From Mycoavidus cysteinexigens (GTDB lineage Bacteria > Pseudomonadota > Gammaproteobacteria > Burkholderiales > Burkholderiaceae): 64,000 nt of DNA. A program made the position numbers and the translations under genes. How positions within the stretch are numbered: position 1 is the first letter of the stretch; each line of letters starts with the position of its first letter. Below the pieces are notes generated by a model. It did not search any database and was not told where the DNA came from. It was given only the letters and a program-made list of their open reading frames with translations. The stretch is taken from contig JASSUH010000002.1 of the NCBI GenBank assembly GCA_031963445.1, positions 78,772 through 142,771 of the forward strand. Direction: 5' to 3'. Positions 1 through 64,000 of the stretch are shown here, piece by piece.

Positions 1-139
1 AGCTAGTCACTCTCTCGCCGATTCGTCTGCAATATAACCGTATAAACAATGCGGCAAAATTCTCGCTAAACGGTGGTGAAATTAACGATTGCGGTGTGTA
101 AAAAAGAATTGTTATTTCTTTAATCAGCCTATGTTGTTT

Positions 140-1861
140 TTATAATATTCTTGTATGCGCTTTTTTAATGTTATCGAATTCTTCTTTATTTTCTTGAATT
201 AATTTCTCATACTCCAACCGCTTTTCCATAAATATCGGTGCTTCCTCCTGTAATGCGGCTATCTTTTCTTTTGGAAAAAAAGAAAATACTTTGATAGCGC
301 TGGAATATTTCAGTCTATTTTTCAAACATAAGATAATGATTATCTGTTCTGGTTCGAGACCACATTTAAATCCTTCTTCAATAAGCGGATAATGCTTCCG
401 CTCTCTGCTTCGTTTCGTGATTTCTATCTGATTCTTGTGAAATGCTAGTCGGCATCTATCGAGCTCTTCTTGGTTTTCTTTAATTAATTTTTCATACACT
501 AAACGACTTTTTCGGAACGTTGTCGCTTCCTGTGGAAGCACTGCTATCTTGTTTTTGGAAAAAGAATAAACTGTACTAACTGCCGTGGCATATTGAATAC
601 TATCTTTATGTTTAAGAAATAAAATACTGATTACTTGATCTACCTGAAAACCGCATTTAAATCCTTCTTCGATAAGGGGATAATATTTCTGTTTTCGGCT
701 TCTCTGAACAATATCTTTCCGATTTTTGAGGTACTCTCGTCGGCATTCATCAAGTACCTTCTTATTTTCTTTTAATAATTTCTCATACTCTATTTTCTTT
801 ACCTGGAAGGCCGGTGCTTCCTGCTGAAGGGCTGAAATCTTGTCTTTGGGTGAAGAAAAAACGACGGCAACAGCAGTTGCGTATTGAATGCTGTCTTTAT
901 GCTTCAGGAATAAAAGATTGATTACTTGCTCGATCTCGAGACCACATCTAAATCCTTCCTCGACCAATGGGTAATACTTCGACTCTCGACACTTCTGAGT
1001 AGCTTCGCCCTGATGTTGAAGATATGTCCCTCGGTACTCGTCGATTTTCTTTTTGTTTTCGTTAATTAGTTTTTCGTACTTTAGACGTTTTTCCTGGGAT
1101 GCAGAAACGTCTTGTTGAAGCGCAGTCATCCTATGTTTGGGAAAAGAAAAAACAGCAGCAGCAGCGCTAGAATATTGAATGCTATCCTGGTATTTAAGGA
1201 ACAAGATAGCAATTACCTGTTCTGGTTCTAGTCCGCATTTAAATCCCTCTTCAATAAGAGGGTAATATTTCCGTTCTAGGTTTCGTTGCCTGGCTTCCGT
1301 CGTATATTGGGAGTATGCCTCTCGATACTCATCAAGTTGTGCTTTATGTTCATGAAGTAATCTGCTGTATTCCTGACGCTTTTCAGTATCGTGGCTTGAG
1401 TTCTCCTGTCCTACTACTTTGCTTAGCAAGTGTTTAACAGCCACAAAGTGACGTCTATAAATGTCAGCTTTAAGGTGCCCCTCGATTTCTTTTGTAAGGG
1501 ACCCATCTTTCAGCAGGATTAATCTAACGATAGCATCGGCATCTCTATCTTTCTCTCCATATCCAGCTTTACGCGCCTCTGCAAAAATGCGCCTTCTTAG
1601 TGCATACAAGGTAGTTTGAGTATGCCGCTGATTTGAAGAAGCATTAGCTTGGCCTCTGGCATTCGCTTGTAGGCGTATAGACTGCGCTTGTTCAAAGCAA
1701 TTTACAGATATTTTTAATAAATCATCATAGCCGTCCTTCTGGCTTAGAGGGATAGTCACATCTTCTATCTCGTTCAATGTCTTAGCAGAATTAGAGTTAG
1801 CCTTCTGACTATTTCTTGATTGCAGTGGTAATTCATAAGATTGCGCCAGATTTTTGTCCAT
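140..1861 (-). CDS. Tandem-repeat protein of unknown function (four ~97-aa repeats); candidate secreted effector
   Basis: Long ORF. The motif K(Y/H)YPL(I/V)EEGF(K/R)CG...ILFLK...SIQY...ALQ..., followed by a coiled-coil-like YEKLI.ENK segment, recurs four times at ~97-aa spacing. Confidence 0.6.
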   Translation of the reverse strand: MDKNLAQSYELPLQSRNSQKANSNSAKTLNEIEDVTIPLSQKDGYDDLLKISVNCFEQAQSIRLQANARGQANASSNQRHTQTTLYALRRRIFAEARKAGYGEKDRDADAIVRLILLKDGSLTKEIEGHLKADIYRRHFVAVKHLLSKVVGQENSSHDTEKRQEYSRLLHEHKAQLDEYREAYSQYTTEARQRNLERKYYPLIEEGFKCGLEPEQVIAILFLKYQDSIQYSSAAAAVFSFPKHRMTALQQDVSASQEKRLKYEKLINENKKKIDEYRGTYLQHQGEATQKCRESKYYPLVEEGFRCGLEIEQVINLLFLKHKDSIQYATAVAVVFSSPKDKISALQQEAPAFQVKKIEYEKLLKENKKVLDECRREYLKNRKDIVQRSRKQKYYPLIEEGFKCGFQVDQVISILFLKHKDSIQYATAVSTVYSFSKNKIAVLPQEATTFRKSRLVYEKLIKENQEELDRCRLAFHKNQIEITKRSRERKHYPLIEEGFKCGLEPEQIIIILCLKNRLKYSSAIKVFSFFPKEKIAALQEEAPIFMEKRLEYEKLIQENKEEFDNIKKAHTRIL

Positions 1862-2764
1862 TAGTCACCGTCGTTTAAAAGGCGATAGATGTCTGATAAA
1901 TAAATGTTTTCTGTCAATTTTATAAAAATCTATTCTGTACAGAAATAAAAAAATTCTTATTCTCAATACATCTACTTCTGTAAAAGCAGCGTTTTCTTCT
2001 TAAGTTTTAAACTATCGGATCAAAATAAATTTTCTCTTACTGCTATAGTTTATATTCTTAATCAAAGTAAGAATATATTGGTTTTTCGAGAGTAGGCTAA
2101 TTCATAACATCCTAAATTATCGGTTTGCAAAACAATTTTTCCTTTTAAAAACACTGAAGTAGAGTCTGGTGTGTAAATTAAAGAAAATAGTTTTCAATGA
2201 TAAGAGGTGGTTTATGAGTTTCACAACTGTTATATTGCTCGACAATTTACATAAATTATTTTATAAAGCCAATATAAGTAAAGAGCTAAATAATAAGGAA
2301 AAAATACAGTTAACAGATTCAAGTCGCCTTGATAGCTTCAGACGTGATCCAACAAACGGAAAAATAAATCAGATAAACAATAATAGTACTAAAAAAAGAT
2401 CAATGCGCCATTAATTTATTTAGATATAGTCATGAAAAAATTCATTTTTATATAATCTAGTTTGGTAATTTAATATAGAAATATTAGTTATTTTTATATT
2501 TTATAAATAGTATTTTTATTTTGCCTAAAAAAAGAGATCGGTATCTTCTGTGCAGCCTTTTCCGGGTATTTGTCGTATAGCAGCAAACTTGCCGGATGAC
2601 TTCCGGAACCTATCCGGTTAGGGGAAGCAAGCCATTTCTCTTAAGCCGGCTCGCATAAAGTGCTGTAAAGCCATGCTAGCCAAGCTAAACTTCTGCCCTT
2701 TCAATATTCATAGAAATATTTTGCGAGCAGCGTCTGTCTGCCGCAACAATAAAAACGAGACAAA

Positions 2765-5700
2765 TTGGAGGAAAAATTGTTTAGCTTATTGAGAGTTAGG
2801 GCTTCGAATTCGTCATTTAGTAACGTGAATCAACCTTCGCCAGCAACCACGTCTGTGCAAGATCTGTTGGACGATGCCCGAAAAGATGAGAGGGCTAAAA
2901 AATTCGATGAAGCGGAAAAGAAGTACCAACAATGTGTAGAAGTAGCCGAAGCCCAAGGTATAGAAAGCACATTGACTGATGTGTATCTTGAATATGCCAA
3001 CTTCTTATATCAAATCGGGAAAGATTCAGAAGCACGCGGATTCATGAATGAGTTCAACCAACTTATTGCATCGCGTTCACCAGTCAGTCACTCACCGTCG
3101 TTTACCTCTTCTTTTTTTACTTCCCAACAAGCATCCATTGCTCCTCAACTGGAATACGACGTCGTAACATGTGTTGAAGAGCTAGAGGAAACACGTCACC
3201 TTGCTTGGCATTTCGAGCAAAAGAGTCGTTCGTCGGTACTAAGTGATCAGGCATTGCGAGAAAAAATAGAGCAAGTAAATAGACATTTTAAAGAACATAC
3301 AAAAGTACTCCCTGTTATTCATGAGTATCTGGCACTAAGGGATATTGATGATTTGGAATTACATCGTACCCTCACGAATGCCATGCTCCAGTCGCTAAAG
3401 CTCGATAGAAACGGGCTACTGGATCTCAAATTATTGGAAGGGTTATCGGTACTGCTACTTAATCGTCCGCATTTAACCCATGATGAGCAGCGTGCTGGAG
3501 ATTACGTAAGATTGCTTCAGACATTAATTGGCCCCTTAGAAACCGTTCATATTGATAATCAGAACTTGTTGCAATTACACGCCTTGCTACGAACGATATC
3601 TCTGTTGCTTGATCAAATGGTAACGACCAGGGTTAAAGGGCTAGAGCGAGCTCAGGTTCAAGAAAGGCTTTTATTGGCATTCGAGAGGTTTGAAAAATAT
3701 CCTGAATTTTCTTGGCCTGTCACGTATGCCCGACAGGCGCTCGCCCATATACCTAATGATGAGTCTTTTTTTGAGAAAGTAGCGCGTCATATCAATCCTA
3801 CTGTTGCCGGAGGATTATATTTAGTGGGCGGGGTCTTTAAACTTGTTGCTGCAGGTATGGCTAGTCCTGAGAGCCCCGCGCTAGCAGTCATGATTGCAGG
3901 CTTTGAGCCGGATCGTTTCTTAGATGCGCTACGTTCTTTTTGGCAAGAATATCAACAGATTACTTCATCCCGTACGGAGCCTTGGTATATTCAGTTGCGT
4001 GAGTTAGATGGGTTAATAGGCATGGGATTAGCTAAGGGCCGTTTAGACTTGATTGAGAAATTTATAGTTGACAACGCACCTAAGCAAATTGAAAAGTCGT
4101 ATCACGAGAATTTTCTACGCGGCTTATGTGATCGTTTAGAGCGTCTAGCCTATGCAACCGCTGATTTACCTGCCCAAGAAGAGACAATTAAATTCCTCAA
4201 TGCTTTGCAGGAAGGCAAATTTGCCTGGGGTAAGCATCAGGCGATCAAAGAGTACGCGCAAACTGTGCTTAGTCGTATTAAAAAATGGCAAAACTTTAAT
4301 CTTGAGTCGATACGTAACGATGAAGCACCACCAGCCTGGCACGCGTTTTGGCAGGCTGCCCCTAATAGAACATTATTGAATGCTGTTCAGAAGAAAGGGC
4401 AGAGGCACGACAATATTGAAGCCCTTCCTGCGCAAATGCAGGACGTTAAATTAGCTCAAGCCAAATTAGCGCAATCTATTCAATCAAGCTTTGCACAAGT
4501 TACACAGAAGACGGAACACGGCAATGTACAGCTGCAAGGGATTGAAGCGGAAGTGACGAGATTAAGTGAGAAAATTAATCAACTTAACATCAGAGCAGTC
4601 GAAACAAGCAATCAATCACTCGATTCACTGCGCGCAGGTATTCGAGCATTGCGCGAGGATTATCGCCATAGCTTAAAAATAGATGGAATTAAAGATGCTT
4701 TAAGGCATTACGTTGCCCCAGAAGCGCAGGTAAGTGCTCACGCAACAGAACGTTTTGATTTACTTCGTAAGGTCCGTGAATTCTCACAATCAGATAAAAA
4801 AGTTTTGCTTCTATTAGGTCCGGCAGGCTCAGGTAAATCCACATTTATGCGCCATCTCGCCATCGCTTCGTGGAAAGCTTATGGTCGAGATAAATCTAAG
4901 CCCATTCCACTATTTATCCGCTTAGCAGAACGCCCCTCTTTTGACGGAGATTTGATTGCTCAATATTTGCGAGAGCATGGTTTTCAGGACGTAGATATTG
5001 AGACATTGCGTAAAAATCAGAAATTTATTTTTATCCTTGATGGATTTGATGAAGTCGAAAATCACGGCCAAGCTTTTAGTACAAAGAATCAATTACTCCG
5101 GTGGAAAGCAAAACTGATTGTCAGCTCGCGCCCCGAATATTTAGGCCCGAGATATCACAAACAGTTTCAAGCAAGAGATCAAAGAAATACGCTGCAAGAG
5201 TATTGGCTTCCGTCTATTTCAGATAACTGGATTAAAAACTATATAGAAAAATATGTTGAGTCTACTGACGGCGCAGCACAGGGTTGGGATGTTTCGCGCT
5301 ATCAAGCAGCTATAGACAAATTCCCATCGCTAAAAGAATTGATACGCCGTCCCTTCTTATTGCGGATGGCCTTAGAGGTACTGCCAGAGATAGAAGAACA
5401 AGAAGAAGCGGCTTCTATCAAACAAACCACTCTCTTCGATAAATTTATAGAGTGCTGGTTGGACCGTGCGCAAGAGCGTTTACAACATATTAATTTGTCC
5501 TTGGAAGAGAAAGAAGCGCTAAATAAATTAGGAAAGAATCTAGAAGCAGAAATTCTTCGCGCTATTCAAGAAATGGCCGTGTCCTTGACCAAAGCGCACA
5601 CAACCCAAGCTGTTCATCATGAAGCGGGTTTAGTCTCTCCTGCAGAATGGGAGCCTTACCTTAAAGGCGACGTCCAGAAGCGTTTATTGTTTTTAAATGC

Positions 5701-7648
5701 TCCACTAATACGCCAAGGCCAACAGTACCGCTTTATCCATAAATCACTTCAAGAGTATTTAGTGGCACGGGCTATCTGGTCGCAATCTAAAGGCTTGCCA
5801 TTACAAAAGCAAATAGATCAGAGCCAAGCTTTGCTGGGTCAATTTGTGTTGACCAAAGAGCCAGCCATTCTTGAGTTATTAGTGGAATATACGCAAAAGC
5901 ATGTTGATTTTGCAGAGTATCTGCGCGACTGGATTGAAGCCTCTAAAGCAGAAGATGCAACGGATGAACTAAAGCAAGCCGCCGCTAATGCAATGACGAT
6001 ACTGGTACAAAGTGGAAGGGATTTCAATGGCGAAGACTTGGCGAATATAAAGATTTCTGGTGCAGATATTAGTTTTGGGAAATTTGATCATGCGATTTTA
6101 AAAGGGGCGGATTTGACAGCGGTAACAGCCCGTCAAGTTTGGCTGCGCAACGCTGATCTGAGTCAGGCCAATTTACTTGATATCAACTTTGGAGAAATGC
6201 CTTATATCGGAGAGAAGGAAGTAGTGCGTACGTTAGCCTACTCTCGCGATAATACTTTGTTAGCAGCAGGTTTATTTGAAGGGCCAATTGATATCTACCA
6301 GATTGCGACTGGGCGAAAAATTCTGACGTTGAAAGGCAAGGTAGAGAGGAGCTTAGCCTTCGCTTTTTCTCATGATAAAAAGCGCCTTATTTCAGGGGGA
6401 ATGGATCAGAAAATATATATATGGGATCTAGAAAAAGGGGGGCTAACTCATACATTTGAGGGACACAAGGATGCGATTACTAGTGTCAATTTATCCTCGG
6501 ATGAAAAATATATTGTCTCAGGCAGTGAGGATCATACGGTACGTGTTTGGAATATTGCCGAAAACAGGCTGATGTATACGCTCACCGGACATAAGGATGA
6601 CATTAGCGGTGCAATGTTTTCTACAGATGGAAAATATATTGTCTCTGGAAGCTTTGATAAAACAGTAAGAGTTTGGGATGCTGATAACGGCACCTTGCTC
6701 TCAATCAAGGAGGGTGCTGATAACGGCGTGGAATTTATTGATATCTCTGCTGATGGAGAGCGCATTGTTTCAGGAGATTTCGACGGTACAGTATGGGTAT
6801 GGGATAAAAATAAAACTGCGCCTATACATATCTTGAAAGATCACACGCACCCCATTTATGGAGTACGTTTTGCTGACAATGATGGCCGAATTGTTTCTAT
6901 CGACAAATTAGGAATAGTGAAGGTGTGGGACGCACATGACGGTTATTTATTAGATAGTTTGTTAAGACATCATGATGAAATGAGCTACACCATGCTGTCT
7001 CACGATGCTCAGCTCGCTACGTCGATAGGCAAGCATAGCGTAAGGCTTTGGGAGGTCGATACAAATCGGCCTTCACGAAAACTTGCTGAGACGTATAGCT
7101 ATGCTCCTTTTGCGGTGGCAAGTGCTCCAAAATCGTCAATTATCGCGTCAGCCAATGAGGATGGCACACTATGCCTCTGGGACGCAAAAACAGCAAAACT
7201 TCAACGTACTCTGAAGCATGAGTTATCACCTAAAGCCGTTGTGCTTAGTATGTGCCTTTCCCCTAACGAAAAGCACATGGTCTCAGCTGATACAAACGGT
7301 GCATTGATGTTATGGAATACATTAACCGGTGAGCGTCTGTGGCATTGGAATAATGATGAGCATATTTCTGCATCAATACAGAGCGTAGAATTTTCTGCTG
7401 ATGGCAAGCGCATTATTTCAGGAAATGAAGACGGAAGAATTCGTTTATGGGAGCTAGAGAAAAAGGAACCCGTATGGATTTCACCAAAGCAGGAAGAAGG
7501 CGACGATATTTATCGCGTGAAGTTTTCTGCAGATGGGAAGCGTATCGTTTCGATAGGCAACGATGAGAGATTATGTATATGGGATGTGGAAAAAAGCATA
7601 CCTATATGGACCTCAGCCAAGCAAGACGAGGGCAACGCGATTTTATAG
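2765..7648 (+). CDS. NACHT (STAND) NTPase - pentapeptide repeat - WD40 protein with a large N-terminal TPR-like domain; 3' end displaced by frameshifts
   Basis: Walker A GPAGSGKST and Walker B FIFILDGFDE. Pentapeptide-like run ISGADISFGKFDHAILKGADLTAV...NADLSQANLL, then many WD40 units (GH...SGS.D.T..VWD). The start is uncertain: TTG at 2765, or TTG at 2777, which is preceded by GGAGG. Confidence 0.85.
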   Translation: MEEKLFSLLRVRASNSSFSNVNQPSPATTSVQDLLDDARKDERAKKFDEAEKKYQQCVEVAEAQGIESTLTDVYLEYANFLYQIGKDSEARGFMNEFNQLIASRSPVSHSPSFTSSFFTSQQASIAPQLEYDVVTCVEELEETRHLAWHFEQKSRSSVLSDQALREKIEQVNRHFKEHTKVLPVIHEYLALRDIDDLELHRTLTNAMLQSLKLDRNGLLDLKLLEGLSVLLLNRPHLTHDEQRAGDYVRLLQTLIGPLETVHIDNQNLLQLHALLRTISLLLDQMVTTRVKGLERAQVQERLLLAFERFEKYPEFSWPVTYARQALAHIPNDESFFEKVARHINPTVAGGLYLVGGVFKLVAAGMASPESPALAVMIAGFEPDRFLDALRSFWQEYQQITSSRTEPWYIQLRELDGLIGMGLAKGRLDLIEKFIVDNAPKQIEKSYHENFLRGLCDRLERLAYATADLPAQEETIKFLNALQEGKFAWGKHQAIKEYAQTVLSRIKKWQNFNLESIRNDEAPPAWHAFWQAAPNRTLLNAVQKKGQRHDNIEALPAQMQDVKLAQAKLAQSIQSSFAQVTQKTEHGNVQLQGIEAEVTRLSEKINQLNIRAVETSNQSLDSLRAGIRALREDYRHSLKIDGIKDALRHYVAPEAQVSAHATERFDLLRKVREFSQSDKKVLLLLGPAGSGKSTFMRHLAIASWKAYGRDKSKPIPLFIRLAERPSFDGDLIAQYLREHGFQDVDIETLRKNQKFIFILDGFDEVENHGQAFSTKNQLLRWKAKLIVSSRPEYLGPRYHKQFQARDQRNTLQEYWLPSISDNWIKNYIEKYVESTDGAAQGWDVSRYQAAIDKFPSLKELIRRPFLLRMALEVLPEIEEQEEAASIKQTTLFDKFIECWLDRAQERLQHINLSLEEKEALNKLGKNLEAEILRAIQEMAVSLTKAHTTQAVHHEAGLVSPAEWEPYLKGDVQKRLLFLNAPLIRQGQQYRFIHKSLQEYLVARAIWSQSKGLPLQKQIDQSQALLGQFVLTKEPAILELLVEYTQKHVDFAEYLRDWIEASKAEDATDELKQAAANAMTILVQSGRDFNGEDLANIKISGADISFGKFDHAILKGADLTAVTARQVWLRNADLSQANLLDINFGEMPYIGEKEVVRTLAYSRDNTLLAAGLFEGPIDIYQIATGRKILTLKGKVERSLAFAFSHDKKRLISGGMDQKIYIWDLEKGGLTHTFEGHKDAITSVNLSSDEKYIVSGSEDHTVRVWNIAENRLMYTLTGHKDDISGAMFSTDGKYIVSGSFDKTVRVWDADNGTLLSIKEGADNGVEFIDISADGERIVSGDFDGTVWVWDKNKTAPIHILKDHTHPIYGVRFADNDGRIVSIDKLGIVKVWDAHDGYLLDSLLRHHDEMSYTMLSHDAQLATSIGKHSVRLWEVDTNRPSRKLAETYSYAPFAVASAPKSSIIASANEDGTLCLWDAKTAKLQRTLKHELSPKAVVLSMCLSPNEKHMVSADTNGALMLWNTLTGERLWHWNNDEHISASIQSVEFSADGKRIISGNEDGRIRLWELEKKEPVWISPKQEEGDDIYRVKFSADGKRIVSIGNDERLCIWDVEKSIPIWTSAKQDEGNAIL

Positions 7649-8143
7649 TATGGATCTCTCTAGCGATGGCAAGCGGGTTGTCCTAGGAGTCCGAAACGGA
7701 AAGATTCGAATTTTGAATATCGGCACAATGGCAGAGCCAAGAGTATTAGAAGGGCATACTTCGCCAATTGATGATGTGCGCTTCTCGCCCGATGAAAAAT
7801 TTATTGCCTCAGCAAGTCGAGATGAAACTGTAAAGGTGTGGGATGCTCACAGCGGTACTTGTTTAATGGTGATCAAAGGAGGGAATGATAGAGTTAGGTC
7901 ATTAGCCTGGCGGCAATCTAACCTCTGGAGGAGGGCTATGCGCTGATGACGCATGAGGGTACTAGGGCTGTAAATTTATGGCATCTTCCTAAAATACAAA
8001 AAGGGGAGCACGCCCACCTTGTCTGGAGTATCGGTGTGCCATCACTCGTACTCGATGGTGCTAATTGTGAGAAAGCGCAGGGGTTGATTGGCGATAAAGG
8101 CGAGAGAGATGCGCGTCTACTCAAACAGGCGGTGGCGGAATGA
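7644..8143 (+). pseudogene. Displaced 3' end of the 2765 NACHT-WD40 gene (last WD40 blades and C-terminal tail) lying in two other frames
   Basis: Frame 2 continues YSMDLSSDGKRVV...GHTSPIDDVRFSPDEKFIASASRDETVKVWD. Frame 3 continues EEGYALMTHEGTRAVNLWHL...LLKQAVAE. This is colinear with the C-terminus of the paralog at 14203..18273. Confidence 0.7.
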
Positions 8144-8231
8144 ACGTGCCTAAACCTCGATTAAAAGAGGGAGGTGCTTACAATTTATTTAAGCGGTATC
8201 ACCTTTTTTTCATAAAAAAACTCCACAATTA

Positions 8232-8261
8232 GGGGGGGTACATCCCCCAAGCATTTTTTTT
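8232..8261. terminator. Candidate intrinsic (bidirectional) terminator between convergent genes
   Basis: GGGGG-GTACAT-CCCCC hairpin followed by a T-run and preceded by an A-run. Confidence 0.45.
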
Positions 8262-8371
8262 GTTATATCGCCTCTAGCAGAAAGAAGTATTAATTTGGAC
8301 GCCTTGAACTCATCAGTTTTTGGGGCTGTATAGAGTGAGTTAAAAGCGTAATCTAAAGACAGCGTAAGTTT

Positions 8372-8806
8372 TTACATGTCTTTAGTTTCTACGCCATCTT
8401 CATTAAAAGTTGACGTGCTATTACTTAGGCTTAATACCTTGTCCGCTTGCAACCTTGCAATCATTTCTTCTGGTATCTCGACGCCAAATGAATGGACTTT
8501 ATCAGCAAAGGGATGAAAGATTGTCGTCATGTAAGAATACATTATTGCATCTTTAGGTATTCCAGTCCTAAAGATGGCTAATTCTTCTGCAAGGCGAATA
8601 AATTTACAGCTATCTAAATTGATGTCGTCTTTGAGGCTGCTATATAACGGGTTGTCTAGTAGAGAATGGCCTGCGGGATCAATAAGATCGCATTCCATAA
8701 AATACTGAAGGGTTCTATCCCATCCCACTACAACAGCTTTTTCCCATCCCACTGCATTGGCTCTTGGGTTGTTAATCGATGTTTTTAGTATGTACTGAGT
8801 AATCAT
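8372..8806 (-). CDS. Hypothetical protein; paralog of 33937..34305
   Basis: Shares ILKTSIN...GWDR.LQYF...PLYS.L.DD and a near-identical IPE.MIARLQADK.L.L.N..S.FNED segment with the second copy. Confidence 0.6.
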   Translation of the reverse strand: MITQYILKTSINNPRANAVGWEKAVVVGWDRTLQYFMECDLIDPAGHSLLDNPLYSSLKDDINLDSCKFIRLAEELAIFRTGIPKDAIMYSYMTTIFHPFADKVHSFGVEIPEEMIARLQADKVLSLSNSTSTFNEDGVETKDM

Positions 8807-8910
8807 TTTGTTTTTTCTCTACTCTGTTTTTTGGAAATAGAGTTATTAAGTGATTTTAAGTCAATACCTTCCAACGGTCGAGAAGACAGGCCATCCAATC
8901 TTCACCAAGC

Positions 8911-9156
8911 CTATCCACAGCCTGGATAATTGTGAATCCGTCCCGTTTTAAATAAATCTGCGCGATTTGCCGCTAGTGCAATATATAAACGCTCTCCCGT
9001 ACTTAACGGGTCGTATCGCCCTAAATCGTCGATGGCCACTTCTTCTACTAATTCATCAAGATATTTCAGCCGCTCAGTTCCCAATTTGCTCTCCCCTTTT
9101 CTTGTGCTATCGCCTTTGGCGTATGCATTGCCAAGTGCGTCAGATAACGCCCACAA
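8911..9156 (-). pseudogene. Short ORF, probably a remnant of a decayed gene (region 8.9-9.6 kb has broken frames)
   Basis: Reading on the minus strand continues upstream only across stops. No recognisable motif. Confidence 0.2.
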
Positions 9157-9608
9157 CCAGTAGTAATGCTTTATCTACTGTTTTATATTTCCGTTAGAGT
9201 TCTCAATCCACTAAAAACTGTTTAACCCCTGCCTTTTGAGCGGCAGATAGCAGATCGCTATGCTGCACTCCTTTGTAAAAACTTAGAAAGCTCCCCATCT
9301 TCTGATGAAATGTCGTGGTTGAGTGAATCGATAGCCTTATTATTCATATTTGGAGATTCTTAGCTGGAAATTTCAAGAGATATTGATGTATCCGTTAATT
9401 TTCTTTTACCAGCCAGGATACAAGGCATATAACGCGCGAAATCCTCAAAGGCTCCATGCTTAAGGAGTCTCTCTATTCCTTCTACCGCGCTCCATTCTTT
9501 GAGCGCATTTGCATCCAAGGATTATCAGCACTTGGATTATATAAGGTCGCGATCGTTGCCGTCATTAATTGGCCCACTTTCAGTAACTCTCGATAATCGT
9601 CTTGCCAT

Positions 9609-10034
9609 TTAGCGCACCCATTCACCTAAAAGGATTTTGCTGCTCTCATTTAGTATCTCGAATAAAAAATAGTATGAGAAGGAAGGCAAACTAGATATAA
9701 AAAGCAGTCCGTAACCAACCCAAGCTGTCTGGTAGGGGGTAACTAATGGTGTCTCTAAAAGATTATAAACGCTTGTTATAAAGTGATAACCATAGAACAG
9801 GAGCACCAATGCACTAGCTGTTCCCAAAAAGAAAACTAAGAGTTTTGGTGCCTCCCAAAAGCTTTTGTAAGCAAAACTTATTTCTCGTCGTAGCGGAAAG
9901 ACTAACGCCGCAACGATAGATAATATTGCCCATAATTGCCAGGCAACCATCGGCTTTAGATGAACCTCTTTCACTTTGAGAAAATCCGGAATAACTGTCA
10001 CAAATAGCCAGCCGTAAAACATATAAATTAGCAA
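9609..10034 (-). CDS. Small integral membrane protein (about four hydrophobic helices)
   Basis: The ORF contains successive hydrophobic ~20-aa stretches. No other motif. Confidence 0.45.
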   Translation of the reverse strand: MLIYMFYGWLFVTVIPDFLKVKEVHLKPMVAWQLWAILSIVAALVFPLRREISFAYKSFWEAPKLLVFFLGTASALVLLFYGYHFITSVYNLLETPLVTPYQTAWVGYGLLFISSLPSFSYYFLFEILNESSKILLGEWVR

Positions 10035-10337
10035 ACCAGCAGATGCTTGAAAATCCTATAACTGCAAGCCTATGTTTATTAAATTCGTATGGTGTAGCAG
10101 ATTCATTTATGTCTTGACCGATGGACGCATAATGGACTCACTCATGTTTACCTTTAATTCGGTTTGTTAAGATCTAAAAAGTCATGCCGCCATTAACGCG
10201 GATGTTAATTGCAGGTGCTTTGGGAATTTTGGTTCTTGCAGGTCAGTCTGTATACCTTGTCCCCATACTAGCACCCATAAATTGAATTAATTATATTATA
10301 ATGCTATTAATAATTTACAATTTTTTTGTCCGAATAA

Positions 10338-10730
10338 CTATTGTTCCCAATCTTCAACGCTTAATTTTGGTATACGCGCAAATTCTCGTAGGTTATGGGT
10401 AATAAGCGTCAAATTGCGTGCTCTCGCTTGCCCCGCAATCAATACATCATAGGGGCCAATAGGTGTTCCTTGTATCGCTAAATAAGCCCGTATTTCTGCT
10501 GCTTGCTTTGCATCTTCCGTATCAAGCTCTAATACTTCAAATTGCAATTGATTAACCACCGCTAAATTTTTATCTATTTTTTGGCTTTTATAAGCCCCAT
10601 AAAATAATTCATGTATGACAAGCGCAGATATCCCAAATTTATCAGGAGAATGCTGCTGAAGATGGGTAAGTAATCCGCTGTGGCCTTTTAATAGCGCAAT
10701 AATGGCATTGGTATCGAGTAAATATTTCAT
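10338..10730 (-). CDS. vapC: Type II toxin VapC (PIN-domain ribonuclease)
   Basis: MKYLLDTNAII start and the acidic PIN residues (D in LLDTN, E in HEL, D in YDVLIAG). Its start has a 4-nt overlap with the stop of the upstream antitoxin ORF. Confidence 0.9.
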   Translation of the reverse strand: MKYLLDTNAIIALLKGHSGLLTHLQQHSPDKFGISALVIHELFYGAYKSQKIDKNLAVVNQLQFEVLELDTEDAKQAAEIRAYLAIQGTPIGPYDVLIAGQARARNLTLITHNLREFARIPKLSVEDWEQ

Positions 10731-10969
10731 TTGAAAAAATCGAGCTCTGGGCGCTCTTGCTGCGGTAGCTGCTCACTGGTTGCTTGCACGAAATCGTCAT
10801 CTAAAGAACCGACTAGCGGACTTAACCAAGCCCAATCATGTGCAACAGGTTCAAGAATCACTGAATTGCCATGCCGCCGAATGCGTACTTCCTCAGTTTC
10901 AAAACGATATGCCTTGGGCAGCCTAACGGCCTGTGAACGGCCTGACCAGAATATTCTTGCGGTTTCCAT
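10727..10969 (-). CDS. vapB: Type II antitoxin VapB (AbrB/MazE SpoVT-type)
   Basis: N-terminal ...GRSQAVRLPKAYRF... motif, 80 aa, overlaps vapC. Confidence 0.85.
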   Translation of the reverse strand: METARIFWSGRSQAVRLPKAYRFETEEVRIRRHGNSVILEPVAHDWAWLSPLVGSLDDDFVQATSEQLPQQERPELDFFK

Positions 10970-11245
10970 AGAATTCTCCTGATTGGTATATTACAAAAGT
11001 ATATATCAACTATTATATGTTTGTGCAGTCTTGAGCCGCAACATAGTTTCGATGCGCCAAGTAGTCATTCAGCGACGTTAAATTTTTTTTGCTAGCTTAG
11101 AATCAAACATACTCGTAATGGGGAAAGGCAAATCCTGAGTTCACCGGTCAGTTCGCAACTCCATTTATTCTCAACGACCCCTTTCTCTCGCTGATGGTTC
11201 AGCAGGTCCCCTCATGTAAAGGAATGGAAAAGGCTGTACTTGTCT

Positions 11246-13660
11246 GTCGGGTAGCAGCAGTACATTACTGCACCACCGCCCCCTAAGAACTGTACGGGCG
11301 GGCTTTCCCCGCATACAGCTCAAGCCTTTCAAAGCCCCTTCTCGGGAGCCGGCTTCGTCACTTGTAAACCAAGGTTATGAATTTGCATGTGGCCAATTTG
11401 GAATGAACCATCACAAGGTTCCTTGACGCGTCGTTCCCTCCATCAACGCGGTCGGATAATGTGATGGACGTGCCACCCTGTTGTTTTTGTAAGCAGTTGG
11501 CGACACACGCAACAGCGGCGGTTCTGATCAAGCCATAAAGCGAATGAGCTTTTTGTAACCAGCAAGGTTTGCCCCGCATTTTCCGACCATGACGGTCTTC
11601 AAAGTAGTATTCCCATGCTGGGTCAAAAGGATTGGCTTCGGCTTTGATTTTTATGTGACGCTGAATCGGCTACGCCAGCGGCTAAGATGCAAGGTCTTCA
11701 TGATCGTTGCACCATCTGAGCGTTTTTCATCCGTCGGGGCTGCGAAGACCCAGCTCCGGTTCCGATGAAATGGAAATACCGGTGCTTTATCCAGCGGCCT
11801 CCCTTCTGAGTGTGCCTACGACGGCACCATTGCCACAACGCATGCCATATTGCGTTATCGACTTTGGAGAAGGTTTGCTTGGCGGCTACGTACTGGTGAT
11901 AGTTTGCCCATCCTTTGATGACAGGTTGAGTAAGCTAATCAAAATTGACTTGCCTGACTGCCTATTATCTTTAATGATTGAGCGAATTTTCGTCAGAACC
12001 GCTTGGATATTCTTTTTTGATGGTTTGATTAAAAACTTGCCGTTGTATTTACGGACGTTCTGACCTAAGAAATCGAATCCTTGTGCAATGTTTGTGATCC
12101 GGGTTTTCTCTGGTGATAGAGACAACCCTCTCTCACTCAGAAATTCTTTGATCACTGGTAACGCTTCATTTTCCAGTAACTCTTTTGAAGCTCCCGTAAC
12201 AATGAAGTCATCGCAATATCGCACAAGGTTAACTTTAGGATCGGTTCGACCGCCTTTGTAACTGACCTTGCCACAGGTCATTGCAAGTCGTTCTTGCAAA
12301 CCATCCCAACGTCATATTTGCAAGCACTGGTGAAATGATACTGCCCTGTGCTGCACCTTCTTCTGTTGGACAGAATCGTTGTTTTCCAGATATCCGGCTT
12401 TTAGCCACCGTCGCAGTATCTCCTTGTCTATCCGGAATATGTTCGATCAGCCAATCATGCGAAATTTTCTCAAAACAGGCTTGTATATCTGCCTCTAAAA
12501 ATCCACTGCGGCGAAACGCTTTTTAGCGAGTGTTATAAAGCACTGCTGAATCGCATCTGCTGTAGACCTTTCAGGGCGGAATCCGTAGGAATGCAGATCC
12601 GATTTTGTCTCCGAAATGGGCTGCCAGAGCCAACAGATATAAAGCTTGCTGGGCTCTGTCAATCATACTGGGAATGTCGAGCGTCTTTTCTTATTGCCAT
12701 TGCTTTTGGGTATGTAAATTCTACGCAGTGGCTTTGGTTTGTATCCGCGTCGCTTTAGTGTTTTGATAGCTTCGTATTTGGCGATTGGTGTCGACCATAT
12801 TGCCTTGTCTACCCCTGGCGTTTTCTTTCCTTGATTTTCAGTCACTCGTCTCACAGCAATTGCTTTGCCGCTGAACGAGTGGGTTAGTAACCACTGCAAA
12901 GCCTTTAACCTTACGGTGGTTACCTTCCTTCGTTGCCTTGACTATACGCACTTGCAGCTTTTTGACTTCTTGGTAACATTTGGCCCAGTTAATGCCGTGC
13001 CAGTGTTCCGCATAGCCGGAGGGCGCAACAGCACTTATTACATATGCCGACATCTGCTACCCTCCTAAAAAAAAATTTCTCAAGTTCTTTAGTCAAGAAA
13101 AGACCCGGTCGAATTGGGCCCCGTTTTCACGGGGAATAATCTTGCTGTTCAGCTCAATCCCTATCTGCTCCATTACAGAACAGCATGCTTTTTCGACCAT
13201 CCTTTACCCGCACCTCTATCGGTGTCCCTTGCGGTTCACTTTGCCTTAAAGGCAGAGATACGGGCTTACCGAGTTCCACGTTAGATACACGGATAGTTTA
13301 GGTCTTGCCTATCACCCGATGGTTTTCATATCCTCGTGCCCGCAATTATCATCAGACAACTTACCACTTACCTTTTGGTTCAAGCTTGTCAGCATCTTTA
13401 GCTTGTCAATACTTACGAGTTTTATCAGCAATTCACATACGTTGACCATGCTATCCAGCCTAGCGCCCCGACCATTTTGATGCTAACAGTCTTTGGTTTT
13501 GCCTCGCGGCTCTCCCTTCTCTTTCGAGGGGCTACATTGTCTTAAAAGCTTCTAACCCGATCATTGCTGGTCACGCTAGTTTTAATAGGCTACTGCCGGA
13601 GGAACGACAGGTTTCTCTTTACTTTTGAAACAATATCTAACGCGACTTTGCTCGTCGCAC
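11246..13660 (-). mobile_element. Decayed group II intron (ribozyme ends retained, IEP broken)
   Basis: The minus strand starts GUGCG at 13660. Domain V-like GAGCUGUAUGCGGGGAAAGCCCGCCCGUACAGUUC lies at 11287-11321. A domain VI-like stem ends ...CUACCCGAC at 11246. The ends parallel the intact copy at 30878..33315. Confidence 0.75.
11358..13053 (-). pseudogene. Group II intron reverse transcriptase/maturase, fragmented into at least four frames
   Basis: ORF fragments 12838..13053, 12663..12899, 11886..12299 (contains YCDDFIV) and 11358..11579 are colinear with the intact 573-aa IEP at 30951..32672. Confidence 0.85.
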
Positions 13661-14202
13661 GATAATGCGTATTAGCAGACTTGCATTTGCTTCTAAAAAT
13701 CTCGGTTCGGTAAAATATGCTGGGGATTTCATCAGTCAAAAGTTTGCTTTTTGGCGGATGGAACCCGCCGAGGTGGCCCATCTGACAAGCCAAATTGAAC
13801 ATCGATTGCTTAAAAATGAGAGACTTGCCGAAAAACCTATGTACTGGTGAGTTTGAAATGCAAGGCACCGATTAAATCGAGGTTCCCCTCACGCAAAGCG
13901 CATTGGATCAGAGACGGCCTACAGGGGGGGAGACCTACCAATGGCTTTCGTTGCGATAGGGCGGGTGTAAGAGAAGAACATAACCAGGCAAACTTGCTCC
14001 CGGGTGAGGGGGTGCAGACAGAGAGGCTATGCCCATCTGCCAGTCAGGTTGGCCTCAAGCAAAATGTGAGAATAAGTGTTGCTCTTTGGCCGGTAAACTT
14101 GGGCTAGTTGAGGGGGATGGAGCTGTCTGACGCTCATCCAACGTTCTGCGGTGTAAGGGCGCTTTGAATTTAGACACTGCAGCGACCACGTTTATCACCC
14201 GT

Positions 14203-17200
14203 TTACTGGTTTCCCTTAAGCGTGGAGCCGGTTCCCCCCACGACCCCGCGTTGTTTGAGCAAACGGGTATTCATCGAACTTAATCCTTTGACGCCCTCAA
14301 TCTTTGCGCCAACCAAGGTCAACGCCGCTTGCGTCGATGTCCACCGTAAGCTGGCCTGCCATTGATGATCTACTAGGATCAATTGCCAACAGCGAACCGC
14401 TTTGTCACCGCTGCCCGTAAACAGATAGTCGAGGTTGCTTATTTTTCTCCAGGCAACACTGTTAACGTTTCCATTAAAACCTTGAATCGTCGCAAGACAT
14501 TGACCCGAAACGATATTCCACACCCGCACCGTATTGTCCCCACTCCCGGAGACCACATACTGGTCATCAACAGACAGCGCCACGCTACTCACCCAACTCT
14601 TATGTCCGCTGAGGACGTGGGGCGCGGCATTGGGTGTTTGCCAATCCCACACTCGCACCGTCTTGTCCCAACTCCCGGAGACCACGTACCGTTCATCGGC
14701 CGACATCGCGACGCTATTCACCGCATCTTGATGCCCGCTGAGGACGCGAGGCGTAGCCTCGGGCGTTTGCCAATCCCACACCCGCACCGTATGGTCCCGA
14801 CTGCCTGAGAGCACATACCGACTATCGGCTGACATCGCGACGCTATTCACCACATCTTGATGCCCGCTGAGGACGCGGGGCGCAGCCTCGAGCGTTTGCC
14901 AATCCCAAACGCGAACCGTTTTGTCCTCACTCCCTGAGACCACATATCGGCCATCCGCGGACAGCGCCACGCTACTCACCCACCCCTCATGCCCGCTGAG
15001 GACGTGGTGCGCAGCCTCGGGCGTCTGGCAATCCCACACCCGCACCGTATGGTCCCAACTCCCTGAGACCACATATCGGCCATCCGCAGACAGCGCCACG
15101 CTCATCACCCACCCCTCATGCCCGCTGAGGACGCGTGGCGCCGACTCGGGTGTTTGCCAATCCCACACCCGCACCGTCTTGTCATTACTGCCTGAGACCA
15201 CATATCGGCCATCCGCCGTTAGCGCCACGCTCCTCACCACCCCATCATGCCCGCTGAGGCCGCGAGGTGTCGCCTCGGGCGTTTGCCAATCCCACACCCG
15301 CACCGTCTTGTCCCAACTCCCGGAGACCACATATCGGCCATCCGCGGACAGCGCCACGCTACTCACCTCTAATTTATGCCAGCCGAGTAAGCGAGGCGCC
15401 GCCTCGGGTGTTTGCCAATCCCACACCCGCACCGTCTTGTCCCCACTCCCGGAAACCACATATCGGCCATCCGCGGACAGCGCTACACTACTCACATGCC
15501 CCCAATGCCCGCTGAGGACGCGTGGTACGGCCTCGGGCGTTTGCCAATCCCACACCCGCACCGTCTTGTCCCAACTCCCGGAGACCACATACCGACCATC
15601 GGCCGACATCACGACGCTACTCACCGGATGCGCATGCCCGCTGAGGACGCGGGGTGCCGCCTCGGGCGTTTGCCAATTCCATACTTGTACCGTATTGTCT
15701 TGACTCCCGGAGACCACATACCGACCATCCGCGGACAGCGCCACGCTACTCACCCACCCCTCATGCCCACTGAGGACGCGGGGCACGGCATCAGGCGTTC
15801 GCCAATCCCAAACGCGAACCGTTTTGTCCTCACTCCCGGAGACCACATATCGGCCATCAGCAGACAGCGTCACGCTAGTTACCGCCCCAGCATGCCCGCT
15901 GAGGACGCGAGGCGCCGCCTCGGGTGTTTGCCAATCCCACACCTGCACCTTGTGGTCTCTACTCCCGAAGACCACATACCGACTATCAGCGGATAGCGCC
16001 ACGCTAGTCACCTCACTCTCATGCCCGGTCAGCCGCCCTTTTTCTTCGAGAGTATGTGTATCGTACAGTGTCACTATGTTGCCATATGCCACGACTAACA
16101 GGCGTCCATCCGATGAATAGCAGCAAGTATTAACTATATTTTTAAGCTGCAACCCTGGCAATTCTCCAAACTGCACGCCTTCCATGCGTGTGCCGCCCGT
16201 TAAGTCTGCGTTTCTTAGCCAGGTGCAGGTCAAATTTACCTTGCGCAGATCCGCCCCTTGCAGTTGAGCCGAATCCAATACCCCATAACTGAGATCCGCA
16301 CCGGGAATCTGAATCCCGGCTAGATCAGCTTCATTAAACGTCACTCCCGCCCTCATCAGAATCGTCATTGCATTGGCCGCCGCCTTACGCACCGTTGAGT
16401 CAGTTTTCGAGCGTTCTATTACCGCATGCAGTTGTTCCTTGAACAACGGCTCCTGTTTGACACGCTCGGCTAAAAATTGCACTATCGACGACTCGCCAAC
16501 TAAGTTTTTGCGGGCCAACAGCGAGTCGAGTAAAGGCTGCTCTACCGCTAACGCGACGACATCCACAGCATGTTGACTTTCAAAACTTAAGACAGAATCC
16601 ACACTCCCTCGACGGCTCAAGGGGGGTGGCAAGGCCACATCTTTTCCGCTCGTTTGCGGTTCACATATCGCCAGGGCTACTGAGTACTCCAGCAGTGATT
16701 TATGGATAAAGCGATATTGATTATTGCTGCGGCTTAAAGGGCTAGCTTCAAGCAGGAGCTGCGCCTCTTCATCTCGACCAAAGAAGGTTTCTTTCCACCC
16801 CCCTTTGTCTTTAAATTGGACATACTCAACCACTGGGTTACCCGCTTGCCGCTCATAGATCGCTACGGCTAGGTCTTTTAAAAAGGCAAGGCCATTTTGC
16901 GTAAAACCCTGATTAGACAATCGCTCAAACGCCTTCTTTTTTGACCCCGACAAGTCTTTTTCTGCTAACCGTTTTTTACCCCGTTCCAGCCACTGCTCAA
17001 CAAACTGGTCATACAAAGCGATCCGCGTGATGTGGACGCTCGAAAAATCTTGTCTCGAATCCACCAGGCGGGGCAATACCTCCAACGCTAGCTTTAAAAG
17101 AAAAGGATTACGGACTAACTCTTTTAAGTGGGGAATGCGATCTAGGGCTTGCTGGTAGATATCGGCCTGCCAAATTGGTTTTTCAATCTGCACGTATTGC

Positions 17201-18273
17201 TCGATATAGCTGGCAATCTTTTGCGCTGAAAACGGCGCAATCACCGCTCCCTCAAACAGCGTGGCATCCGCATGATGATTCCGATCGATCGGCTGAAAGC
17301 GATCTTGATAATCCGCCCCCAGATATTCGCTGCGGCAACTAATCACCATCTGCGCTTGCCATTCCCCAGCTTGATTCAACCGGTTACTCATATACAGATT
17401 ATGGGTTTGCTGACTCTCGTCATAGCCATCACAAATGGCAATAAACTCGCGGTAGGTTTTGAGTTCTTTAATCTGCAGTTCGTTGAAACCTTCTTTGCGT
17501 AAGTGCTTGGTAATCAGATCGTGCTCGGGCTGGTTAATCGCCGGCAGCGTTATAAAAAGCGGAATGCGCCCGCTCTTTTTATACTTGTCCCATAAATCGG
17601 CCTCTAGCCTGCGATTAAACGTCGATTTGCCGGCCCCCGAATTGCCTAAGAGTAAGCATACCTTCTTGGTATTCTCTTGCAGAAAACCGGTGACCTTCTC
17701 GGTCAGATCAAACAACTTGTCATCCGATGATTGCAAGCTGGGTTTGCCTTGCGGCGGAATATATAACGCGTCGCCGTGCGCTTTTACGCGTCGATGTTTG
17801 AGCTTACGCAGGTCGCTTTCGACATCGAGCTTTTGTTGGACACGATCCAGCAGCACAGAAGTCGTGGGCAATGGCGGGGCCAGGTTTAGCTGCATGCTGG
17901 AGGGGCTTTCGCGAGATAAGGCTTGCGGATCGGTATTTTTATGGCTTTCTAATGCTTGCAGCACGGTTTGGGCTGCCGGTGCGCTGACTGACGTGTCGGC
18001 TAACTGGCGTAAGATCTGCATAATCCATTGCTTTACATTGGCGTGGAGGCCCCAGGTTGCGTCGTCGCGATATAGCTGGTCTAAAAAATCTAAGGCATTT
18101 TGGCGTGTATCGGTATCCCATATCGGATTGGCCGCTATTTGACCCAGACGTTCAGCTAGCCCCCACTGAAAAGCCTGGTTTCGTCGATAAGACCCCTCGC
18201 ATACCAGTTGCTTAAACTGAGCGAGTTGACCAGCTTTTAGCTGTTTATCGGCGAGACGTAAGGGGGGTACCAC
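14203..18273 (-). CDS. NACHT (STAND) NTPase - pentapeptide repeat - WD40 protein (C-terminal 1356 aa of a split gene)
   Basis: Walker A GNSGAGKST and Walker B FIAICDGYDE. Pentapeptide run IPGADLSYGVLDSAQLQGADLRKVNL...NADL, then ~14 WD40 blades. Confidence 0.9.
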   Translation of the reverse strand: MVPPLRLADKQLKAGQLAQFKQLVCEGSYRRNQAFQWGLAERLGQIAANPIWDTDTRQNALDFLDQLYRDDATWGLHANVKQWIMQILRQLADTSVSAPAAQTVLQALESHKNTDPQALSRESPSSMQLNLAPPLPTTSVLLDRVQQKLDVESDLRKLKHRRVKAHGDALYIPPQGKPSLQSSDDKLFDLTEKVTGFLQENTKKVCLLLGNSGAGKSTFNRRLEADLWDKYKKSGRIPLFITLPAINQPEHDLITKHLRKEGFNELQIKELKTYREFIAICDGYDESQQTHNLYMSNRLNQAGEWQAQMVISCRSEYLGADYQDRFQPIDRNHHADATLFEGAVIAPFSAQKIASYIEQYVQIEKPIWQADIYQQALDRIPHLKELVRNPFLLKLALEVLPRLVDSRQDFSSVHITRIALYDQFVEQWLERGKKRLAEKDLSGSKKKAFERLSNQGFTQNGLAFLKDLAVAIYERQAGNPVVEYVQFKDKGGWKETFFGRDEEAQLLLEASPLSRSNNQYRFIHKSLLEYSVALAICEPQTSGKDVALPPPLSRRGSVDSVLSFESQHAVDVVALAVEQPLLDSLLARKNLVGESSIVQFLAERVKQEPLFKEQLHAVIERSKTDSTVRKAAANAMTILMRAGVTFNEADLAGIQIPGADLSYGVLDSAQLQGADLRKVNLTCTWLRNADLTGGTRMEGVQFGELPGLQLKNIVNTCCYSSDGRLLVVAYGNIVTLYDTHTLEEKGRLTGHESEVTSVALSADSRYVVFGSRDHKVQVWDWQTPEAAPRVLSGHAGAVTSVTLSADGRYVVSGSEDKTVRVWDWRTPDAVPRVLSGHEGWVSSVALSADGRYVVSGSQDNTVQVWNWQTPEAAPRVLSGHAHPVSSVVMSADGRYVVSGSWDKTVRVWDWQTPEAVPRVLSGHWGHVSSVALSADGRYVVSGSGDKTVRVWDWQTPEAAPRLLGWHKLEVSSVALSADGRYVVSGSWDKTVRVWDWQTPEATPRGLSGHDGVVRSVALTADGRYVVSGSNDKTVRVWDWQTPESAPRVLSGHEGWVMSVALSADGRYVVSGSWDHTVRVWDCQTPEAAHHVLSGHEGWVSSVALSADGRYVVSGSEDKTVRVWDWQTLEAAPRVLSGHQDVVNSVAMSADSRYVLSGSRDHTVRVWDWQTPEATPRVLSGHQDAVNSVAMSADERYVVSGSWDKTVRVWDWQTPNAAPHVLSGHKSWVSSVALSVDDQYVVSGSGDNTVRVWNIVSGQCLATIQGFNGNVNSVAWRKISNLDYLFTGSGDKAVRCWQLILVDHQWQASLRWTSTQAALTLVGAKIEGVKGLSSMNTRLLKQRGVVGGTGSTLKGNQ
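14482..16026 (-). repeat. Twelve tandem near-identical 129-bp (43-aa) WD40 units inside the coding sequence
   Basis: The unit GH..(x)V.SVALSADGRYVVSGS.DKTVRVWDWQTPEAAPRVLS repeats with only a few variable positions. Long identical nucleotide runs are visible. Confidence 0.9.
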
Positions 18274-19619
18274 GTGCTTTTGCGTATAAAGCTAAACCCT
18301 TCTTTGATGCATTCAGAAAAGTTCTGTCCGCTCTCGATCATCGACATCCAGCCTTCGTATGCATCCGTCACCGTTTGAACGATGCCAGCAGCACCAGCAA
18401 CGCCTTTGTGAATATCGCCTATCCCTTTGATAAATTCATTGATATCGAGCCCTTTGACCGCACTCGCGAGGCCGAAAACACCTTCTAGGACTTTTCCCGT
18501 GCGGCGTAGTGCCGCTTGCCACGGTGTTTCATCATCAGGCACATATTGGAGTGCCTGAAATGCATAGGCCGCTTGATAGACCAGATAAGGATCTTCACTG
18601 TTCTGCAAGGTTTTAAGATAGGCCGCAAGCGGTTCGTGCAGTCGTTCACGCTGCAAGCCAGTAATATGGTTATCAGCCATCGCATCTAACACGTGTGAGA
18701 CCGTGCGCGTCAATAGATACCGATTGGCCGTAGCCTGTGGATGGATCTTTGGTAGATGATCACTCAGCAGGGTTAATAGCTGTACCAGATCATCGACTTT
18801 CAATGTATCCGGCGCCGCCTCGTGTATCAGTTGATCAATCCCTTCGAGGATAGAGTCCTCAAATAAGGGGTTCTGCATTTCCTTCACCAACTTCGTTAAC
18901 AAATTTCTACCGAGATCTGGTTTGGCGCTCAGAGCGACGCACACGACTTCAGTAACGGTCGTGACCTCTTTGAGTTCATCATTGATAAAGGCTCTGACGA
19001 CGTCCGCGGCGAGCGTATGCAGTCGCTCTGCTTCATCTGCATCCTCTGCAGTGGCTTGTGACCAAGTCCGTTCTTCTGAACTGAGTGGTGCGTCCTTTAA
19101 CGAGGCAGCAGATAACAAACTCAGCGCGTACGCTAACTGAGGCGAGTTAGTCAGGCGCTCATCAGGTTGAGGTAGCGCATAGGTGGGCAGAGGGGGAGGG
19201 ACGTCGCTGGCAAAAATCGCGGAAAGAGGGATAGGGTGCGCGCGTTGAAGGGAAGGCGGGGGGCTGCTGGGGTGAGAAGAGTTAGGGGATTGACTTTGGA
19301 CATATCCCCATTTTTTTGCCTTTTTATAGCTGGCTTGTGCCTTCTCGGGGTGATTTAGCCGCTCTAACAGTTGGCCGCGCTCAAAATAAGTTTGACCGAC
19401 CTTATTACGTAGCATTTGATCCGCTGCGCTCTGAGGAGCTTGGGCTTTTCTCAAGGCCCTTTTCATCTGAGAGAGTGACGCTTTTGCATTCTCGCATAAG
19501 ACTAACGATATTTTAGGATCTTGGGCTTGGCGCGCACTCTCTAAATAAAAGTTAGCCAAATTCAACGTTTCTTGCTGCGAAAGCGCGCTTCGTGCTGAAG
19601 GAAAGATACCACCCAACAT
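18237..19619 (-). CDS. N-terminal domain of the same NACHT-WD40 gene, separated from 14203..18273 by a frameshift
   Basis: It ends ...KSTWYPPYVSPINS, while the downstream ORF begins VPPLRLADKQL. The paralog reads through the equivalent ...EPWYIQLRELDGL. The likely start is the ATG at 19619, preceded by AAGGGGA. Confidence 0.7.
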   Translation of the reverse strand: MLGGIFPSARSALSQQETLNLANFYLESARQAQDPKISLVLCENAKASLSQMKRALRKAQAPQSAADQMLRNKVGQTYFERGQLLERLNHPEKAQASYKKAKKWGYVQSQSPNSSHPSSPPPSLQRAHPIPLSAIFASDVPPPLPTYALPQPDERLTNSPQLAYALSLLSAASLKDAPLSSEERTWSQATAEDADEAERLHTLAADVVRAFINDELKEVTTVTEVVCVALSAKPDLGRNLLTKLVKEMQNPLFEDSILEGIDQLIHEAAPDTLKVDDLVQLLTLLSDHLPKIHPQATANRYLLTRTVSHVLDAMADNHITGLQRERLHEPLAAYLKTLQNSEDPYLVYQAAYAFQALQYVPDDETPWQAALRRTGKVLEGVFGLASAVKGLDINEFIKGIGDIHKGVAGAAGIVQTVTDAYEGWMSMIESGQNFSECIKEGFSFIRKSTWYPPYVSPINS

Positions 19620-20013
19620 AAGGTTCCCCTTATTAGGCGCTACTAATGATCTACGGCGTAGCAGGTGTACTGCGAGGCAATAGGCATTTCGCAGCAAACG
19701 CTTTTTGAATAAACAGAATACCTACGCGATCACGCTGATAGAATCAGGTAATCCCTAGATTTTTAAATCTTCTCTTATTGTTAGGTTGGCATTGGTTTTC
19801 CAAACGTCCATCATTTGAAAACCTGTTTCGCACAACTGATAGCTGAAAAGATATCCCCGCAACATGAGCATGAAGAAAGCAATAGCGGAGCATCATTTAG
19901 TTAATCCAAATTGGACTTCAGCTAATTTGCAGAGCAAGAAGGCTGCATAAGGGTAAGAAACGCGCGGTCAGACTGGAAGCAGCTCCTCTCTTAATTTTCG
20001 AGAGATTACGTGA

Positions 20014-20253
20014 TCAACAAGCTCGCCAGTAAGGACTTTTTCGGCTTATTCGACGGATATTTAGTTTCTCGATGAACGCATATCCTGCTGCTTCATTCTG
20101 AACCATTTCCGTTTTCATCCCATGCTGTCGAGAATGATTGCTACCCCACCGTCGAATAACTACTAAACAACCTAGCAGATCGCATATAAATTCGGCTTCA
20201 TACCAGCGGGCTGTATTTTCCCATCGTGCTATCGATAGCGTTTTAGCGTTCAT
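20014..20253 (-). CDS. Small WGR-domain-like protein
   Basis: The pattern RWYEAEF..DLLG...V.RRWG......G....... A...F.EKL..R..R is typical of stand-alone WGR proteins. Recognition is by eye only. Confidence 0.5.
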   Translation of the reverse strand: MNAKTLSIARWENTARWYEAEFICDLLGCLVVIRRWGSNHSRQHGMKTEMVQNEAAGYAFIEKLNIRRISRKSPYWRAC

Positions 20254-20281
20254 ACGAGCTTCTTCCTCTACTGAACATCGA

Positions 20282-20872
20282 TTAGTTTGGGGCGCGTAAA
20301 TATTTATAAATGGTTTCGCGGCTCACGCTAAATTCCCGGGCAACGTGTGCTTTTTTCTCGCCTTCTGCGATGCGGCGTTTCATTTCAGTCACTTGCTCAT
20401 CGGTTAAAGCTTTCTTTCTACCTTTATAGACGCCTCGTTTTTTGGCTAAGGCGATTCCTTCGCTCTGTCGTTCGCGTAGTTTCTCTCTCTCAAATTCTGC
20501 AAAAGATCCCAGAAGCGACAACATGAGTTTTGTCATCGGGGAGTCATCGCCATTAAAAACTAAGCTTTCTTTAACAAATTCGACCCGCACGCCGCGTTTG
20601 GTTAAGTCGTGCACGACTAAATGGCGTAAATCATCAAGATTGCGGGCCAAGCGATCCATACTGTGAACGAGTACGGTATCTCCGTCGCGAACATAATCAA
20701 GCAGGGCTTTTAGCCCAGGGCGATTTGTATCTTTGCCGGATACCTTATCCTTGAACAAACGGTCTACTTGAATGTTGTCTAGCTGTCGATCTAAATTTTG
20801 CTCAAAACTGCTAACGCGAATATATCCAATACGTTTACCGCTCAAAAAAGGCTCCTTAACCAATAGTGTCAA
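20282..20872 (-). CDS. Serine recombinase (resolvase/invertase family)
   Basis: N-terminal GYIRVSSFEQNLDRQ catalytic-serine motif. C-terminal HTH (VAREFSVSRETIYKYL). Confidence 0.9.
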   Translation of the reverse strand: MTLLVKEPFLSGKRIGYIRVSSFEQNLDRQLDNIQVDRLFKDKVSGKDTNRPGLKALLDYVRDGDTVLVHSMDRLARNLDDLRHLVVHDLTKRGVRVEFVKESLVFNGDDSPMTKLMLSLLGSFAEFEREKLRERQSEGIALAKKRGVYKGRKKALTDEQVTEMKRRIAEGEKKAHVAREFSVSRETIYKYLRAPN

Positions 20873-20900
20873 GTTGAACTCTAAGATCCTTAATTCAAAA

Positions 20901-20985
20901 TGTCAATAAATAAATAGTTGCATTCTAAATTGACACTTTTTCTTGATAAGTTTGATGTCTATTTGAGGTATACCTCAAATAGACA
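20901..20985. promoter_or_regulatory. Candidate res site upstream of the resolvase gene
   Basis: Inverted TGTCAAT...ATTGACA pair at 20901-20935. Perfect 30-bp palindrome TGTCTATTTGAGGTA|TACCTCAAATAGACA at 20956-20985. Confidence 0.5.
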
Positions 20986-20988
20986 CCT

Positions 20989-21104
20989 TGATAACTTAAA
21001 AAAAACTATGTTGAGACAGCTTTTTAAAAATATTGAGGGGGTACGGCGGATGAGCGCTAAATTTAGAACAGCTTGTTTGCGTTGAGTCTTGGGGTAGGAG
21101 ACAT
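20989..21104 (+). repeat. Direct repeat copy 1 (~116 bp), adjacent to the res candidate
   Basis: About 90 percent identical by eye to 25687-25803. Confidence 0.8.
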
Positions 21105-21124
21105 CACAAAGCCATCAAAGTACG

Positions 21125-21415
21125 GTGAATGCCCTGGGAAAGTGGGTTTCTTCGGGGAGTATCGGCCTGGCCGTAGTGCTTGCTGGGAGCGGCTTCCGCT
21201 TTCCGACGCTGTGGTTACCAACCCTATTAGGAACAGTCATAACGCTGATGATTCCGCTTAGCCTCTGTGTCTATCGGCAATGCTTAGACAGCACCATCAC
21301 ACAAGGGCAAGCAGAGCGCGATCACCTGCAACAGATGCACGCTACCGCCTTATCAGGGTCAGCGCATACGCCTCCGCCTTCTCCAACGCCATCTACGATC
21401 TACGGCTTTGCTTAG
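21125..21415 (+). CDS. Possible small membrane protein (GTG start)
   Basis: ORF with two hydrophobic segments. No other support. Confidence 0.2.
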   Translation: MNALGKWVSSGSIGLAVVLAGSGFRFPTLWLPTLLGTVITLMIPLSLCVYRQCLDSTITQGQAERDHLQQMHATALSGSAHTPPPSPTPSTIYGFA

Positions 21416-21619
21416 ATGCCATTTTAGGCGTGCCTATGGCGCGCTCTACTTCTTCCGTTTCTTTCTCAATTTTGAAAAATGATGTATTTAAAACCTACTA
21501 TTCAACGGACCTCTAAAACCACTGTCCCATAACGATAGCTTGTGCTTCGGTAAGTGACAGTGGATCGCTTATCACTTCACACTTCTGATTCACTAAAACT
21601 TCAAAATCAGGTATAAACA

Positions 21620-24448
21620 TCAACGTCGTTTTATATGTTCATTTAATGCGTTAAGAACTGCTTCGCTGACCTTCTCGTCTTTATCCTGTAGAGTAGAAGT
21701 CAAAACGGAAACAGCATCTGGAGATAGCGTTTCTTCTGCATTTAATATAGAAATAGCCCTCAACTTATCATTTTGATCGTATTCACTATCTTTTAAAATC
21801 TCAAGCAATACTTCCATACAAACTGTAGACAGCGTTGTATGCATGCCTAGTGCTATGGCAGCCTCAGCCTTCACTTCTTTATCTTCATCCTGTAGAACAT
21901 CCTCCAAGACGAAGAGTGCTGGCAGGGAGAGCTTCTCTTGACGGCCTAATACAGAGATAGCAGCGGCCCTAGACTTTGCCCACCCCTCATTTTCATTTTT
22001 TACAGCGTCCATCATTATTTGAATGCCAGTACTAGGTAGCGGTACTTTTTGATCGCTTAATGCTAGAGTGGCATTAAATTGCACGTCGTCGTCCTGATCC
22101 GTTAAAGCATCCTCCAAGACGGAGAGCGCTTGCGGGGGCAGTTCTTCTTGACGGCCTAATGCAGAGATTGCAGCAGCCCTAAACTCCGTCCACTCCTCAT
22201 TTTTATTTTTTACAACTTCCAGCAGCATTTGAATGCTAGTGCTAGGTAGCGGCACTTTTTGATCGGTTAATGCTAGAGCGGCGCTCAATTGCACTTCGTC
22301 GTCCTGATCTGCTAAAGCATCCTCAAAGAGGAAGAAAGCTTGCGGAGGAAGCGCCTCTTGATTGCCTAATATACGGATAGCAGTACCCCTAAACTCCGTC
22401 CACTCCTCATTTTTATTTTTTACAACGTCCATCATTATTTGAATGCCAGTACTAGGTAGCGGTACTTTTTGATCATTTAATATTACAGCGGCATTAAATT
22501 GCACTGTGTCGCTCTGATTCGCTAAAACATCTTTCAAAGCTCGAAGAGCCTCACCAGGCAGTTTTTTTCTATACAAGGTGGTTAGCTCATGTAATGCAAC
22601 GATGACTCTCATTCTATGATTATCATCATATTCATTATTTTTATTATCTAGAGCATCAATTAATATCTGAATACTAGCGCCAGACAGATATTCGTAGCGA
22701 CTCAATATTTCAGCAGCCCCAATTTTTACTGCTTTATCTTCATCCTGCAGAGCTTCCTCCAAGACGGAGAGCGCTTGCGGAGGGAGCTTCTCTTGATGGT
22801 TTAATACATGGACGGCAGCAGCTCTAGAATATGCCCTCCGTTCATTTTTATTTTTGACAATGTCAATCACTATTTGAACGCCAGTGCTAGGTAGCGGTAC
22901 TTTTTGCTGGGTTAATGCTATAGCGGCACTCAATTGCACTTCGTTGTTTTGATCTGCTAAAGCATCCTCCAAGACGGAGAGCGCTTGTGGGGGGAGTTTC
23001 TCTTGATAGCCTAATACAGAGATAGCAGTGGCCCTAAACTCTGTCCACCGTCTATTTTTATTTTTTATAACATCCACCATTATTTGAATACCAATGCTAG
23101 GTAGCGGTACTTTTTGCTTATTTAATATTAGAGCGACATTAAATTGCACTTTATCGTTCGGATCCGCTAAAGCATCTTTCGTAGCTCGGAGAGCATCATC
23201 AGGCAGTTTTTTTCCATACAAGGGCTTGGCTAGCTCATGTAATGCCTCGCTGGCTTCAATTCTACATTCGTCGTCATATTCATTATTCTTATTATCTAGA
23301 GCATCAATTAATAACTGAATATCATTATCAGAAAATTCTCTATTTATAATTAATTCCTTAGCCACTTCCATTCTCAGTATTCCGTGACTATTCTTTAAAG
23401 CAATTTTCAAAGCTAAGACCATTTCCTCTTTTACATTCTCCTCCATACTTAATACAACAATCGCTAAACGTCTATATGGAATTTTATATTCATTTTTTAA
23501 ATTTACTACCGCGTCAATTAATACCTGAAAACTGGCTGCACACTGCACTGTATTTCCATGGCTGTCAAAGGTAAAAGCTGCCGCAGCTCTCATTCTCACT
23601 AACGAATCTTTATCTTGTAAAGCAACCTCAAAAGCAAGCAGGATTTTCTCAGATAACTTACTTTGCCAGTCGCTTAGCTCACTTTGCAACTTGCTTAGTG
23701 TAGAGATTACGTTAACCCTATCATGCGTGTCATATGTTCCTTGCTCATTTACCAAAATATCAAGCAATGTTTTAATTATCGATTCGTCTAGTTTTTCATC
23801 TAGCATTTCTATTTTATTTAGTTTTTCATTTAATGTTTCATTTAGTTTTTCATTTAGTGTTTTAAATGGAATTGGCCATATAAATGAATCCAAAGCTATC
23901 TTTTTGGATTCATTTATATCTTTTTCTTTAGCTTCAAGCTTACTAGTGGTTGTCACTAAACTAGCTAACTTTCCTTGTATATTTTCAAGGCGAATTCTAA
24001 GAGCTTGTTTTTTTTCTAGGGCTTCAATTTTTTTTTGTCCGGCTTCTTGTTCCTTTTTTAATGCTTCATTCAAAGTATTACATTTTTCTTCTAAAGCGCC
24101 ACACGCTTTAGCCATAGACATAGTCATAGTGAATTGAAGTAACTTGGCTATATCACGCACAGAGCCTCTTGTATCTTCATCCGAAGTATCTGTCGCTTGG
24201 CCTACCGTTTCTTTTGCTGTATGGGATCGATTCGGTTTTAAAAACGTATCAAAAACCCATTCGTCTGTCATTTCTAGAATCTGGTCGTTATTTGCATCAT
24301 CATGCTGATCTTTGAGCATTCTTCTTTGCCCACTCATCAGCCCTTTCCAATTTTCGAGTTCTTTTTGGATATGAGATTGTTCACTACTCTGTATAACAGC
24401 CTGGTTAGAAAAACTTCTTGCCTGCCCTAAAGAATTTACTGGATTCAC
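21620..24448 (-). CDS. HEAT-repeat protein with N-terminal coiled coil; internal ~95-aa tandem super-repeats
   Basis: The unit LPPQALSVLEDALADQ..EVQ.SAA.AL..QKVPLPSTGIQI..D.VKNKNE... recurs about six times. It is preceded by a coiled-coil-like K/E/L-rich segment. Confidence 0.8.
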   Translation of the reverse strand: MNPVNSLGQARSFSNQAVIQSSEQSHIQKELENWKGLMSGQRRMLKDQHDDANNDQILEMTDEWVFDTFLKPNRSHTAKETVGQATDTSDEDTRGSVRDIAKLLQFTMTMSMAKACGALEEKCNTLNEALKKEQEAGQKKIEALEKKQALRIRLENIQGKLASLVTTTSKLEAKEKDINESKKIALDSFIWPIPFKTLNEKLNETLNEKLNKIEMLDEKLDESIIKTLLDILVNEQGTYDTHDRVNVISTLSKLQSELSDWQSKLSEKILLAFEVALQDKDSLVRMRAAAAFTFDSHGNTVQCAASFQVLIDAVVNLKNEYKIPYRRLAIVVLSMEENVKEEMVLALKIALKNSHGILRMEVAKELIINREFSDNDIQLLIDALDNKNNEYDDECRIEASEALHELAKPLYGKKLPDDALRATKDALADPNDKVQFNVALILNKQKVPLPSIGIQIMVDVIKNKNRRWTEFRATAISVLGYQEKLPPQALSVLEDALADQNNEVQLSAAIALTQQKVPLPSTGVQIVIDIVKNKNERRAYSRAAAVHVLNHQEKLPPQALSVLEEALQDEDKAVKIGAAEILSRYEYLSGASIQILIDALDNKNNEYDDNHRMRVIVALHELTTLYRKKLPGEALRALKDVLANQSDTVQFNAAVILNDQKVPLPSTGIQIMMDVVKNKNEEWTEFRGTAIRILGNQEALPPQAFFLFEDALADQDDEVQLSAALALTDQKVPLPSTSIQMLLEVVKNKNEEWTEFRAAAISALGRQEELPPQALSVLEDALTDQDDDVQFNATLALSDQKVPLPSTGIQIMMDAVKNENEGWAKSRAAAISVLGRQEKLSLPALFVLEDVLQDEDKEVKAEAAIALGMHTTLSTVCMEVLLEILKDSEYDQNDKLRAISILNAEETLSPDAVSVLTSTLQDKDEKVSEAVLNALNEHIKRR

Positions 24449-24697
24449 CTATTTCTCCTGTCTGATGCATTGAGGCCAGCTTGTTTAAGCAAGCATTTCC
24501 TACCCAAAGGCCTGCTTAATCCAATAGAGTTTTTACCATCCAGGACTTACCACGAGCATCCAGTACCTTACTGAAAACGCGGTCCCCCACGCCCGCCATT
24601 TTTGCGTGATGCACAATTTTTGATGCACAGCGATATTGGCACAAAGCCCGTGTTGCCAAGGTTTAACGTATAGAAGTGTAGAGAAAGTGATGCAGTT

Positions 24698-25303
24698 TTG
24701 AGGCGAACGGATGAGCGGAGAGAAAAGTGCTTTTGCATCGTTGAAAAAATCAATCAAAAGAGAGGAATATTGCAGAGGAGTGGGGCATGCCCTGAAGAAA
24801 AGGTAATTATTACCTTCAAATTACCTTTTATATTTTTTTCTTTCCCACAAGACGCCGAGGCTTTAGAAGCCTCGCCAGCTTGGAAAGCCATTGAAAAGGA
24901 AAGTGCCGATTGGCAAGCGAGATTGCCTGCATCCAAAGACAAGTTGTTTGATTGGTTATTTATGCAAACGCAAAAGGTGCAACTTCAACTATTAGCGGTC
25001 TATATGGCAATGACGATTAATGGGAAGGGGGCGGCAAATCGTGAGATTGGGGCGTCGATAATGGATAAATTGGCTAACGCCTTAAAACTAGATATGGGGG
25101 CATGGTGGAAACCCACGCAGGAGAGTTATTTTCATCACGTCCCCAAAACATACATCGCGCAATTGATCGCTGAAACAATATCGCTGCAAGCAGGGTTTGC
25201 TATCGCTGGCATGAAAAAAGCTGCGGCGGCAGAAATGGCGGAGCGGTACTTAGTGGATACAAAATGGGTACCAGATAACCTACGTTGCCAAAAGGCCGCA
25301 TAA
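24698..25303 (+). pseudogene. C-terminal fragment of a plasmid/ICE ParB-like protein (N-terminus missing)
   Basis: The last ~150 aa (LFDWL..Q....LL.LLA......G...........LA.AL.LDM..WW.PT...YF..V.K..I...I.E......A......MKK...AE.AE..L....W.P..LR) match my recollection of the C-termini of ICE/plasmid ParB-nuclease-domain proteins. No ParB N-domain is present. Confidence 0.4.
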
Positions 25304-25349
25304 GCAGAAAAAAGGCGCTGTTCCAGTTGGGCAGCGCCTTTTTTCTGCT
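25303..25349. terminator. Intrinsic bidirectional terminator
   Basis: Extended palindrome AGCAGAAAAAAGGCGCTG...CAGCGCCTTTTTTCTGCT. Confidence 0.65.
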
Positions 25350-25475
25350 TGTCGTAATAGCCGAAGTAATTAATAAGCCTGTTAATTTGGGGCTTTTCAG
25401 CTTATTCGATGTTTCAATAGCAAAAACCGCCTGGGCTGTTTCTCATTTTCAACCTTCCTCAAAAATACAAGCCTT

Positions 25476-25672
25476 AGGGCGCTTCCCCTTCGGGACCGGG
25501 CTGTCGCGCTGCGCGTCGAGCCTGTCTTCTCCAGTCTCGCTACATTCGTACATCCATCCCTAACGCACGCGCCTTTGGCGCTTCAACAACCTAGTTAGCC
25601 TTCGGCCCTATTGGGCCTCCAGATTAGCGCTCGCCGCGCTGCTTTTTGCGTCGGTGTCATGCAGGACATACC
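25476..25672 (+). repeat. Composite structured element, copy 1 (module A only, truncated at the start of the long hairpin)
   Basis: Aligns with 27478-27675. It breaks at CTAAATTGAC, which also occurs in the res candidate. Confidence 0.8.
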
Positions 25673-25686
25673 CTAAATTGACGTAC

Positions 25687-25803
25687 TGATAGCTCAAAAA
25701 AAACTATATTGAGACAGCTTTCTAAAAATATTGAGGGCGGTACGGCGGATGAGCGCTAAATTTGGATCAGCTTGTTTGTGTTGAGTCTTGGGGTAGGAGA
25801 TAT
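25687..25803 (+). repeat. Direct repeat copy 2 (~117 bp)
   Basis: Matches 20989-21104 and lacks the 30-bp palindrome. Confidence 0.8.
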
Positions 25804-25974
25804 TTGTAAGGCTAAAGTTGTAACGTCGTATCTGAGCAAAGTTCAAATGGCGCATGGCATGCTTTCGCTTCTTCATACAGGAGCGAGGCACGGCAATCCT
25901 CAATACGATAACGATGAGAGAACTTGATAAGCTAAAATAACTCACTCTTCATAAGACTTACAGCCAACGAAGTA

Positions 25975-27117
25975 TCATTCTTGTGATGCTCCTGTTTTAA
26001 CTTGAGGCTCCATGGAATTAAGCATTACCTGGGCTGCTCCATAGCGGAGATCCGTGCCGCCTGTCCTGTAGAATAAGTCCGATAAGGCTAAGTACGAATC
26101 CACGGACAGCGGAACGATTCGTGACAAATTAGGGTTCTTTCCGAATAACTCGGATGCCAGAGATCTGAGCTCGTGCTCTTCGTTTTGATCTAATAAGATG
26201 GAAAGCAAGCCCAAGCGCATCTCTTTGGAGATTACTTCGTCAGGCACATTTTTAAGTATCTTATCCTGACGGTTTAGTATTTTGCCTGCTGCACTCCTAA
26301 TCTTTTTATCTTCATATGTATTTGCGAAGAAAGTAATCAAAGGCAAAAATACACTATATAGAAGGTTACCATCGGGCAACTTATATCCAGCATGAAATGA
26401 AGGGCACCCCCTTAATGCTTCGGCCGCTGCGAGCCTGATATCCATATCTTTTTTAGAGATTAAAATGGAAATTAAGGCTAAAGATACCTCGAAAGATAAA
26501 GTTCGCACCGGTTTGCTTAATGCCTGAGCTACTGCAAGCTTGAGCTCTTTATCTTCCCTTTTATTCTCCAAGATAGAGGTAAGAAAATGATTAATTTTAT
26601 TGAATGCAGGAGTAGTATCTTTTGTCTGTTTCCGATAGTTATATATTAAAACGTCTTCATGCTTGAAATAATTTAAAACTTCTAAATAATTACAATACAG
26701 TGCAATAAGCTTTTTTTTCTCTTGCAGATTTTCAGGATTTCTTTTTTGCTTAGTTTCAGCAATTTTTAAAGCAGCGTCATACAGCTCTTCTATCGTGCTT
26801 AGGTTGCCCAGAAATTCACCTGTCAAACCGTCCAAATCAGACTTATAGCTCATTAAAAAACTCGCATACTCGCTATAAATTGTAATAAGTAAGTCTTCTT
26901 TTTCCTGATTAGAAAAATCTCTTGCTAGCTCTGCTTTAGTCGAGTCTATGGCTTTTTCAAAAAAGCCTCTGGCATTCTGTAAATCCTCCTGGTTTCTTGT
27001 AGGTTTGTCAAAAGCTTCTTTATACTCGCGTGCCAGTGCTAAATGGTCTATCCTCCCTGCTATAGGAGAAGCTTGATAGGATCTTAGGCTGAGTTGGCTC
27101 GATACATTATTGATCAT
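25975..27117 (-). CDS. HEAT/ARM-like repeat protein with an alpha-helical (TPR-like) N-terminus
   Basis: C-terminal units such as DMDIRLAAAEALRG, DKKIRSAAGKILNRQ and EHELRSLASELFGK. Confidence 0.6.
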   Translation of the reverse strand: MINNVSSQLSLRSYQASPIAGRIDHLALAREYKEAFDKPTRNQEDLQNARGFFEKAIDSTKAELARDFSNQEKEDLLITIYSEYASFLMSYKSDLDGLTGEFLGNLSTIEELYDAALKIAETKQKRNPENLQEKKKLIALYCNYLEVLNYFKHEDVLIYNYRKQTKDTTPAFNKINHFLTSILENKREDKELKLAVAQALSKPVRTLSFEVSLALISILISKKDMDIRLAAAEALRGCPSFHAGYKLPDGNLLYSVFLPLITFFANTYEDKKIRSAAGKILNRQDKILKNVPDEVISKEMRLGLLSILLDQNEEHELRSLASELFGKNPNLSRIVPLSVDSYLALSDLFYRTGGTDLRYGAAQVMLNSMEPQVKTGASQE

Positions 27118-27477
27118 TTTTTTCTCTAAATTATTGAAACTTTACTTAGAAGAATAGGCAAAAATAGGTAAAAAATAATCCATTGTTTAACGGAAAGCCC
27201 AGAGCATCTGCAACTGGGTGGCTTCAAAAATCAATTGCAACCTGTTTAGCCAAACGAGCTTTCTGTAATTGTTGAGCCAAAGCTTGCGTATGGCCTCTCC
27301 GAATACGCCACTGACCGAGTTTCAATCGTCGTTAATTACATTCCTTCGATCAAAATATCTTTTCTTCATCGCAACACTTTAATAACAATAAAACATTGCA
27401 CTTGAAATTAGAGATTAAGCAGTATCAAACTTTCATCTTTCCCCTCAAAATCACCTCATTGTAGATAAAACCATCAT

Positions 27478-27969
27478 GGCGTTTCCCCTTCGGGGCCGGG
27501 CTGTCGCGCTGCGCGTCGAGCCTGTCTTCGCCAGTCTCGCTACATTCGTACATCCGTCCCTAACGCACGCGCCTTTGGCGCTTCAACCACCCAGTCAGAT
27601 TACGGCCCTGTTGGGCCTCCAGATCGGCGCTCGCCGCGCTGCTTTTTGCGTCGGCAGCCAGCCATGTAGGCCATACCACCGTCTTTCCTTAGTCACTCGT
27701 CTTATCCCGCGAACATAGCTCACCTGTTTTCCCTGTGCAATGGCCGCCCCGTTGGGGCTGAAACACTCACCCGTTCGGCGCAGCCTATGGCTGCGTCCGC
27801 ATGCGGCTTCCTGTTTCTCCATTGCACAGGGAAAACAGGCGGCTATTTTTATTCGCAGGACGAGCGACTAAGGAAAAACGGCGGCATGGCAGACCAATAC
27901 ATCTTGATACCTCAACAAAAAAATTGACAGCGGACTCACGATCTTGGAAGCCGGGCAGCTTTTAAAAAC
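27478..27969 (+). promoter_or_regulatory. Composite structured element, copy 2 (module A + ~230-nt hairpin 27661-27889 + conserved tail)
   Basis: Left arm GCCATG...CCTTAGTCACTCGTC...CTGTTTTCCCTGTGCAATGG pairs with CCATTGCACAGGGAAAACAG...GACGAGCGACTAAGG...CATGGC. Tail is ACCTCAACAAAAAAAT...ATCTTGGAAGCCGG...TTTTAAAAAC. Confidence 0.75.
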
Positions 27970-28015
27970 CAAGGCAAAAGCCTTTTATTTCAATAAGTAA
28001 AAAGGAGAGTTAAAA

Positions 28016-28207
28016 ATGGATAAACCAAAGCAAAAAGGAATGGATTTTGACGAGCTAGAAACTCGGTTAGATAGCAAAACAATTTCTAGTATTAAAGATT
28101 TTATTATTAATGAATATATCGAAGTTGTAAAGAAAAATATAGGTCATGTAAAAAATACGCAAGAAAAAAAGGAAGAAGAGATAAATGAAAGCGATATCCC
28201 ATATTAA
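28016..28207 (+). CDS. Small acidic protein ending in an SSB-tail-like ESDIPY motif
   Basis: AAAGGAGAG Shine-Dalgarno sequence before the ATG. 63 aa. C-terminus is ...KKEEEINESDIPY. Confidence 0.55.
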   Translation: MDKPKQKGMDFDELETRLDSKTISSIKDFIINEYIEVVKKNIGHVKNTQEKKEEEINESDIPY

Positions 28208-28292
28208 ATATAAAGCGTAATTTTAATTAAATTTATGGCGCAAACTTATTATTATTTTAATAAATATCATTTAACTTAAGTATAAGGAATTT

Positions 28293-28673
28293 ATGATGCA
28301 AAACAGTACTTTTGTAGGAAAACTTGTTAGAAATCCAGTTTTAACTGTCAATAATGAGTGTGATGTTTGTAAATTTACATTGATATCTAACGAATTTATT
28401 GAAAAAGACAAAGAGTCGGGAGAAATTCGTGAGCGTGTTGTTTGCGTTCAATTTACTGCATTTAAAGATAAAGCAAAAGTCATTGCTAAACATACATTAA
28501 AAGGAGACCAGTTGCATATTGGCTATCGCATAGAAAATAATCATTATATAGATAAAACAACAGGAGAAGATGTTTATGGATATAACTTTATTGTTAAAGA
28601 ATTTGAATTTGGTTCGCATGGAAAATTGACGCGAGATAAATTTAATAACAGTTATTCAAAATATAATCAGTAA
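28293..28673 (+). CDS. ssb: SSB-like OB-fold single-stranded DNA-binding protein lacking the acidic C-terminal tail
   Basis: The pattern N..F.GKL.R.P.L........V.KF.L......K....GE.RE.V..VQFTAF...A..IA....KGD.L.I.Y......Y.D..G..VY....IV..FEFG parallels bacterial SSB. Confidence 0.65.
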   Translation: MMQNSTFVGKLVRNPVLTVNNECDVCKFTLISNEFIEKDKESGEIRERVVCVQFTAFKDKAKVIAKHTLKGDQLHIGYRIENNHYIDKTTGEDVYGYNFIVKEFEFGSHGKLTRDKFNNSYSKYNQ

Positions 28674-28741
28674 ATTATATTGCCCTTGCTTTGGTGGTAG
28701 AGGTATTTATATTGAATTTTTTTAAAATTTGGAGAGATTAA

Positions 28742-29551
28742 ATGTTACTAGATCATACATTAGATAGCGAAGTACATTCTTTATTTGACCATGTCTGTAT
28801 TAAAGAAATGATGGAAAAAAGGCAATTGAGATTGAATAGTTTTATTAAAATAATAGAAACATCAAAATTTAGAAAGGAAGGCTATAAAGAATCGTGTATT
28901 CCTTTTTATAGGGATTATACAAATTTAAATAACACGGGAAGAAGTTTTATAGGCTATAGATATCATGAGTATTTAGAAATTTCAGACGAAAATATGGGGC
29001 TAATAAAAAAAGATAACGACTGTAGCGGATGGTTATTTTTAATGGAAAAATCAGGCTTGTATCACTATATGGATAAAAAATCTAAGGAAGAGTGGGAGGG
29101 AATAATAAATAGAGGTGATTTTTTAGAGTTGAATTGTAAAAATATAGTAGATACTTTTAGGCCGTACTTTAATAATAAAGAAAAAATGTTTAATAGCAGT
29201 GTGTTAGATTTATTTAAAAGTATTTCTTGGGATAGGGAAAATAATAAACCTTTGGAAATAAAAAGAAAAATAATTACCTCTAGGAATGATGTATTGGATA
29301 ATTTAATTCGGATATTTTGTATTTTAAATAAAAAACCGCAATTAAATATTAATATGTACAGCGCTGTAAGGGCGGTATGTAGGAATGAGGGGGATAAGTG
29401 GGAGTGCGATGATTTCTTTATTCGTTGGTATAACAATGGAAACTACCATGTTATCTTTAAAGATAGTCCAAATTTAAAATTTAATGTTACATTAAAAAAT
29501 ATAAATAACATAGCAATGTCTGAGTACGCTAAAAATATTAACGATAAATAG
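28742..29551 (+). CDS. Hypothetical leading-region protein; paralog of 35904..36815 (possibly DUF4942-like)
   Basis: Shared W.FL.EKSG.Y.YMD.K....W.......DF...N.KNI...F. The C-terminal ...W.C..F.I.W..NGNYHV.F pattern recalls DUF4942 from memory only. Confidence 0.55.
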   Translation: MLLDHTLDSEVHSLFDHVCIKEMMEKRQLRLNSFIKIIETSKFRKEGYKESCIPFYRDYTNLNNTGRSFIGYRYHEYLEISDENMGLIKKDNDCSGWLFLMEKSGLYHYMDKKSKEEWEGIINRGDFLELNCKNIVDTFRPYFNNKEKMFNSSVLDLFKSISWDRENNKPLEIKRKIITSRNDVLDNLIRIFCILNKKPQLNINMYSAVRAVCRNEGDKWECDDFFIRWYNNGNYHVIFKDSPNLKFNVTLKNINNIAMSEYAKNINDK

Positions 29552-29573
29552 TTTTTGAAATGGATTTTATAAA

Positions 29574-30716
29574 ATGAATAATATAAGAAAAATTCAGTAT
29601 TTTATCGAAGAGTTAAAGAGCAGAGACAAATATGTCAGACGTACAGCCGTACAAGCATTAGGCAAGCAAAAAACATTGCTCTCAAAGGCAATGGCATCTT
29701 TGACTTTTTCAATGCAAAAAGATGATTGTGAGTATGTTCGCGCTGAAGCAGCTTGGATATTAAGCAGACAAGAAACCGTACCTCTTGAAACGGTACTGGC
29801 CTTGGTCGCTTTGGTTAAAGATAAAAGCTCGTATATCAGGGATGTGGGAGCAACAATATTAAGCATAAAAAAAATGCTGCCAGATGAAGCCATTGCGGCG
29901 TTGATCTTTGCGATGGAGCATGAATATGAAGAGGTACGTTGGAGTGCTACCAGAGGATTAAGCGGGCAAAGAATGCTGCCCTATAAAGCGATCTTGGCTT
30001 TGATTTTTTCAATAACGAAAGAGGATGAGGATAGAGATGTCAGGATCGGAGCAGTCAAAGCATTGGCAAACCAAAAAGTTTTGCCTCCCCAGGCAATCTC
30101 AGTCTTGTTTTCTTTACTGATGAATAAAAAAGAAAAAGCAAAAGTTAGAGAAGAAATTGCTAAAGCATTACAAAACCAAAAAACACTGCCAGTCGAAATG
30201 ATTGAAACTTTAGTCTTGCTCATGATGAAAGAAGATGAAATCGCGATTATTCGTGAAACTGCTTATCAAATACTGGTTAGACAAAAAAAGCTTCCCCTCG
30301 AGATAGTTTTAAATTTGAACGATATCATGATGAAAAATGAGGGTAAGTATATTAGGATAATGATTGCTTCAATATTAAGTAGGCAAAAAATGTTGCCCAC
30401 AAAAATAATTCAAGACTTTATCCCTATAATATTAAATAAAGATGAAAATATATTTATTAGGCATGAAATTACTAACGCATTAAAGCATCAAAAAATGCTG
30501 CCTCCTGATACGATTTTAGCCTTATGTTCTGCAATTGAGGATAAGGAAGCAGAAAAAAATGTCAAATGGGATGCCATCCTTATATTAGGTGGACAGAGAA
30601 CGCTGCCTTACAATGTGATCTCCATTTTGGATATTGCAACGAAAAATAAAGATGGACACATTAGCAGAGCTGCCACTGAGGCATTAGCGGGAAGAGGCAG
30701 CGCTAGTGACGTGTAG
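29574..30716 (+). CDS. HEAT-repeat (PBS-lyase-type) protein
   Basis: About ten units of the type VR..A..AL..QK.LP.E.I..L...... Confidence 0.8.
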   Translation: MNNIRKIQYFIEELKSRDKYVRRTAVQALGKQKTLLSKAMASLTFSMQKDDCEYVRAEAAWILSRQETVPLETVLALVALVKDKSSYIRDVGATILSIKKMLPDEAIAALIFAMEHEYEEVRWSATRGLSGQRMLPYKAILALIFSITKEDEDRDVRIGAVKALANQKVLPPQAISVLFSLLMNKKEKAKVREEIAKALQNQKTLPVEMIETLVLLMMKEDEIAIIRETAYQILVRQKKLPLEIVLNLNDIMMKNEGKYIRIMIASILSRQKMLPTKIIQDFIPIILNKDENIFIRHEITNALKHQKMLPPDTILALCSAIEDKEAEKNVKWDAILILGGQRTLPYNVISILDIATKNKDGHISRAATEALAGRGSASDV

Positions 30717-30802
30717 TATTGATTACGCCATACATTCAAGGGTCTGAAATGACCTCTTCTCATAGCAATATATTCAACATTCCTCCAAACAATAAAAATA
30801 TC

Positions 30803-30877
30803 AGGGCGTTCCCCCGGCAAAGCCGGGGTCGGGCTTTCGCGCTACGCGTCGAGCCGGTCTACGCCAGTCTCGCCCCT
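30803..30877 (+). repeat. Composite structured element, copy 3, left part (interrupted by the group II intron)
   Basis: AGGGCGTTCCCCC...GCCAGTCTCGCCCCT is colinear with copy 4 up to the intron junction. Confidence 0.8.
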
Positions 30878-33315
30878 GTCGGGTAGCAGCAACCCATTAC
30901 TGAGTCACCGCCCCCAAAGAACGTAACGTGCAACTTTCGCTGCATTACGCTCAGGTATAACAAAAGTCTCGTTCTGAGACCGGCTTCATGATTTTCAAAT
31001 CAAGGCTGTGGACTTGGGCATGGCAGGTGGGATGGAGCAATACTCGATTGCTAAGAGCATCGGTGCCACCATTCATACGGTATTCAATATGATGATCATG
31101 CCAGCCGGTGTCGATATCCATCTCGAACGCACAGAGCGCACACAGGCCTTTTTGAGCTACGTATAGCTTGGCCCACTGGTATCGATAGCCATTATTTTTC
31201 AACAGGCGCTCCTGCCGGATGGTCTCACCATACATTTCCCATTCAGGATCATACGGATGGTATGTGTTCCTGACTTTCTTGTGTCGCTTGATGGGCGTAC
31301 TAGAAAGAGAGTACAGCTCTATGAGTCTCTGACTGCTTTTCTCTCGTTCCATTTCTGCTGCAAACACCCAATGCCGATTACCGACTTCATGCCAATATTT
31401 CTGGCGTATCCATCGACGATTTTTGTTTGGGTGTCTGCGACATGCCCAGCGCCAGAGCAGTCCAAACAAAAGCGATGCTATACGGGAGAATGATTGCTTG
31501 GCACTGGCTGGACGATGGTATTGAGCCCAACCCCGCAGTATAGGATTTAGCAATCGGATTAAATTTGATTGCTTAGCCCCTAAATTGTCGTTGATGACGT
31601 TCCTGATCTTTTCATAGAATGCTTGTGCATTTTTCTTACTTGGCTTGATGAGCAGTTTTTCCGAGTATTTACGGAAATGCCACCCAAGGAAATCGAATCC
31701 TTCATAGATAGATACGATACGTGTTTTGCTTGGAGAGAGTCGCAATCCTCGCTGAGCAAGAAAAGCTTCAATCCACGGTTTGATCTCAGTTTCCAGCACT
31801 TCTTTTGAGTTGCAGGTCACCACAAAATCGTCGCAATAACGTACTACACCCACTTTCTGTTTCCGAGTTTGGCCTACACCCCATTTTCCTTTTAAATGAG
31901 CAATGAGCTGTACTTCCAAACCATTCAACGTCCAATTGGCTGCCGCTGGTGAAATGATTCCTCCTTGCGGGACCCCCGCGGTGGTCTTTTGCCATTGCCC
32001 TCGATCAATGACCCCAGATGCCAGCCACTTGCGTAGCATCGATTTGTCCATGCAGACATTGTCTAGCATCCAGTCTCTTGAAATTTGATCAAAGAAGCCT
32101 TCAATGTCCGCATCTAGCACCCATTTAGCTGAGTTCTTTTTAGCCATTAGGATGAAGATTTGTTCCATCGCATCAGCGGTACAGCGGTTTTTCCTAAATC
32201 CATATGAATTTGGATCACTCACTGATTCCAAAACCGGGTCTAGAGCTAGCAGATAGAGTGCCTGCATAGCCCTGTCGCTCATGGTGAGTATGCCCAATGG
32301 GCGTTCTTTCCCATTTGACTTTGGGATGTAAACCCTTCGTACAGGTGAGGGTTTATACCGCTGCTTCTTTAATTGGGTAATAGCAGTGAACTTTTTCTGT
32401 GATGTATCCCACAGTTCATTGTCCACACCAGCCGTTTTTTTACCTTGATTTTCAGTCACTCGTTTAACTGCTAATGCTTTCGCACTAAACGAGCGAGTTA
32501 GCATCCGTTGTAGCGCTTTCACGCGACGCCATTTGCCACTCTGTGATGCCTTCGTTAAGCGACGCTGTACCACTCTCACATTCGTTTGTACTCGCTTCCA
32601 GTCAATGGAAGTCCAGTCTGTAGGAGTGTGCGAGGACGCAGAACCGATTGAAAGACTGTCGGTTACTCTCATGCTTTTCCTCGAATAATCGAAACCAACC
32701 GATTACGTAAGTGGCCTCAGTGGCTTACGACTGTTATACCCCGCAGAAGTGGGCACTCTTTCGAGCTGGGACAAAGTTTGAATCCCTATCCAGCGCATTA
32801 CACGCCAACCTTCGCTTTTTCTGCGATCCTCTGCCCGCTCCACCAACAGCGTCCCTTGCGGGTTACCTGCCACCTCTGATGATCAGAGGAGTGGCGGTGA
32901 ATCGGGTTTACCGCGTTCCACGTCAATGACACGAGTAGGGTAGGTTCTGCCTATTTGCCGATGGTCTTGTGGGTCCGTGTATTCCTAGTCCGAAAAGAAA
33001 TAACCGATCATGTGCCTTTTGGCTCAAGCCTGTCAGCGCTTTTGGCTTGTTGATTGTGACGACATTTATTAGCAGTTCACTTATATTAACCTTATTACCC
33101 AGCCTAGCACCTCATCCGCCTTTGCGCTGGCAGATAGCACCTCCCACTCACGAGGGATGTGCCGCTCTTATGAGCAGGTTACATTGTCACGGCGGCTCCA
33201 CACAGGGCCGTTACCAACCCTGCATGCGCCGATAGGCTACGACTGACGGAACAGTCGGTTTCTCTATCTGCCGTTAGGCAGATGAAACAATCATTGACGC
33301 AACTTCGCGTCGCAC
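30878..33315 (-). mobile_element. Intact group II intron (about 2.44 kb)
   Basis: The minus strand begins GUGCGACGCG at 33315. Domain V GAGCGUAAUGCAGCGAAAGUUGCACGUUACGUUC lies at 30919-30952. The domain VI stem ends ...CUACCCGAC at 30878. Joining the flanks recreates the uninterrupted sequence of copy 4. Confidence 0.9.
30951..32672 (-). CDS. Group II intron-encoded protein (RT - maturase - HNH endonuclease)
   Basis: RT motifs including YCDDFVV, a maturase X region, and C-terminal CALC...HHIEY...GG.D...N..LLHP.CH..VH (HNH). Confidence 0.95.
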   Translation of the reverse strand: MRVTDSLSIGSASSHTPTDWTSIDWKRVQTNVRVVQRRLTKASQSGKWRRVKALQRMLTRSFSAKALAVKRVTENQGKKTAGVDNELWDTSQKKFTAITQLKKQRYKPSPVRRVYIPKSNGKERPLGILTMSDRAMQALYLLALDPVLESVSDPNSYGFRKNRCTADAMEQIFILMAKKNSAKWVLDADIEGFFDQISRDWMLDNVCMDKSMLRKWLASGVIDRGQWQKTTAGVPQGGIISPAAANWTLNGLEVQLIAHLKGKWGVGQTRKQKVGVVRYCDDFVVTCNSKEVLETEIKPWIEAFLAQRGLRLSPSKTRIVSIYEGFDFLGWHFRKYSEKLLIKPSKKNAQAFYEKIRNVINDNLGAKQSNLIRLLNPILRGWAQYHRPASAKQSFSRIASLLFGLLWRWACRRHPNKNRRWIRQKYWHEVGNRHWVFAAEMEREKSSQRLIELYSLSSTPIKRHKKVRNTYHPYDPEWEMYGETIRQERLLKNNGYRYQWAKLYVAQKGLCALCAFEMDIDTGWHDHHIEYRMNGGTDALSNRVLLHPTCHAQVHSLDLKIMKPVSERDFCYT

Positions 33316-33728
33316 TCGGGCTTCAATCCCTAGCGCACGCGCCTTTGGTGCTTCAAAAACCTAATTAGCCTACGGCCCTGTCGGGCCTTCGTATGGGTGC
33401 TCGCCGCACAGCTTTTTGCGCCGGTGAATTATTTTTCATTTCCCGTCCTTCCTGAGTTCGTCACTTTACCTGAGACATTAGCCCGCCCCTTGGGACACTG
33501 CAAGGGCCGCCTTCGGCTGAAATGCAATCCCGTTCAGTGCTCGCCTACGGCTGTGCTCCGCGTGCGGCAAGGCATTTCTCCCTTGCAGTGTCCCAAGGGG
33601 TGGGCTAACGAAAACGCACAGCGACGAACTCAGGAAGGACGGGAAATGAAAAACAAATGCCAATTCCACCTCAACAAAAAAATCTTAGCTCAGCTCCGAA
33701 TCTTGGAATCCGGGAAGTTTTTAAAAAC
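33316..33728 (+). promoter_or_regulatory. Composite structured element, copy 3, right part (rest of module A + hairpin 33432-33653 + tail)
   Basis: TTTTTCATTTCCCGTCCTTCCTGAGTTCGTC pairs with GACGAACTCAGGAAGGACGGGAAATGAAAAA. The inner stem is CCCCTTGGGACACTGCAAGGG / CCCTTGCAGTGTCCCAAGGGG. The conserved tail is present. Confidence 0.8.
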
Positions 33729-33936
33729 TAAAACTATATTTTTTATTTTTTAAATAAAGGCTTTATGTATGAATAAAGAAAATGTTGAAAATAATAATTT
33801 ATAAAATACAGCAAAAGGAGGTCAGGTGAAAATATAAATTTTACTCTATATAGTTTATATAAAATTTAATTTCCGTTATGAAGAAAATATTAAAGCATCA
33901 GAATTTATGCTTGCGCTCAAGATAGGAGAAGATGAA

Positions 33937-34305
33937 ATGACTCAACGCATCTTAAAAACCTCAATAAATGAATGTGCTGTAAACGTCTTAATGGGTTGGG
34001 ACAGAGCCTTGCAGTATTATTTTATGGTAATTAATTACGTTGATAGCGATGATGAGCCGCTATACAGTAATCTTGATGATGACGACGCCGGTATAAATAT
34101 AAAAAATGAACTACCCTATTTTTTAAAAAAAGCTCGTTCATTTAATATCAAGATACCAGAAGCAATGATTGCCAGGTTACAAGCGGATAAGACATTGAAC
34201 CTTGGTAATGAAAAATCATTTTTTAATGAAGATTGCACAGAACCTACAATTAAATCCATGCTTAAAAAAATATTAAAAATATTTTTGAGGCCGATAGGTA
34301 TTTAA
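33937..34305 (+). CDS. Hypothetical protein; paralog of 8372..8806
   Basis: Starts MTQRILKTSIN after an AGGAG. See 8372..8806. Confidence 0.6.
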   Translation: MTQRILKTSINECAVNVLMGWDRALQYYFMVINYVDSDDEPLYSNLDDDDAGINIKNELPYFLKKARSFNIKIPEAMIARLQADKTLNLGNEKSFFNEDCTEPTIKSMLKKILKIFLRPIGI

Positions 34306-34437
34306 TTAAATATTTAATATGTTTTAGAAATATTTGTAATTGAGTTAAAACTGCTTAATTTTAATGGTGAGTTTTCTTCGTTAGAGGAGACATCTTAGGC
34401 AGGTTTTTTTAATCTAAATTTTTGGAAAGCACTTAAC

Positions 34438-35220
34438 ATGAACCATTACGAAGAAAAACAAGCAGCTCGTAAAGCGCGACTTGAAGAATTGGCAATAAAA
34501 GCTGAAGAGCAAGCAGATAGCCTTAATAACCGAGCGAAAGAAATGGCTAGCGTAATCCCATTTGGTCAGCCCATTATCATCGGCCATCATTCAGAAGGTA
34601 CTGATCGCCGGTATCGCGCACGCATACATAATATGTTTCATAAGGCTTATGCGTTGCGTGAGAAAGCTGAAACCTATCAGGACAAAGCCTTGTCCGTTGG
34701 CAACGGGGGCATCTCATCCGATGACCCAGAGGCCATTATCAAGCTGCGTGAAAAGCTAACCAAACTTGAATCGATACAAGAAAAAATGAAGGAGGCGAAT
34801 AAGTTAGTGCGGCGTAAGGATCGCACAGGTTTAACGCAATTGGGATTTTCAGAAGAGTCTATTGATAAGTTGTTAATGCCAGACTTCTGTGGTCGTTTGG
34901 GTTTCCCTAAGTTTGAGCTACAAAACAACAACGCGAATATTCGACATATCAAATTGCGCATTCGGGCATTAGAAGAGCTAAGACAGCGTTCTGATAAGGA
35001 ATTGCAAGGTGATGGTTATATCTATAAAGAGGACGTGGAAGATAACCGCATTTTGTTTATTTTCCCTGGTAAGCCGGACGAGGCGACCCTTAGTATGTTG
35101 AAGCACCACTCTTTTAAGTGGAGTCAGAAACGTAAAGCCTGGGTACGGCAGCTAAATAACCGTGGCTTGTGGGTAGCTGAGCAAGTGAGAAAAATATTAG
35201 ATAACGCATCTCGTGATTGA
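34438..35220 (+). CDS. DUF3560-family protein (typical plasmid/ICE leading-region gene)
   Basis: The pattern ...RA.RL...A.KAE..A........A..IPFGQPI..GHHSE...RR......N...KA..L..KA..Y..KA......ISSDDP.AI.KLR.KL..LE..QE.MK..N matches my memory of DUF3560. Confidence 0.7.
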   Translation: MNHYEEKQAARKARLEELAIKAEEQADSLNNRAKEMASVIPFGQPIIIGHHSEGTDRRYRARIHNMFHKAYALREKAETYQDKALSVGNGGISSDDPEAIIKLREKLTKLESIQEKMKEANKLVRRKDRTGLTQLGFSEESIDKLLMPDFCGRLGFPKFELQNNNANIRHIKLRIRALEELRQRSDKELQGDGYIYKEDVEDNRILFIFPGKPDEATLSMLKHHSFKWSQKRKAWVRQLNNRGLWVAEQVRKILDNASRD

Positions 35221-35384
35221 TTTTTACAACAAGAAAAATACGAGAGCATGCAACTCACTTTAAAACGAAACGGCCTATCTCTTTCTGCTCTGTCAGTACT
35301 GCCTCTGCGGGGCTAACAGAGCAGAGTAGCTTAAATTTCATTTATATCTTTTTATCTCTCTCATTAATAAAAATCCTAAGTATT

Positions 35385-35882
35385 AGGGCGTTCCCCCTTC
35401 GGGGTCAGGCTTTCGCGCTGCGCGTCGAGCCTGACTACGCCAGTCTCGCCCCTTCGGGCTTCAATCCTTAACGCACGCGCCTTTGGCGCTTCAAAAACAT
35501 TAATCAGCCTACGGCCCTGTAGGGCCTCCGGATAGGCGCTTGCCGCGCGGCTGTTTGTATCGGTGGGTTGTAGTTTTTCATTTTCCGTCTTCCGTCTTCC
35601 TGAGTTCGTCACTTTATGTGCAAAGTTAGCGCACCCCTTTGGACACTACAAGGGCCGCCTTCGGCTGAAATTCAATCCCGTTCGGTGCGCGCCTACGGCT
35701 GTGCTCCGCGTGCGGCAATGAATTTCTCCCTTGCAGTGTCCAAAGGGGTGCGCTAACAAAAACGCACAGCGACGAACTCAGGAAGACGGAAAACGAAAAA
35801 TGAAAAACAAATGCCAATTCCACCTCAACAAAAAAATCTTTGATCAGCTCGAAATCTTGGAATCCGGAAATTTTTTAAAAAC
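35385..35882 (+). promoter_or_regulatory. Composite structured element, copy 4 (uninterrupted; hairpin 35575-35807; tail ends 22 nt before the next ATG)
   Basis: Near-identical to copy 3 over module A, the hairpin and the tail. Confidence 0.8.
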
Positions 35883-35903
35883 TTTTTATAGGATGATTGG
35901 AAA

Positions 35904-36815
35904 ATGCTAGAAAATATGGAAATAGATGATAATTTTATTGGGTTAATTTCTTGCGATGAGATAAAAGAAATTTTAGATAAAAAAGACGAAGCATTAGAGA
36001 TTGCGGAAAAAGGCATGCATCTAATTGAATTATCAAATAAGATTTCTAATAAAATTAATACTGAAAATTATACTAATGGTATAAATGAAGATTTTGATTG
36101 TATTGGCTCTTTTAATCGCCTTAAATCTCTAGACAAGCAAAGCATGATGTGTGCATTAGAAAAAGATTGGAGCAAAAAGATATGGCAATTTTTAGCAGAA
36201 AAGTCTGGAATATATGATTATATGGATTCTAAGACATTCGGTGGATGGAGTAACAGGGTAAGTAACAATGATTTTCCTGATATTAATATTAAAAATATAA
36301 AAGAAATATTCAAAGAATATTTCTCTAGGTTAGAAATAATGATTGATGAGAATGTAATAAATTTGTTGCATTCTTTTAATTTTAAAAATCACCTCCCAGA
36401 AAAAATAATTATTAAAGATTTAATATATGATGATCCTTTTGAGCATAATTATAACGACGAAAAAGTAGATGACGAAGATGAATATTTTTATGTTGTAGGT
36501 GTGTCAAAAATAAATAAATTGTTAAATGTATGCTATATGTTGGATAATAAATTTAAAGAAAAATGTGATATAAAAAATAATTTGATCGAAACGTTAAAGT
36601 CCGGTGAGAATGAATGGAAATGTGAGTATATTACTGTTTCTTGGAAGCAAAGAGTAGGTTTTTTAAATATCACTGATAAATTAGTTTTTAAAAAAATAAC
36701 TGATATTATAAAAAAGAAAATTTCTGAAAAATTTGATGAGAATGAATATGATAAGATATTAGCGTTTGATGAGGAAGAGTATGGATATGATGGATATGAA
36801 AATGAAGTGCCATAA
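35904..36815 (+). CDS. Hypothetical leading-region protein; paralog of 28742..29551
   Basis: See 28742..29551. Very AT-rich, with an acidic C-terminus. Confidence 0.55.
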   Translation: MLENMEIDDNFIGLISCDEIKEILDKKDEALEIAEKGMHLIELSNKISNKINTENYTNGINEDFDCIGSFNRLKSLDKQSMMCALEKDWSKKIWQFLAEKSGIYDYMDSKTFGGWSNRVSNNDFPDINIKNIKEIFKEYFSRLEIMIDENVINLLHSFNFKNHLPEKIIIKDLIYDDPFEHNYNDEKVDDEDEYFYVVGVSKINKLLNVCYMLDNKFKEKCDIKNNLIETLKSGENEWKCEYITVSWKQRVGFLNITDKLVFKKITDIIKKKISEKFDENEYDKILAFDEEEYGYDGYENEVP

Positions 36816-36985
36816 ATAATTAAATATATAAAAATTTACTGCTTGTAAATAAAAAATTTAGGCTAGTTATTATGCTAGTCTAAATTTGGTTTTCTAATTA
36901 CAAATATCTTTATCCACTTATGCCGAGAAATAATGTATAAACAAATTTTCTGTATATACGGGGCTGGCCCCGCACCCCTAAAAAT

Positions 36986-37082
36986 CGCTCACACACCACG
37001 CAACTAACGTTGCAGGCGTGAAACCCTCTATTGATAAGGGTTATAGCTGTCAGACACATAAATAACTCGTGTCAGACACATA
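36986..37082 (-). promoter_or_regulatory. Candidate oriT (TrwC/R388-type hairpin plus nic core on the minus strand, and accessory-protein repeats)
   Basis: The minus strand reads GCAAC-GTTA-GTTGC GTGGTGTGT|GAGCG (37013 to 36986). R388, from memory, reads GCACC-GAAA-GGTGC GTATTGTCT|ATAGC. Two direct TGTCAGACACATA repeats lie at 37049-37061 and 37070-37082. The IR AAACCCT...AGGGTT lies at 37021-37042. Confidence 0.55.
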
Positions 37083-37122
37083 TACATGATGAAATCGCTC
37101 AACCCCTGATGAGATATAGAAG

Positions 37123-37548
37123 ATGCCGAAGATAAAACGGATTAGAAAAAAGGATGATAATCGAGTGACGTTTCGGCTTGATGAAGATACACGGCAATTT
37201 TATAAAGCGGAGGCAGAGTCTCGTAATATCGATTTATCTGAATACATCCGTCAATCTGTGATGCGTGGCTTGATTAGTGATAATGCTGAAAAAATTCAAG
37301 AAAACTTTATATATATAACTTCTAAGTTTCTAGAAGAATTTATAGATACAGCTTCTAAGGTTCAAGAAAACGGGAAGAATGTACAAGCCGCTATTCCTGA
37401 TGAGGTAATACGATCTATTTTTACTATTGAAGAAATACTTAAAAAATTAGTATTAAGTGAGAATATACAAGCCTACTATAAAGTAAAAGATAATGCGCAA
37501 GCTAGGTTGGAAGAACTTAAAAGTGAATCAAATAGCGTGATTGAGTGA
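37123..37548 (+). CDS. Ribbon-helix-helix relaxosome accessory protein (TrwA/TraY/MobC-like)
   Basis: The N-terminal basic arm is followed by RVTFRLDEDTRQFYKAEAESRNIDLSEYIRQSV (RHH pattern). The gene lies immediately beside the oriT candidate. Confidence 0.6.
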   Translation: MPKIKRIRKKDDNRVTFRLDEDTRQFYKAEAESRNIDLSEYIRQSVMRGLISDNAEKIQENFIYITSKFLEEFIDTASKVQENGKNVQAAIPDEVIRSIFTIEEILKKLVLSENIQAYYKVKDNAQARLEELKSESNSVIE

Positions 37549-37567
37549 GCGGAAATTTTTAGAGCGG

Positions 37568-38650
37568 TTAGAAAATAAATTCTATCTCTTGATTTTTCTC
37601 ATTCTTTATACCTTTATAGCTAAATTGATGTGAGATTAAATTATTCCCTGCTAAGTAAATGAGTTCAATATTTGTTTTTGATGACCTTAATTTCTGCAGT
37701 AAAAAATGCATTCCAGAGGGATTTATGCAGTTATAACTTATATTTAAATTCTTTAAGTCTTTTCGTAAGGAGTGAATTATATTATATAAACCTAAGTCAC
37801 CTATTTGGTTATGACTTATATCTAAAGTCTCAATGGCAATATGTTTAATATAATCTGAAAAATGGATTGCTCTTTTTTCGCTCATGTTATTGTTACTTAA
37901 ATTTAATTTAATAATAGTTTTTTCTTTCAATGCCATGCCTAACTGATATATTGCTGAATCATTATTAATGTTACTATTTTTTAGGCTTAAGTAATGAATG
38001 GCATAAAGCTGTCTATTATTATCTAATGTCTGTGATAATTTCTCGGTAAATAGCTTGAAATTTGAAGAAAAAATGCTGTCAGCAATAATAGAAAGGCTTT
38101 CTATATTTGTTTTGCGAGACAATAAGTTAAGCACAAATAAATTTTTTCTTATCTTGCCTTTGCTAATGTCAATCGAAATATGCTTCGTTTTGCTCAAAAT
38201 AATTTTAATACCGTAGTAGGCTTGAGCATCATTAAAGCTGCTTTTGATATTGCAGATGGTTGATTTGCAGGTGTTTCTTTTGTTTCTGTCGTTGGCTGAT
38301 AGATTTTGATCTATAAATTTCTCATGCTCTTTTAATTTCTTTAAAAAATTTATATCGCTGCAAATTGAGCTATGGTATTTTGATTTTTTATAATATACGC
38401 TTTTTAAAAAATCATTGAGTCCTGAGTAAAATGCTTTGTTGACTCTTGATATGATATATAGTTGAGTTACGGATTTAATCGGCTCATAATTATGTATTAT
38501 GTAGATGAAAATTTTAAATATCAATTCTATCGGTAAGTCTAACTCTCTTTCGTGATGGTTATTTATACCGTCTTTTAATTTTGGTTGAAATGAAGAAGAA
38601 AGCAATGAAGGGTGCTGGCTTGAAGAGATATTGATAGAAGAAGAAAACAT
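37568..38650 (-). CDS. F-box + leucine-rich-repeat (RNI-type) protein; eukaryote-like effector candidate
   Basis: F-box-like LPIELIFKIFIYI...ISRVNKAFY. C-terminal LRRs (LNLSNNNMSEK.., LDISHNQIGDLG.., LNISYNCINPSG..). Confidence 0.75.
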   Translation of the reverse strand: MFSSSINISSSQHPSLLSSSFQPKLKDGINNHHERELDLPIELIFKIFIYIIHNYEPIKSVTQLYIISRVNKAFYSGLNDFLKSVYYKKSKYHSSICSDINFLKKLKEHEKFIDQNLSANDRNKRNTCKSTICNIKSSFNDAQAYYGIKIILSKTKHISIDISKGKIRKNLFVLNLLSRKTNIESLSIIADSIFSSNFKLFTEKLSQTLDNNRQLYAIHYLSLKNSNINNDSAIYQLGMALKEKTIIKLNLSNNNMSEKRAIHFSDYIKHIAIETLDISHNQIGDLGLYNIIHSLRKDLKNLNISYNCINPSGMHFLLQKLRSSKTNIELIYLAGNNLISHQFSYKGIKNEKNQEIEFIF

Positions 38651-38757
38651 GATTTATCTCGTCTTTAATTTTAGTTTTTTATATACAAATATCAGTAGCG
38701 TGTAATATATATGATTGAGATAAATCTATAGCAGAGAAATGCGGTTAAACGTGTCTT

Positions 38758-39990
38758 TTAAAGTAACAAACAATCATTATTGTTGTTGCTATGATTATAA
38801 GAATCATCCATTATAAAAGAATAATCATCAGCAGGAGAGTAATCTTCAGAAAAAGAGTCGGCTATCTCAAAAGGTGAGTTGGATTCATAATGATCAAACA
38901 GAAATTTAATAAATTCATTTTTCTTGTTTTCGATGCTTGCATAGCCGTTTAAAGAGCTAAGCTGCTTGATTTGACGCAAATCAATGCATTCAATTTCTGT
39001 TGGGCATGATCTTAGTTTTTCGAATATAAGTTGAACTCCGTATCGGTTAATATTATTTCCACTTAAATTTAAATGTTTTAAATCTTTTGGAATGGCACCA
39101 AGGATATATCGTAAGCCTTCATTGCTAATTCCTATATTGCTTAATTGTAAATTATCAATTTTTGTAGTCATAAGGTATTGAGCTAGAATAGGTGAAAATT
39201 CATCTGATATTTTATTGTTACTTAAATCTAATGTAGTTATATTTTTATTTATAATGGTTTGCCCAATAAGATGAATGGCTTCAAAACTATGTATTCCATT
39301 TCCTCTTAAACTTAGGTAATTAATTTTTGAAATGCTTTTATTGTTATCAATAATTAATTTAAGTTGACCTAAAAATTCTAATATATTTGTAGTAAAAAAA
39401 TTATCTGCAATAATTGAAATATTTTTTATATCAGTTCTTTTTGCTACAATTTTTATTGTATTTATGCTGTCATAGAACCAATTTTTATCAAAATTTATAT
39501 AAATATTTTTTGCTTTTTTTAACATAAAATTCCAGCTATTATCTATCTCATCGTCCCTATACCGGATGTTTGCAAATTTTCTAAATAGCTCACTGTATTT
39601 TTTTATATTGGCTTGAATAATTTCATGCCGAAATTCACTGCTTATATTATTTTCTATATTTTTCATCTCTTTAAGAAATGCAATATCCTTTTCTGCATTT
39701 TTTATATAATTTAGCGAAGAGATTTTTAAAAATCTTTTTGCGCTTTCGTAAAAAGATTTATTTATACGTTGTGCTATATTTAAATTGAATATGGACTTCA
39801 CAGATTCATAAGGTGTTACTAAAAAATAAAGGATTTTCTCTATTACTTCTTCTGGTAAATTGGGGACTAACTTGGAGCTAGGCGCTCTGTCTTTTTCTGT
39901 AGTAATTATTTTTTTATCTTCTGATAAGTTTGGATAAGTAGCTTGTAAGCCACGGTGGCTTTGAGAAGAGTGAATAGTGGTGGAAAACAT
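38758..39990 (-). CDS. F-box + leucine-rich-repeat (RNI-type) protein; paralog of 37568..38650
   Basis: LPEEVIEKILYFL...IAQRINKSFY, plus LRRs (LDLSNNKISDE.., LQLSNIGISNEG.., LNLSGNNINRYG..). Confidence 0.75.
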   Translation of the reverse strand: MFSTTIHSSQSHRGLQATYPNLSEDKKIITTEKDRAPSSKLVPNLPEEVIEKILYFLVTPYESVKSIFNLNIAQRINKSFYESAKRFLKISSLNYIKNAEKDIAFLKEMKNIENNISSEFRHEIIQANIKKYSELFRKFANIRYRDDEIDNSWNFMLKKAKNIYINFDKNWFYDSINTIKIVAKRTDIKNISIIADNFFTTNILEFLGQLKLIIDNNKSISKINYLSLRGNGIHSFEAIHLIGQTIINKNITTLDLSNNKISDEFSPILAQYLMTTKIDNLQLSNIGISNEGLRYILGAIPKDLKHLNLSGNNINRYGVQLIFEKLRSCPTEIECIDLRQIKQLSSLNGYASIENKKNEFIKFLFDHYESNSPFEIADSFSEDYSPADDYSFIMDDSYNHSNNNNDCLLL

Positions 39991-40137
39991 AACTAGCCTC
40001 GTTTTGATATCACATTACTTTATTAGAATAAATTGTAGAGAGAGATTATGAATGCGCATCTCAGTTTTTCAACTAATTTTTATGCCAATATAGAAGTCAA
40101 CCATTACATAAATTGAATAAAAAACTAAGGAGGGGGC

Positions 40138-41880
40138 GTGATAAAGCGTGATGGACGGGGAAATATAGGCAGTCTCTCACGTGGCACGGAACTGTGGCTC
40201 AATCAAGCTCGATTTTTTCTCGCCGCATTCAAAGCTATTTTGATAGTTGCTGTGCTGTCAGGTATATCAACTATCGGTATTTTTTCCTGGAAGACTATCA
40301 CGCCCAATGAACGCTATGCGGTAGAGCGCTATGTGCTTGCACAGGCGCTAGAGGGGTTGCCTATAGCGAACGATAAGATGGATTTAAATGTCAATGGACG
40401 TCTTTATCAGCTGGAAGCCAAGAAAGTCGTTTATTTGACAGAGCCAATGATCAATGAAGTACTGCAAAAACTTCAAAAGGCTTGTTTATGGGGACTATGC
40501 GCAGCGTTGGGCGCTGGATTGGTGGCTGCCTACTTGTGGTGGCGCTATGGCAAGCAAAAAATCACCGATAAACGATTGCGCGGGGCGCAATTAGTTAAAG
40601 GCGCGGAATTAACGAGCTTAATGCGCTCGCGCTCGGATGCTAGTCCTTACCTGATTGCAGGTGTACCCATGCGTCGTGATGCTGAAATGCTGCATAGTTT
40701 ATTTTGCGGCGCACCAGGTACAGGTAAGTCCCAACAATTTTTTGCCTTGATGCGGCAAATTCGTGCACGGGGTAAGCGCATGATTGTGTATGACCCAACC
40801 GGAGAATACACACAGGCTTTTTACCGCGAGGGCAAAGATATTCTGATGAACCCATTAGATGTTAGAAGCCCAAATTGGACTATTTGGCATGAAATTGAGA
40901 AGAACTACCACTTTGACAATATTGCCAGCGGGTTGATGCCTGATCCCATTAAAGATGACCCATTCTGGGTAAAAGCGGGGCGCATGGTGCTTAAAGAAGT
41001 CTTTCGGGCATTAGGCGAGGCAGGAAAGCGTACAAACGGAGATTTATATCAAGCCATTGCTAATAGCAATTTGCAAGAAATGTATACGTTATTGAAAGAT
41101 ACACCAGGCTCAACGTATGTTGATCCGCTCACTGAGCGTACAGGTATGTCAATCAAAATGACGGTGCAAAATCAATTGGAATCGTTTCGTTTTTTGCATG
41201 ATGAAGGCGAGCCTTTTTCAATTCGGCAGTGGGTACAAGAAGAGAGTGATACTTGGATGTTCATTACGGCCCGTGAATCGCTGCGTGAAGCGCTAAAACC
41301 TGTGCTTTCACTTTGGGTCGATATTGCGATTAAAGCAGTATTGGATCTGAGTCCGATTCACCAGGAGCGTCTTTGGTTTGCACTAGATGAATTACCAACG
41401 CTACAAAAGCTCGATATTTTGAAATTAGCGATCACAAATGGCCGAAAGTATGGCTTATGTTTCGCGTTGGGCATGCAAGACTTGCCTCAGCTTTACGCTA
41501 TTTACGGGCAAGAATTCGCTAAAACCATCATTTCAAGTTGCCAAACCAAATTATTGCTACGAGTGACAGATGGTGAAGCCGCTAAGATGATGTCAAAACT
41601 GATGGGGCAGGTAGAAGTCGATGAAAAAGAAGAAACGTTTAACTATGGTCTAAATAGCCATCGGGACGGGGTGAGTGTGTCAGCGCGCCGAGCGATGCGT
41701 GACATTGTTCTTCCTTCAGAAATTCTGACTTTGCCTGATATGGCAGGCTATTTAATGGCGCCTGGCGACTACCCGATAGCCAAGGTAAGTTACCCTTATG
41801 TACCTATACAAAAAATAGCAGAGGGATTCATCGAGCGCACTCAATTTGATGTGAATTTTGAATCAATGCTTGCTGTTTAA
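40138..41880 (+). CDS. traD: Type IV coupling protein (TraD/TrwB/VirD4 family)
   Basis: N-terminal TM helices, Walker A GAPGTGKSQ and Walker B WFALDELP. GTG start. Confidence 0.9.
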   Translation: MIKRDGRGNIGSLSRGTELWLNQARFFLAAFKAILIVAVLSGISTIGIFSWKTITPNERYAVERYVLAQALEGLPIANDKMDLNVNGRLYQLEAKKVVYLTEPMINEVLQKLQKACLWGLCAALGAGLVAAYLWWRYGKQKITDKRLRGAQLVKGAELTSLMRSRSDASPYLIAGVPMRRDAEMLHSLFCGAPGTGKSQQFFALMRQIRARGKRMIVYDPTGEYTQAFYREGKDILMNPLDVRSPNWTIWHEIEKNYHFDNIASGLMPDPIKDDPFWVKAGRMVLKEVFRALGEAGKRTNGDLYQAIANSNLQEMYTLLKDTPGSTYVDPLTERTGMSIKMTVQNQLESFRFLHDEGEPFSIRQWVQEESDTWMFITARESLREALKPVLSLWVDIAIKAVLDLSPIHQERLWFALDELPTLQKLDILKLAITNGRKYGLCFALGMQDLPQLYAIYGQEFAKTIISSCQTKLLLRVTDGEAAKMMSKLMGQVEVDEKEETFNYGLNSHRDGVSVSARRAMRDIVLPSEILTLPDMAGYLMAPGDYPIAKVSYPYVPIQKIAEGFIERTQFDVNFESMLAV

Positions 41881-41886
41881 ATCAAC

Positions 41887-42975
41887 GTGAAAGGTAATAA
41901 ACCAATGGCTACTGAAGTAAATTTAATTTCTTCTGCCGTCGAAGAACTGTTTCGGCAAGCTGAGGGCCATATAGATAAGGCCAGGCAAGCTGTTTCTCGC
42001 ACCATCGATACGGAAATGGTCAGTGCTTACTGGTGCATTGGTAGAGACATTGTTCACACAGAGCAAGAAGGGCAGGAACGCGCTACCTATGGGAGTGGCT
42101 TATTAACGGCTCTTTCTGAAAGACTTACTAAAAAATATGGTCGTGGATTTGGTATTTCTACGTTAAAAGACATTCGTCAATTTTATTTAACGTATTCGGA
42201 CTATTGTCCAATTCGCCACGCACTGCGTGGCGAATTAGAAACGCAACTGAGTGCTGGGTTAGGGTGGACTCACTATCGTGCGCTAATGCGTTTGGATCGG
42301 ACCGAAGCGCGGCAATTTTATGAAATCGAAGCGGAAAAAAATCGTTGGTCAGGTCGAGAATTAGAAAGGCAGATAGCGAGTTTATTGTTCGATCGTCTGG
42401 CAAAAAGCAAAGATAAAAGTGGTTTGATGCAATTGGCGCGCCAAGGACAAGAAATTACCAAAGCGGAAGATGCAATTAAAGAGCCGGTGGTGCTTGAATT
42501 TCTTAATCTGCCAGAATCTCACCGCTTAGTGGAGTCTGACCTTGAAGAGGCTTTAATCAATAACTTACAGCATTTTTTATTAGAGTTAGGTAAAGGTTTT
42601 GCTTTTGTTGCAAGGCAAAAGCGATTGTCGCTGGACGGAGACCATTTCTATGCCGACCTTGTTTTTTACCATGTTATTTTAAAGTGCTACGTCATCATAG
42701 ACCTTAAAACGAGAAAACTATCCCATGCTGATTTAGGGCAGATGCTTTTGTATGTGAATTATTTTGATAGAGAAGTCATTGCCAAAGATGATAACCCGAC
42801 CATTGGTTTAATTCTGTGCACGGAAAAAAGTGATGCTATGGTGAAATACACACTTGGCGATAAAAATAAACAGGTCTTTGCAAGTAAATATCAATTCCAT
42901 TTACCGACAGAAGAAGAGCTAGAGGCAGAACTCAAACGAGAAATGAGAGAAATAAAGCAAAAATTAGAAACGTAA
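41887..42975 (+). CDS. DUF1016/YhcG-family PD-(D/E)XK nuclease-like protein
   Basis: YWCIGRDIV...ATYGSGLL..LS..L...YGRGF....L...RQFY, and a C-terminal ...D..FYH..L.CYV.IDLK motif. Confidence 0.8.
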   Translation: MKGNKPMATEVNLISSAVEELFRQAEGHIDKARQAVSRTIDTEMVSAYWCIGRDIVHTEQEGQERATYGSGLLTALSERLTKKYGRGFGISTLKDIRQFYLTYSDYCPIRHALRGELETQLSAGLGWTHYRALMRLDRTEARQFYEIEAEKNRWSGRELERQIASLLFDRLAKSKDKSGLMQLARQGQEITKAEDAIKEPVVLEFLNLPESHRLVESDLEEALINNLQHFLLELGKGFAFVARQKRLSLDGDHFYADLVFYHVILKCYVIIDLKTRKLSHADLGQMLLYVNYFDREVIAKDDNPTIGLILCTEKSDAMVKYTLGDKNKQVFASKYQFHLPTEEELEAELKREMREIKQKLET

Positions 42976-43039
42976 TAGCTTCCTAGTTATGTGGCTTAAT
43001 TAAACCAAGTGTCAGCGTGTTAGCCCGTGGGGTATATTA

Positions 43040-45868
43040 ATGATTAGCCTAAATAATGTAGGAAGCGCAGGGCAGGCGCTGCATTATTTCTCAAAAGATA
43101 ATTACTACACAAAACAAGATGGCTTAGCGCATTCTGAGTGGTTTGGTAAAGGCGCAATACGCTTAGGTTTGACAGGGAAAATCGAGCAGCAGCCTTTCCT
43201 CAATCTCTTGCGCGGCAAAATAGAAAATCAGCAATTAGGAAAATGGGTCAGAAATCTTGAAACAGGCGAGAAAGAGCGTCAGCATCGACCAGGTATTGAT
43301 GTCACCTTTTCTGCACCTAAGAGCGTGTCGATTTTGGCAGAAATCTTTGGGCAACAGGATGTGCGAGAGGCCCACGAAGCAGCAGTTAAAGAAGCACTGA
43401 CTTATATTGAAAAAAATCTGATTGCGACGCGCATTACTCAGAACAGAGAGACCACAGTAGTAAAGACCAGCAATATGATGGTGAGCTTATTTCGCCACAA
43501 TACTAGCCGAGACTTAGATCCCCAAACGCATACGCATGCCGTCATTATGAACGCCACTTTATGCGAGGATGGGCAATGGCGCTCGTTGATGAACGATGAC
43601 ATTTACCGTGCGCAAGGCGTCATAGGGGCGATCTATACCTCTGCGCTGGCAGAAAAATTACAAACACTAGGTTACGCATTAGAACGCACGGATGCGCGTG
43701 GCAATTTTGAAATTGCAGGTGTTAATCATGAGCAACTTGCGCATTTCTCTCAAAGACGCGCACAAATCACTGCTGCGTTAGAGGCAAAGGGCATTTCCAT
43801 TCAAGAAGCCAGCGCGCAACAAAAAGAAGACGCCACGCTTAAAACTCGCTCCCATAAAAAATCCGTAGATCATGACGTTTTAATGGAGGAATGGCAAACA
43901 CGCGCCCAAAACATGGGAATCGATTTTCAATCCATTCAAGACAGAGCGCAATCCAATCAAAAAGAGCAGGTCTCAACCCGTGATAATCCGTTGACTGGCT
44001 TACAGGCCATGCAATTCGCTGTTGAGCATTTGGGTGAACGCGAAGCAGTATTTTCTCCGTTAGATTTAATGGAGACGGCTATCCAGCACAGTGTGGGCCG
44101 TACGTCTCCAGAGGATGTAGAGCAGGCTTTTGCACACTTGGAGGATATCGGGGAGCTAATTGCATTACCTAATGACCAATACACTACCAAACGCATGTTT
44201 CATAGCGAGAAGCGTACTCTCGACCAAATACTTGTGCAACAAGGACAAGTAGTTCAAATCATGACGCCAGAAACCGTAACAAAGCGGATTGTACTGGCAG
44301 AGCAGCAACAACGTATAACCTTCACACCAGGTCAAAAGGATGCAATTCGTCAAACGCTAGCAACGGAAGATCGGTACGTCGCTATACAGGGTTTAGCAGG
44401 AACGGGCAAAACCACCATGTTAAACGCGCTGCGGGAAATAGCGACTGAACAAGGCTATACCGTGCGCGGCATGACTCCTACGGGTGCGGCTAGTAAAGTT
44501 TTGGCGCTGTCTACAAAGATACATGCTGATACTGTCCATATGTTCCTCATCCGTGAAAAAAGGTTACAAAAGGATATCGACTTTGCTAAGCAGTACGCGC
44601 CTCATTTTGTGCGAAAAAGTGAATTGTGGATTATCGATGAAAGTTCTTTTTTGTCGCAGTATCAAAAAGAGGCGATTGATAAGACTGCGTTAAAAGCAGG
44701 GGCGAGAGTTGTATACGTTGGCGATATGTTGCAGTTGCAGGCCGTAGAGGCCGGTAAGCCTTTTGAGTTGGCACAAAAAAACGGTATCGAAACGGCCTAT
44801 ATGACAGAAATAAGCCGACAAAAAAGCAAAACCTTAAAGCGAGCGGTGGATATCGTAGTCGGTCGGGATCAATTACAAGAAGGACAGCGTTTAACTCAGA
44901 TTGAATTGAATCGTAATACGCATGCTTTTTCCTATATGGATAAAGTCGGTATGGTCTATGAAGTGGAATCAGAGTTAATAAAGGCGGTCGCTAATTGTTA
45001 TCTCAATTTGGAACCTGCAAAACGAGAGCGCACGATTGTATTTACCGCTTTTAATAAAGATAGAGTAGAGATCAATGAAGGAATACGTGAAGGGTTAAAA
45101 GAATTGGGGGAGTTGGCGTCGCACGAAAAAAAATGTGAAATCCTGGTCTCCAAAGGCTGGACACGAGCCAAGATTAAAGAAGCCCAATATTACACAAAAG
45201 GCGATGTGGTGCGCTTTGGCCGTGATTACAAAAGTATGAATATTAAAAAGGGCGAATATGCACGTGTATATTCTGTCATTGAGAAATCAGGTTCCCTTGT
45301 ACTGCAAAAATCAGATAATAAAGCGCTTACTTGGACACTTCGGAAGCATAATAAGCTTGAAGTGTACGACGCTGAAACCCGCCCTCTGGCCGTTGGGGAC
45401 TTAATCCGTTTTACCCGAAATGGGGAAGTATGTAAAAACGGAGAAGTTGCGCGTGTGAAAAACATAACTGACCAAAAAGCCTCTCTAGAGCTTTGCCGAG
45501 ATGCAGCCCCCTCTTTATATGAAGTGGATCTCTCAAAGTCCTGTCATTGGGATCACGCATACGCCGTCACCGTTCATAGTGCGCAGGGAAGTACCCAGGA
45601 GCGAGCTATTTTTCATATTGATATCAAGCAAGATGAAAAACGCTCGGAAAAAGCGGAATTAGCGCAAATGGCAAAAATATTTGGCGCACGTAGTTTTTAC
45701 GTTGGCGTGACGCGAGCAAGCCATGCGTTAAGGATTTATACGAATGACAAAGAAAAAGCAGAAAAAGCAATCTGTGCTCGTCTAGATAAGACTAGCGTAA
45801 TAGAGACTATGCAAAATCATGAGAAAACACGGACCTCTATACAGAAGCAACAAGGGATGAATAGATAA
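43040..45868 (+). CDS. traI: MOBF relaxase-helicase (TrwC/TraI family)
   Basis: The N-terminus is colinear with my recollection of TrwC (A..YF...NYY.K......W.GKGA..LGL.G; DVTFSAPKSVS; FRHNTSRDLDPQTHTHAVIMN). Helicase Walker A is GLAGTGKTT. Confidence 0.92.
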   Translation: MISLNNVGSAGQALHYFSKDNYYTKQDGLAHSEWFGKGAIRLGLTGKIEQQPFLNLLRGKIENQQLGKWVRNLETGEKERQHRPGIDVTFSAPKSVSILAEIFGQQDVREAHEAAVKEALTYIEKNLIATRITQNRETTVVKTSNMMVSLFRHNTSRDLDPQTHTHAVIMNATLCEDGQWRSLMNDDIYRAQGVIGAIYTSALAEKLQTLGYALERTDARGNFEIAGVNHEQLAHFSQRRAQITAALEAKGISIQEASAQQKEDATLKTRSHKKSVDHDVLMEEWQTRAQNMGIDFQSIQDRAQSNQKEQVSTRDNPLTGLQAMQFAVEHLGEREAVFSPLDLMETAIQHSVGRTSPEDVEQAFAHLEDIGELIALPNDQYTTKRMFHSEKRTLDQILVQQGQVVQIMTPETVTKRIVLAEQQQRITFTPGQKDAIRQTLATEDRYVAIQGLAGTGKTTMLNALREIATEQGYTVRGMTPTGAASKVLALSTKIHADTVHMFLIREKRLQKDIDFAKQYAPHFVRKSELWIIDESSFLSQYQKEAIDKTALKAGARVVYVGDMLQLQAVEAGKPFELAQKNGIETAYMTEISRQKSKTLKRAVDIVVGRDQLQEGQRLTQIELNRNTHAFSYMDKVGMVYEVESELIKAVANCYLNLEPAKRERTIVFTAFNKDRVEINEGIREGLKELGELASHEKKCEILVSKGWTRAKIKEAQYYTKGDVVRFGRDYKSMNIKKGEYARVYSVIEKSGSLVLQKSDNKALTWTLRKHNKLEVYDAETRPLAVGDLIRFTRNGEVCKNGEVARVKNITDQKASLELCRDAAPSLYEVDLSKSCHWDHAYAVTVHSAQGSTQERAIFHIDIKQDEKRSEKAELAQMAKIFGARSFYVGVTRASHALRIYTNDKEKAEKAICARLDKTSVIETMQNHEKTRTSIQKQQGMNR

Positions 45869-45900
45869 GAGTGCCGGTTTTTCTTTATGTGTTGTGATCG

Positions 45901-46413
45901 TTAGTACCACCAACGTTTGGCTAAAATTTCGTCGTATTGTTTAGTTATATGCTTTGTCATATGGGTACATAGCGCAAGGAATAATAGTATCGCCCCCAAA
46001 CAAAGTGACTCTGCATTTCTAAGTTGAATATGAGGGTTGTTTATGGAAATAAGCAATACTTGAGAAGAAAGCAATCCTAAAAGAAAGCCGCAGAGTATAT
46101 TAGCTAATTTAGAGCTAAAGAAACCCAAGGCTATCAATAGGGTAGGTTGTTCATCAAGTGTGGGTTTTGTTTTGCCTTTTTTATGAAAACGAGAGAGTAG
46201 GGCGCTTAGCATAGCCCCTGTTTTTTGCCACATACTCTTTCGTGCTAAAGGATTGGAAGAGGGTGACTGGTGAGATTGCCTATAGCCCTGCAAAGCGTCT
46301 TCAAGTATGGCTTCATGAGAGCGGCCATCTTTCTTAGCCATTTTTTCAAGCATGGCGAGTGCTTTTGAAGAAATGCGTACTGTAGATGTTTTTTCATTGT
46401 CATAGTCAAGCAT
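45901..46413 (-). CDS. Hypothetical protein: RHH-like N-terminus plus two C-terminal TM helices
   Basis: VRISSKALAMLEKMAKKDGRSHEAILEDAL, followed by hydrophobic segments. Confidence 0.45.
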   Translation of the reverse strand: MLDYDNEKTSTVRISSKALAMLEKMAKKDGRSHEAILEDALQGYRQSHQSPSSNPLARKSMWQKTGAMLSALLSRFHKKGKTKPTLDEQPTLLIALGFFSSKLANILCGFLLGLLSSQVLLISINNPHIQLRNAESLCLGAILLFLALCTHMTKHITKQYDEILAKRWWY

Positions 46414-46824
46414 AAAAATTCCTCTTATAGATAATGAAGCGTTTAAACGGCTAAAGCCATTTGCTTGATCATAAGAGGGTTTTCTTCAATGCTATGAATG
46501 TGAAAATGTGTATGCACACCATTTTACGGTGGGTGGTGTGGCTTAATACATGTCATCACAGCTTTTAAGCTAGTACCGAGTACTGTTGATTTTTCTTACA
46601 GCTATACCTTGGCACAGGCTTAGGGAATCCAGGTACTAACACTCTCTTATTATTAGGCAAATAGAAAATTCACTATCGCTAGGCCATTTGCCCAATAATA
46701 AAAGAGGGAACTTAAATATTAGGTGACGCTAAATTACCATTTTGGGCAATTCGTATATTTTTTATTGCTCTGATAGTAAATCAGCCCTTTATCTTTACTC
46801 CGCCTAACGTTTATTTTTCAACAT

Positions 46825-47109
46825 TCAGCATTTCAATAAATTCTTAAATAGGGTGTGCAAGATATCGCATTCCATATTCTTTGCTTCGTCAGCACACAAA
46901 ATAAGTTTTTCACGTGCTCCTGCTTCACTTCCTTCTCTTTTTGCAGCTTGGATACTTTGTTTTATGCGTTCAATGGATGTTTTCATACTTTCATCGAGAG
47001 GCAATTCCTTACCCATACTAAGTTTATCTAAAGCTTCCTCGTGCTCCCTATCTAATTCTTGCTTGGCTTTTTCAATAATTTCGTAGTCTGATTGGGAAAA
47101 GGTTTCCAT
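46825..47109 (-). CDS. Small helical/coiled-coil hypothetical protein
   Basis: ORF only. Charged helical composition. Confidence 0.35.
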   Translation of the reverse strand: METFSQSDYEIIEKAKQELDREHEEALDKLSMGKELPLDESMKTSIERIKQSIQAAKREGSEAGAREKLILCADEAKNMECDILHTLFKNLLKC

Positions 47110-47349
47110 GAGTGCTCCTGTTTAAGAAAGCAGAAAGGAAGGTCTTTCTGTTTTTGGAGCATAGGAGCTTTTTATTGCTTGCGCTATTTATCTAATGGTC
47201 TAAGGCCAAAGCCCTAAACTATTAGATATACATTGAAAGCCGGCTTATTTTTTGCGTCTTATTTGTATATAAGATTGCTATCTATAGAATAACTTTAGAT
47301 ACATGATGAGCGTATAAAGAAATTTATACAATTTTTTTGAGGTAAACCA

Positions 47350-48393
47350 ATGGCTGAAATTGGAAGTTCCATTCCAGCATTACCTTCTTCGGCGCAGTAC
47401 ATAGAGAGCGCAGCAGGGGGCAGCGCGCAGGCTGAAAGAGTTACACAAGCTCAAAATATTAGCCCGACTGAACCCATAAGGCGATTAGCGCTTTCTGATT
47501 ACGAAAATAATGATCATCCGAATTTCAGAAAAGCACTAAACGTCCTTGGAATAATGATTGACCTCCCCGAGCAGAGTGAAGGCCAGAATCGGCTTTTCAG
47601 CGCACAAAATATACAAGTTAATACAGATGGGGTAGGCGTATACATTCATAACGCTCTACTAAATAGAGCTAGGGCACTTGAACAAAGCGTAACTCAAGCA
47701 ATTGATAGATTGACAGTCGATATTATTCATCGCCGGGTTACTAGAGATATCGTAAAGAATGATGGCAGCTTTTCCCTTTTTGATGAATTCTTGATGCTTA
47801 AATATGATATTTGTCCTAAATTAATGCAAGCAATTCATACTCTGGCGCAACATGATTACGCTAGAGAAAATTTTACAGATTTTGACGACGTGGAAGAGAC
47901 AGTGGAAAACGCTTCTACACGTTTAAATAGAGCAAAGTTGGAAGCAGAGATGGAGCCGATCAACAAATGGCCTTATATAATTAAGTTTATCGTGTTTACC
48001 TTGTCTTTTAGTATGGTTTGGATATTATATTCTTATACTGAGAAAAGAAAGGGTGACTCACCCTCTATATGGCCAGTGATAGTGGCAACTATTGCTTATT
48101 TTACATCACTTCTTTTTCTCGGCGGTGATGTCTGGACTGATTTAAAAACAAGTAAAGACAATATTAAAAAAAATTACTTTAACGTTCTTGGCAATTTGTA
48201 TACAGAAATTCGTAAGAACCATAAACATACATGGAGATCAGTGGAGTTGCATAGTATGGGCAGTGAACTTAGAGAAGTCACCACTACTATGTCAAACGAG
48301 GCTGTATCTGATCTATTTATGGAAAGATTAAATTGTTCTGCTGAATTTGAAAGGCTTATTCGTCAAAGACTTACATCTATACCCCCATCTTAA
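47350..48393 (+). CDS. Hypothetical membrane-anchored protein (two adjacent TM helices); effector candidate
   Basis: GAGGT Shine-Dalgarno sequence. A hydrophobic pair lies around WPYIIKFIVFTLSFSMVWILY and WPVIVATIAYFTSLLFLGG. Confidence 0.5.
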   Translation: MAEIGSSIPALPSSAQYIESAAGGSAQAERVTQAQNISPTEPIRRLALSDYENNDHPNFRKALNVLGIMIDLPEQSEGQNRLFSAQNIQVNTDGVGVYIHNALLNRARALEQSVTQAIDRLTVDIIHRRVTRDIVKNDGSFSLFDEFLMLKYDICPKLMQAIHTLAQHDYARENFTDFDDVEETVENASTRLNRAKLEAEMEPINKWPYIIKFIVFTLSFSMVWILYSYTEKRKGDSPSIWPVIVATIAYFTSLLFLGGDVWTDLKTSKDNIKKNYFNVLGNLYTEIRKNHKHTWRSVELHSMGSELREVTTTMSNEAVSDLFMERLNCSAEFERLIRQRLTSIPPS

Positions 48394-48490
48394 TAAAAAT
48401 GGGAGCTCAAAAAAGAAAAGAACCTATTACATTCTGCAAGACTATTTTTTAATAATTAGCTTTGATAAATTTTTGAAAATGGAGATAAGA

Positions 48491-48820
48491 ATGCAAGGGA
48501 TTAATCAGAACACTACTAGCCACCTAATAATTCTACAAAGAAATATAAATCGTTTACGCGAGCAAATTGCAAAAGATCCTCCTAACCAAGAGTTCATTGA
48601 CCCAAAATTAATTGACCAAGACCAGGATTTTATTGATCAAACGTTCATTGCAGAGTTCGATAGACGGATGAAAGAAGATCCTGAGTTTGGAGAAAAATTC
48701 AGGGAAGCTATGCAAGCGCGTTCATCTGGTAAAAGTACGGAGTCGGCGCAGGGAACGGTTGAGCCTTCCAATCCACTCTTATCGTCTAATAAGGGGAAAG
48801 AAGTACAGAGGTTAGCCTAG
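48491..48820 (+). CDS. Small hypothetical protein
   Basis: A GGAGA lies 5 nt before the ATG at 48491. No motif. Confidence 0.35.
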   Translation: MQGINQNTTSHLIILQRNINRLREQIAKDPPNQEFIDPKLIDQDQDFIDQTFIAEFDRRMKEDPEFGEKFREAMQARSSGKSTESAQGTVEPSNPLLSSNKGKEVQRLA

Positions 48821-49001
48821 CAGTTTTTTGGCCAGGCTGTTCAACTTGCTTTTAAGCAGCCGCGTTTCAGAAATGTTAGCGTGTCGTTCAATAGCGCGGC
48901 GCGCAAACTATAGTAATATTATTTTACATAAGACGAATTCTCCCATCAAACCCACATTTGTGATAATGTGACAATATGAGTAATTACCTCGGGAAAGAAC
49001 C

Positions 49002-49256
49002 ATGAGCCGGCTAACCATTGATGTAACAGAGCAGCAGCATCAAGCTCTTAAGGCTGCCGCAGCCTTGCAAGGCAAGACCATCAAGCAGTACGCTCTTGAG
49101 CGTCTATTTCCTTCAACATCCGATGAAACCCAAGCAATTGATGACTTAAAAGCCCTGTTATCAAAGCGTATGGCTGAGGCAACGCATGGGGATGTACTTG
49201 ACCGGAGCATTACGGAGGTTGCGAGTGAAGTGTTGGCATCGAGTAAAGCAGCGTGA
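49002..49256 (+). CDS. parD: Type II antitoxin (RHH, ParD-like)
   Basis: MSRLTIDVTEQQHQALKAAAALQGKTIKQYALERL. GTGA overlap with the toxin gene. Confidence 0.8.
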   Translation: MSRLTIDVTEQQHQALKAAAALQGKTIKQYALERLFPSTSDETQAIDDLKALLSKRMAEATHGDVLDRSITEVASEVLASSKAA

Positions 49257-49564
49257 CCAGGCCGTATACCCTCACCAAAGGCGCTGCTGCCGACATTCGA
49301 GAAATTACTCGCTATAGCCTTGAGAAATGGGGCAATTCACAGTGCCGTGCCTACATCAGGCAAATTGAAAAGGCAGCAGAAGAAGTTGCAATAGGCAAAG
49401 GGGTGTTTAAGGACATGAGTGCGCTACTGCCTGGCCTACGGATGAAGATAATAGGGCGGCATTACCTCTTCTGCCTGCCCCAAACTACTGGCCCAACATT
49501 GATTTTAGCTATCCTTCACGACCGAATGGACATTATCGTGCGTCTTAAGGATAGACTGACCTAA
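49253..49564 (+). CDS. parE: Type II toxin, ParE/RelE superfamily
   Basis: 103 aa, with Y.LT..A..D...I..Y....WG..Q...Y and a C-terminal ...ILHDRMD. Confidence 0.8.
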   Translation: MTRPYTLTKGAAADIREITRYSLEKWGNSQCRAYIRQIEKAAEEVAIGKGVFKDMSALLPGLRMKIIGRHYLFCLPQTTGPTLILAILHDRMDIIVRLKDRLT

Positions 49565-50605
49565 AATTGGATCAGTACCACTCCTTTTCCTGGAGGCAAA
49601 TGTAAGTTGGATAACAACAATTATCAGACTTGACAGAATTTTTTATCTCTCCCCCAACGCAGCACATAGCAGCTCGCTCACCACCAAGCCTCTTAAACGC
49701 AGCAGCAGTGGGCGGTTGGGTGCCTACGCCTGTACGCCGACACCGAGGGGCCTTCCTCATCTCTTGTGCAGCATGGCTGCTCTGAAGTTTTCCTCCTTCT
49801 TCGCGCCTTCGCGGCACACTATTGCTCATGCAGTTTTATAGTGACAAATAATATTCGCCATTACGAGCGAATCGACGCCCCCTTTGCTATTAGATAACTG
49901 GGTATTCTGATAGAAGCAGGGCAGATACACAATTTTCTGGCTTTATATCGACTTGATGACGTTAAAAACATTAAAAGAAAAGGGGAGAATGTTTATTCTA
50001 ATCTGCTGTAGATGTGGCCAAGTCATTAGAACAGGGCGAAAAATTGGTCTGAGCAGATGCTATAAATTGGAGAAAAAATGCAAAATATAAAAATAGCTGT
50101 GCTAGGCCACAACGCCGCTTAGGGTTAAATCCGTAATTTTTTAATAATCCTATTGAGAAGCAGGTAAAAATCGCTCTGCTTAGCTTGCTCTCTTTTGAGA
50201 AAAATCCGACATTAAGCACATGCCGAAAAATTAAACGAACGCTGTACGTTCTAAATGGGCTCAGATTGTTAACTTTACATAAAGGATGGGTCCGCCATCA
50301 GGCGTCTCAGTCTGATGGAAATCCAGAGGATAAAGAAGGTGTGCAAGCTGTACCCCAAAATTTACTCTCTTGTGATTTTCCTTAACTCGGCAGGTGAGCA
50401 GCTAAAAGTGGGGTCACAAAACCCGCGCCCACGCGGGCTAAAGTGGCGATTAATGTATCAAAGGAGCATTTGGTGAAAAAAGGATGCTTGTTCTGCATCC
50501 TTTTAGATTGTGTTCTTTGTAAAAGTAGCCGATCCTTTTTAGTAGCACGAAGATATTGGGGTTTCGGCATCTCGTCAAGATTTAATGATAAGGAGCAATG
50601 CCATC

Positions 50606-52012
50606 ATGAACTGTAACGAAATACTTAAGCATGGCGTCTTCAATACTGTTATCAAAGATAATGCAAGGTCACTTTCCGATAATTATACGGAATGGCTCAA
50701 AACAGCTACCTTCCAAGAAATTCAGCAAGCCCGATCAGCTGGTCTGTCGGTTGCTCTTCCAATTAAGGGGATACCTCTCGATTTCTCTGCGAACTTCACA
50801 CAAGATGAGCTTAATAGATGGCGCCAGGAAGTTGACTCCGGCAACGTCAGGCAGTTAACCCAAAATGAGATGGAAACTATTGTTGAGAGAAGTGTTGACG
50901 AGAAAATCGTCAAAGCTTGGAAAGAGTGTATACGCTCACAGACATTCGGCGTTTTAAGCTATGAGACAGATAATGAGGACGGCTCATTTTCAGTCCTTTT
51001 TCGATATTCGCCGAATGCTGTTGGTGATATGCCTCCTACAGTTACAGATTTCAGGACTATAGCAGCAACCTGCCAAAATCCCCCGGCTGTGGGTTCGGAG
51101 TTGCCATATGGAGGGTTAATTAGTTTGTTTACAAGAGGGGAGGATCGGGACGGGAATTATCCTACTGCCACCTACGCCATGAATACAACCAAAGGAGCTA
51201 CCACAGGAACGATACCACCAATTATTAAGCAGACACCACCTAAACAACCTGTGATTCGCGCAATTAGAGTTTTTTCAGCTTTAGGTACTACAGCAGCACA
51301 CCCGACCGCTGAAGTTTCCGTGCCACAAGGTTACAAAATGATCGGCGGTGGCGCGAAAGTCAATTGGAGTGGAGCAGGAAGTTTACTGACCGCTTCCTAC
51401 CCTAAGGCCTTCAACATTTGGGTAGCAAGTAGCAAAGATCACAGTATCCCCTCGCCCGCGACTATCGAGGTTTGGGCAATCGCAATAGAGGATCCAAAAG
51501 ATGATTTCGAAGTTGTCATAGACTCATCAGATTCGCCAAGAATGCCCCACCCAGAAGTATTAGTTAATGCTCGCAGTGGGTATCAACTTGTAGGCGGAGG
51601 TGCACAAGCACACGGGCGCCCTGCGGCGGGTCAACTTCTTACGGCTAGTCACCCCATTGGGACAAATACTTGGCATGCTAAAAGTAAAGATCATGTGCAC
51701 CCTGATCCTAGCGTTTTAACTGCATATGCAATTTCCATGCGCCCTAGAAATGGAACAGATCTGATTCCGATTCAAATCAATTCGCGCACGGGAAGCACTA
51801 CCGCCCATCCAAAAGGAGAATGTGAAGCGCCCGCCGGATGCAAGTTGATAGGCGGGGGGGCTTTAGTAAATTGGGCTGGTGCCGGGAGCTTACTTACCGC
51901 AAGCCATCCGAGGGGTAACGAATGGGTCACGGCATCAAAAGATCATCAAGTGCCAGATCCATCAAGTATCACGACTTTCACAATGGGTATTGATTTAAGG
52001 CATTTTGCCTGA
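50606..52012 (+). CDS. Unknown protein: ~230-aa N-terminal domain + three ~80-aa beta-rich repeats (GGGA...LLTAS.P...W.A.SKDH..PDP)
   Basis: TAAGGAG lies upstream of the ATG at 50606. Three internal repeats are visible in the translation. Confidence 0.7.
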   Translation: MNCNEILKHGVFNTVIKDNARSLSDNYTEWLKTATFQEIQQARSAGLSVALPIKGIPLDFSANFTQDELNRWRQEVDSGNVRQLTQNEMETIVERSVDEKIVKAWKECIRSQTFGVLSYETDNEDGSFSVLFRYSPNAVGDMPPTVTDFRTIAATCQNPPAVGSELPYGGLISLFTRGEDRDGNYPTATYAMNTTKGATTGTIPPIIKQTPPKQPVIRAIRVFSALGTTAAHPTAEVSVPQGYKMIGGGAKVNWSGAGSLLTASYPKAFNIWVASSKDHSIPSPATIEVWAIAIEDPKDDFEVVIDSSDSPRMPHPEVLVNARSGYQLVGGGAQAHGRPAAGQLLTASHPIGTNTWHAKSKDHVHPDPSVLTAYAISMRPRNGTDLIPIQINSRTGSTTAHPKGECEAPAGCKLIGGGALVNWAGAGSLLTASHPRGNEWVTASKDHQVPDPSSITTFTMGIDLRHFA

Positions 52013-52813
52013 AAGTTTCAGTAATTTACTTCTTAAAGTGGTCCTGGCCCAGATCTAGAGCTATTCCATCTTCTTTGGGCAGGACCATCTCAACTGTGGC
52101 AGGTCTAAAAAGTCGTCAGCATTAGTTCTCACTTAAGTTGGAAACAGAGATTAAGAAGGCAGCTGTCCAGCTTGTTAAATAAATATCATGAGAACTGGCT
52201 AATTTATTATTTTACATAATCTTAATAATCGCACTTTTTTGAAGATGGTGATAATTAGAAGAATTTAGAAATAATTAGCCTATTTTTAACGATATTTTAT
52301 CTTGCAGCTCGATGCAGGACAAAGCCATTGTTTAGATTGATCAAGTTTTTGGCAAATAGCCTTTATGCAATCCTTTGGGATACCAATACTCTTTCAAGAG
52401 CTTTAATAATATGGCTAAGTAGATATTCATTTTTACCTAATGCAGCAACAAATATCTCGCTGAAGTAAAAAAACATGCATTAAGTTATAGATCAGCGCTT
52501 TCGTTACGGTGTTAGTCGCGTTGTTTGCATTGTGCAGTAGTCCAGCGGCCGGCTTCATATTTGAGAACAACTGCGGTCCAAGGCAATCTTGCGCTTTCAG
52601 TGGCCAGACTCCTGCGCAACAACCGATTACTGCTAAGTATCTATAAATGGGATTTTCAGCGTGCCATGCCAATCTTATTCGCACAGCTACTCTTGGTCAT
52701 AGAGCGGTGGTGCTTAGCCAACCGACTCCGATTCGACGTCGTTAGCTCTTCGGGGAGATTCTGCCAGGGTAGCCCTGCTGACAACATTAGCAAAATCGAT
52801 AAAAGTATTATAA

Positions 52814-53380
52814 GCAGCGGCACCTTTCATACATGACGACATGTGTTGGGCGTCCGGATTACTGCTCGAAAAAGGGCGACACTATCGCATCACCATCACC
52901 ACACCGGGCGATTGGTTCGATCGGACCATCCATACTGATGTAGCGGGATTTCATGCTGATAATTTCTGGTATGTCGTAGCAACACCATTGAAGCATTGGT
53001 GGAGAGAAAATTGGTTTAAACCAATTGCTCGAATCGGTGTGATGGGCAACGATGAATATGTCCTAAATCCAACTGATGAGTTTGAGAAATATAGCTATCC
53101 TCCCTGCCCTACGGGAACCGAATAAGTAAAGAACAACCACGTTCGCGACAAGATTAGAAGTGACTTCGCCCAACAGTGCATGGCCCTTACCCCAACCCCC
53201 GACAACTACAAGGTTCTGGTTAGCAAGATTAAAGCACGAACTACGGGAGAATTATTTTTATATGTGAACGACGCAGTGCGGATGCTACCTGGAGCCACGA
53301 ACCTCTTCTTTAGTAATAATACTGGCCCCGTTAGGGCCATGGTCGAACCAATGTTTATATCGCCGATATCAACGAAGTGA
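52814..53380 (+). pseudogene. LecA(PA-IL)-like beta-sandwich domain gene with an in-frame TAA (53126) and a broken N-terminus
   Basis: ORFs 52841..53125 and 53180..53380 share one frame. GELFLYVNDAV...FFSNNTGPV resembles the ...LIYNDVPGTYGNNSGSF... end of LecA from memory. Confidence 0.35.
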
Positions 53381-53993
53381 GTCTCGTAGTGATACTGCTA
53401 GGCATAGCATCACAAATAGTAGCTGCCGAAAGTGCCATCTGTGAACACTGCTTTTATTCATAAGGCTTTCATCAGGTGCTTCTAAAAGGGAAGCCCAACA
53501 CTCTTGCCACTAGCTGCGGCCTGTTGAGCAGGGAGCATATTGGCTTGTTGCAGGACCTTACCATGTGATGCGCCAAGCATTGGATGCCGGTCACGTCAGT
53601 GTCACATATTTATGAGTTGATTCCATATTTCAATAATGCTCTGGCACTCCACTGCCAAACGCGATCCTAGCTCAGCGGCACAGCATATCGTGCTCGACGG
53701 TAAGCGCGTGTAAGGTACAAGCTCAGGTCGAGAGGCCCTACATCTGATGAATGCGCTTGCGGGGGGCAGACGTTTAGTGCTAGTGATGCATCCAGTAGAA
53801 GATAAAAACAATGAGATTAGTGGACTTAGCACAATCCGATCCGCGGAGGCAACCATAACCATCAATGCTCGGGGGCGCAAAAGAAGCGTTGCAGAAAAAA
53901 TAATTCAACATAAGCAAACTATGTATTGGCACCCAATTTGCTGCTGAGTATAAAGCGACGTGGTTAAGTAGAAAACCGACAACAGGAGTTTTT

Positions 53994-55139
53994 ATGCTCG
54001 CAGATGCCGTGATAGAACTTGGTACTCGTTCAAATGCAGAGAGATTGTTTTCGTACCCGAACGAGGGTCACGAACGTCAATCCCTTGAGGAAACGATTGA
54101 ACATTACTTGACAGATAGCCTTCAAAGAGAAGGTATCAGTGAATTTCAAGTAATGGCAGTGCCCGACACAGAACGATACACGATCCGTATAACTCTTGTG
54201 GATCCTACAGTATTAAGTGAAATTGCAGTCCGATATCAGGCTTTCTTTAATATTGGGAAAATTGGATTGCAGGAGTCTGACAGCTTCCAGAGCAAAGGAA
54301 AGTGGGGGGAAGCATGGAAATTTCTTCTCCCTCTCGGTGTTCCGATTACATTTGCCAAGGCTGTAGAAATAATGGACTTTCCGCCACTCACCCTAATCAA
54401 TAAGCAAGATTATCTGAATTCGAAGACTACTAGCCGTTGGTGGGAATTGTTAGCTTTGAATGACGTTGTTGATGCGGAAAAGGCCCGCTATAGCTGTATT
54501 CTTGATATCGTACCCGTAGCGGCCCCTGCAAATGATGGTGAAAACCTAACGCTGTCTGGAATTTATGACGGGCCTTTTGATAATTATGGTCTGTCACTTC
54601 TTGAGCTCCTTGCAAGCACGCAAACTCTTGGTATACAAAGACCATTGGTCGCGCTTGGCAGGCCAATCCGAGAATGGATGAAGCGTATCTGGAATCTGTC
54701 GCTAAATATTTGCGAAACAGGCATTATGTTGTTACGGAATGGCCACTCCTGTTCTGTTATCGCATCCAATCACCCGGCCTTCTTTTATTATGCTGTTCAC
54801 ACATACACAGACACGTCCGACGCAGTTATAAAGAATCTGGCTGTCGGCTTAGCCGTGATGAAACAGGACATAGTTGTTGCAGCCTGGCATGCTCAAATGG
54901 GACGAAGTCCAAATTCTGATCCCGCTGCTGCTTTACAGGCCAGTACCCTGAAATGGAGGAACAGAGATCCAGAATTGCTTGAAATCGTGAAGGAGCAAGC
55001 CGGCATTGTCATTCCGCGCGAGTTCATGATTCGCCATCTTGCCGAGATACAAGAGCAAGCGCCTGATTCCGATCAATTGCTTGAACTTGAGCGGCGCTTC
55101 TATGCCGAGGGTAAGCCAGAGTATGGTCCGAATAGCTGA
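53994..55139 (+). CDS. Hypothetical protein (381 aa), no recognised motif; first gene of the oxygenase cluster
   Basis: AGGAG Shine-Dalgarno sequence. Long ORF. Confidence 0.6.
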   Translation: MLADAVIELGTRSNAERLFSYPNEGHERQSLEETIEHYLTDSLQREGISEFQVMAVPDTERYTIRITLVDPTVLSEIAVRYQAFFNIGKIGLQESDSFQSKGKWGEAWKFLLPLGVPITFAKAVEIMDFPPLTLINKQDYLNSKTTSRWWELLALNDVVDAEKARYSCILDIVPVAAPANDGENLTLSGIYDGPFDNYGLSLLELLASTQTLGIQRPLVALGRPIREWMKRIWNLSLNICETGIMLLRNGHSCSVIASNHPAFFYYAVHTYTDTSDAVIKNLAVGLAVMKQDIVVAAWHAQMGRSPNSDPAAALQASTLKWRNRDPELLEIVKEQAGIVIPREFMIRHLAEIQEQAPDSDQLLELERRFYAEGKPEYGPNS

Positions 55140-55378
55140 TAGTTTGGCCAGTAGCTATCGATTTTTGAGATATTGAAAAACAGGAATAACACATCGTCCA
55201 ACATTACTAATCGCTTTCACACCAGCGTCTCTCATTTTTTATGAGTCATTCTTGCATTCGCCAGGTGATTTATTGATTTGGTCTGGCCATTTTGTAAAAA
55301 GCCATCTATCCAAAAATATGGCGCTGAGGCTAAAGTTGTCGCGAGAATTAGTAGTGTGGTGCAACTGGAAGCATATCT

Positions 55379-56125
55379 ATGCCTGATCGATTTGAGCGTT
55401 ACGAAAGAATATATAACGTATTTTATCGCATTGAGCGGTGCGGTGCCATCTCCCTAAGTGACGGCGGCGGCCCATTTGGCTTCGATATTTTGGTCGCGCT
55501 TCTATTTGACGATTTAATCGCCGCATACAAGCCTGATGGGATCATCGAGTGCGGAAGTTTCGTTGGAGACACGACAACTTACCTTGCGGAAGTATATTCT
55601 ACCTATGCCATCAAATCTTGTGACGTGGATTCGTTCTCCGTTAGCGTTACAAGGCATAGGACTAAAGCCTTTCCTAACGTGCAGGTAAATCTTGAAAGCT
55701 CGACCGACTTAGTTGCAAGAGTTGATTCCGCGTATACAAGGCCTTTATATTTCTTGGATGCTCATGGGGTCGCCAACTGGCCGCTCACAAACGAACTCGA
55801 GTCTATGACACACGGACTGGCTGTTGTTCACGACTTCGATATAGAACATCCTCGTTTCTCATTTGACCACTATGATGGCATCTCATGCGACGCAAAACTC
55901 CTCTCTCAAGTGTTTTCTCCGGGAATGCCGTTTTTTACACTGAACGCGCATGCCAACTCTCCATTTCCCTGCCTTCAAGTTGGACGACGCTCTGGCGTAG
56001 CTGTTCTTCCTTTAGACAAAGTTGCTGAGTCAGCTTGTATCCAGGTAATGAAGAATTCAAGGTGCCCTTTGGTCCAAGCAGTAATTCCTCGGGTCCATAA
56101 TGCAATTATGGAACGACAATCATGA
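55379..56125 (+). CDS. Class I SAM-methyltransferase-fold protein (Methyltransf_24/CmcI-like)
   Basis: GIIECGSFVGDTT (motif I-like), acidic end of beta-2 (IKSCDVD), and LYFLDAHG. Confidence 0.5.
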   Translation: MPDRFERYERIYNVFYRIERCGAISLSDGGGPFGFDILVALLFDDLIAAYKPDGIIECGSFVGDTTTYLAEVYSTYAIKSCDVDSFSVSVTRHRTKAFPNVQVNLESSTDLVARVDSAYTRPLYFLDAHGVANWPLTNELESMTHGLAVVHDFDIEHPRFSFDHYDGISCDAKLLSQVFSPGMPFFTLNAHANSPFPCLQVGRRSGVAVLPLDKVAESACIQVMKNSRCPLVQAVIPRVHNAIMERQS

Positions 56126-56874
56126 GCGCAGCTAAGATACGCGCTAACGTCGGGGGCATCCCATTTATAGACCCGACTTTTCAGCATCAGAGATTGCTGG
56201 CAGCAGTCGCCAGTACTCGAGTTTACAGATCTAACGCACTAGATATTACACCTCCCTTCTATGACCCAAAAATTGGACCTCAACAAACCCTGACCCCAAG
56301 CTATGCGAGAGCACTTTACAAGTGTGATGCTAATGAGCTTGGACTGAACTGGGCACCTCTGTCACCTTCGGAAATGAAGAAGATCGAGCAAGCAAAAAAT
56401 ACAATAGTAATTACCCGTCCTGCATGGTGGGCACTTATGTCACTGCCAATTAACTTCCTAAAGCTTATGGGTTCCAACCAGGGCATAAGTGCATCAATTG
56501 ACGCATTACCGCAGCACGTCTTCCTTTCCGAGGATGCTTTTAGGAGCGAAAAGGAGTTGTGCGAGCAGGTATTGCATGAGACTTGCCACAATTGGTTGTA
56601 CTTGATATCAGAAGTTTGGAAGCTCCACTGGACCAGAAGTAAAGTGATCGTTACCCTACCTTCAGGCACCCCTAGTAGAACGCCGAGCGAGTTATTGGGA
56701 GCGTTGCACGTCGTTTCCGTTCTCTTAGACTACTACGGTATATTTCGCTTAAACAACGATCTGAGTGAGCGTAATCTTCTCGGCTATCGGGATGGGTGTA
56801 GGGAATTGATCTCAGCCGTTGAAGGCTGTTTTACCGAAGCTGGCATCGAAGTTGCTTGTTCATTGATGAGATGA
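56122..56874 (+). CDS. HExxH-motif protein (candidate aKG-HExxH-type peptide hydroxylase or metalloprotein)
   Basis: VLHETCHNWLY motif. ~250 aa. ATGA overlap with the upstream gene. Confidence 0.45.
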   Translation: MSAAKIRANVGGIPFIDPTFQHQRLLAAVASTRVYRSNALDITPPFYDPKIGPQQTLTPSYARALYKCDANELGLNWAPLSPSEMKKIEQAKNTIVITRPAWWALMSLPINFLKLMGSNQGISASIDALPQHVFLSEDAFRSEKELCEQVLHETCHNWLYLISEVWKLHWTRSKVIVTLPSGTPSRTPSELLGALHVVSVLLDYYGIFRLNNDLSERNLLGYRDGCRELISAVEGCFTEAGIEVACSLMR

Positions 56875-57512
56875 GGATGCTAAGTATGTTCTTGGAGCAA
56901 TCACAATATGAGTGCCAAGTACTTTGGCCTACCCCTATTTATCTGAAGGATTTGCACAATGCGCAAGCTATAAATAAATCCTTAAAAGTGCTTATCAGTA
57001 ACTCAGATGATGGAGGAAAGGAGAAAACTACCGGTCTATTTAGAGGAAGGAAATCTGACTTTGGTTTGTTGCGCTATAACTGCGAAGCAGTCTCCACCTT
57101 AAAAGAGGCGATTTTCTCTGCAGTCGATATGCTAAATCGATGGGCAGTAGGAGATCATGCTGAAGATCTATCGGACTCCCTAATTGCTGAGGCGTGGTCT
57201 GTCGAGTACGGTAGCCCCGGATATCATCGACTGCATGTTCATCATGGGTCGTGTTGGTCGGGTGTGTACTATGTTTCTGTTGGATCTGTGGAACCTGGAA
57301 CTGGTGAGGTGCATCTTATTGATCCGCGAATAGGTGCCGCCGCGCAAGGTGTTTCGCCAGACAAAATAGCGCTACCGATTGTCCCCCGAGATGGCCTTTT
57401 GATCGCCTTCCCAAGTTGGCTATCTCATTGGGTTACGCCAGTTGAGTGTACTACACCGCGAATTTGTATCGCCTTCAATATCGGCTTTTCCAATTTGAAT
57501 GAGGCCTTTTAA
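56871..57512 (+). CDS. 2OG-Fe(II) oxygenase, TIGR02466/2OG-FeII_Oxy_5-like
   Basis: HRLHVHHGSCWSGVYYV...GEVHLIDPR...DGLLIAFPSWLSHWVTP...RICIAFNI. The ATG at 56871 overlaps the upstream stop (ATGA). Confidence 0.7.
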   Translation: MRMLSMFLEQSQYECQVLWPTPIYLKDLHNAQAINKSLKVLISNSDDGGKEKTTGLFRGRKSDFGLLRYNCEAVSTLKEAIFSAVDMLNRWAVGDHAEDLSDSLIAEAWSVEYGSPGYHRLHVHHGSCWSGVYYVSVGSVEPGTGEVHLIDPRIGAAAQGVSPDKIALPIVPRDGLLIAFPSWLSHWVTPVECTTPRICIAFNIGFSNLNEAF

Positions 57513-57514
57513 TT

Positions 57515-58015
57515 ATGATTAGCGAGCTCTGGACAACTACCGTTTGGAACGGCAGGCTCTCTAAATTTGAGGTCGTGCCGAACATTAGGTGGTCTGCAAT
57601 TTCTCACAACGGATTTGGAACCCGAAGCTCAGTCCATGACGAGATCGAGGATCGCTTGTGCGATGTGCTTCGACAGAAGGTCGGATGTGGCGGCAGTGGG
57701 CTTGTCTCTAGCACCTTTGAGATATTGAAAAAGGCTGATTTTCGCGGTCCCCGATGTACTGGAGGAAAGTGGGCTCACGTCTGGGCTGGAGCACTGACAG
57801 ATAACACAACCACCTCATGTGATGGGCACGTGGCGCTACATGATCCGAGAGCTGGGGCAGCGCTAGTAACAATGCCAGGAATGCCGTGGGCGAAAGGACA
57901 ATCATTTTTGTTAGTGGATGGCCTGTCACTTCTAATACCGGGTTGGCTGAGTTGGTCTGTCCCTATAGTACGTGGACAGCAGGAGTATATTCTAGCCTGC
58001 GTTACTCTGAGTTAG
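57515..58015 (+). CDS. Degenerate paralog of the TIGR02466-like oxygenase (metal ligands apparently lost)
   Basis: HVWAGAL...VALHDPRAGA...DGLSLLIPGWLSWSVP parallels the neighbour, but the H.H and the distal H are replaced. Confidence 0.5.
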   Translation: MISELWTTTVWNGRLSKFEVVPNIRWSAISHNGFGTRSSVHDEIEDRLCDVLRQKVGCGGSGLVSSTFEILKKADFRGPRCTGGKWAHVWAGALTDNTTTSCDGHVALHDPRAGAALVTMPGMPWAKGQSFLLVDGLSLLIPGWLSWSVPIVRGQQEYILACVTLS

Positions 58016-58072
58016 GGAGCAAAGGCATATGTTTAGTTTCTGAAAACAGCAGTGATGACGAAGGAGTGAGAA

Positions 58073-58387
58073 ATGAAAGATAAATGTGACATTACGAGAT
58101 TCACCACGCCAGAGGAACGCAATAATACATTAGGGGTAGAACTCGAGAAAGCGGATATTGAACATTTTACGGAACTTCTTCGAAAAGGTCTAGTCGAAGC
58201 TGCAGCCGAACACGTTCACGCGGTTCAGAATAACTTTGCGCTTCGAGCTGAAATGAGCGTTCGATTGAGCAGGCCGGTACGTAATGAACAAGGCGAGGTT
58301 ACGGAGCTTGTCGGACGAAATTTGCTTGAGGGGGTGATCCGGGCTCGAAAGATTTATATTGATCCCGACAAAGCTCCAGTTGAGTGA
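58073..58387 (+). CDS. Small hypothetical protein (104 aa) within the oxygenase cluster
   Basis: AAGGAG Shine-Dalgarno sequence. Confidence 0.55.
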   Translation: MKDKCDITRFTTPEERNNTLGVELEKADIEHFTELLRKGLVEAAAEHVHAVQNNFALRAEMSVRLSRPVRNEQGEVTELVGRNLLEGVIRARKIYIDPDKAPVE

Positions 58388-58553
58388 TTGCGGAAATGCC
58401 AGCAATCTAAGTATTTCATTTAAATACAGACTGGTGAATTGCGCCAGCCTGTATTTGTATAGTGTGCACTTTCATTTGCTATGTGACGCAAATAACTATA
58501 TGAAGCTGTAGTGAGATTTTAGTTTGCAGTGTTTGGAGAAGGTGGAGACTGAC

Positions 58554-59846
58554 ATGCGACTGTTGGCGTTGAGTGATTTAACCGACAAAGGAGAAGAATT
58601 TCTTACTGAGCCACCGCGCGTGCCTCGGGTATGGACTCCGAAGAACCAGTATATACGCAGAATATTTAGCCTGAAGGAGCTCGACGAGCTAATCATAGTG
58701 GGTGGGCTCAACGCAAAAGCTCTTACGATTGCGAATTTTAGTCGACGGGCACCTGAGTCGCAATTTACAATGCACCGTCATGGCGTTGAGCCAGCAGTTG
58801 AAAGCCTTTGTGATCCGCTCGCAATTGCGCAATTTCTTCAGCAGGGCTACTCTTTGCACCTTTCAAACGTGCAAAGATATTGTAAGGCGATTCTTGCATT
58901 TACTGACAGACTTTCGTTTGAGTTAGGCGCACCGGTAAAAGCTGATATCTTCATGACTCCGCCCGGAGCACAGGCATTTGCGGAGCACTACGACATTAAC
59001 GATAATTTCATCTGTCAGGTAACAGGGACAAAGGTATGGAGACTGTACACGCCATCGTTTGTTGACCCTCTCCCCCGTCATCCATGGCAGTGGGCGCATA
59101 TTACAGAAGAAATTCGTGAACGAGTTACCAATAGCCCCCCTGATATCGAGGTAGTTCTTCGGCCGGGGTCGGTGCTTTGGATACCTCGCGGTTGGATTCA
59201 TGCTGGCACAGCCACGGACGATACATCTCTGCATATAACGTTACGCCCTGAGCCAATCTCACTGGAATGGGTTTCTCAAAGAATGGTCGAGAGCCTCTCG
59301 GACATGAAACGAAATCTGCGCCGAAGTGTGGCTTATCGGTCACTTTTCACGCCACAAGCGGCCACAGACACACTCATCGACACCATTAAGTGCCTCAGTA
59401 GTTTACTGTCGGACGTCGACGTTAAAGCTAGCGGCTTAGATCTTTGGCGTTCCCATGGAAATCTATTCGACGGGCCTGTACTCAGGCCCGTGGCAGATGT
59501 CTGCGTAGATGAAGAAGCGGATCCAACGGTCCTTTGGGCACGTCCCGAGGGAGCAGTAGGCTACTGGCGAGCAAATGACACATTGCATCTGCACCTTGGC
59601 ACGGCTCGCAAAATTCTCACTGGTAAAAAAGCCGACTTTGTCGAGTGGCTGCTAAACGCAGGAGACCACACACGAGTAGACCACGTCGTCAAGAACTTCG
59701 CTCCTGGTATTGATTGGGTCGAATTTGTACGAGAGCTCAAAGCAATAGGTTTAATCGTGCGAGGCTCTGATCTTCCGAGTCACTGGCTTTCGGAGCCTTC
59801 TGGCTGTCAAGCCAAAGTTCAAATGTCGCATTACCAGGTCGGGTAG
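58554..59846 (+). CDS. JmjC/cupin-4 2OG-dependent oxygenase (ribosomal-oxygenase/YcfD-like fold)
   Basis: FAEHYDINDNFICQVTGTKVWRLY (HxD) and VLWIPRGWIHAGTA (distal His). The ATG at 58554 follows GGAGA. Confidence 0.7.
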   Translation: MRLLALSDLTDKGEEFLTEPPRVPRVWTPKNQYIRRIFSLKELDELIIVGGLNAKALTIANFSRRAPESQFTMHRHGVEPAVESLCDPLAIAQFLQQGYSLHLSNVQRYCKAILAFTDRLSFELGAPVKADIFMTPPGAQAFAEHYDINDNFICQVTGTKVWRLYTPSFVDPLPRHPWQWAHITEEIRERVTNSPPDIEVVLRPGSVLWIPRGWIHAGTATDDTSLHITLRPEPISLEWVSQRMVESLSDMKRNLRRSVAYRSLFTPQAATDTLIDTIKCLSSLLSDVDVKASGLDLWRSHGNLFDGPVLRPVADVCVDEEADPTVLWARPEGAVGYWRANDTLHLHLGTARKILTGKKADFVEWLLNAGDHTRVDHVVKNFAPGIDWVEFVRELKAIGLIVRGSDLPSHWLSEPSGCQAKVQMSHYQVG

Positions 59847-59876
59847 CCGAAACGCATTATTGTGCTTCGGCTACCC
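59841..59876. terminator. Stem-loop between convergent genes
   Basis: GGGTAGCCGAA...TTCGGCTACCC (11-bp stem). Confidence 0.45.
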
Positions 59877-59886
59877 GACTCTTCTT

Positions 59887-60189
59887 CTAAACGTAATGTT
59901 GACCAGCGACATTGCTCTCGTTGACTGTCATTTTAGATAAAGTGCGGCTCAGACTTGCTTTTTGGCGGCCTGTTATCTCTTCTAGTTCCGCCAAAGACTG
60001 AGGATGCCTGGCATTAATGGTATGAAGTAACGCTCTATTTTCAGCGCTTAAAATTTGCGCCAAAGATTCCAGACTATCAAACCAAACTTTAGGTGCATCA
60101 GGTTCCGGCTTAATTTCTCCTTTAGCGATAGCAACTGTATAGCGCTGAAACTCGTCACGGCGCATAATGCCTAACTTTAGTGTTTTCAT
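59887..60189 (-). CDS. HTH DNA-binding antitoxin-like regulator (MarR/HVO_A0114-like)
   Basis: MKTLKLGIM...EF..YT.AIAKGE.KPEPD.PKVWF.SLES.AQ.LS..NR.LL..I....P.SL.ELEE.TGR.K..LSRTL..M. Confidence 0.6.
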   Translation of the reverse strand: MKTLKLGIMRRDEFQRYTVAIAKGEIKPEPDAPKVWFDSLESLAQILSAENRALLHTINARHPQSLAELEEITGRQKASLSRTLSKMTVNESNVAGQHYV

Positions 60190-60311
60190 ACCCCTTCCTC
60201 ATTGAGTATTTGATTGACTAAAGCCCAAAAATCTTCCACAAGCAGCCCTGCTGAGTCGAAATAGTAATCGCTGACTACACTACGTAGTCTTTCATAAGCC
60301 AAAAATTGCAT
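60186..60311 (-). pseudogene. 41-aa ORF overlapping (ATGA) the antitoxin-like gene; possibly a truncated toxin partner
   Basis: Translated by hand as MQFLAYERLRSVVSDYYFDSAGLLVEDFWALVNQILNEEGV. Confidence 0.25.
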
Positions 60312-60368
60312 GTTAATTATTATTAATGTACCATATTAATAATTAACATGCATCTATAAAAGGCTTAT

Positions 60369-60836
60369 ATGCACACTCTTACGCTAGAACAATTACGAGC
60401 TACTAGCGACGCTGGCGGTATTGTTGGCGTTACCCTGAAAGCCTTAGGCGAGGCCTTTTTTGTTCAGATAGATACAATAAATGGCAGAGCTGCCATGTTA
60501 GCTAAGGCGCGCAGCCATGAACCGCGAGGTTTCGGCAATCCTCTTCAAGCACTCAATCTGCTCCGTAAGCTTGGGCTTGTCGTTGGCTCATTCGATGTCG
60601 CATGCTGGAATCCCGAACAGAAGAGCACTGCCCGAACGAGGCCCGACCGTACAGAAGCACTAAAAAGAACGCACGAAGCAGCGGAGCATGATAAATGGTT
60701 CCGAGCGCAGGTAGAAGAAGCAATAAAAGAAGCCGACGATCCGAATACCAAATGGGTGATGCATGAAGATGCAGAAGCCAGCTGGGCCAAAAAACGAGCT
60801 GAATTGGTTAAGCGTATTGAAGGGGATGTGGCTTGA
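60369..60836 (+). CDS. Antitoxin-like protein (C-terminal RelB/ParD-like segment fused to an unknown N-domain)
   Basis: It overlaps the downstream RelE/ParE toxin gene (TTGA). The C-terminal charged helix is ...WFRAQVEEAIKEADDP.... Confidence 0.55.
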   Translation: MHTLTLEQLRATSDAGGIVGVTLKALGEAFFVQIDTINGRAAMLAKARSHEPRGFGNPLQALNLLRKLGLVVGSFDVACWNPEQKSTARTRPDRTEALKRTHEAAEHDKWFRAQVEEAIKEADDPNTKWVMHEDAEASWAKKRAELVKRIEGDVA

Positions 60837-61120
60837 AGTTAGTATGGCTCCCCAAAGCAATTGCGAATCGTGATGCACAACTCGACTATATCGCCCAAGA
60901 CAGCCCTAAAGCGGCCATTGAGCAAGGCGACCGAATCGAACACCAAGTAATCCAGTTAATCGACCACCCGGAAATGGGTCGGCCAGGGCGAAAACAGGGC
61001 ACTTATGAGTTAGTCATTAGCCGTACACCATTTATCTTAATCTATCGTATCAAGCAGAGACCTAAACGTATTGAGCTTATGTGCCTGTTGCACGGCGCTC
61101 AGCAATGGCCGAAAGATTGA
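60833..61120 (+). CDS. Type II toxin, RelE/ParE family
   Basis: 95 aa: W...A..D...I..YI....P.AA......I......L..HP..GR.G...GT.EL.....P....YR......I.....LHG.Q.WP. Confidence 0.8.
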   Translation: MKLVWLPKAIANRDAQLDYIAQDSPKAAIEQGDRIEHQVIQLIDHPEMGRPGRKQGTYELVISRTPFILIYRIKQRPKRIELMCLLHGAQQWPKD

Positions 61121-61219
61121 GCATGCCTCTTACTGGCCGCTGAATCAAAGACTCACCGAGCAAGCCCCAGGCGGCAGTGTGCACCGGCTTATTTTAACTG
61201 TGTAGGGCTAACCGTTTAA

Positions 61220-61459
61220 ATGAGGGACCTGATGGATGATTTCGGTTCTCCTGCCGTGTCTACTGAAGACGATATAGTTCTGGTAAAAGTAAAAGGAAAG
61301 GTCTTTAAATTTCTAGCCAGTAAGAACCAGGTGCTGGAAGGCAAGTACGAGCACAATTTTCTCTCCGCCATCTCTCGGTTTGCGGTAAATGATGTCGTTA
61401 GTACAGCAGAGGCCAATCAACAAAGGCATCCTGGCCATAAAATAGCTGTTATGAACTGA
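61220..61459 (+). CDS. Hypothetical ORF whose 3' end runs into the IS left end (probably truncated)
   Basis: The stop codon lies inside the IS terminal repeat. Confidence 0.25.
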   Translation: MRDLMDDFGSPAVSTEDDIVLVKVKGKVFKFLASKNQVLEGKYEHNFLSAISRFAVNDVVSTAEANQQRHPGHKIAVMN

Positions 61460-61503
61460 CCCCAAAAAGTTGGACATCAATCTGACTCTTGGGGTTTTTT
61501 ATT

Positions 61504-62040
61504 ATGACTAGGCATACAGAGCATTTCAAACTATTAGTGATTGAAGATTATCTAAGTAACACAGCTGGTTTTATGGCTGTTGGCAATCGGCATGGAATCG
61601 AGGCGAGCACAGTGCGTAGATGGGTAGCAGCGTATCGTGTACATGGGGAAGCTAGTGTCAAAAAAAAGCGTAGTCGCTATAGTGCACAATATAAGCTTGC
61701 TGTACTGAAGCACATGCGAAAGCACGCCCTGTCCTATCGCCAAACGGAAGCCTATTTTGATATTCGTAGTGCAGGTATTATCGGCCGTTGGGAGCGCCAG
61801 TATGATGCAGGAGGTATACAAGCGCTGTCTGATTGCCCACAAAAATGCTTGAAGAAGATGCAAGACCCTACCCATCCCCCTCACCAGCCTGAAAATGATG
61901 AAAGGCGCCCACGCGAACAATGGCTTAAAGAGTTGAATTACTTGCGTATGGAGAACGCTTATCTAAAAAAGCTCAGCGCCTTAATTCAAGCGGATCAGCA
62001 GGCAATACATCGCAACAAACGCAAATCATCCTTGAATTAA
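61504..62040 (+). CDS. IS3-family transposase OrfA (HTH)
   Basis: MTRHTEHFKL... HTH, then a leucine-zipper-like end. The slippery A AAA AAG lies at 61965-61971 in the zero frame. Confidence 0.85.
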   Translation: MTRHTEHFKLLVIEDYLSNTAGFMAVGNRHGIEASTVRRWVAAYRVHGEASVKKKRSRYSAQYKLAVLKHMRKHALSYRQTEAYFDIRSAGIIGRWERQYDAGGIQALSDCPQKCLKKMQDPTHPPHQPENDERRPREQWLKELNYLRMENAYLKKLSALIQADQQAIHRNKRKSSLN

Positions 62041-62862
62041 GGCAGCATTACCCTATAGCAGGCCTGCTTAAAATAGCAGGCTTAGCGCGTAGTACCTTTT
62101 ATTATCAACGACAAGCCTTGCAAGTAAAAGATAAATATAGTGAGCTCAAAGCTAAGATTAGTACACTGTTCGAGCAGCATCGAGGAAGATATGGTTATCG
62201 GCGCATTACGCTTACCTTGCGGCAGATGGGCTTTCAAGTCAACCATAAAACCATCCAACGTTTAATGGGGCAGTTGCAACTTAAATCGTTGGTACGAGTT
62301 AAAAAATACCGCGCTTACAAAGGTCAATTGGGACGTATTGCGCCTAACCTTTTGCAAAGACAATTTAGTGCTCAACGCCCTAACCAGAAGTGGGTAACGG
62401 ATGTCACTGAGTTCAAAGTGGCCGGCCAGAAACTGTACTTCTCACCCGTGATGGATTTATATAATGCAGAGATCATTGCTTATGAAAGTTCAACAAGTCC
62501 AGTGTTTCGCATGGTGAGCAACATGCTTAACAAAGCATTCTCGCGTTTAGATCGTGAAGATAAACCCATCTCAAGGATGGCAGTATCAAATGGCCTCCTA
62601 TCGAGAACAGCTCGCACAAAAAGAGATCACCCAAAGCATGTCCCGCAAAGGCAACTGCCTTGATAATGCAGCCATGGAGAGCTTCTTCGGCACATTAAAA
62701 TCTGAGTGCTTCTACTTGAAAAAGTTCCGAAGCATCGATGAATTGCAAGCTGAATTAGACAATTACATCCATTATTACAACCATGAGCGTATCAAACTGA
62801 AACTAAAAGGGCTGAGTCCTGTCCAATTCCGAACTCAGTACGCTCATCTATCATTATCTTAA
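61971..62862 (+). pseudogene. IS3-family transposase OrfB (DDE), interrupted near 62560-62575
   Basis: The -1 frame carries WVTDVTEF (first D). The frame then changes, and the sequence continues ...SQGWQYQM...SMSRKGNCLDNAAMESFFGTLKSE. Confidence 0.8.
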
Positions 62863-63089
62863 TATCCAACTTTTTAGGGGAAGTTCAATTATTAAAGGGA
62901 TGGGTAAAAGGTATTGCCTCTTATTCTATAGCAGGCCGCTTGCTTATCTTAAAAGCAGATTAAAGCTGGCGGCTTTTCTTATTTTTGATAAGGCTTCTTA
63001 AAAGCTGTTTTGGCAATGTTGAAAAAAGCTAGCCAAGGCAGAAAAAAGACAAGAGAGTTAGGGTATTCAGACTAATCTCAAAGGATGAT

Positions 63090-63117
63090 TTGACAATTCT
63101 TTGAATATTTGTAATAT
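63090..63117 (+). promoter_or_regulatory. Near-consensus sigma70 promoter
   Basis: TTGACA - 16 nt - TAATAT. Confidence 0.55.
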
Positions 63118-63320
63118 TCGACTTGCTGCTGAAACAACGGCAGCTTGGGTTTAGTCGCCCAAATGCTTAAGACTTGGTTTTGCTTCTATGGCGGAACCTT
63201 GTGGGGAAGCCTTCGGGCTTGCCGTTTCTTAAGTGACGGTCGACTAACCCTGCTTGGTTCCGCCACCTTTTGTTTAGTCGCAAAGGGTAGCGGGGAATAG
63301 ACCCACTTAAGGAGCAAGCC

Positions 63321-63779
63321 ATGTATCACGCTCAATCCGTCCCTGAACCCCCAAGGAATTCTTCCTTACGGGATGCTTCTTTATCCCCCGATATTTCAAG
63401 TAGTCATCATGAGTGCTCTGCAAAGAGTCATTCTATTGATGCAGAGCACTCTCGACACACTCCCGACGGCTCTCACCGAGCGCTTCTTTCTCAATCTCCC
63501 CCTTCTCGTTTTAGCCTCATCCAGGCTTGGATTAAATACGCCCTTAATTTCCAACTTTTTGGGGTCAGTTCAAAGCATTCTGCCAATGTGGGGCATTCTC
63601 GACACACTCCGTACTCATCGCACAAGCCTTCTAGGTGCTCTGCCGCTGCAACCCTACCTTGCTCTTCTGGTAAAAGATTCTCTAAATCCTCCTGCGCTCG
63701 AAGTAAGCCCTCCTCCGCCAGCTTGTTTCAAGCAAATCGGGATAGTTTTTCCGCTCCCTGTTTACTAACGCATAACTAG
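63321..63779 (+). CDS. Ser/His/Pro-rich low-complexity protein (uncertain; an overlapping frame, 63373..63768, is also open)
   Basis: AAGGAG lies 6 nt before the ATG. Internal repeat HSRHTP(D/Y).SH(R/K). Confidence 0.35.
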   Translation: MYHAQSVPEPPRNSSLRDASLSPDISSSHHECSAKSHSIDAEHSRHTPDGSHRALLSQSPPSRFSLIQAWIKYALNFQLFGVSSKHSANVGHSRHTPYSSHKPSRCSAAATLPCSSGKRFSKSSCARSKPSSASLFQANRDSFSAPCLLTHN

Positions 63780-63789
63780 GGGGAGCGCT

Positions 63790-64000
63790 ATGCGAATCTT
63801 AGCTGCAACAACAGCGGCCCCTTGTCGCCTGAGCGAAAAGGTAATGCTGACTGATAGAAACCAAAAATCAGATGAATTAGCAAAAGAGGTTCAAGCTGAG
63901 TCAAACCCTCTTTTTAGCCAAGATGATTTTGTATACGTTCAAGACTTTGCAAAAGAATGGGAGGTACTTCCTACTCAGCGCAAAAATGAGCCTGTGCTTT
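63790..64000 (+). CDS. Hypothetical protein, 5' partial (runs off the window)
   Basis: Hand translation gives MRILAATTAAPCRLSEKVMLTDRNQKSDELAKEVQAESNPLFSQDDFVYVQDFAKEWEVLPTQRKNEPVL..., preceded by GGGGGAG. Confidence 0.4.
   Translation, partial: MRILAATTAAPCRLSEKVMLTDRNQKSDELAKEVQAESNPLFSQDDFVYVQDFAKEWEVLPTQRKNEPVL

What the first reader, a model, noticed from the sequence alone, without database searches (positions are those of the whole stretch)
36986..37122. Candidate oriT with an R388/TrwC-type hairpin and nic core
On the minus strand the sequence CTGCAAC-GTTA-GTTGCGTGGTGTGT|GAGCG has the same layout as the TrwC substrate I recall for R388 (GCGCACC-GAAA-GGTGCGTATTGTCT|ATAGC). Both have a short hairpin followed by GCGT-N3-GT-N-T and then the nick. 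This places a predicted nic between 36991 and 36990. Between it and the RHH gene (ATG at 37123) lie a 22-bp inverted repeat (37021-37042) and two identical 13-bp direct repeats, TGTCAGACACATA, spaced 21 bp apart (37049-37061 and 37070-37082). Such repeats are typical of accessory-protein (TrwA/TraY-like) binding sites. The relaxase N-terminus is clearly TrwC-like. The hairpin lies on the tra-gene side of the nic, as in R388.
Basis: partly seen in the sequence, partly recalled or inferred. Interest (0 to 1): 0.6.

Follow-up and report, generated by a model that had tools for sequence, protein, structure and literature searches.

The report
Plasmid transfer origin, MOBF type
This short intergenic stretch is very probably the origin of conjugative transfer of a 192-kb plasmid-sized replicon in a Mycoavidus-like fungal endosymbiont; it is an ordinary member of the well-known R388/F (MOBF) kind, useful mainly because it pinpoints the likely nick site for a whole group of Burkholderia-type plasmids.

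Summary
On the minus strand, 37015-36986 reads CTGCAAC-GTTA-GTTGCGTGGTGTGT|GAGCG. I confirmed the R388 and F comparison texts in database records. Small corrections: the first 13-bp repeat is 37048-37060, the repeat spacing is 22 bp, and the "22-bp inverted repeat" has only 6-bp arms.

The site lies 132 bp upstream of an RHH gene, a TrwB-type coupling protein and a TrwC-type relaxase. A complete F-type mating apparatus sits on the same 192-kb contig. The core meets every published MOBF nic requirement: G17, T18, T21, T23, GTGT at 22-25 and a purine at 26.

The exact 16-mer occurs twice in the 2.93-Mb genome, each time about 130 bp upstream of one of its two TrwC operons. It recurs, with at most one mismatch, at the same place in 7 of 7 relaxase-anchored relatives, down to 48% relaxase identity. 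One of these is pBCJ2315/Ptw, whose 700-bp oriT is experimentally functional. The direct repeats keep 22-bp phasing, and their sequence co-varies with the RHH β-strand.

This is a new member of a known kind. The added value is that it places the likely nic site for Ptw-type oriTs, which the Ptw authors reported they could not find.

The parts
36959..36978 (-). A GC-rich inverted repeat (CGGGGC-tg-GCCCCG, 36959-36972) overlapping the conserved box GCCCCGCACCCC (36967-36978). On the T-strand it lies 12-31 nt 3' of the predicted nick.
   Evidence: Present in all relatives. One compensatory change is seen: GTGGGGC/GCCCCAC in L029 and L033 against GCGGGGC/GCCCCGC in L035. It forms a hairpin in the DNA fold. 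Its role is unknown.
36989..37004 (-). Nic core plus the proximal (3') hairpin arm: GTTGCGTGGTGTGT|GA. The predicted nick lies between 36991 and 36990 on the minus (transferred) strand.
   Evidence: The exact 16-mer occurs only twice in the genome, both times upstream of TrwC operons. It is invariant in relatives. It fits G17/T18/T21/T23, GTGT at 22-25 and a purine at 26 (PMC4176350).
37000..37015 (-). Nick-proximal hairpin, the equivalent of IR2. It consists of GCAAC (37013-37009), the loop GTTA and GTTGC (37004-37000), plus a T-G wobble. It is the presumed recognition site for the relaxase.
   Evidence: It is in the same register as R388 IR2 and the F inverted repeat. The C3 paralogue is identical.
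37022..37042 (.). Second inverted repeat, AACCCT-N9-AGGGTT. It is weak here and strong (10-11-bp arms flanked by A and T runs) in free-living relatives.
   Evidence: The position is conserved while the sequence differs between plasmids. Its role is unknown.
37048..37060 (+). Direct repeat 1, TGTCAGACACATA. It contains the palindrome TGTC-A-GACA and is the presumed RHH operator half-site.
   Evidence: The 22-bp phasing and the position are conserved in 10 of 12 distinct oriTs, and the sequence co-varies with the RHH β-strand.
37070..37082 (+). Direct repeat 2, TGTCAGACACATA.
   Evidence: Same evidence as direct repeat 1. In Denitratisoma and Acidovorax plasmids an extended -10 (TGCTATAAT) directly follows repeat 2.
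37123..37548 (+). Ribbon-helix-helix accessory (relaxosome) protein, 141 aa, with the β-strand RVTFRL.
   Evidence: Pfam NikA-like, 28 bits against a cut-off of 27. NCBIfam MbpA and RelB hits are below their cut-offs. It aligns with the PtwA-type proteins of relatives.
40138..41880 (+). Type IV coupling protein of TrwB/TraD type.
   Evidence: Pfam TrwB_AAD_bind, 1.6e-121.
43040..45868 (+). MOBF relaxase-helicase of TrwC type, 942 aa.
   Evidence: Pfam TrwC 6.3e-85 plus AAA_30. It is 33% identical to TrwC and conserves Y16, Y22/Y23, the D of GIDVTFSAPKS and the H...HTH motif. PDB search.
28293..36815 (+). Leading-region side. It carries SSB (28293-28673), DUF3560 (34438-35220) and DUF4942 (28742-29551 and 35904-36815), all on the + strand and transcribed toward the nick.
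   Evidence: R388 likewise carries ssb and DUF3560 on the leading side, pointing toward its nick.

Best explanation
Window 36959-37122 is the origin of transfer (oriT) of the 192-kb replicon C2. This replicon is a conjugative MOBF/MPF-F plasmid of a Mycoavidus-like endofungal bacterium.

Inferred mechanism, by homology with R388 and F:
1. The TrwC-type relaxase (43040-45868) recognises the proximal arm of the small hairpin (37015-37000, minus strand).
2. It threads the following single-stranded GTGGTGTGT into its U-turn pocket and cuts between T36991 and G36990. It becomes covalently joined to the 5' G.
3. The minus strand is then unwound and exported 5' to 3' through the coupling protein and the F-type apparatus. 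The SSB/DUF3560 leading region (lower coordinates) enters the recipient first, and the RHH-T4CP-relaxase genes enter last.
4. The RHH protein (37123-37548) binds the two 13-bp repeats set two helical turns apart (37048-37082). This helps assemble the relaxosome and probably autoregulates its own operon.

Shown here: the sequence anatomy, the gene content, the conservation and the covariation. Inferred: the cleavage position (uncertain by about 2 nt), RHH binding, and present-day activity.
For: - Anatomy at the stated coordinates.
- An adjacent Dtr module made of RHH, T4CP and a TrwC relaxase. The catalytic Tyr, Asp and His residues are conserved. So are TrwC's DNA-contact residues R81, S89, Q159, N182 and D183, which touch G17, T18 and T23 (with PMC4176350).
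- Intact F-type genes TraE, K, B, V, C, U, TrbC, N, F, H and G on the same contig.
- The nic core meets all published MOBF rules. It aligns in register with verified R388, F and R100-type sequences.
- Relaxase-anchored test, not selected by the motif: all 7 loci that retain the accessory gene carry the 16-mer with at most 1 mismatch, on the correct strand, 118-566 bp upstream of that gene. They are C3, L005, L002, L026, L027, L028 and L029, with relaxase identity 48-80%.
- One of those loci, pBCJ2315/Ptw, has an experimentally functional oriT within the 700 bp that contain the motif (PMC4853378).
- Genome-wide the 16-mer occurs only at the two TrwC operons.
- Repeat phasing and RHH covariation.
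- Leading-region gene content and orientation fit the predicted polarity.
Against: - There is no experimental nicking or mobilisation data for this element.
- The hairpin is short, at 5 bp plus one wobble.
- The second inverted repeat is weak here.
- The consensus scan found no sigma-70 promoter between the nick and the RHH gene.
- The Dtr operon is interrupted by two reverse-strand LRR genes and a YhcG nuclease gene.
- Related endosymbiont copies are decaying. L004 has lost the RHH, the oriT and most of the T4CP. L005 and the Mycetohabitans plasmid have weakened hairpins.
- Self-transfer of the related Ptw plasmid was not detected (PMC4853378).
- The generic hairpin-plus-core layout has 4 unrelated hits in the chromosome.
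Confidence: 0.85

Rival explanations
1. This is a relic oriT. The sequence is a true homologue of a MOBF oriT, but the replicon no longer transfers because it is repressed or decaying in a host-restricted endosymbiont. On this reading the site is currently non-functional, or serves only as an operator.
For: - The relatives live inside fungi.
- The Dtr operon is split by inserted LRR and YhcG genes.
- The second inverted repeat is degenerate compared with free-living relatives.
- The closest relaxase relative, L004, sits in a wrecked module.
- L005 and the Mycetohabitans plasmid have weakened hairpins.
- Ptw self-transfer was undetectable (PMC4853378).
Against: - All Dtr and MPF-F reading frames on C2 are intact.
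- The nic core and hairpin are identical in two paralogous copies whose relaxases have diverged to 68% identity and whose RHH proteins have diverged to 41%. That implies purifying selection on the site.
Confidence: 0.12
2. The conserved block is mainly a transcriptional control region (promoter and operator) for the RHH operon, and the real nick site lies elsewhere.
For: RHH proteins are commonly autorepressors. The direct repeats abut an extended -10 in two relatives.
Against: - The most conserved bases are the hairpin arm and the GTGGTGTGT|GA core, about 120 bp from the ATG, and not the repeat or promoter part, which varies.
- In Burkholderia plasmids the core lies 450-580 bp from the accessory gene, too far for an operator.
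- The core satisfies the relaxase-specific nucleotide rules.
Confidence: 0.02
3. This is a chance resemblance to the R388 or F nic region.
For: The generic layout has 4 other hits in this genome. A 16-mer with 3 mismatches is expected 0.15 times per window.
Against: The position, strand and exact sequence recur upstream of homologous operons in many genomes, and the reversed control gives 0 hits.
Confidence: 0.01

Closest known systems
oriT of the Ptw plasmid / pBCJ2315 of Burkholderia cenocepacia (PtwA-PtwB-PtwC; Fernandez-Gonzalez et al. 2016, PMC4853378)
   Same: It belongs to the same plasmid clade, MOBF relaxase with an F-type MPF. The relaxase is 53% identical. The gene order is the same: RHH accessory gene, T4CP, an optional inserted gene, then the relaxase. 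The hairpin and core are the same with one mismatch (GCAAC-aac-GTTGCATGGTGTGT|GA), and they lie inside the 700-bp fragment shown to be a functional oriT.
   Different: The core lies 566 bp from ptwA, against 118 bp here. The repeat set differs. The host is a free-living opportunist rather than an endofungal bacterium. The Ptw nick site was never mapped, and the authors reported finding nothing like the R388 nic.
R388 (IncW) oriT with TrwA-TrwB-TrwC
   Same: The relaxase architecture matches, and TrwC is the closest solved structure. The operon order and polarity are the same, with the hairpin on the trwA side of the nick. The loop is 4 nt, the proximal arm ends in TGCG, and there are 8 nt to the nick. 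G17, T18, T21, T23 and T25 are identical. Both have DUF3560 and ssb on the leading side.
   Different: The U-turn reads GTGT where R388 has GTCT. Positions 19, 20 and 24 differ. The mating apparatus is F-type, not the MPF-T type of R388. The accessory protein shows no significant sequence similarity to TrwA. The nick-to-gene distance is 132 bp, against 156 bp in R388.
F / R100 (IncF) oriT nic region with TraI
   Same: An inverted repeat is followed by GCGT-N7 and the nick. The 11 bases 5' of the nick differ from the R100-type sequence at one position and from F at one position. The mating apparatus is F-type. A further inverted repeat lies 3' of the nick.
   Different: TraI of F is a 1756-aa protein and a more distant match (E 4e-47, against 5e-62 for TrwC). 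F uses TraY, TraM and IHF rather than a single small RHH encoded next to the coupling protein.

Membership tests
MOBF-type oriT (TrwC/TraI nic region) | A cognate MOBF relaxase encoded nearby, with the paired-tyrosine and histidine-triad motifs | tested here: met
   Pfam TrwC 6.3e-85. The alignment to TrwC conserves Y16 (matching Y18), Y22/Y23 (matching Y26/27), the D of GIDVTFSAPKS and H...HTH. PDB TrwC 4.7e-62.
MOBF-type oriT (TrwC/TraI nic region) | An inverted repeat immediately 5' of the nick, whose proximal arm ends in ..TGCG, with 8 nt to the cleavage site | tested here: met
   The window reads GCAAC-GTTA-GTTGCG-TGGTGTGT|G. It is in register with database-verified R388 and F sequences.
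MOBF-type oriT (TrwC/TraI nic region) | Critical nucleotides G17, T18, T21 and T23, GTGT (or GTCT) at 22-25, and a purine at 26 (Carballeira et al. 2014) | tested here: met
   The window reads G17 T18 G19 G20 T21 G22 T23 G24 T25 | G26. The rules are taken from PMC4176350.
MOBF-type oriT (TrwC/TraI nic region) | Intergenic position beside the Dtr operon, hairpin on the Dtr side, and leading-region genes on the other side | tested here: met
   The arrangement is the same in R388.
MOBF-type oriT (TrwC/TraI nic region) | Site-specific cleavage by the relaxase, and cis-requirement for mobilisation | not testable with these tools
   This needs nicking and mating assays. The only functional data are for the relative Ptw (PMC4853378).
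Ptw-type oriT clade (betaproteobacterial MOBF + MPF-F plasmids) | The conserved core GTTGC(G/A)TGGTGTGTGA upstream of the accessory gene, T4CP and mobF | tested here: met
   It is exact in C3, L001, L002, L005, L027, L028 and L029, and has one mismatch in L026 (pBCJ2315).
Ptw-type oriT clade (betaproteobacterial MOBF + MPF-F plasmids) | An F-type mating-pair-formation gene set on the same replicon | tested here: met
   TraE, K, B, V, C, U, TrbC, N, F, H and G lie at C2:146337-164687. Relatives are typed MPF_F.
TrwA-like accessory protein and its binding sites | A small ribbon-helix-helix protein encoded first in the Dtr operon | tested here: met
   Pfam NikA-like, 28 bits against a cut-off of 27. 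It aligns as an RHH with PtwA-type proteins and with TrwA.
TrwA-like accessory protein and its binding sites | Sequence homology to TrwA itself | tested here: not met
   BLASTP gives E 0.07-0.3 and 18% identity in the alignment. The protein is an analogue, or a very distant homologue, and should not be called a TrwA family member. The Ptw authors say the same of PtwA.
TrwA-like accessory protein and its binding sites | Specific binding to repeated sites in the oriT | not testable with these tools
   Only indirect evidence is available: 22-bp phasing in 10 of 12 oriTs, and repeat sequence that tracks the β-strand (RFNIRL with GGCGACAC; R[VI]T[FI]R with G[GT]CAGACAC; PITLRL with CGCATACAC).

The most novel reading that the evidence does not exclude
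The two co-resident replicons, C2 and C3, carry an identical relaxase recognition core. Their accessory-protein operators differ (TGTCAGACACATA against GTGGCGACACCGA), and their RHH proteins are only 41% identical. On this reading the RHH-repeat pair, and not the relaxase-nic interaction, decides which plasmid is processed. This would be a natural case of oriT specificity set by the accessory protein.

The same conserved core would also explain the unexplained published result that R388 TrwC mobilises the Ptw oriT 'with no apparent homology'.

A much more speculative extension is that this relaxosome and T4SS, which sit among eukaryote-like LRR, WD40 and HEAT genes, act on the fungal host.
Probability: 0.3. 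Interest if true: 0.45.

Novelty: new member of a known kind. Interest (0 to 1): 0.3.

Why it matters
- It gives a nucleotide-level, testable nick-site prediction for the plasmids of Mycoavidus-like endofungal bacteria. Mobility of the related Mycetohabitans plasmids has so far been predicted only from relaxase and MPF typing (PMC12696581).
- The same prediction extends to the whole Ptw-type MOBF/MPF-F plasmid clade of Burkholderiales. In pBCJ2315/Ptw the conserved hairpin and core lie inside the experimentally functional 700-bp oriT, where the authors reported no R388-like sequence. This offers a simple explanation for the low-level recognition of that oriT by TrwC.
- A minimal oriT of about 170 bp would be a practical tool for moving DNA into or between hard-to-manipulate endofungal bacteria.
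- The paired C2 and C3 oriTs form a natural system for asking how accessory proteins set oriT specificity.

Beyond that, this is a textbook oriT.

Tried and rejected
- The accession BR000038 for R388 is not in the collections. R388 was found by searching the nic text instead.
- A single-protein scan of genome contigs with the relaxase returned only 3 loci. The comparative set was therefore built from plasmid tblastn hits and whole-genome pattern hits.
- The first Python attempts to read L004 and L005 failed because each file holds several records. This was resolved.
- L004, which has the closest relaxase (89%), was expected to give the best oriT comparison. It has no RHH, no oriT and only a T4CP fragment.
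- Direct homology of the RHH protein to TrwA was rejected.
- The consensus scan found no sigma-70 promoter between the nick and the RHH gene. The autoregulation idea therefore rests on relatives only.
- The 10-bp repeat AAATCGCTCA (36982-91 and 37092-101) was considered as a second nick-like site. It was rejected as unsupported because it is only partly conserved in C3, L005 and L037.
- The extended stem CACGCC/GGTGTG, which would sequester the nic core, is only loosely kept in relatives, so no claim is made about it.

Full report
**1. What is in the sequence**

The minus strand from 37015 down to 36986 reads CTGCAAC-GTTA-GTTGCGTGGTGTGT-GAGCG. The stem is GCAAC (37013-37009) paired with GTTGC (37004-37000), plus a T-G wobble, and the loop is 4 nt.

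Three details need correcting:
- The two exact TGTCAGACACATA copies lie at 37048-37060 and 37070-37082. The spacing is 22 bp, not 21 bp.
- The "22-bp inverted repeat" has only 6-bp arms, AACCCT and AGGGTT at 37022-27 and 37037-42.
This lies on the far side of the nick and is conserved in all relatives.

As single-stranded DNA the T-strand folds far better than shuffles (z = -5.25).

**2. The comparison sequences are real**

In that record the hairpin lies on the trwA side of the nick, 156 bp from trwA. The F nic text matches NC_002483.1 at 100%. An IncF plasmid supplies the R100-type variant GCGTAGTGTGT|GG.

Aligned in one register, all sequences share the skeleton TGC-x-T-xxx-GT-x-T before the nick. 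The window differs from the R100-type core at 1 of the 11 bases 5' of the nick, and from R388 at 3 of 11.

Carballeira et al. 2014 (PMC4176350) report three rules:
- G17, T18, T21 and T23 are critical for TrwC.
- Positions 22-25 read GTGT in most MOBF plasmids.
- Position 26 is a purine.

The window reads G17 T18 G19 G20 T21 G22 T23 G24 T25 | G26 and meets all of them.

**3. Gene context**

The following genes lie downstream on the + strand:
- a 141-aa RHH protein at 37123-37548 (Pfam NikA-like, just above the cut-off)
- two reverse-strand LRR genes at 28% GC
- a TrwB-type coupling protein at 40138-41880
- a YhcG nuclease gene
- a 942-aa TrwC-type relaxase-helicase at 43040-45868

The relaxase is 33% identical to TrwC over its full length (E 3e-135). 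It keeps the catalytic tyrosines, the aspartate and the histidine triad. It also keeps the TrwC residues that contact G17, T18 and T23, namely R81, S89, Q159, N182 and D183. The closest solved structure is TrwC, ahead of pCU1 TraI and F TraI.

The window lies on a 192-kb contig (C2) of a 2.93-Mb, five-contig genome. The same contig carries an intact F-type set, TraE, K, B, V, C, U, TrbC, N, F, H and G.

On the other side of the nick lie an SSB gene, a DUF3560 gene and two DUF4942 genes. All are on the + strand and point toward the nick. That is the orientation expected of leading-region genes if the minus strand is transferred. R388 has ssb and DUF3560 arranged in the same way.

The closest public relaxases (80-89% identity) are in Mycoavidus cysteinexigens MAGs. 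The host is therefore probably a Mycoavidus-like endofungal bacterium.

**4. More than chance**

The generic layout, a hairpin followed by GCGT-N3-GT-N-T-R, occurs 6 times in the genome, against roughly 0.6 expected. The layout alone would therefore not be convincing.

The exact 16-mer GTTGCGTGGTGTGTGA occurs only twice in the genome. One copy is in the window and the other is at C3:23388-23403. Each is on the correct strand, about 130 bp upstream of one of the genome's only two TrwC operons. Across 201 genomes of the family it occurs 13 times in 11 genomes, including 5 of 7 in the same genus. The reversed control pattern occurs 0 times.

**5. Comparative test**

I used loci chosen by their relaxase rather than by the motif:
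- the C3 paralogue
- the Mycoavidus MAG L005
- Denitratisoma pI
- Mycetohabitans
- Acidovorax pAOVO01
- B. cenocepacia HI2424
- pBCJ2315

Their relaxase identity to the window ranges from 80% down to 48%. All seven carry the 16-mer with at most one mismatch, upstream of the accessory gene, on the same strand, 118-566 bp away. An independent blastn search also picked out exactly this block in 64 plasmids.

In the alignments, the invariant stretch is the proximal hairpin arm plus the nic core, and the flanks vary. L004, the closest relaxase relative, is a decayed remnant with no RHH, no oriT and only a T4CP fragment.

**6. The repeats**

In 10 of 12 distinct oriTs a pair of 12-13-bp direct repeats starts 58-62 nt from the core. 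The spacing is exactly 22 bp, or two helical turns. The repeat sequence varies together with the RHH β-strand:

| RHH β-strand | Repeat sequence | Where found |
|---|---|---|
| RFNIRL | GGCGACAC(C/G)GAA | C3, Mycetohabitans, Acidovorax, L036 |
| R(V/I)T(F/I)R | G(T/G)CAGACAC(A/C)TA | window, L005, L037 |
| PITLRL | CGCATACACCGA | Denitratisoma |
| RLTLRL | GGCAGACACCCA | B. glumae |

This is the pattern expected of operator sites for the accessory protein. Shared ancestry is not corrected for, and binding is inferred. In two relatives an extended -10 (TGCTATAAT) follows repeat 2, which suggests autoregulation. No consensus promoter was found in the window itself.

The RHH protein has no significant similarity to TrwA. 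It works like TrwA but should not be filed as a TrwA family member.

**7. Link to experiment**

Fernandez-Gonzalez et al. 2016 (PMC4853378) studied the region upstream of ptwA in the Ptw plasmid, using the pBCJ2315 sequence (NC_011003), which is my locus L026. Their findings were:
- The 700-949 bp upstream of ptwA is a functional oriT.
- It was mobilised at about 4e-5 when ptwABC were supplied in cis.
- It was mobilised at about 1e-7 by R388 TrwC.
- They wrote that they found nothing in the 700 bp resembling the R388 nic site.

The clade-conserved hairpin and core, GCAAC-aac-GTTGCATGGTGTGT|GA, lies at L026:1466-1502, which is 566 bp upstream of ptwA and inside that fragment. No later paper in the library places the Ptw nick. 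The recent Mycetohabitans plasmid survey does not mention oriT.

**8. Verdict**

This is a genuine oriT of the MOBF kind. It belongs to the Ptw-type clade, which combines a TrwC-like Dtr module with an F-type MPF. The nick is predicted at 36991/36990 on the minus strand.

It is a new member of a known kind and is not surprising to a specialist. Its modest added value has three parts: the clade-wide nick-site assignment, the clean repeat/RHH covariation, and the two co-resident plasmids that share a nic core but differ in their operators.

The main residual doubt is whether the element is still active in this endosymbiont.

Noticed in passing
Genome contig C3:17525-23420 (locus L014:5526-11423): A second, compact RHH-T4CP-TrwC module lies on a 71-kb contig, with no inserted genes. 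Its nic core and hairpin are identical to the window's. Its direct repeats differ (GTGGCGACACCGA twice, 22 bp apart). Its relaxase is 68% identical and its RHH 41% identical to the window's. C3 also has its own F-type TraC.
   Followed up: yes
L026:1466-1502 (pBCJ2315 / Ptw plasmid, NC_011003): The clade-conserved hairpin and nic core, with one mismatch, lie inside the experimentally functional 700-bp Ptw oriT. The authors reported finding no R388-like nic there. This probably explains why TrwC can mobilise that oriT.
   Followed up: partly
window 37568-39990 and 41887-42975; L005:6937-8058; L026, L028: The Dtr operon seems to have two 'cargo slots'. Reverse-strand LRR genes sit between the RHH gene and the T4CP in both the window and the Mycoavidus MAG L005. 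The slot between the T4CP and the relaxase holds YhcG here and a DsbD-N-domain gene in several Burkholderiales plasmids.
   Followed up: partly
L004 (Mycoavidus MAG JASSUL010000011.1), 1-13000: The relaxase closest to the window's (89%) sits in a decayed module. The T4CP is reduced to a 245-aa C-terminal fragment. There is no RHH gene and no oriT core within 10 kb, and an amino-acid permease and a BrnT toxin gene lie upstream.
   Followed up: partly
window 36982-36991 and 37092-37101: An exact 10-bp direct repeat, AAATCGCTCA. One copy spans the predicted nick and the other lies 22 bp before the RHH start codon. It is only partly conserved in C3, L005 and L037, and its meaning is unclear.
   Followed up: partly
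window 36997-37020: The nic-proximal hairpin can extend into a longer imperfect stem, CACGCC paired with GGTGTG, which would sequester the nic core in the folded T-strand. Relatives keep this pairing only loosely.
   Followed up: no
window 36854-36887: A 14-bp-stem, AT-rich terminator-like hairpin lies after the DUF4942 gene, between the last leading-region gene and the oriT.
   Followed up: no
Genome contig C1:56556-57689: The 2.64-Mb chromosome carries a third F-type TraC (863-aa open frame). Other TrwB-like fragments also occur on the chromosome (C1:135867, 83792 and 2637820), which suggests an integrated element or its remnants.
   Followed up: no
window 140-1861 and 30951-32672: There are two copies of a 573-aa group II intron reverse transcriptase/maturase with an HNH domain. 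One lies within the leading-region block.
   Followed up: no

Follow-up and report, generated by a model that had tools for sequence, protein, structure and literature searches.

A tandem pair of genes for putative F-box/leucine-rich-repeat effectors wedged into the conjugative transfer module of a Mycoavidus endosymbiont

The genome of Mycoavidus, an endosymbiont of Mortierella fungi, carries two adjacent genes (here A and B) whose products combine ribonuclease-inhibitor (RI)-type leucine-rich repeats (LRRs) with an N-terminal domain that is most probably a divergent F-box. Both are located in the window, i.e., the whole stretch of 64,000 nucleotides that was analysed, and they interrupt a conjugative transfer module. 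Given that the two proteins resemble eukaryotic ubiquitin-ligase adaptors, they are probably injected effectors that manipulate the host. The explanation that we favour, with moderate confidence, is that A and B are secreted SCF-mimicking effectors of a Mycoavidus-specific family, carried and spread by a MOBF plasmid.

The preliminary description of this DNA placed two ORFs on the minus strand, and both were found, intact, exactly at those positions (Table 1). Protein A is formed by a Ser/Thr-rich disordered leader, an F-box-like domain, a helical linker, seven RI-type LRRs and an acidic tail ending in a CaaX box; protein B has the same architecture without the tail. The genes had been described as paralogous but clearly diverged, and BLASTP agrees with this view (32% identity over approximately 360 residues, E 1e-45). 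They were also said to be more AT-rich than the flanking tra genes, and indeed their GC content is 0.273 (A) and 0.280 (B), versus 0.453 for the gene of the type IV coupling protein (T4CP) and 0.447 for trwC. These values fall within the lowest 0.3–0.5% among the 1327 ORFs of at least 250 residues in the genome (mean 0.467), and the GC3 of A and B is 0.21–0.30 against 0.43. Low GC is common to all the paralogues of the family, and the 27% GC of the pair is presumably unlike that of the present fungal host. Because all the paralogues share the low GC and a eukaryotic full-length relative was not seen, a recent acquisition from the present host was not adopted. Regarding the proposal of acquisition followed by duplication, the duplication stands, but it is old rather than recent, as the A and B types are already in tandem in a second species (G005). 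Versions of 133 and 336 residues in a JGI metagenome contig were considered as possible pseudogenisation of A and B, and this was rejected; they look like an assembly error, since a stretch of 2.4 kb differs by four homopolymer-length indels and zero substitutions.

Table 1. Features of the locus, with positions in the window and the evidence for each
Feature	Position	Strand	Details
trwA/NikA-like ribbon-helix-helix relaxosome accessory gene	37123..37548	+	PF21983, 28 bits
Gene B	37568..38650	-	360 aa
B, LRRs	about 37646-38188	-	LRR_6
B, F-box-like domain (aa 38-84)	about 38399-38539	-	PF12937 match at the motif
Gene A	38758..39990	-	410 aa; ORF, family alignment, AF2 model, PDB profile match
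A, CaaX box CLLL	38761-38772	-	C-terminal end of A
A, acidic disordered tail (residues 367-410)	38761..38892	-	pLDDT about 30; alignment
A, LRRs (residues 160-340)	38971..39513	-	seven ribonuclease-inhibitor-type repeats
A, probable divergent F-box (residues 44-90)	39721..39861	-	hhalign, sub-threshold PF12937, AF2 helices, BFVD Foldseek
A, leader (residues 1-41)	39868..39990	-	disordered; pLDDT below 50
A-T4CP divergent intergenic region	39991..40137	.	separates A from the T4CP gene
Predicted GAGG ribosome-binding site	within 39991..40137		precedes the ATG of A; consensus match only
Sigma-70-like site	40072-40045	-	consensus match only
TrwB-type T4CP gene	40138..41880	+	PF10412, E 1.6e-121
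YhcG nuclease gene	41887-42975		in the transfer module
TrwC (MOBF) relaxase-helicase gene	43040..45868	+	PF08751, E 6e-85

By profile and by model, the C-terminal halves of A and B are unambiguously LRRs of the ribonuclease-inhibitor type, as had been proposed. In a PDB profile search the family profile matched mouse ribonuclease inhibitor with an E-value of 9.5e-30, and it also matched the structures of GALA and LegL1; likewise, LRR_6 was detected, at E-values down to 9.5e-10, in 10 of 11 members. The AlphaFold (AF2) model of A has a pLDDT of 70 for the whole chain and exceeds 90 in the LRRs, where it shows seven beta-alpha repeats spaced 27–32 residues, mostly 27–29. When the full model was compared using Foldseek, ribonuclease inhibitor, NLR/NLRP proteins and CARMIL came on top with a probability of 1.00.

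The N-terminal domain of A and B is, from sequence comparisons and structural models, most probably a divergent F-box. The motif on which the earlier F-box claim was based is present in both proteins (LPEEVIEKILYFL...RINKSFYE in A and LPIELIFKIFIYI...RVNKAFYS in B) and is kept across approximately 25 family members. In A it is laid out as an LP-x-E-hydrophobic helix 1, whose signature is the best-conserved stretch of the family, an extended PYxP(I/V)(K/E)S loop, and helices 2 and 3; a conserved insertion of eight residues (PYxPIES) between helices 1 and 2 adjoins the helix that contacts Skp1. The claim did not hold at the curated Pfam cut-off, given that PF12937 scored 12.7 bits for A and 14.1 bits for B versus the 24.3 bits required, and therefore a plain profile search would report no F-box. 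With full-length A and B, no match to the F-box profiles of the Pfam clan (PF00646, PF12937, PF15966) was obtained at E<=1. Nevertheless, the claim found support in profile-profile comparison: using hhalign, the N-terminal profile of the family aligned with the 13 PF12937 domains of its own genome at a probability of 95.6% (P 1.2e-8), and at 89.7% with only the five domains that are above the Pfam cut-off, versus 0.5% for the reversed template and at most 4.8% for 20 column shuffles. When N-terminal segments of the paralogues were searched, PF12937 was the family most often matched (6 of 19 paralogues, best E 6e-4), and PF00646 and PF15966 were also among the matches. Conversely, weak matches of the N-terminal HMM of the family coincided with Pfam F-box sites in 10 of approximately 45 non-family ORFs, where about 0.3 were expected, i.e., an enrichment of approximately 30-fold.

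Structure predictions point partly in the same direction. Helices were predicted in A at residues 47–57, 63–73 and 78–87, and a 64-residue model of the domain (pLDDT 80.6) shows the F-box helix pattern plus one extra C-terminal helix. In a Foldseek search of BFVD with the N-terminal model, about 20 of the best 37 matches were named giant-virus F-box proteins, with TM-scores up to 0.61 and E-values of only 0.3–4, so that individually they are non-significant. The PDB gave nothing significant and no F-box when searched by Foldseek with this model, and no F-box chain when searched by sequence with the N-terminal profile of the family. Upstream of this domain, the leader of A is rich in Ser/Thr (32% of the first 25 residues), its first acidic residue does not appear before position 24, and the pattern MF.T.IHSSS.H is common to A and its orthologues; from its composition, it is a candidate type III secretion signal. 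Two T3SS secretins are encoded in the genome.

The alignment showed that the acidic tail and its CaaX box are present only in A of this genome, being absent from B and from all the orthologues. Since the box ends in Leu, geranylgeranylation is predicted and not farnesylation. The genome-wide count of CaaX ends is not above expectation (5 versus 2.9 +/- 1.8 by chance). Among ORFs of at least 250 residues, strict CaaX ends were found only in A, in an ankyrin protein of 2663 residues and in an ARM/WD40 protein of 1852 residues, i.e., in long ORFs they are confined to eukaryote-like proteins. In the ankyrin protein, the terminal C-x-I-L is kept in seven loci of five species, and the residues that precede it are variable.

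The preliminary description was also right in locating the pair within a conjugative transfer module, flanked by the trwA-like, T4CP, YhcG nuclease and TrwC genes. A and B are wedged between the trwA-like and T4CP genes, on the opposite strand, and their transcription points away from the direction of transfer. Insertion at the trwA/T4CP junction was found at six loci, distributed over four genomes, with identical site and orientation in G002 (two contigs), C2 of G006 and G005 (two loci); in every insert-bearing module an F-box/LRR gene adjoins the T4CP gene. Where the insert is absent, namely in outgroup plasmids and in a second module (C3) of this genome, trwA abuts the T4CP gene. The genes on either side have orthologues in the R388-type trwA-trwB-trwC modules of Mycetohabitans pBRH02 and Pandoraea CP015372 (63–65% identity for T4CP and 30–32% for the TrwA-like protein); however, in these plasmids trwA abuts the T4CP gene, whereas most of the Mycoavidus modules hold one or two wedged F-box/LRR genes. 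Related plasmids were typed as MPF_F, and a megablast search of the 10-kb region against plasmids gave no match. Elsewhere in the window, a 573-residue ORF (140-1861) is exactly as long as that at 30951-32672, which had suggested another group II intron reverse transcriptase; this was rejected, as the 573-residue ORF at 140-1861 matched no Pfam family.

The tree of the A-type genes is congruent with that of the T4CP genes, and thus the putative effector gene co-diverges with a core DNA-transfer operon. It also outlives this operon after chromosomal capture. The T4CP gene beside the insert is, in G005, fragmented or reduced to a remnant of 72 residues, and the neighbouring F-box/LRR ORFs (374, 382 and 396 residues) persist intact after the decay of these Dtr genes, which suggests selection independent of conjugation. 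Across the four genomes the ORFs are intact at 44–57% identity, the scaffold residues of the F-box and the LRRs are conserved, and the duplication has been kept in two lineages. The joint travel of these genes with the plasmid transfer genes is probably older than the divergence of the sampled Mycoavidus lineages. The chromosomal paralogues of the family, in turn, adjoin no T4SS gene.

The A/B family was found only in Mycoavidus, where it is expanded. With protein A as the only query, a word-indexed search for homologues returned no match, not even protein A itself, and the same kind of search with the alignment returned only Mycoavidus proteins and LRR-only matches. Using HMMER on 1.84 billion representatives, the full-length matches among the best 150 were exclusively already-known family members; this search was swamped by giant LRR proteins and covered full-length matches down to about 197 bits. 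Close homologues in free-living bacteria had been considered as evidence against an effector, and full-length relatives were found only in Mycoavidus. In public annotation the proteins of the family have neither name nor domain, and hence searches that use curated thresholds miss proteins of the A/B type. The genomic background is rich in eukaryote-like domains: the genome contains at least 16 additional F-box-like matches, from weak to clear, five of them above the Pfam cut-off, together with approximately 21 ankyrin ORFs, 11 or so WD40 ORFs and ORFs that join an F-box to ankyrin repeats. PF12937 matches number 4–16 per genome in six of six congeners versus none in 14 control genomes.

The pair had been compared with proteins of Legionella and Coxiella; the closest described bacterial analogues are instead the GALA proteins of Ralstonia solanacearum, another member of the Burkholderiaceae, which have an N-terminal F-box and LRRs of the RNI-like superfamily. 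These type III effectors presumably take the place of host F-box proteins in SCF complexes. Among the GALA structures (9j7j, 4xa9-type 'Gala protein'), 9j7j is matched by the family profile with an E-value of 2.9e-23 over the LRRs; this match is generic to LRRs, and no relationship appears outside them. In contrast to the 24-residue GALA repeats with GAxALA, those of A and B are of 27–32 residues, of RI type and without GAxALA. In addition, the putative F-box of A and B has the eight-residue insertion in its loop and scores below the Pfam cut-off, and the genes reside in a conjugative Dtr operon of a bacterium whose host is a fungus, whereas the host of GALA is a plant. The order F-box, helical linker and LRR arc is that of the eukaryotic FBXL proteins (Skp2, FBXL3, TIR1); their repeats, however, contain cysteine and have approximately 26 residues, and FBXL proteins were absent among the 50 matches listed for the full model.

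AnkB of Legionella pneumophila, together with LegU1 and MavK, offers a likeness of another kind, that of F-box effectors of an intracellular bacterium. These proteins bind host Skp1, and lipidation of the C-terminal CaaX by the host anchors them in membranes (PMC7830128, PMC2790608). The same F-box-to-CaaX logic is seen in copy A, with the differences that its substrate domain is made of LRRs and not of ankyrin repeats, that the CaaX ends in Leu, and that the genome has no Dot/Icm system. Mycoavidus is, like Legionella, a cysteine auxotroph by name and description, and so a role of the effectors in amino-acid supply is conceivable. VirF from Agrobacterium is, in turn, an F-box protein whose gene lies beside T4SS genes on a conjugative/virulence plasmid and which is exported into a eukaryotic host; it differs from A and B in having no LRRs and in bearing an Arg-rich C-terminal T4SS signal, which these lack.

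If A and B are secreted SCF mimics, a bacterium living inside Mortierella-type hyphae would export them into the fungal cytosol, most probably via one of the two type III systems by means of the Ser-rich, acid-free leader. The F-box would then dock on fungal Skp1, and hence on Cul1-Rbx1, and the LRR arc would pick the fungal proteins to be ubiquitinated. In the case of A, the CLLL (CaaL) box would be geranylgeranylated by the host, and the ligase adaptor would thereby be held at a membrane in the manner of AnkB from Legionella. Concerning their origin, one ancestral gene would have been inserted in opposite orientation between trwA and the T4CP gene of a MOBF module, and would spread with the plasmid; it has co-diverged with this module, and the duplication into A and B types preceded the split of the lineage of the window and G005.

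A different role for the N-terminal domain has to be considered, in which A and B are exported LRR binders with a non-working F-box that sequester or scaffold host proteins without SCF. The sub-threshold Pfam scores, the absence of a PDB F-box match by sequence and by fold, and the conserved insertion beside the Skp1-contacting helix are in line with this idea, as is the report that some bacterial F-box proteins, among them some from Legionella, do not bind SCF components or engage the complex (PMC7830128). The helical domain could also be envisaged as a secretion-chaperone or other docking module. However, the profile-profile comparison, the enrichment of weak matches and the BFVD fold all point specifically to an F-box, helix 1 with its LP-x-E-hydrophobic signature is the part of the family that varies least, and bona fide F-boxes abound in the genome; we thus regard a non-working F-box as unlikely.

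The position of the genes brings up a second question, i.e., whether proteins with this same architecture are delivered by the conjugative T4SS of the plasmid, the T4CP recruiting A and B and injecting them into the fungus or into recipient bacteria. The constant adjacency to the T4CP gene, a VirB4-family ATPase that C2 also encodes and the precedent of T4SS export of F-box proteins, plasmid-borne ones included (VirF; the Dot/Icm effectors of Legionella), would agree with such a route. Yet the F-box/LRR genes are intact where T4CP has decayed, the chromosomal paralogues are away from any T4SS gene, the C-termini have no Arg-rich VirB/D4-type signal, and the related MPF_F plasmids are ordinary conjugation systems. 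Delivery by this route is therefore rather improbable, and it is equally doubtful that the conjugative T4SS of an endofungal bacterium doubles as a VirF-like injector of ubiquitin-ligase mimics. Finally, the extremely low GC, and the fact that module C3 manages without the genes, could suggest AT-rich selfish or decaying cargo, or genes of plasmid biology (e.g., anti-defence or establishment in the recipient). We consider this very improbable, since the ORFs and their scaffold residues are conserved among four genomes at the identities given above, the duplication was retained twice, transcription opposes the transfer direction and the genes are kept after the conjugation genes decay; furthermore, no bacterial target is plausible for the combination of LRR, F-box and CaaX.

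For Burkholderia-related endobacteria, no effector family other than the TAL-like proteins has been described (PMC11261895), and no open paper was found that connects F-box proteins to Mycoavidus or to any endofungal bacterium. The control that endohyphal bacteria exert on their fungal hosts is largely unexplained, and this locus offers concrete, testable candidates, namely a genus-specific cryptic F-box/LRR family in a genome rich in F-box, ankyrin and WD40 proteins and with a conserved CaaX. It also reveals an unusual route for keeping and spreading a putative effector gene, wedged in a core DNA-transfer operon. If the delivery by the T4SS were true, each transfer would hand the recipient endosymbiont a tool for host manipulation. 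Under this rather improbable reading, the effector gene would have become fixed within the essential trwA-trwB junction, and Mycoavidus more widely would run a large undescribed arsenal of F-box, ankyrin, WD40 and CaaX proteins directed against fungal ubiquitination and prenylation.

Genes A and B, two neighbouring F-box-like + leucine-rich repeat (LRR) genes, were found at precisely the coordinates proposed in the preliminary description, which had also presented them as AT-rich paralogues. Both of these claims held, since the proteins are 32% identical (E 1e-45) over their whole common length, and among the 1327 ORFs that reach 250 aa in this genome (G000; mean GC 0.467), just 0.3–0.5% have a lower GC content than A (0.273) and B (0.280). 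GC at third codon positions is 0.21–0.30 versus 0.43, which shows that the bias goes beyond amino-acid composition. The remaining family paralogues of G000, i.e., the proteins sharing this architecture, all fall within the lowest 3% for GC; therefore, low GC characterizes the family as a whole rather than this one locus. G000 totals 2.93 Mb, with a main contig (C1) of 2.64 Mb and 45.9% GC; the window corresponds to bases 78772–142771 of C2, a 192-kb contig of 43.8% GC. A is preceded by a putative GAGG ribosome-binding site.

The reported placement inside a conjugative transfer module also proved correct, given that A and B are flanked by a trwA-like gene and, on the other side, by the genes for the coupling protein (T4CP), a YhcG nuclease and the TrwC relaxase; C2 also encodes a VirB4-family gene. 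Outside the genus, the plasmids most closely related are Mycetohabitans pBRH02 and one from Pandoraea (T4CP 63–65% identical); they carry R388-like modules where the TrwA homologue gene directly adjoins the T4CP gene, whereas in the window A and B stand between them. An F-box/LRR gene on the opposite strand occupies this junction in other Mycoavidus genomes, namely in contigs 10 and 52 of G002, in C2 of G006 (a 109-kb replicon) and twice on the chromosome of G005, once as an A-then-B tandem like that of the window. The orthologous module of G006 is without YhcG, its T4CP gene and trwC being adjacent, and so YhcG is a separate insertion of later date. The DUF4942 leading-region genes are the most AT-rich long ORFs of G000 (GC 0.24–0.28), below the F-box/LRR genes. 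The 573-aa ORF near the window's start was considered as kin of the group II intron reverse transcriptase, equal in length, and was found to be unrelated.

Coordinates of the features (window positions unless a G000 contig is named)
Feature	Position	Strand	Remarks
Gene A	38758-39990	minus	ORF, 410 aa
Gene B	37568-38650	minus	ORF, 360 aa
Sigma-70-like site	40072-40045	minus	upstream of A
NikA/TrwA-like RHH gene	37123-37548
TrwB-type coupling protein (T4CP)	40138-41880
YhcG/DUF1016 nuclease	41887-42975
TrwC relaxase	43040-45868
DUF4942 genes	35904-36815, 28742-29551, C3:23572-27007
Group II intron reverse transcriptase	30951-32672		RVT_1, GIIM, HNH
573-aa ORF	140-1861	minus	no Pfam family
Very large ARM/WD40 and HEAT-repeat ORFs	2765-7648, 14203-18273, 18237-19697, 21620-24448, 29574-30716
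Second MOBF module	C3:17500-24500		DUF4942, trwA-like, T4CP, trwC; 71-kb contig
Ankyrin-repeat protein (L045)	C1:1957503-1965494		2663 aa, ends CVIL
ARM+WD40 protein (L046)	C1:1695611-1701169		1852 aa, ends CLIL
F-box-like domains, examples	C1:1505786-1505893, 1327503-1327613, 2023063-2023182, 1694481-1694573, 2259823-2259915

In the family tree all junction-linked copies group together, with an A clade of five sequences (SH-aLRT 100) and a B clade in which B pairs with the G005 tandem's second gene (support 99); hence, the duplication is older than the split of the window and G005 lineages. The outgroup-rooted T4CP tree is congruent with that of the A-type genes, placing the window with G006 and the two G002 copies together. 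In the second module of G000, on contig C3 (T4CP 78% and relaxase 68% identical to those of the window), a gap of only 59 bp separates trwA from the T4CP gene, and both the F-box/LRR insert and YhcG are missing, which makes this module an internal "empty site". Its T4CP nests within the insert-bearing clade (support 91/94). The simplest history is one ancestral insertion followed by loss on C3, two gains being equally parsimonious by event count. A metagenome copy of the window region (JGI 3300053491, contig Ga0557493_052295, 91 kb) splits A into three ORFs and reduces B to 336 aa; across both genes it differs from the window by four homopolymer-length indels and nothing else, which probably reflects assembly error rather than decay.

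The N-terminal F-box proposed earlier is not recognized by Pfam, as A reaches 12.7 bits and B 14.1 with PF12937, under the 24.3-bit cut-off, but it is supported by remote homology. Against PDB, a search of its sequences with the family N-terminal profile detected no F-box, and a Foldseek search with the 64-residue N-terminal model gave no match at all. When the first 70 residues of 19 paralogues were searched singly, PF12937 was the most-matched family (6/19, best E 6e-4), followed by PF00646 in four and PF15966 in one. Alignment of the family N-terminal profile with hhalign to 13 bona fide F-box-like domains of the same genome gave 95.6% probability (P 1.2e-8), and 89.7% with only the five that exceed the Pfam cut-off; a reversed template gave 0.5% and 20 column-shuffled templates at most 4.8%. 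In this alignment an 8-residue insertion, which is a conserved PYxPIES loop, follows helix 1 and precedes helix 2. The family N-terminus HMM was also run over the full set of 3076 ORFs of G000; of about 45 non-family ORFs with weak matches, 10 were hit at Pfam F-box sites, against an expectation of about 0.3. The AlphaFold2 model of the domain (22-sequence alignment, pLDDT 80.6) shows helices 9–19, 25–35 and 40–53, plus a fourth at 57–63. F-box proteins of giant viruses dominate its best BFVD matches in Foldseek (about 20 among the best 37 are so named, the others being mostly Pandoravirus ankyrin or MORN proteins), with individual E-values of only 0.3–4 and TM-scores up to 0.61. We consider it quite likely that this domain is a divergent F-box.

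In the single proteins, Pfam LRR_6 and LRR_1 matches are weak; nevertheless, the ribonuclease-inhibitor (RI) type of the repeats was confirmed by profile and predicted structure. An 11-member family profile matches RI with an E-value of 9.5e-30, as well as NLRP LRRs and two bacterial structures, 9j7j (Ralstonia GALA) and 4xa9 (Legionella LegL1). The AlphaFold2 model of A contains seven repeats of beta-alpha type, whose strands fall at 162, 190, 222, 250, 277, 306 and 335 (pLDDT >90), and as a whole it retrieves CARMIL, NLRX1, NLRPs and RI at Foldseek probability 1.00. Repeats of the family are of RI length, mostly 27–29 residues, in contrast with the 24 of GALA and the cysteine-containing 26-residue repeats of eukaryotic FBXL proteins.

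Both proteins begin with a disordered leader, conserved among orthologues, in which Ser or Thr make up 32–40% of the first 25 residues and the first acidic residue is not found before position 24–27; such a composition agrees with how type III secretion signals are generally described, which makes the leader a candidate signal of this kind. Only in A does the protein continue into an acidic, disordered tail of 45 residues, whose last four, CLLL, form a CaaX box where X is Leu. Strict CaaX ends occur in 5 of the 3076 ORFs, no excess over chance (2.9 ± 1.8); however, among ORFs of 250 aa or more the pattern occurs three times, each time in a eukaryote-like protein (A and the ankyrin and ARM+WD40 proteins of the table), which by a post-hoc estimate has a probability of about 6e-5, given about 50 eukaryote-like among 1327 long ORFs. 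The C-x-I-L end of the ankyrin protein is kept in seven loci of five species, while the residues before it vary. Prenylation of an effector by the host was shown for Legionella AnkB (PMC7830128). The conserved C-x-I-L and the confinement of CaaX, among long ORFs, to eukaryote-like ones make host prenylation of effectors plausible, and the ankyrin and ARM+WD40 proteins of the table are probable, sequence-predicted cases.

The family was found in 6/6 Mycoavidus genomes, with numerous paralogues in each, and in 0/34 genomes of other genera of the same family and order, in agreement with a restriction to this endosymbiont genus. A scan of species-representative genomes detected an A-type gene in a Mycoavidus cysteinexigens MAG. 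Among the matches listed by exhaustive HMMER and word-indexed searches, the full-length ones were Mycoavidus family proteins only, the rest being LRR-only; in no source do these proteins carry a name or a Pfam domain. F-box-like domains (E ≤ 1e-3) number 4–16 per genome in all six congeners and 0 in 14 control genomes. In G000, at least five exceed the Pfam cut-off and about 16 reach E < 0.03; several of them share ORFs with ankyrin repeats, an AnkB-like architecture. ORFs with ankyrin repeats number about 21 in this genome and those with WD40 about 11, and two type III secretins are encoded as well. Equal-score WD40 matches (C2:93286-94812 and 184031-185557; C2:7267-8667 and 85214-86615) indicate large duplicated segments within C2. 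Mortierella NLR-type helical domains have been reported in Mycoavidus, possibly by horizontal transfer (PMC9815663). No open paper was found joining Mycoavidus, endofungal or endohyphal bacteria with F-box, nor any paper on the expanded F-box-like domains of Mycoavidus genomes; LRR and ubiquitin both go unmentioned in the M. cysteinexigens comparative genomics paper (PMC5877345).

The best-supported reading is that A and B are a pair of exported SCF-adaptor mimics, conserved cargo of the DNA-transfer module: the F-box would dock on fungal Skp1, the LRR arc would pick substrates, and geranylgeranylation may tether copy A to a membrane. Less probably, they could be LRR binders with a non-functional F-box, as the sub-threshold Pfam scores would allow; the hhalign, enrichment and BFVD results speak for an F-box. 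The position beside the T4CP gene is what delivery by this coupling protein, by analogy with VirF, would lead one to expect, and a further, still less likely reading is a cargo that is functionless or plasmid-directed. Against these last two readings stands the situation in G005, where the T4CP gene is broken into fragments of 133 and 86 aa at the tandem site and reduced to a 72-residue remnant at the other, and the F-box/LRR ORFs (374, 382 and 396 aa) are intact; it follows that they are kept for a role other than conjugation.

Bacterial F-box effectors are already known, including F-box with LRR (GALA) and F-box with CaaX (AnkB). The present family differs from GALA in its inserted loop and RI-type repeats, and the CaaX box shared with AnkB is in copy A and not in B. 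What is new is the family itself, cryptic to Pfam, and its setting in an endofungal bacterium, together with a conserved, co-diverging position within the trwA-trwB junction and genes that outlast the decay of the transfer genes.

What the first reader, a model, noticed from the sequence alone, without database searches (positions are those of the whole stretch)
53994..59846. Compact operon of three different oxygenase-type folds plus a methyltransferase-fold protein: candidate peptide/protein hydroxylation system
Seven co-directional genes lie here.
- An unknown 381-aa protein.
- A class I methyltransferase-fold protein.
- A 250-aa HExxH protein (HETCH).
- A TIGR02466-type 2OG-Fe(II) oxygenase with all the usual motifs.
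- An adjacent paralog that appears to have lost its metal ligands.
- A 104-aa protein.
- A 440-aa JmjC/cupin-4 oxygenase with HxD...H.

Genes 2-5 are translationally coupled: ATGA overlaps at 56122 and 56871, and a 2-nt gap at 57515. HExxH proteins of this size have been linked to aKG-dependent beta-hydroxylation of ribosomal peptides. JmjC/cupin-4 enzymes hydroxylate proteins (ribosomal oxygenases). I know of no described system combining these four folds. The cluster is bracketed by TA modules and an IS, and it is richer in G+C than the neighbouring effector-like genes, so it looks like an independently acquired cassette. Possible substrates are the 104-aa protein, the 381-aa protein, a small upstream peptide, or a host protein.
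Basis: partly seen in the sequence, partly recalled or inferred. Interest (0 to 1): 0.8.

Follow-up and report, generated by a model that had tools for sequence, protein, structure and literature searches.

The report
Conserved oxygenase cassette modifying a small peptide
Six of the seven genes form a cassette that recurs in many bacteria, where several iron oxygenases and a methyltransferase most likely decorate the small co-encoded 104-residue protein; it looks like a peptide natural-product (RiPP-type) pathway that I could not find described.

Summary
The seven ORFs, their overlaps and their family assignments are real.

**What belongs together**
- The 381-aa gene (g1) is a neighbour. It occurs in none of more than 45 related loci.
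- The conserved unit is g2-g3-g4-g5-g6:
  - g2 is a COMT-like methyltransferase.
  - g3 is an aKG-HExxH oxygenase.
  - g4 is a TIGR02466/PF13759 2OG oxygenase.
  - g5 is its ligand-less paralog.
  - g6 is the 104-aa protein.
- This unit recurs wherever the contig is long enough, in about 45 loci with 36-71% G+C.
- The JmjC gene (g7) is an optional add-on.

**Why g6 is the likely substrate**
- It is always present and is the best-conserved protein of the cassette.
- It carries an almost invariant V/M-Q-x-N-F-A-L motif in a region modelled as flexible.
- It comes in a short form and a long form. JmjC occurs only with the long form (7 of 11 loci against 0 of 17).
- Sister loci add RiPP-type genes: YcaO/TfuA, the LanM N-terminal domain, a B12 radical-SAM enzyme, peptidases and exporters.

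**Limits**
- No chemistry is shown.
- The window copy has no peptidase or exporter.
- JmjC plus HExxH is already known from biphenomycin clusters, but I found no description of this core.

Verdict: an uncharacterised RiPP-type family, carried here near a MobF relaxase, TA modules and an IS.

The parts
55379..56125 (+). g2: 248-aa COMT-like, probably cation-dependent, class I methyltransferase. It is a core cassette gene.
   Evidence: - A family profile (A2, 24 sequences) matches catechol O-methyltransferase structures at E 3.8e-7.
- In that alignment 'FLDAHW' lies on COMT 'FLDHW' and 'HD' lies on COMT 'AD'. From my own knowledge of COMT, these positions hold its Mg2+ ligands D141 and D169.
- D127 and D152 are invariant in the family.
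- More than 206 clusters of close homologs exist, mostly named 'hypothetical'.
- It is present in every related locus.
56122..56874 (+). g3: 250-aa aKG-HExxH-type oxygenase. The HETCH motif is at residues 152-156, window 56575-56589.
   Evidence: - TIGR04267 scores 33.5 bits, E 3.8e-8, below the cut-off of 40.
- The Nonomuraea orthologue from the same cassette scores 44.9 bits, above the cut-off.
- The family profile matches ChlH 8s5f at E 8e-4.
- The AF2 model has pLDDT 84.
- Its only significant Foldseek PDB hits are ChlH (E 4.6e-7, TM 0.57-0.63) and SjiH.
56871..57512 (+). g4: 213-aa TIGR02466/PF13759 2OG-Fe(II) oxygenase, predicted to be active.
   Evidence: - TIGR02466 scores 68.1 bits against a cut-off of 62.5.
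- PF13759 gives E 6.9e-18.
- H122, H124, H186 and R197 are invariant in 14 homologs.
- The closest structures are the uncharacterised 3bvc and 2rg4.
57515..58015 (+). g5: 166-aa paralog of g4 without metal ligands. It is proposed to be the substrate-binding partner.
   Evidence: - hhalign of g4 against g5 gives 97.6% probability, E 3e-12.
- No His is invariant in 18 homologs, while DPR and PGWL are kept.
- In Ralstonia syzygii R24 the g5 domain is fused to an MFS transporter.
58073..58387 (+). g6: 104-aa small protein, the proposed substrate (precursor), long 'type B' form.
   Evidence: - It follows g5 directly in most loci and lies within the cluster in the rest.
- Homologs are 56-75% identical over the full length, which makes it the best-conserved cassette protein.
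- A strong ribosome-binding site, AAGGAG, precedes the ATG.
- The AF2 model has pLDDT 56.
- It matches no Pfam, NCBIfam or PDB entry.
58223..58243 (+). Conserved motif V51-Q-N-N-F-A-L57 of g6, the proposed modification site.
   Evidence: - V/M-Q-x-N-F-A-L is shared by the short and long forms in nearly all loci.
- V51, Q52, N54, F55 and L57 are invariant in 15 type-B homologs.
- The motif lies mostly within segments of the model with pLDDT below 50 (residues 47-55 and 59-62).
58244..58384 (+). C-terminal extension of g6 (residues 58-104) that defines the long form. It is the proposed target or docking region of the accessory enzymes, including JmjC.
   Evidence: - The extension is present only in loci that carry accessory enzymes.
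- JmjC occurs in 7 of 11 independent long-form loci and 0 of 17 short-form loci, Fisher p = 2.8e-4.
58554..59846 (+). g7: JmjC/cupin-4 2OG oxygenase, an accessory gene. The ORF is open from TTG 58524, but the start is more likely ATG 58554.
   Evidence: - PF08007 scores 70 bits against a cut-off of 22.
- The closest structures are NO66 (E 1.8e-17), MINA53 and YxbC, with HYD...H aligned.
- The start is inferred from the alignment with four homologs and from the GGAG upstream.
53994..55139 (+). g1: 381-aa neighbour gene. It is NOT part of the cassette. It belongs to a separate family seen in conflict-system-like fusions.
   Evidence: - It is absent from all related loci.
- Its own family has 249 representative clusters.
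- Members are fused to Schlafen AlbA_2, PLD nuclease, cytidine deaminase or phosphoesterase domains.
- It has no Pfam, NCBIfam, PADLOC or PHROG match.

Best explanation
Window 55379-59846 is a six-gene RiPP-type post-translational modification cassette. The 104-aa product of g6 is the substrate. All of the steps below are inferred; none is shown.

**Proposed steps**
1. The N-terminal two-fifths of g6 (TRFTT..EER...IELD..D..F..LLRKGL) acts as a recognition or leader region.
2. The invariant V-Q-x-N-F-A-L motif and the residues after it are the modified region.
3. g3 (aKG-HExxH) and g4 (PF13759), both Fe(II)/2-oxoglutarate enzymes, oxidise side chains of this motif. Beta-hydroxylation of Gln52 and Asn54 is the most likely reaction. 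Oxidative backbone cleavage at Ala56, as PflC does at ARMD, is possible.
4. g5, a catalytically dead paralog of g4, pairs with g4 and holds the peptide.
5. g2, a COMT-like metal-dependent O-methyltransferase, methylates a newly made hydroxyl. A beta-hydroxy-Asn or beta-hydroxy-Asp side chain would offer the bidentate metal chelate that this enzyme class uses.
6. g7, a JmjC oxygenase of the NO66/MINA53/YcfD type, hydroxylates a residue in the C-terminal extension that only the long form of g6 has. Conserved Arg and Lys residues there are candidates.

**Fate of the product:** in relatives the product is probably trimmed and exported, because they encode M2, M3, TldD or C39 peptidases and MFS or ABC exporters. 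The window copy carries none of these. It sits near a MobF relaxase, TA modules and an IS, so it is probably mobile.
For: **Shown: conservation**
- The order g2-g3-g4-g5-g6 is conserved in about 45 loci:
  - 15 Actinomycetota genomes.
  - 45 metagenome loci, wherever the contig is long enough.
  - Low-GC and proteobacterial contigs and a Ralstonia megaplasmid.
- Host G+C ranges from 36% to 71%.

**Shown: enzyme identities**
- g3 has the aKG-HExxH fold.
- g4 passes the TIGR02466 cut-off and keeps its His and Arg residues.
- g5 is a ligand-less paralog of g4.
- g2 resembles COMT, with the residues aligned to COMT's metal site conserved.
- g7 is a JmjC protein with HxD...H.

**Shown: g6 behaves like a substrate**
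- It is small, always present and the most conserved protein of the cassette.
- Its invariant motif lies in a low-confidence, probably flexible segment.
- Its architecture co-varies with the enzyme set (Fisher p 2.8e-4).

**Shown: RiPP-type genes join the same core in sister loci**
- YcaO plus TfuA.
- DUF4135, the LanM N-terminal domain.
- Nitroreductase, a B12 radical-SAM enzyme and a second methyltransferase.
- Peptidases M2, M3 and TldD, MFS exporters, and an ORF whose N-terminus looks like a C39-peptidase ABC exporter by eye, not scanned against any library.
- A g5::MFS fusion in Ralstonia fits a peptide-binding role for g5.

**From the literature**
- Every aKG-HExxH enzyme characterised in the papers I read acts on a RiPP precursor.
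  - ChlH makes beta-OH Asp and His.
  - PflC and PosC make beta-OH Gln and Asn and also cleave oxidatively at ARMD (PMC12636437).
  - BipH works in biphenomycin biosynthesis (PMC12707348).
- JmjC enzymes that work on RiPP precursors are known: BipG (PMC12707348) and CzlI (PMC11575548).
Against: - No chemistry is shown. The sites, the order of steps and the type of oxidation are all inferred.
- The window cassette has no peptidase, exporter or immunity gene. The short-form actinobacterial loci have none either.
- g6 is conserved over its whole length at 56-75% identity, whereas typical antibiotic RiPP cores vary.
- No RRE/PqqD domain was found in any cassette protein.
- The window g3 scores below the TIGR04267 cut-off.
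- The g6 model rests on a shallow alignment of 15 sequences, so its low pLDDT is weak evidence for disorder.
- No g6 homolog was detected in the Ralstonia locus or in L047/L048.
Confidence: 0.65

Rival explanations
1. The enzymes and substrate are the same, but the product is not a secreted peptide. g6 stays an intact, modified small protein that works inside the cell, for example as a cofactor-like, metal-binding, regulatory or phage/conflict-related factor.
For: - The window cassette and the short-form loci have no peptidase or exporter. In 18 loci, mostly actinobacterial genomes, the cassette sits next to dnaE and DUF6300 rather than next to transport genes.
- g6 is conserved over its full length and is more conserved than its enzymes.
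- The window copy lies among TA modules, next to g1, whose family is fused to Schlafen, PLD and deaminase effector domains.
- In L002 the cassette lies between groups of genes that look defence-related: PLDc_2/helicase/HATPase_c_3 on one side and PAPS_reduct/DUF4007 on the other.
- Anti-phage RiPPs (lanthivirins) are a precedent (bioRxiv 10.64898/2026.08.26.747419).
Against: - Many long-form relatives do carry peptidases (M2, M3, TldD) and MFS exporters, and one carries an ORF that looks like a C39 ABC exporter, right beside the core.
- No cassette protein matches PADLOC.
- Being located in an island is weak evidence of function.
Confidence: 0.2
2. The oxygenases and the methyltransferase modify a cellular or host protein, for example a ribosomal protein as the ROX-type JmjC enzymes YcfD, NO66 and MINA53 do. 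In this reading g6 is an adaptor, regulator or chaperone rather than the substrate.
For: - The closest solved relatives of g7 are ribosomal-protein hydroxylases.
Against: - The cassette is common in free-living soil Actinomycetota, so a eukaryotic host target is unlikely.
- JmjC is optional and tracks the g6 extension.
- The HExxH fold is known only from enzymes that act on co-encoded precursors (PMC12636437).
- The added YcaO/TfuA and LanM-like genes act on co-encoded peptides.
Confidence: 0.07
3. The cassette makes or tailors a small, non-ribosomal metabolite, such as a hydroxylated and O-methylated amino acid. In this reading g6 is an unrelated small protein that travels with the genes.
For: - PF13759 enzymes have no known substrate.
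- COMT-like methyltransferases usually act on small molecules.
- In L071, g2 lies next to a PF13759 fusion with no HExxH gene and no g6 called.
Against: - g6 is present in nearly every locus and is the most conserved member.
- Its architecture co-varies with the enzyme set.
- The accessory genes are peptide-modifying types.
- No NRPS, PKS, amino-acid-activating or carrier genes are conserved near the cassette.
Confidence: 0.05

Closest known systems
aKG-HExxH RiPP oxygenases (ChlH, PDB 8s5f; PflC/PosC; BpmH/BipH)
   Same: - g3 has the same fold. Its only significant PDB fold matches are ChlH and SjiH.
- It has the HExxH motif and the right size, and it is encoded beside a small candidate precursor.
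- The g6 motif Q-N-N-F-A-L-R-A-E loosely recalls the PflA site (Gln run followed by ARMD), where PflC hydroxylates Gln and Asn and cuts at the Ala (PMC12636437).
   Different: - The window g3 is below the TIGR04267 cut-off (33.5 against 40), and identity to ChlH is 17-18%.
- It is not fused to or paired with a radical-SAM enzyme or an MNIO.
- Its partners differ: a PF13759 pair and a COMT-like methyltransferase.
- The precursor family is different.
- Activity is untested.
Biphenomycin clusters (bip/bpm): JmjC BipG plus aKG-HExxH BipH
   Same: One RiPP cluster combines a JmjC hydroxylase and an aKG-HExxH hydroxylase that act on the same precursor (PMC12707348).
   Different: - The cassette has no MNIO, arginase-like or TPR protein, and no TldD gene here. 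A B12 radical-SAM gene appears in only one sister locus (L068).
- The precursor is unrelated (a 104-aa protein with a VQxNFAL motif).
- The PF13759 pair and the COMT-like methyltransferase are absent from bip.
Ribosomal oxygenases (ROX: E. coli YcfD/RoxA, human NO66 and MINA53) and other JmjC peptide hydroxylases (CzlI, YxbC)
   Same: g7 matches PF08007 (JmjC_2). NO66 aligns at E 1.8e-17 with the HxD...H triad in register.
   Different: - There is no evidence for a ribosomal substrate.
- g7 is an optional member of a peptide-modifying cassette, and it tracks an extension of the co-encoded small protein.
TIGR02466 / PF13759 (2OG-FeII_Oxy_5): structures 3bvc and 2rg4, and the cyanophage '2OG-Fe(II) oxygenase' auxiliary genes (phrog_81)
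   Same: g4 is a member by the curated cut-off. It matches phrog_81 at E 1.2e-26 and shares the His-x-His...His...Arg pattern.
   Different: - The family has no assigned substrate.
- Here it is paired with a ligand-less paralog and embedded in a peptide-modifying cassette. I did not find that context described.
Cation-dependent class I O-methyltransferases (COMT, CCoAOMT, YrrM type)
   Same: - The profile matches COMT structures at E 3.8e-7 over about 110 residues.
- The match covers the region of the SAM-binding motif, and the two Asp aligned to COMT's metal ligands are conserved.
   Different: - No Pfam methyltransferase model reaches its cut-off.
- The family has its own invariant N-terminal motif (GGGPFGFD) and C-terminal motif (PCLQxGRRxG).
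- The substrate is presumably a peptide-bound hydroxyl.
YcaO-TfuA thioamidated RiPP clusters and class II lanthipeptide synthetase (LanM) N-terminal domain
   Same: Sister loci of this cassette carry YcaO plus TfuA (L046-L049, L052) or DUF4135 proteins (L002, L065, L068, L075).
   Different: - The window cassette has neither.
- The two genome-mining papers on thioamidated RiPPs do not mention 2OG, JmjC or cupin partners.

Membership tests
aKG-HExxH peptide oxygenases (TIGR04267 / IPR026337) | HExxH motif conserved | tested here: met
   HETCH is at residues 152-156. H152, E153 and H156 are invariant in 7 homologs.
aKG-HExxH peptide oxygenases (TIGR04267 / IPR026337) | Score at or above the curated TIGR04267 cut-off (40 bits) | tested here: inconclusive
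   - The window g3 scores 33.5 bits, below the cut-off.
- Orthologues from the same cassette score 44.9 (P0008, above), 39.1 (P0004) and 24.5 (P0002).
- The family straddles the threshold.
aKG-HExxH peptide oxygenases (TIGR04267 / IPR026337) | Fold of ChlH (zincin-like, PDB 8s5f) rather than a protease or another fold | tested here: met
   - The AF2 model has pLDDT 84.
- Foldseek PDB finds 8s5f at E 4.6e-7, probability 1.0, TM 0.57-0.63, and 22ob SjiH at E 7e-5. The next hit has E 0.67.
- The sequence profile matches 8s5f at E 8e-4.
aKG-HExxH peptide oxygenases (TIGR04267 / IPR026337) | Fe(II)/2-oxoglutarate-dependent oxidation of a co-encoded precursor peptide | not testable with these tools
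   This needs enzyme assays. Only the genomic pairing with g6 is shown.
TIGR02466 / PF13759 2OG-Fe(II) oxygenase | Score above the curated cut-offs | tested here: met
   g4 scores 68.1 bits on TIGR02466 (cut-off 62.5) and 65.3 bits on PF13759 (cut-off 27).
TIGR02466 / PF13759 2OG-Fe(II) oxygenase | Metal-binding His residues and the 2OG-binding Arg retained | tested here: met
   - g4: H122, H124, H186 and R197 are invariant and aligned with 3bvc.
- g5: not met. No His is invariant, so g5 is a pseudo-enzyme paralog.
JmjC_2 / ribosomal oxygenase (ROX) family | JmjC domain with an HxD...H triad | tested here: met
   PF08007 scores 70.2 bits. 'EHYD' and 'WIHAG' align with NO66.
JmjC_2 / ribosomal oxygenase (ROX) family | Substrate is a ribosomal protein | not tested
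   There is no evidence either way. The co-variation with the g6 extension points to g6 instead.
Cation-dependent class I O-methyltransferase (COMT/CCoAOMT type) | Match to a curated methyltransferase family model | tested here: not met
   Pfam gives only RMNT_CmcI at 13.6 bits (cut-off 23.2). NCBIfam gives nothing. g2 is therefore described as 'works like' this family, not filed as a member.
Cation-dependent class I O-methyltransferase (COMT/CCoAOMT type) | Rossmann SAM motif and acidic metal ligands | tested here: met
   The profile-to-COMT alignment (E 3.8e-7) puts ECGSFVGD on ELGAYCGY, FLDAHW on FLDHW, and HD on AD. D127 and D152 are invariant.
RiPP biosynthetic gene cluster | Small precursor gene next to its modifying enzymes | tested here: met
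   g6 follows g5 in the window and in most related loci.
RiPP biosynthetic gene cluster | Leader peptidase and/or exporter in the cluster | tested here: not met
   - None lies within about 10 kb in the window.
- Relatives do have them: Peptidase_M2 (L073), M3 (L003, L067, L068), TldD (L075), MFS exporters, and a C39-like ABC exporter ORF in L070 recognised by eye only.
RiPP biosynthetic gene cluster | Post-translational modification of the precursor is detected | not testable with these tools
   This needs mass spectrometry.
Biphenomycin-type cluster | MNIO, B12 radical-SAM enzyme and a bip-type precursor | tested here: not met
   The window has no MNIO or radical-SAM gene, and the precursor is unrelated.
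Known anti-phage defence systems (PADLOC-DB 2.0) | Any component matches a defence-system model | tested here: not met
   None of the seven proteins gives a hit.

The most novel reading that the evidence does not exclude
This is the founding example of an undescribed RiPP class found across several phyla. Its core is three parts working on one highly conserved precursor motif (VQxNFAL):
- an aKG-HExxH oxygenase;
- a PF13759/TIGR02466 oxygenase with a catalytically dead paralog that serves as its peptide-binding subunit;
- a COMT-like O-methyltransferase.

If so, it would give the first substrate class (peptide side chains) for PF13759. That family includes the common cyanophage '2OG-Fe(II) oxygenase' auxiliary genes of unknown function. 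The modified g6 may act as an intact small protein in phage or plasmid conflict rather than as a secreted antibiotic.
Probability: 0.4. Interest if true: 0.75.

Novelty: new variant of a known kind. Interest (0 to 1): 0.62.

Why it matters
- **A testable RiPP-type family.** It is compact (five or six genes), has more than 200 clusters of close g2 homologs, and spans Actinomycetota, Proteobacteria and low-GC bacteria. Cultured carriers include Nonomuraea, Microbispora, Actinomadura, Streptomyces sp. LBL and Ralstonia syzygii R24.
- **A first functional context for PF13759/TIGR02466.** No substrate is known for this family. Relatives are widespread auxiliary genes of cyanophages, so a peptide-hydroxylase function would be a concrete hypothesis for them.
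- **A natural enzyme/pseudo-enzyme pair.** g4 and g5 are paralogs, and the g5::MFS fusion points to the dead copy as the peptide-binding subunit.
- **A modular precursor.** An added C-terminal extension of g6 co-occurs with added enzymes (JmjC, YcaO/TfuA, LanM-like). This is a useful system for studying how RiPP pathways gain steps.
- **Mobility.** Carriage near a relaxase, among TA and conflict-type genes, raises the question of what the product does for the element.

Tried and rejected
**Searches that gave nothing**
- PADLOC gave no hit for any of the seven proteins. PHROGs gave only the generic 2OG oxygenase and unknown-function families.
- The g6 profile against PDB sequences gave nothing below E 0.9. 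Pfam and NCBIfam gave nothing for g1, g5 or g6 or for short-form precursors.
- The PLSDB 'near' search with window 40000-64000 gave no match.

**Operon signals**
- The promoter and terminator scan of 53300-60400 found no more sites than in shuffled sequence, so operon boundaries rest on spacing only.

**Literature**
- I searched for TIGR02466/PF13759, HExxH with JmjC, TfuA with YcaO with HExxH, the peptide motifs QDNFAL/QNNFAL/GLGLGLDP, and SjiH. None described this cassette.
- The library holds open-access papers and bioRxiv only, so a description in a subscription journal cannot be excluded.

**Other checks**
- No g6 homolog was found in the Ralstonia locus or in L047/L048, even with filters off.
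- **g1 as a cassette member or substrate:** rejected, because it is not syntenic anywhere.
- **Frames of near-identical contig L001:** considered and rejected, because homologs support the window frames.
- **Conserved extra neighbours in Actinomycetota:** I found only dnaE, DUF6300 and XRE-type regulators, with no transporter or peptidase.

Full report
**1. The observation**

The seven co-directional ORFs are present as described.
- Read directly from the sequence, g2/g3 and g3/g4 overlap by ATGA at 56122 and 56871. g4 and g5 are separated by 2 nt (TAA-TT-ATG).
- g6 has a strong AAGGAG ribosome-binding site.
- g7 more likely starts at ATG 58554 than at TTG 58524. The ATG follows a GGAG and agrees with four homologs.

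| Gene | Best match | Score |
|---|---|---|
| g3 | TIGR04267 'aKG-HExxH-type peptide beta-hydroxylase' | 33.5 bits, E 3.8e-8, below cut-off 40 |
| g4 | TIGR02466; PF13759 | 68.1 bits (cut-off 62.5); 65 bits |
| g7 | JmjC_2 PF08007 | 70 bits (cut-off 22) |
| g2 | RMNT_CmcI only | 13.6 bits, weak |
| g1, g5, g6 | nothing | - |

**2. A technical point about the sequence**

- The exact g3 protein also lies on JGI contig Ga0557493_052295 (L001), which is 99.5% identical to window 46146-64000.
- The 84 differences are not random. L001 has 1-3 extra bases about every 500 nt. It also has NNN where the window has stop-codon triplets in either orientation.
- Homologs from other samples support the window frames for g6 and g7.
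- I therefore treat the window as correct and L001 as carrying assembly or polishing artefacts.

**3. Synteny defines the real unit**

Loci were gathered in five ways.
- Look-ups of g3 homologs.
- A genome scan with the g3 profile, which gave 15 Actinomycetota genomes.
- A metagenome scan with the g2 profile, which gave 45 loci.
- Look-ups of g6 and g2 homologs.
- A plasmid search, which found the Ralstonia syzygii R24 megaplasmid.

HMMs of the window proteins were mapped onto these loci.
- g2-g3-g4-g5-g6 appears in the same order in essentially every locus long enough to show it. A few loci are rearranged.
- Host G+C runs from 36% to 71%.
- g1 occurs in none of them.
- g7 (JmjC) occurs in only some.
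- The g2 family alone has more than 206 clusters of close homologs, nearly all named 'hypothetical'.

**4. The individual proteins**

*g3*
- The family alignment has invariant HExxH plus further conserved His residues and an LPSGT block.
- Its profile matches only ChlH (8s5f) among PDB sequences, at E 8e-4.
- The AlphaFold model has pLDDT 84.
- Its only significant Foldseek hits are ChlH (E 4.6e-7, TM 0.57-0.63) and SjiH (E 7e-5). The next hit has E 0.67.
- The Nonomuraea orthologue passes the TIGR04267 cut-off at 44.9 bits.
- g3 therefore has the aKG-HExxH oxygenase fold and is not a zincin protease.

*g4*
- H122, H124, H186 and R197 are invariant.
- The closest structures are the uncharacterised 3bvc and 2rg4.
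- It matches the phage family phrog_81, '2OG-Fe(II) oxygenase'.

*g5*
- It is a true paralog of g4 (hhalign 97.6%, E 3e-12).
- It has no invariant His, so it is a conserved pseudo-enzyme.
- In Ralstonia its domain is fused to an MFS transporter.

*g2*
- The family profile matches catechol O-methyltransferases at E 3.8e-7.
- The region of the SAM-binding motif and the two Asp aligned to COMT's metal ligands are conserved.

*g7*
- NO66 and MINA53 are the nearest structures, and the HxD...H triad is aligned.

**5. g6 is the key**

All loci encode a small protein with the motif V/M-Q-x-N-F-A-L. It comes in two forms.
- **Short form.** It is about 60-70 aa and ends 8-24 residues after the motif. 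It occurs in Actinomycetota with no accessory enzymes.
- **Long form.** It is about 104 aa and has a conserved extension of 41-59 residues after the motif (RLSRPVR...LVGR..LEG.IRARK). The window carries this form.

Every long-form locus carries at least one accessory gene.
- JmjC is found in 7 of 11 independent long-form loci and 0 of 17 short-form loci (Fisher p = 2.8e-4).
- Others carry YcaO plus TfuA (Pfam-confirmed), DUF4135 (the LanM N-terminal domain), nitroreductase, a B12 radical-SAM enzyme, a second methyltransferase or PhyH.
- Several also carry peptidases (M2, M3, TldD) and MFS exporters. In the Ralstonia locus I recognised a C39-type ABC exporter, ThiF and ThiS by eye only.

Other properties of g6:
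- Long-form g6 proteins are 56-75% identical over their full length. They are more conserved than their enzymes.
- The AF2 model is poor (pLDDT 56), and the motif lies in a low-confidence stretch after a helix.
- The closest relative of the window cassette apart from L002 is L073/74. It has the same six genes followed directly by a Peptidase_M2 gene. The window lacks that gene.

**6. Mechanism**

Shown:
- the enzyme folds;
- the loss of ligands in g5;
- the synteny;
- the co-variation of g6 architecture with the enzyme content.

Inferred:
1. g6 is the substrate.
2. g3 and g4 (with g5 as binding partner) oxidise the motif. Beta-hydroxylation of Gln and Asn is favoured by analogy with PflC and PosC (PMC12636437). 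Oxidative cleavage at the Ala is a possibility.
3. g2 O-methylates a new hydroxyl.
4. g7 hydroxylates the extension.

The fate of the product is open. It may be trimmed and exported, or it may stay an intact intracellular protein.

**7. Context in the window**

- A MobF/TrwC relaxase lies at 43040-45868. It is 62% identical to relaxases of betaproteobacterial plasmids.
- Downstream lie a ParE toxin (60833-61120) and an IS3-type element (61489-62862).
- The g1 family has 249 representative clusters. Members are fused to Schlafen, PLD nuclease, cytidine deaminase and phosphoesterase domains, which is typical of conflict systems.
- The cassette is 48.1% G+C against 43.0% for the window.
- This fits cargo on a mobile element.
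- In 18 loci, mostly actinobacterial genomes, the short-form cassette instead sits stably beside dnaE and DUF6300.

**8. Comparison with what is known**

- The aKG-HExxH enzymes described in the papers I read (ChlH, BpmH/BipH, PflC/PosC) all belong to RiPP pathways (PMC12636437).
- JmjC plus HExxH in one cluster is already known from biphenomycin (PMC12707348).
- A JmjC peptide hydroxylase is known from curacozole (PMC11575548).
- I did not find the core described here: HExxH, the PF13759 enzyme/pseudo-enzyme pair, the COMT-like methyltransferase and the VQxNFAL precursor.
- That search covers only the open-access and bioRxiv library.

**9. Verdict**

- The most likely identity is an uncharacterised RiPP-type family, which is a new variant of a known kind.
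- Interest is moderate to high, for three reasons:
  - the family is widespread and compact;
  - it offers the first functional context for PF13759;
  - it shows a clear modular link between precursor architecture and enzyme content.
- No chemistry has been demonstrated.

Noticed in passing
window 46146-64000 versus L001 (JGI Ga0557493_052295): The two sequences are 99.5% identical, but the differences are regular. L001 has 1-3 extra bases about every 500 nt. It also has NNN where the window has stop-codon triplets (TGA, TAA, CTA, TCA) and single inserted Ns. This looks like a polishing or frameshift-correction artefact in the public contig. It changes the gene calls there: 374, 208, 167 and 388 aa, with g6 not called.
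   Followed up: partly
window 53994-55139 (g1): The 381-aa protein belongs to its own family of 249 representative clusters. In other genomes members are fused to Schlafen AlbA_2, PLD-like nuclease, cytidine deaminase or phosphoesterase domains. That pattern suggests a sensor or regulatory domain of conflict (defence) systems. It has no match in Pfam, NCBIfam, PADLOC or PHROGs.
   Followed up: partly
L070 = Ralstonia syzygii R24 megaplasmid NZ_CP115945.1, 847054-865662: - This is a variant cassette in a cultured plant pathogen: g3, g4, a g5 domain fused to an MFS transporter (643 aa), a 332-aa protein, g2 and a 400-aa protein.
- ORFs that look like ThiF/MoeB, a ThiS-like protein ending in GG, and a C39-peptidase ABC exporter follow. 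I recognised these by eye and did not scan them.
- No g6-like ORF was found.
- The region has no gene annotation in PLSDB.
   Followed up: partly
L071 (ENA ERZ1758400, HuN_forest_Scaff5718412), locus 6552-10400: A close g2 homolog (52% identity) sits next to a 601-aa TPR::PF13759 fusion, a 2OG-FeII_Oxy_3 protein and a TPR protein, between TonB-dependent receptor genes. There is no HExxH gene. This suggests that the g2-PF13759 partnership also exists outside the cassette.
   Followed up: no
L004-L018, L026, L029, L035, L043, L044, L048, L065, L075 (mostly actinobacterial genomes): In 18 loci the cassette lies directly beside dnaE (DNA polymerase III alpha) and a DUF6300 gene, often with an XRE/HTH_31 regulator of about 400 aa nearby. 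This fixed chromosomal position contrasts with the mobile context in the window.
   Followed up: partly
L002 (Logan SRR31724217_15149), locus 219-5419 and 14305-19663: The closest full-length relative of the window cassette lies between two gene groups. One is PLDc_2, a DEAD/SNF2 helicase and HATPase_c_3. The other is PAPS_reduct, an 1186-aa protein and DUF4007, which by recollection resembles an Ssp phosphorothioation module. The region looks like a defence island. A DUF4135 gene lies just upstream of the cassette on the other strand.
   Followed up: no
window 14515-16036 (inside the 1356-aa ORF at 14203-18273, minus strand): A tandem array with a 129-nt period (43 aa per unit, about 81-83% identity between copies) lies inside a very large ORF. 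A second internal repeat lies at 21858-23176 inside the 942-aa ORF at 21620-24448.
   Followed up: no
window 50585-52012: A 475-aa protein with no Pfam match contains three internal repeats of about 90 aa (…GGGA.VNW.GAGSLLTAS.P…W.A.SKDH..P.P…).
   Followed up: no
window 61489-62862: An IS3-family element. orfA (HTH_28/HTH_Tnp_1) is followed by an integrase-core (rve) reading frame that is split over two ORFs (62118-62663 and 62554-62862). The split could be programmed frameshifting or decay.
   Followed up: no
PDB entry 22ob (SjiH-Ni, released 2026-02-11): This is the second solved structure with the aKG-HExxH fold, found as a fold match to g3 (E 7e-5, rmsd 3.4 Å over 195 columns). No paper on it was found in the library, and it is not detectable from g3 by sequence.
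   Followed up: partly
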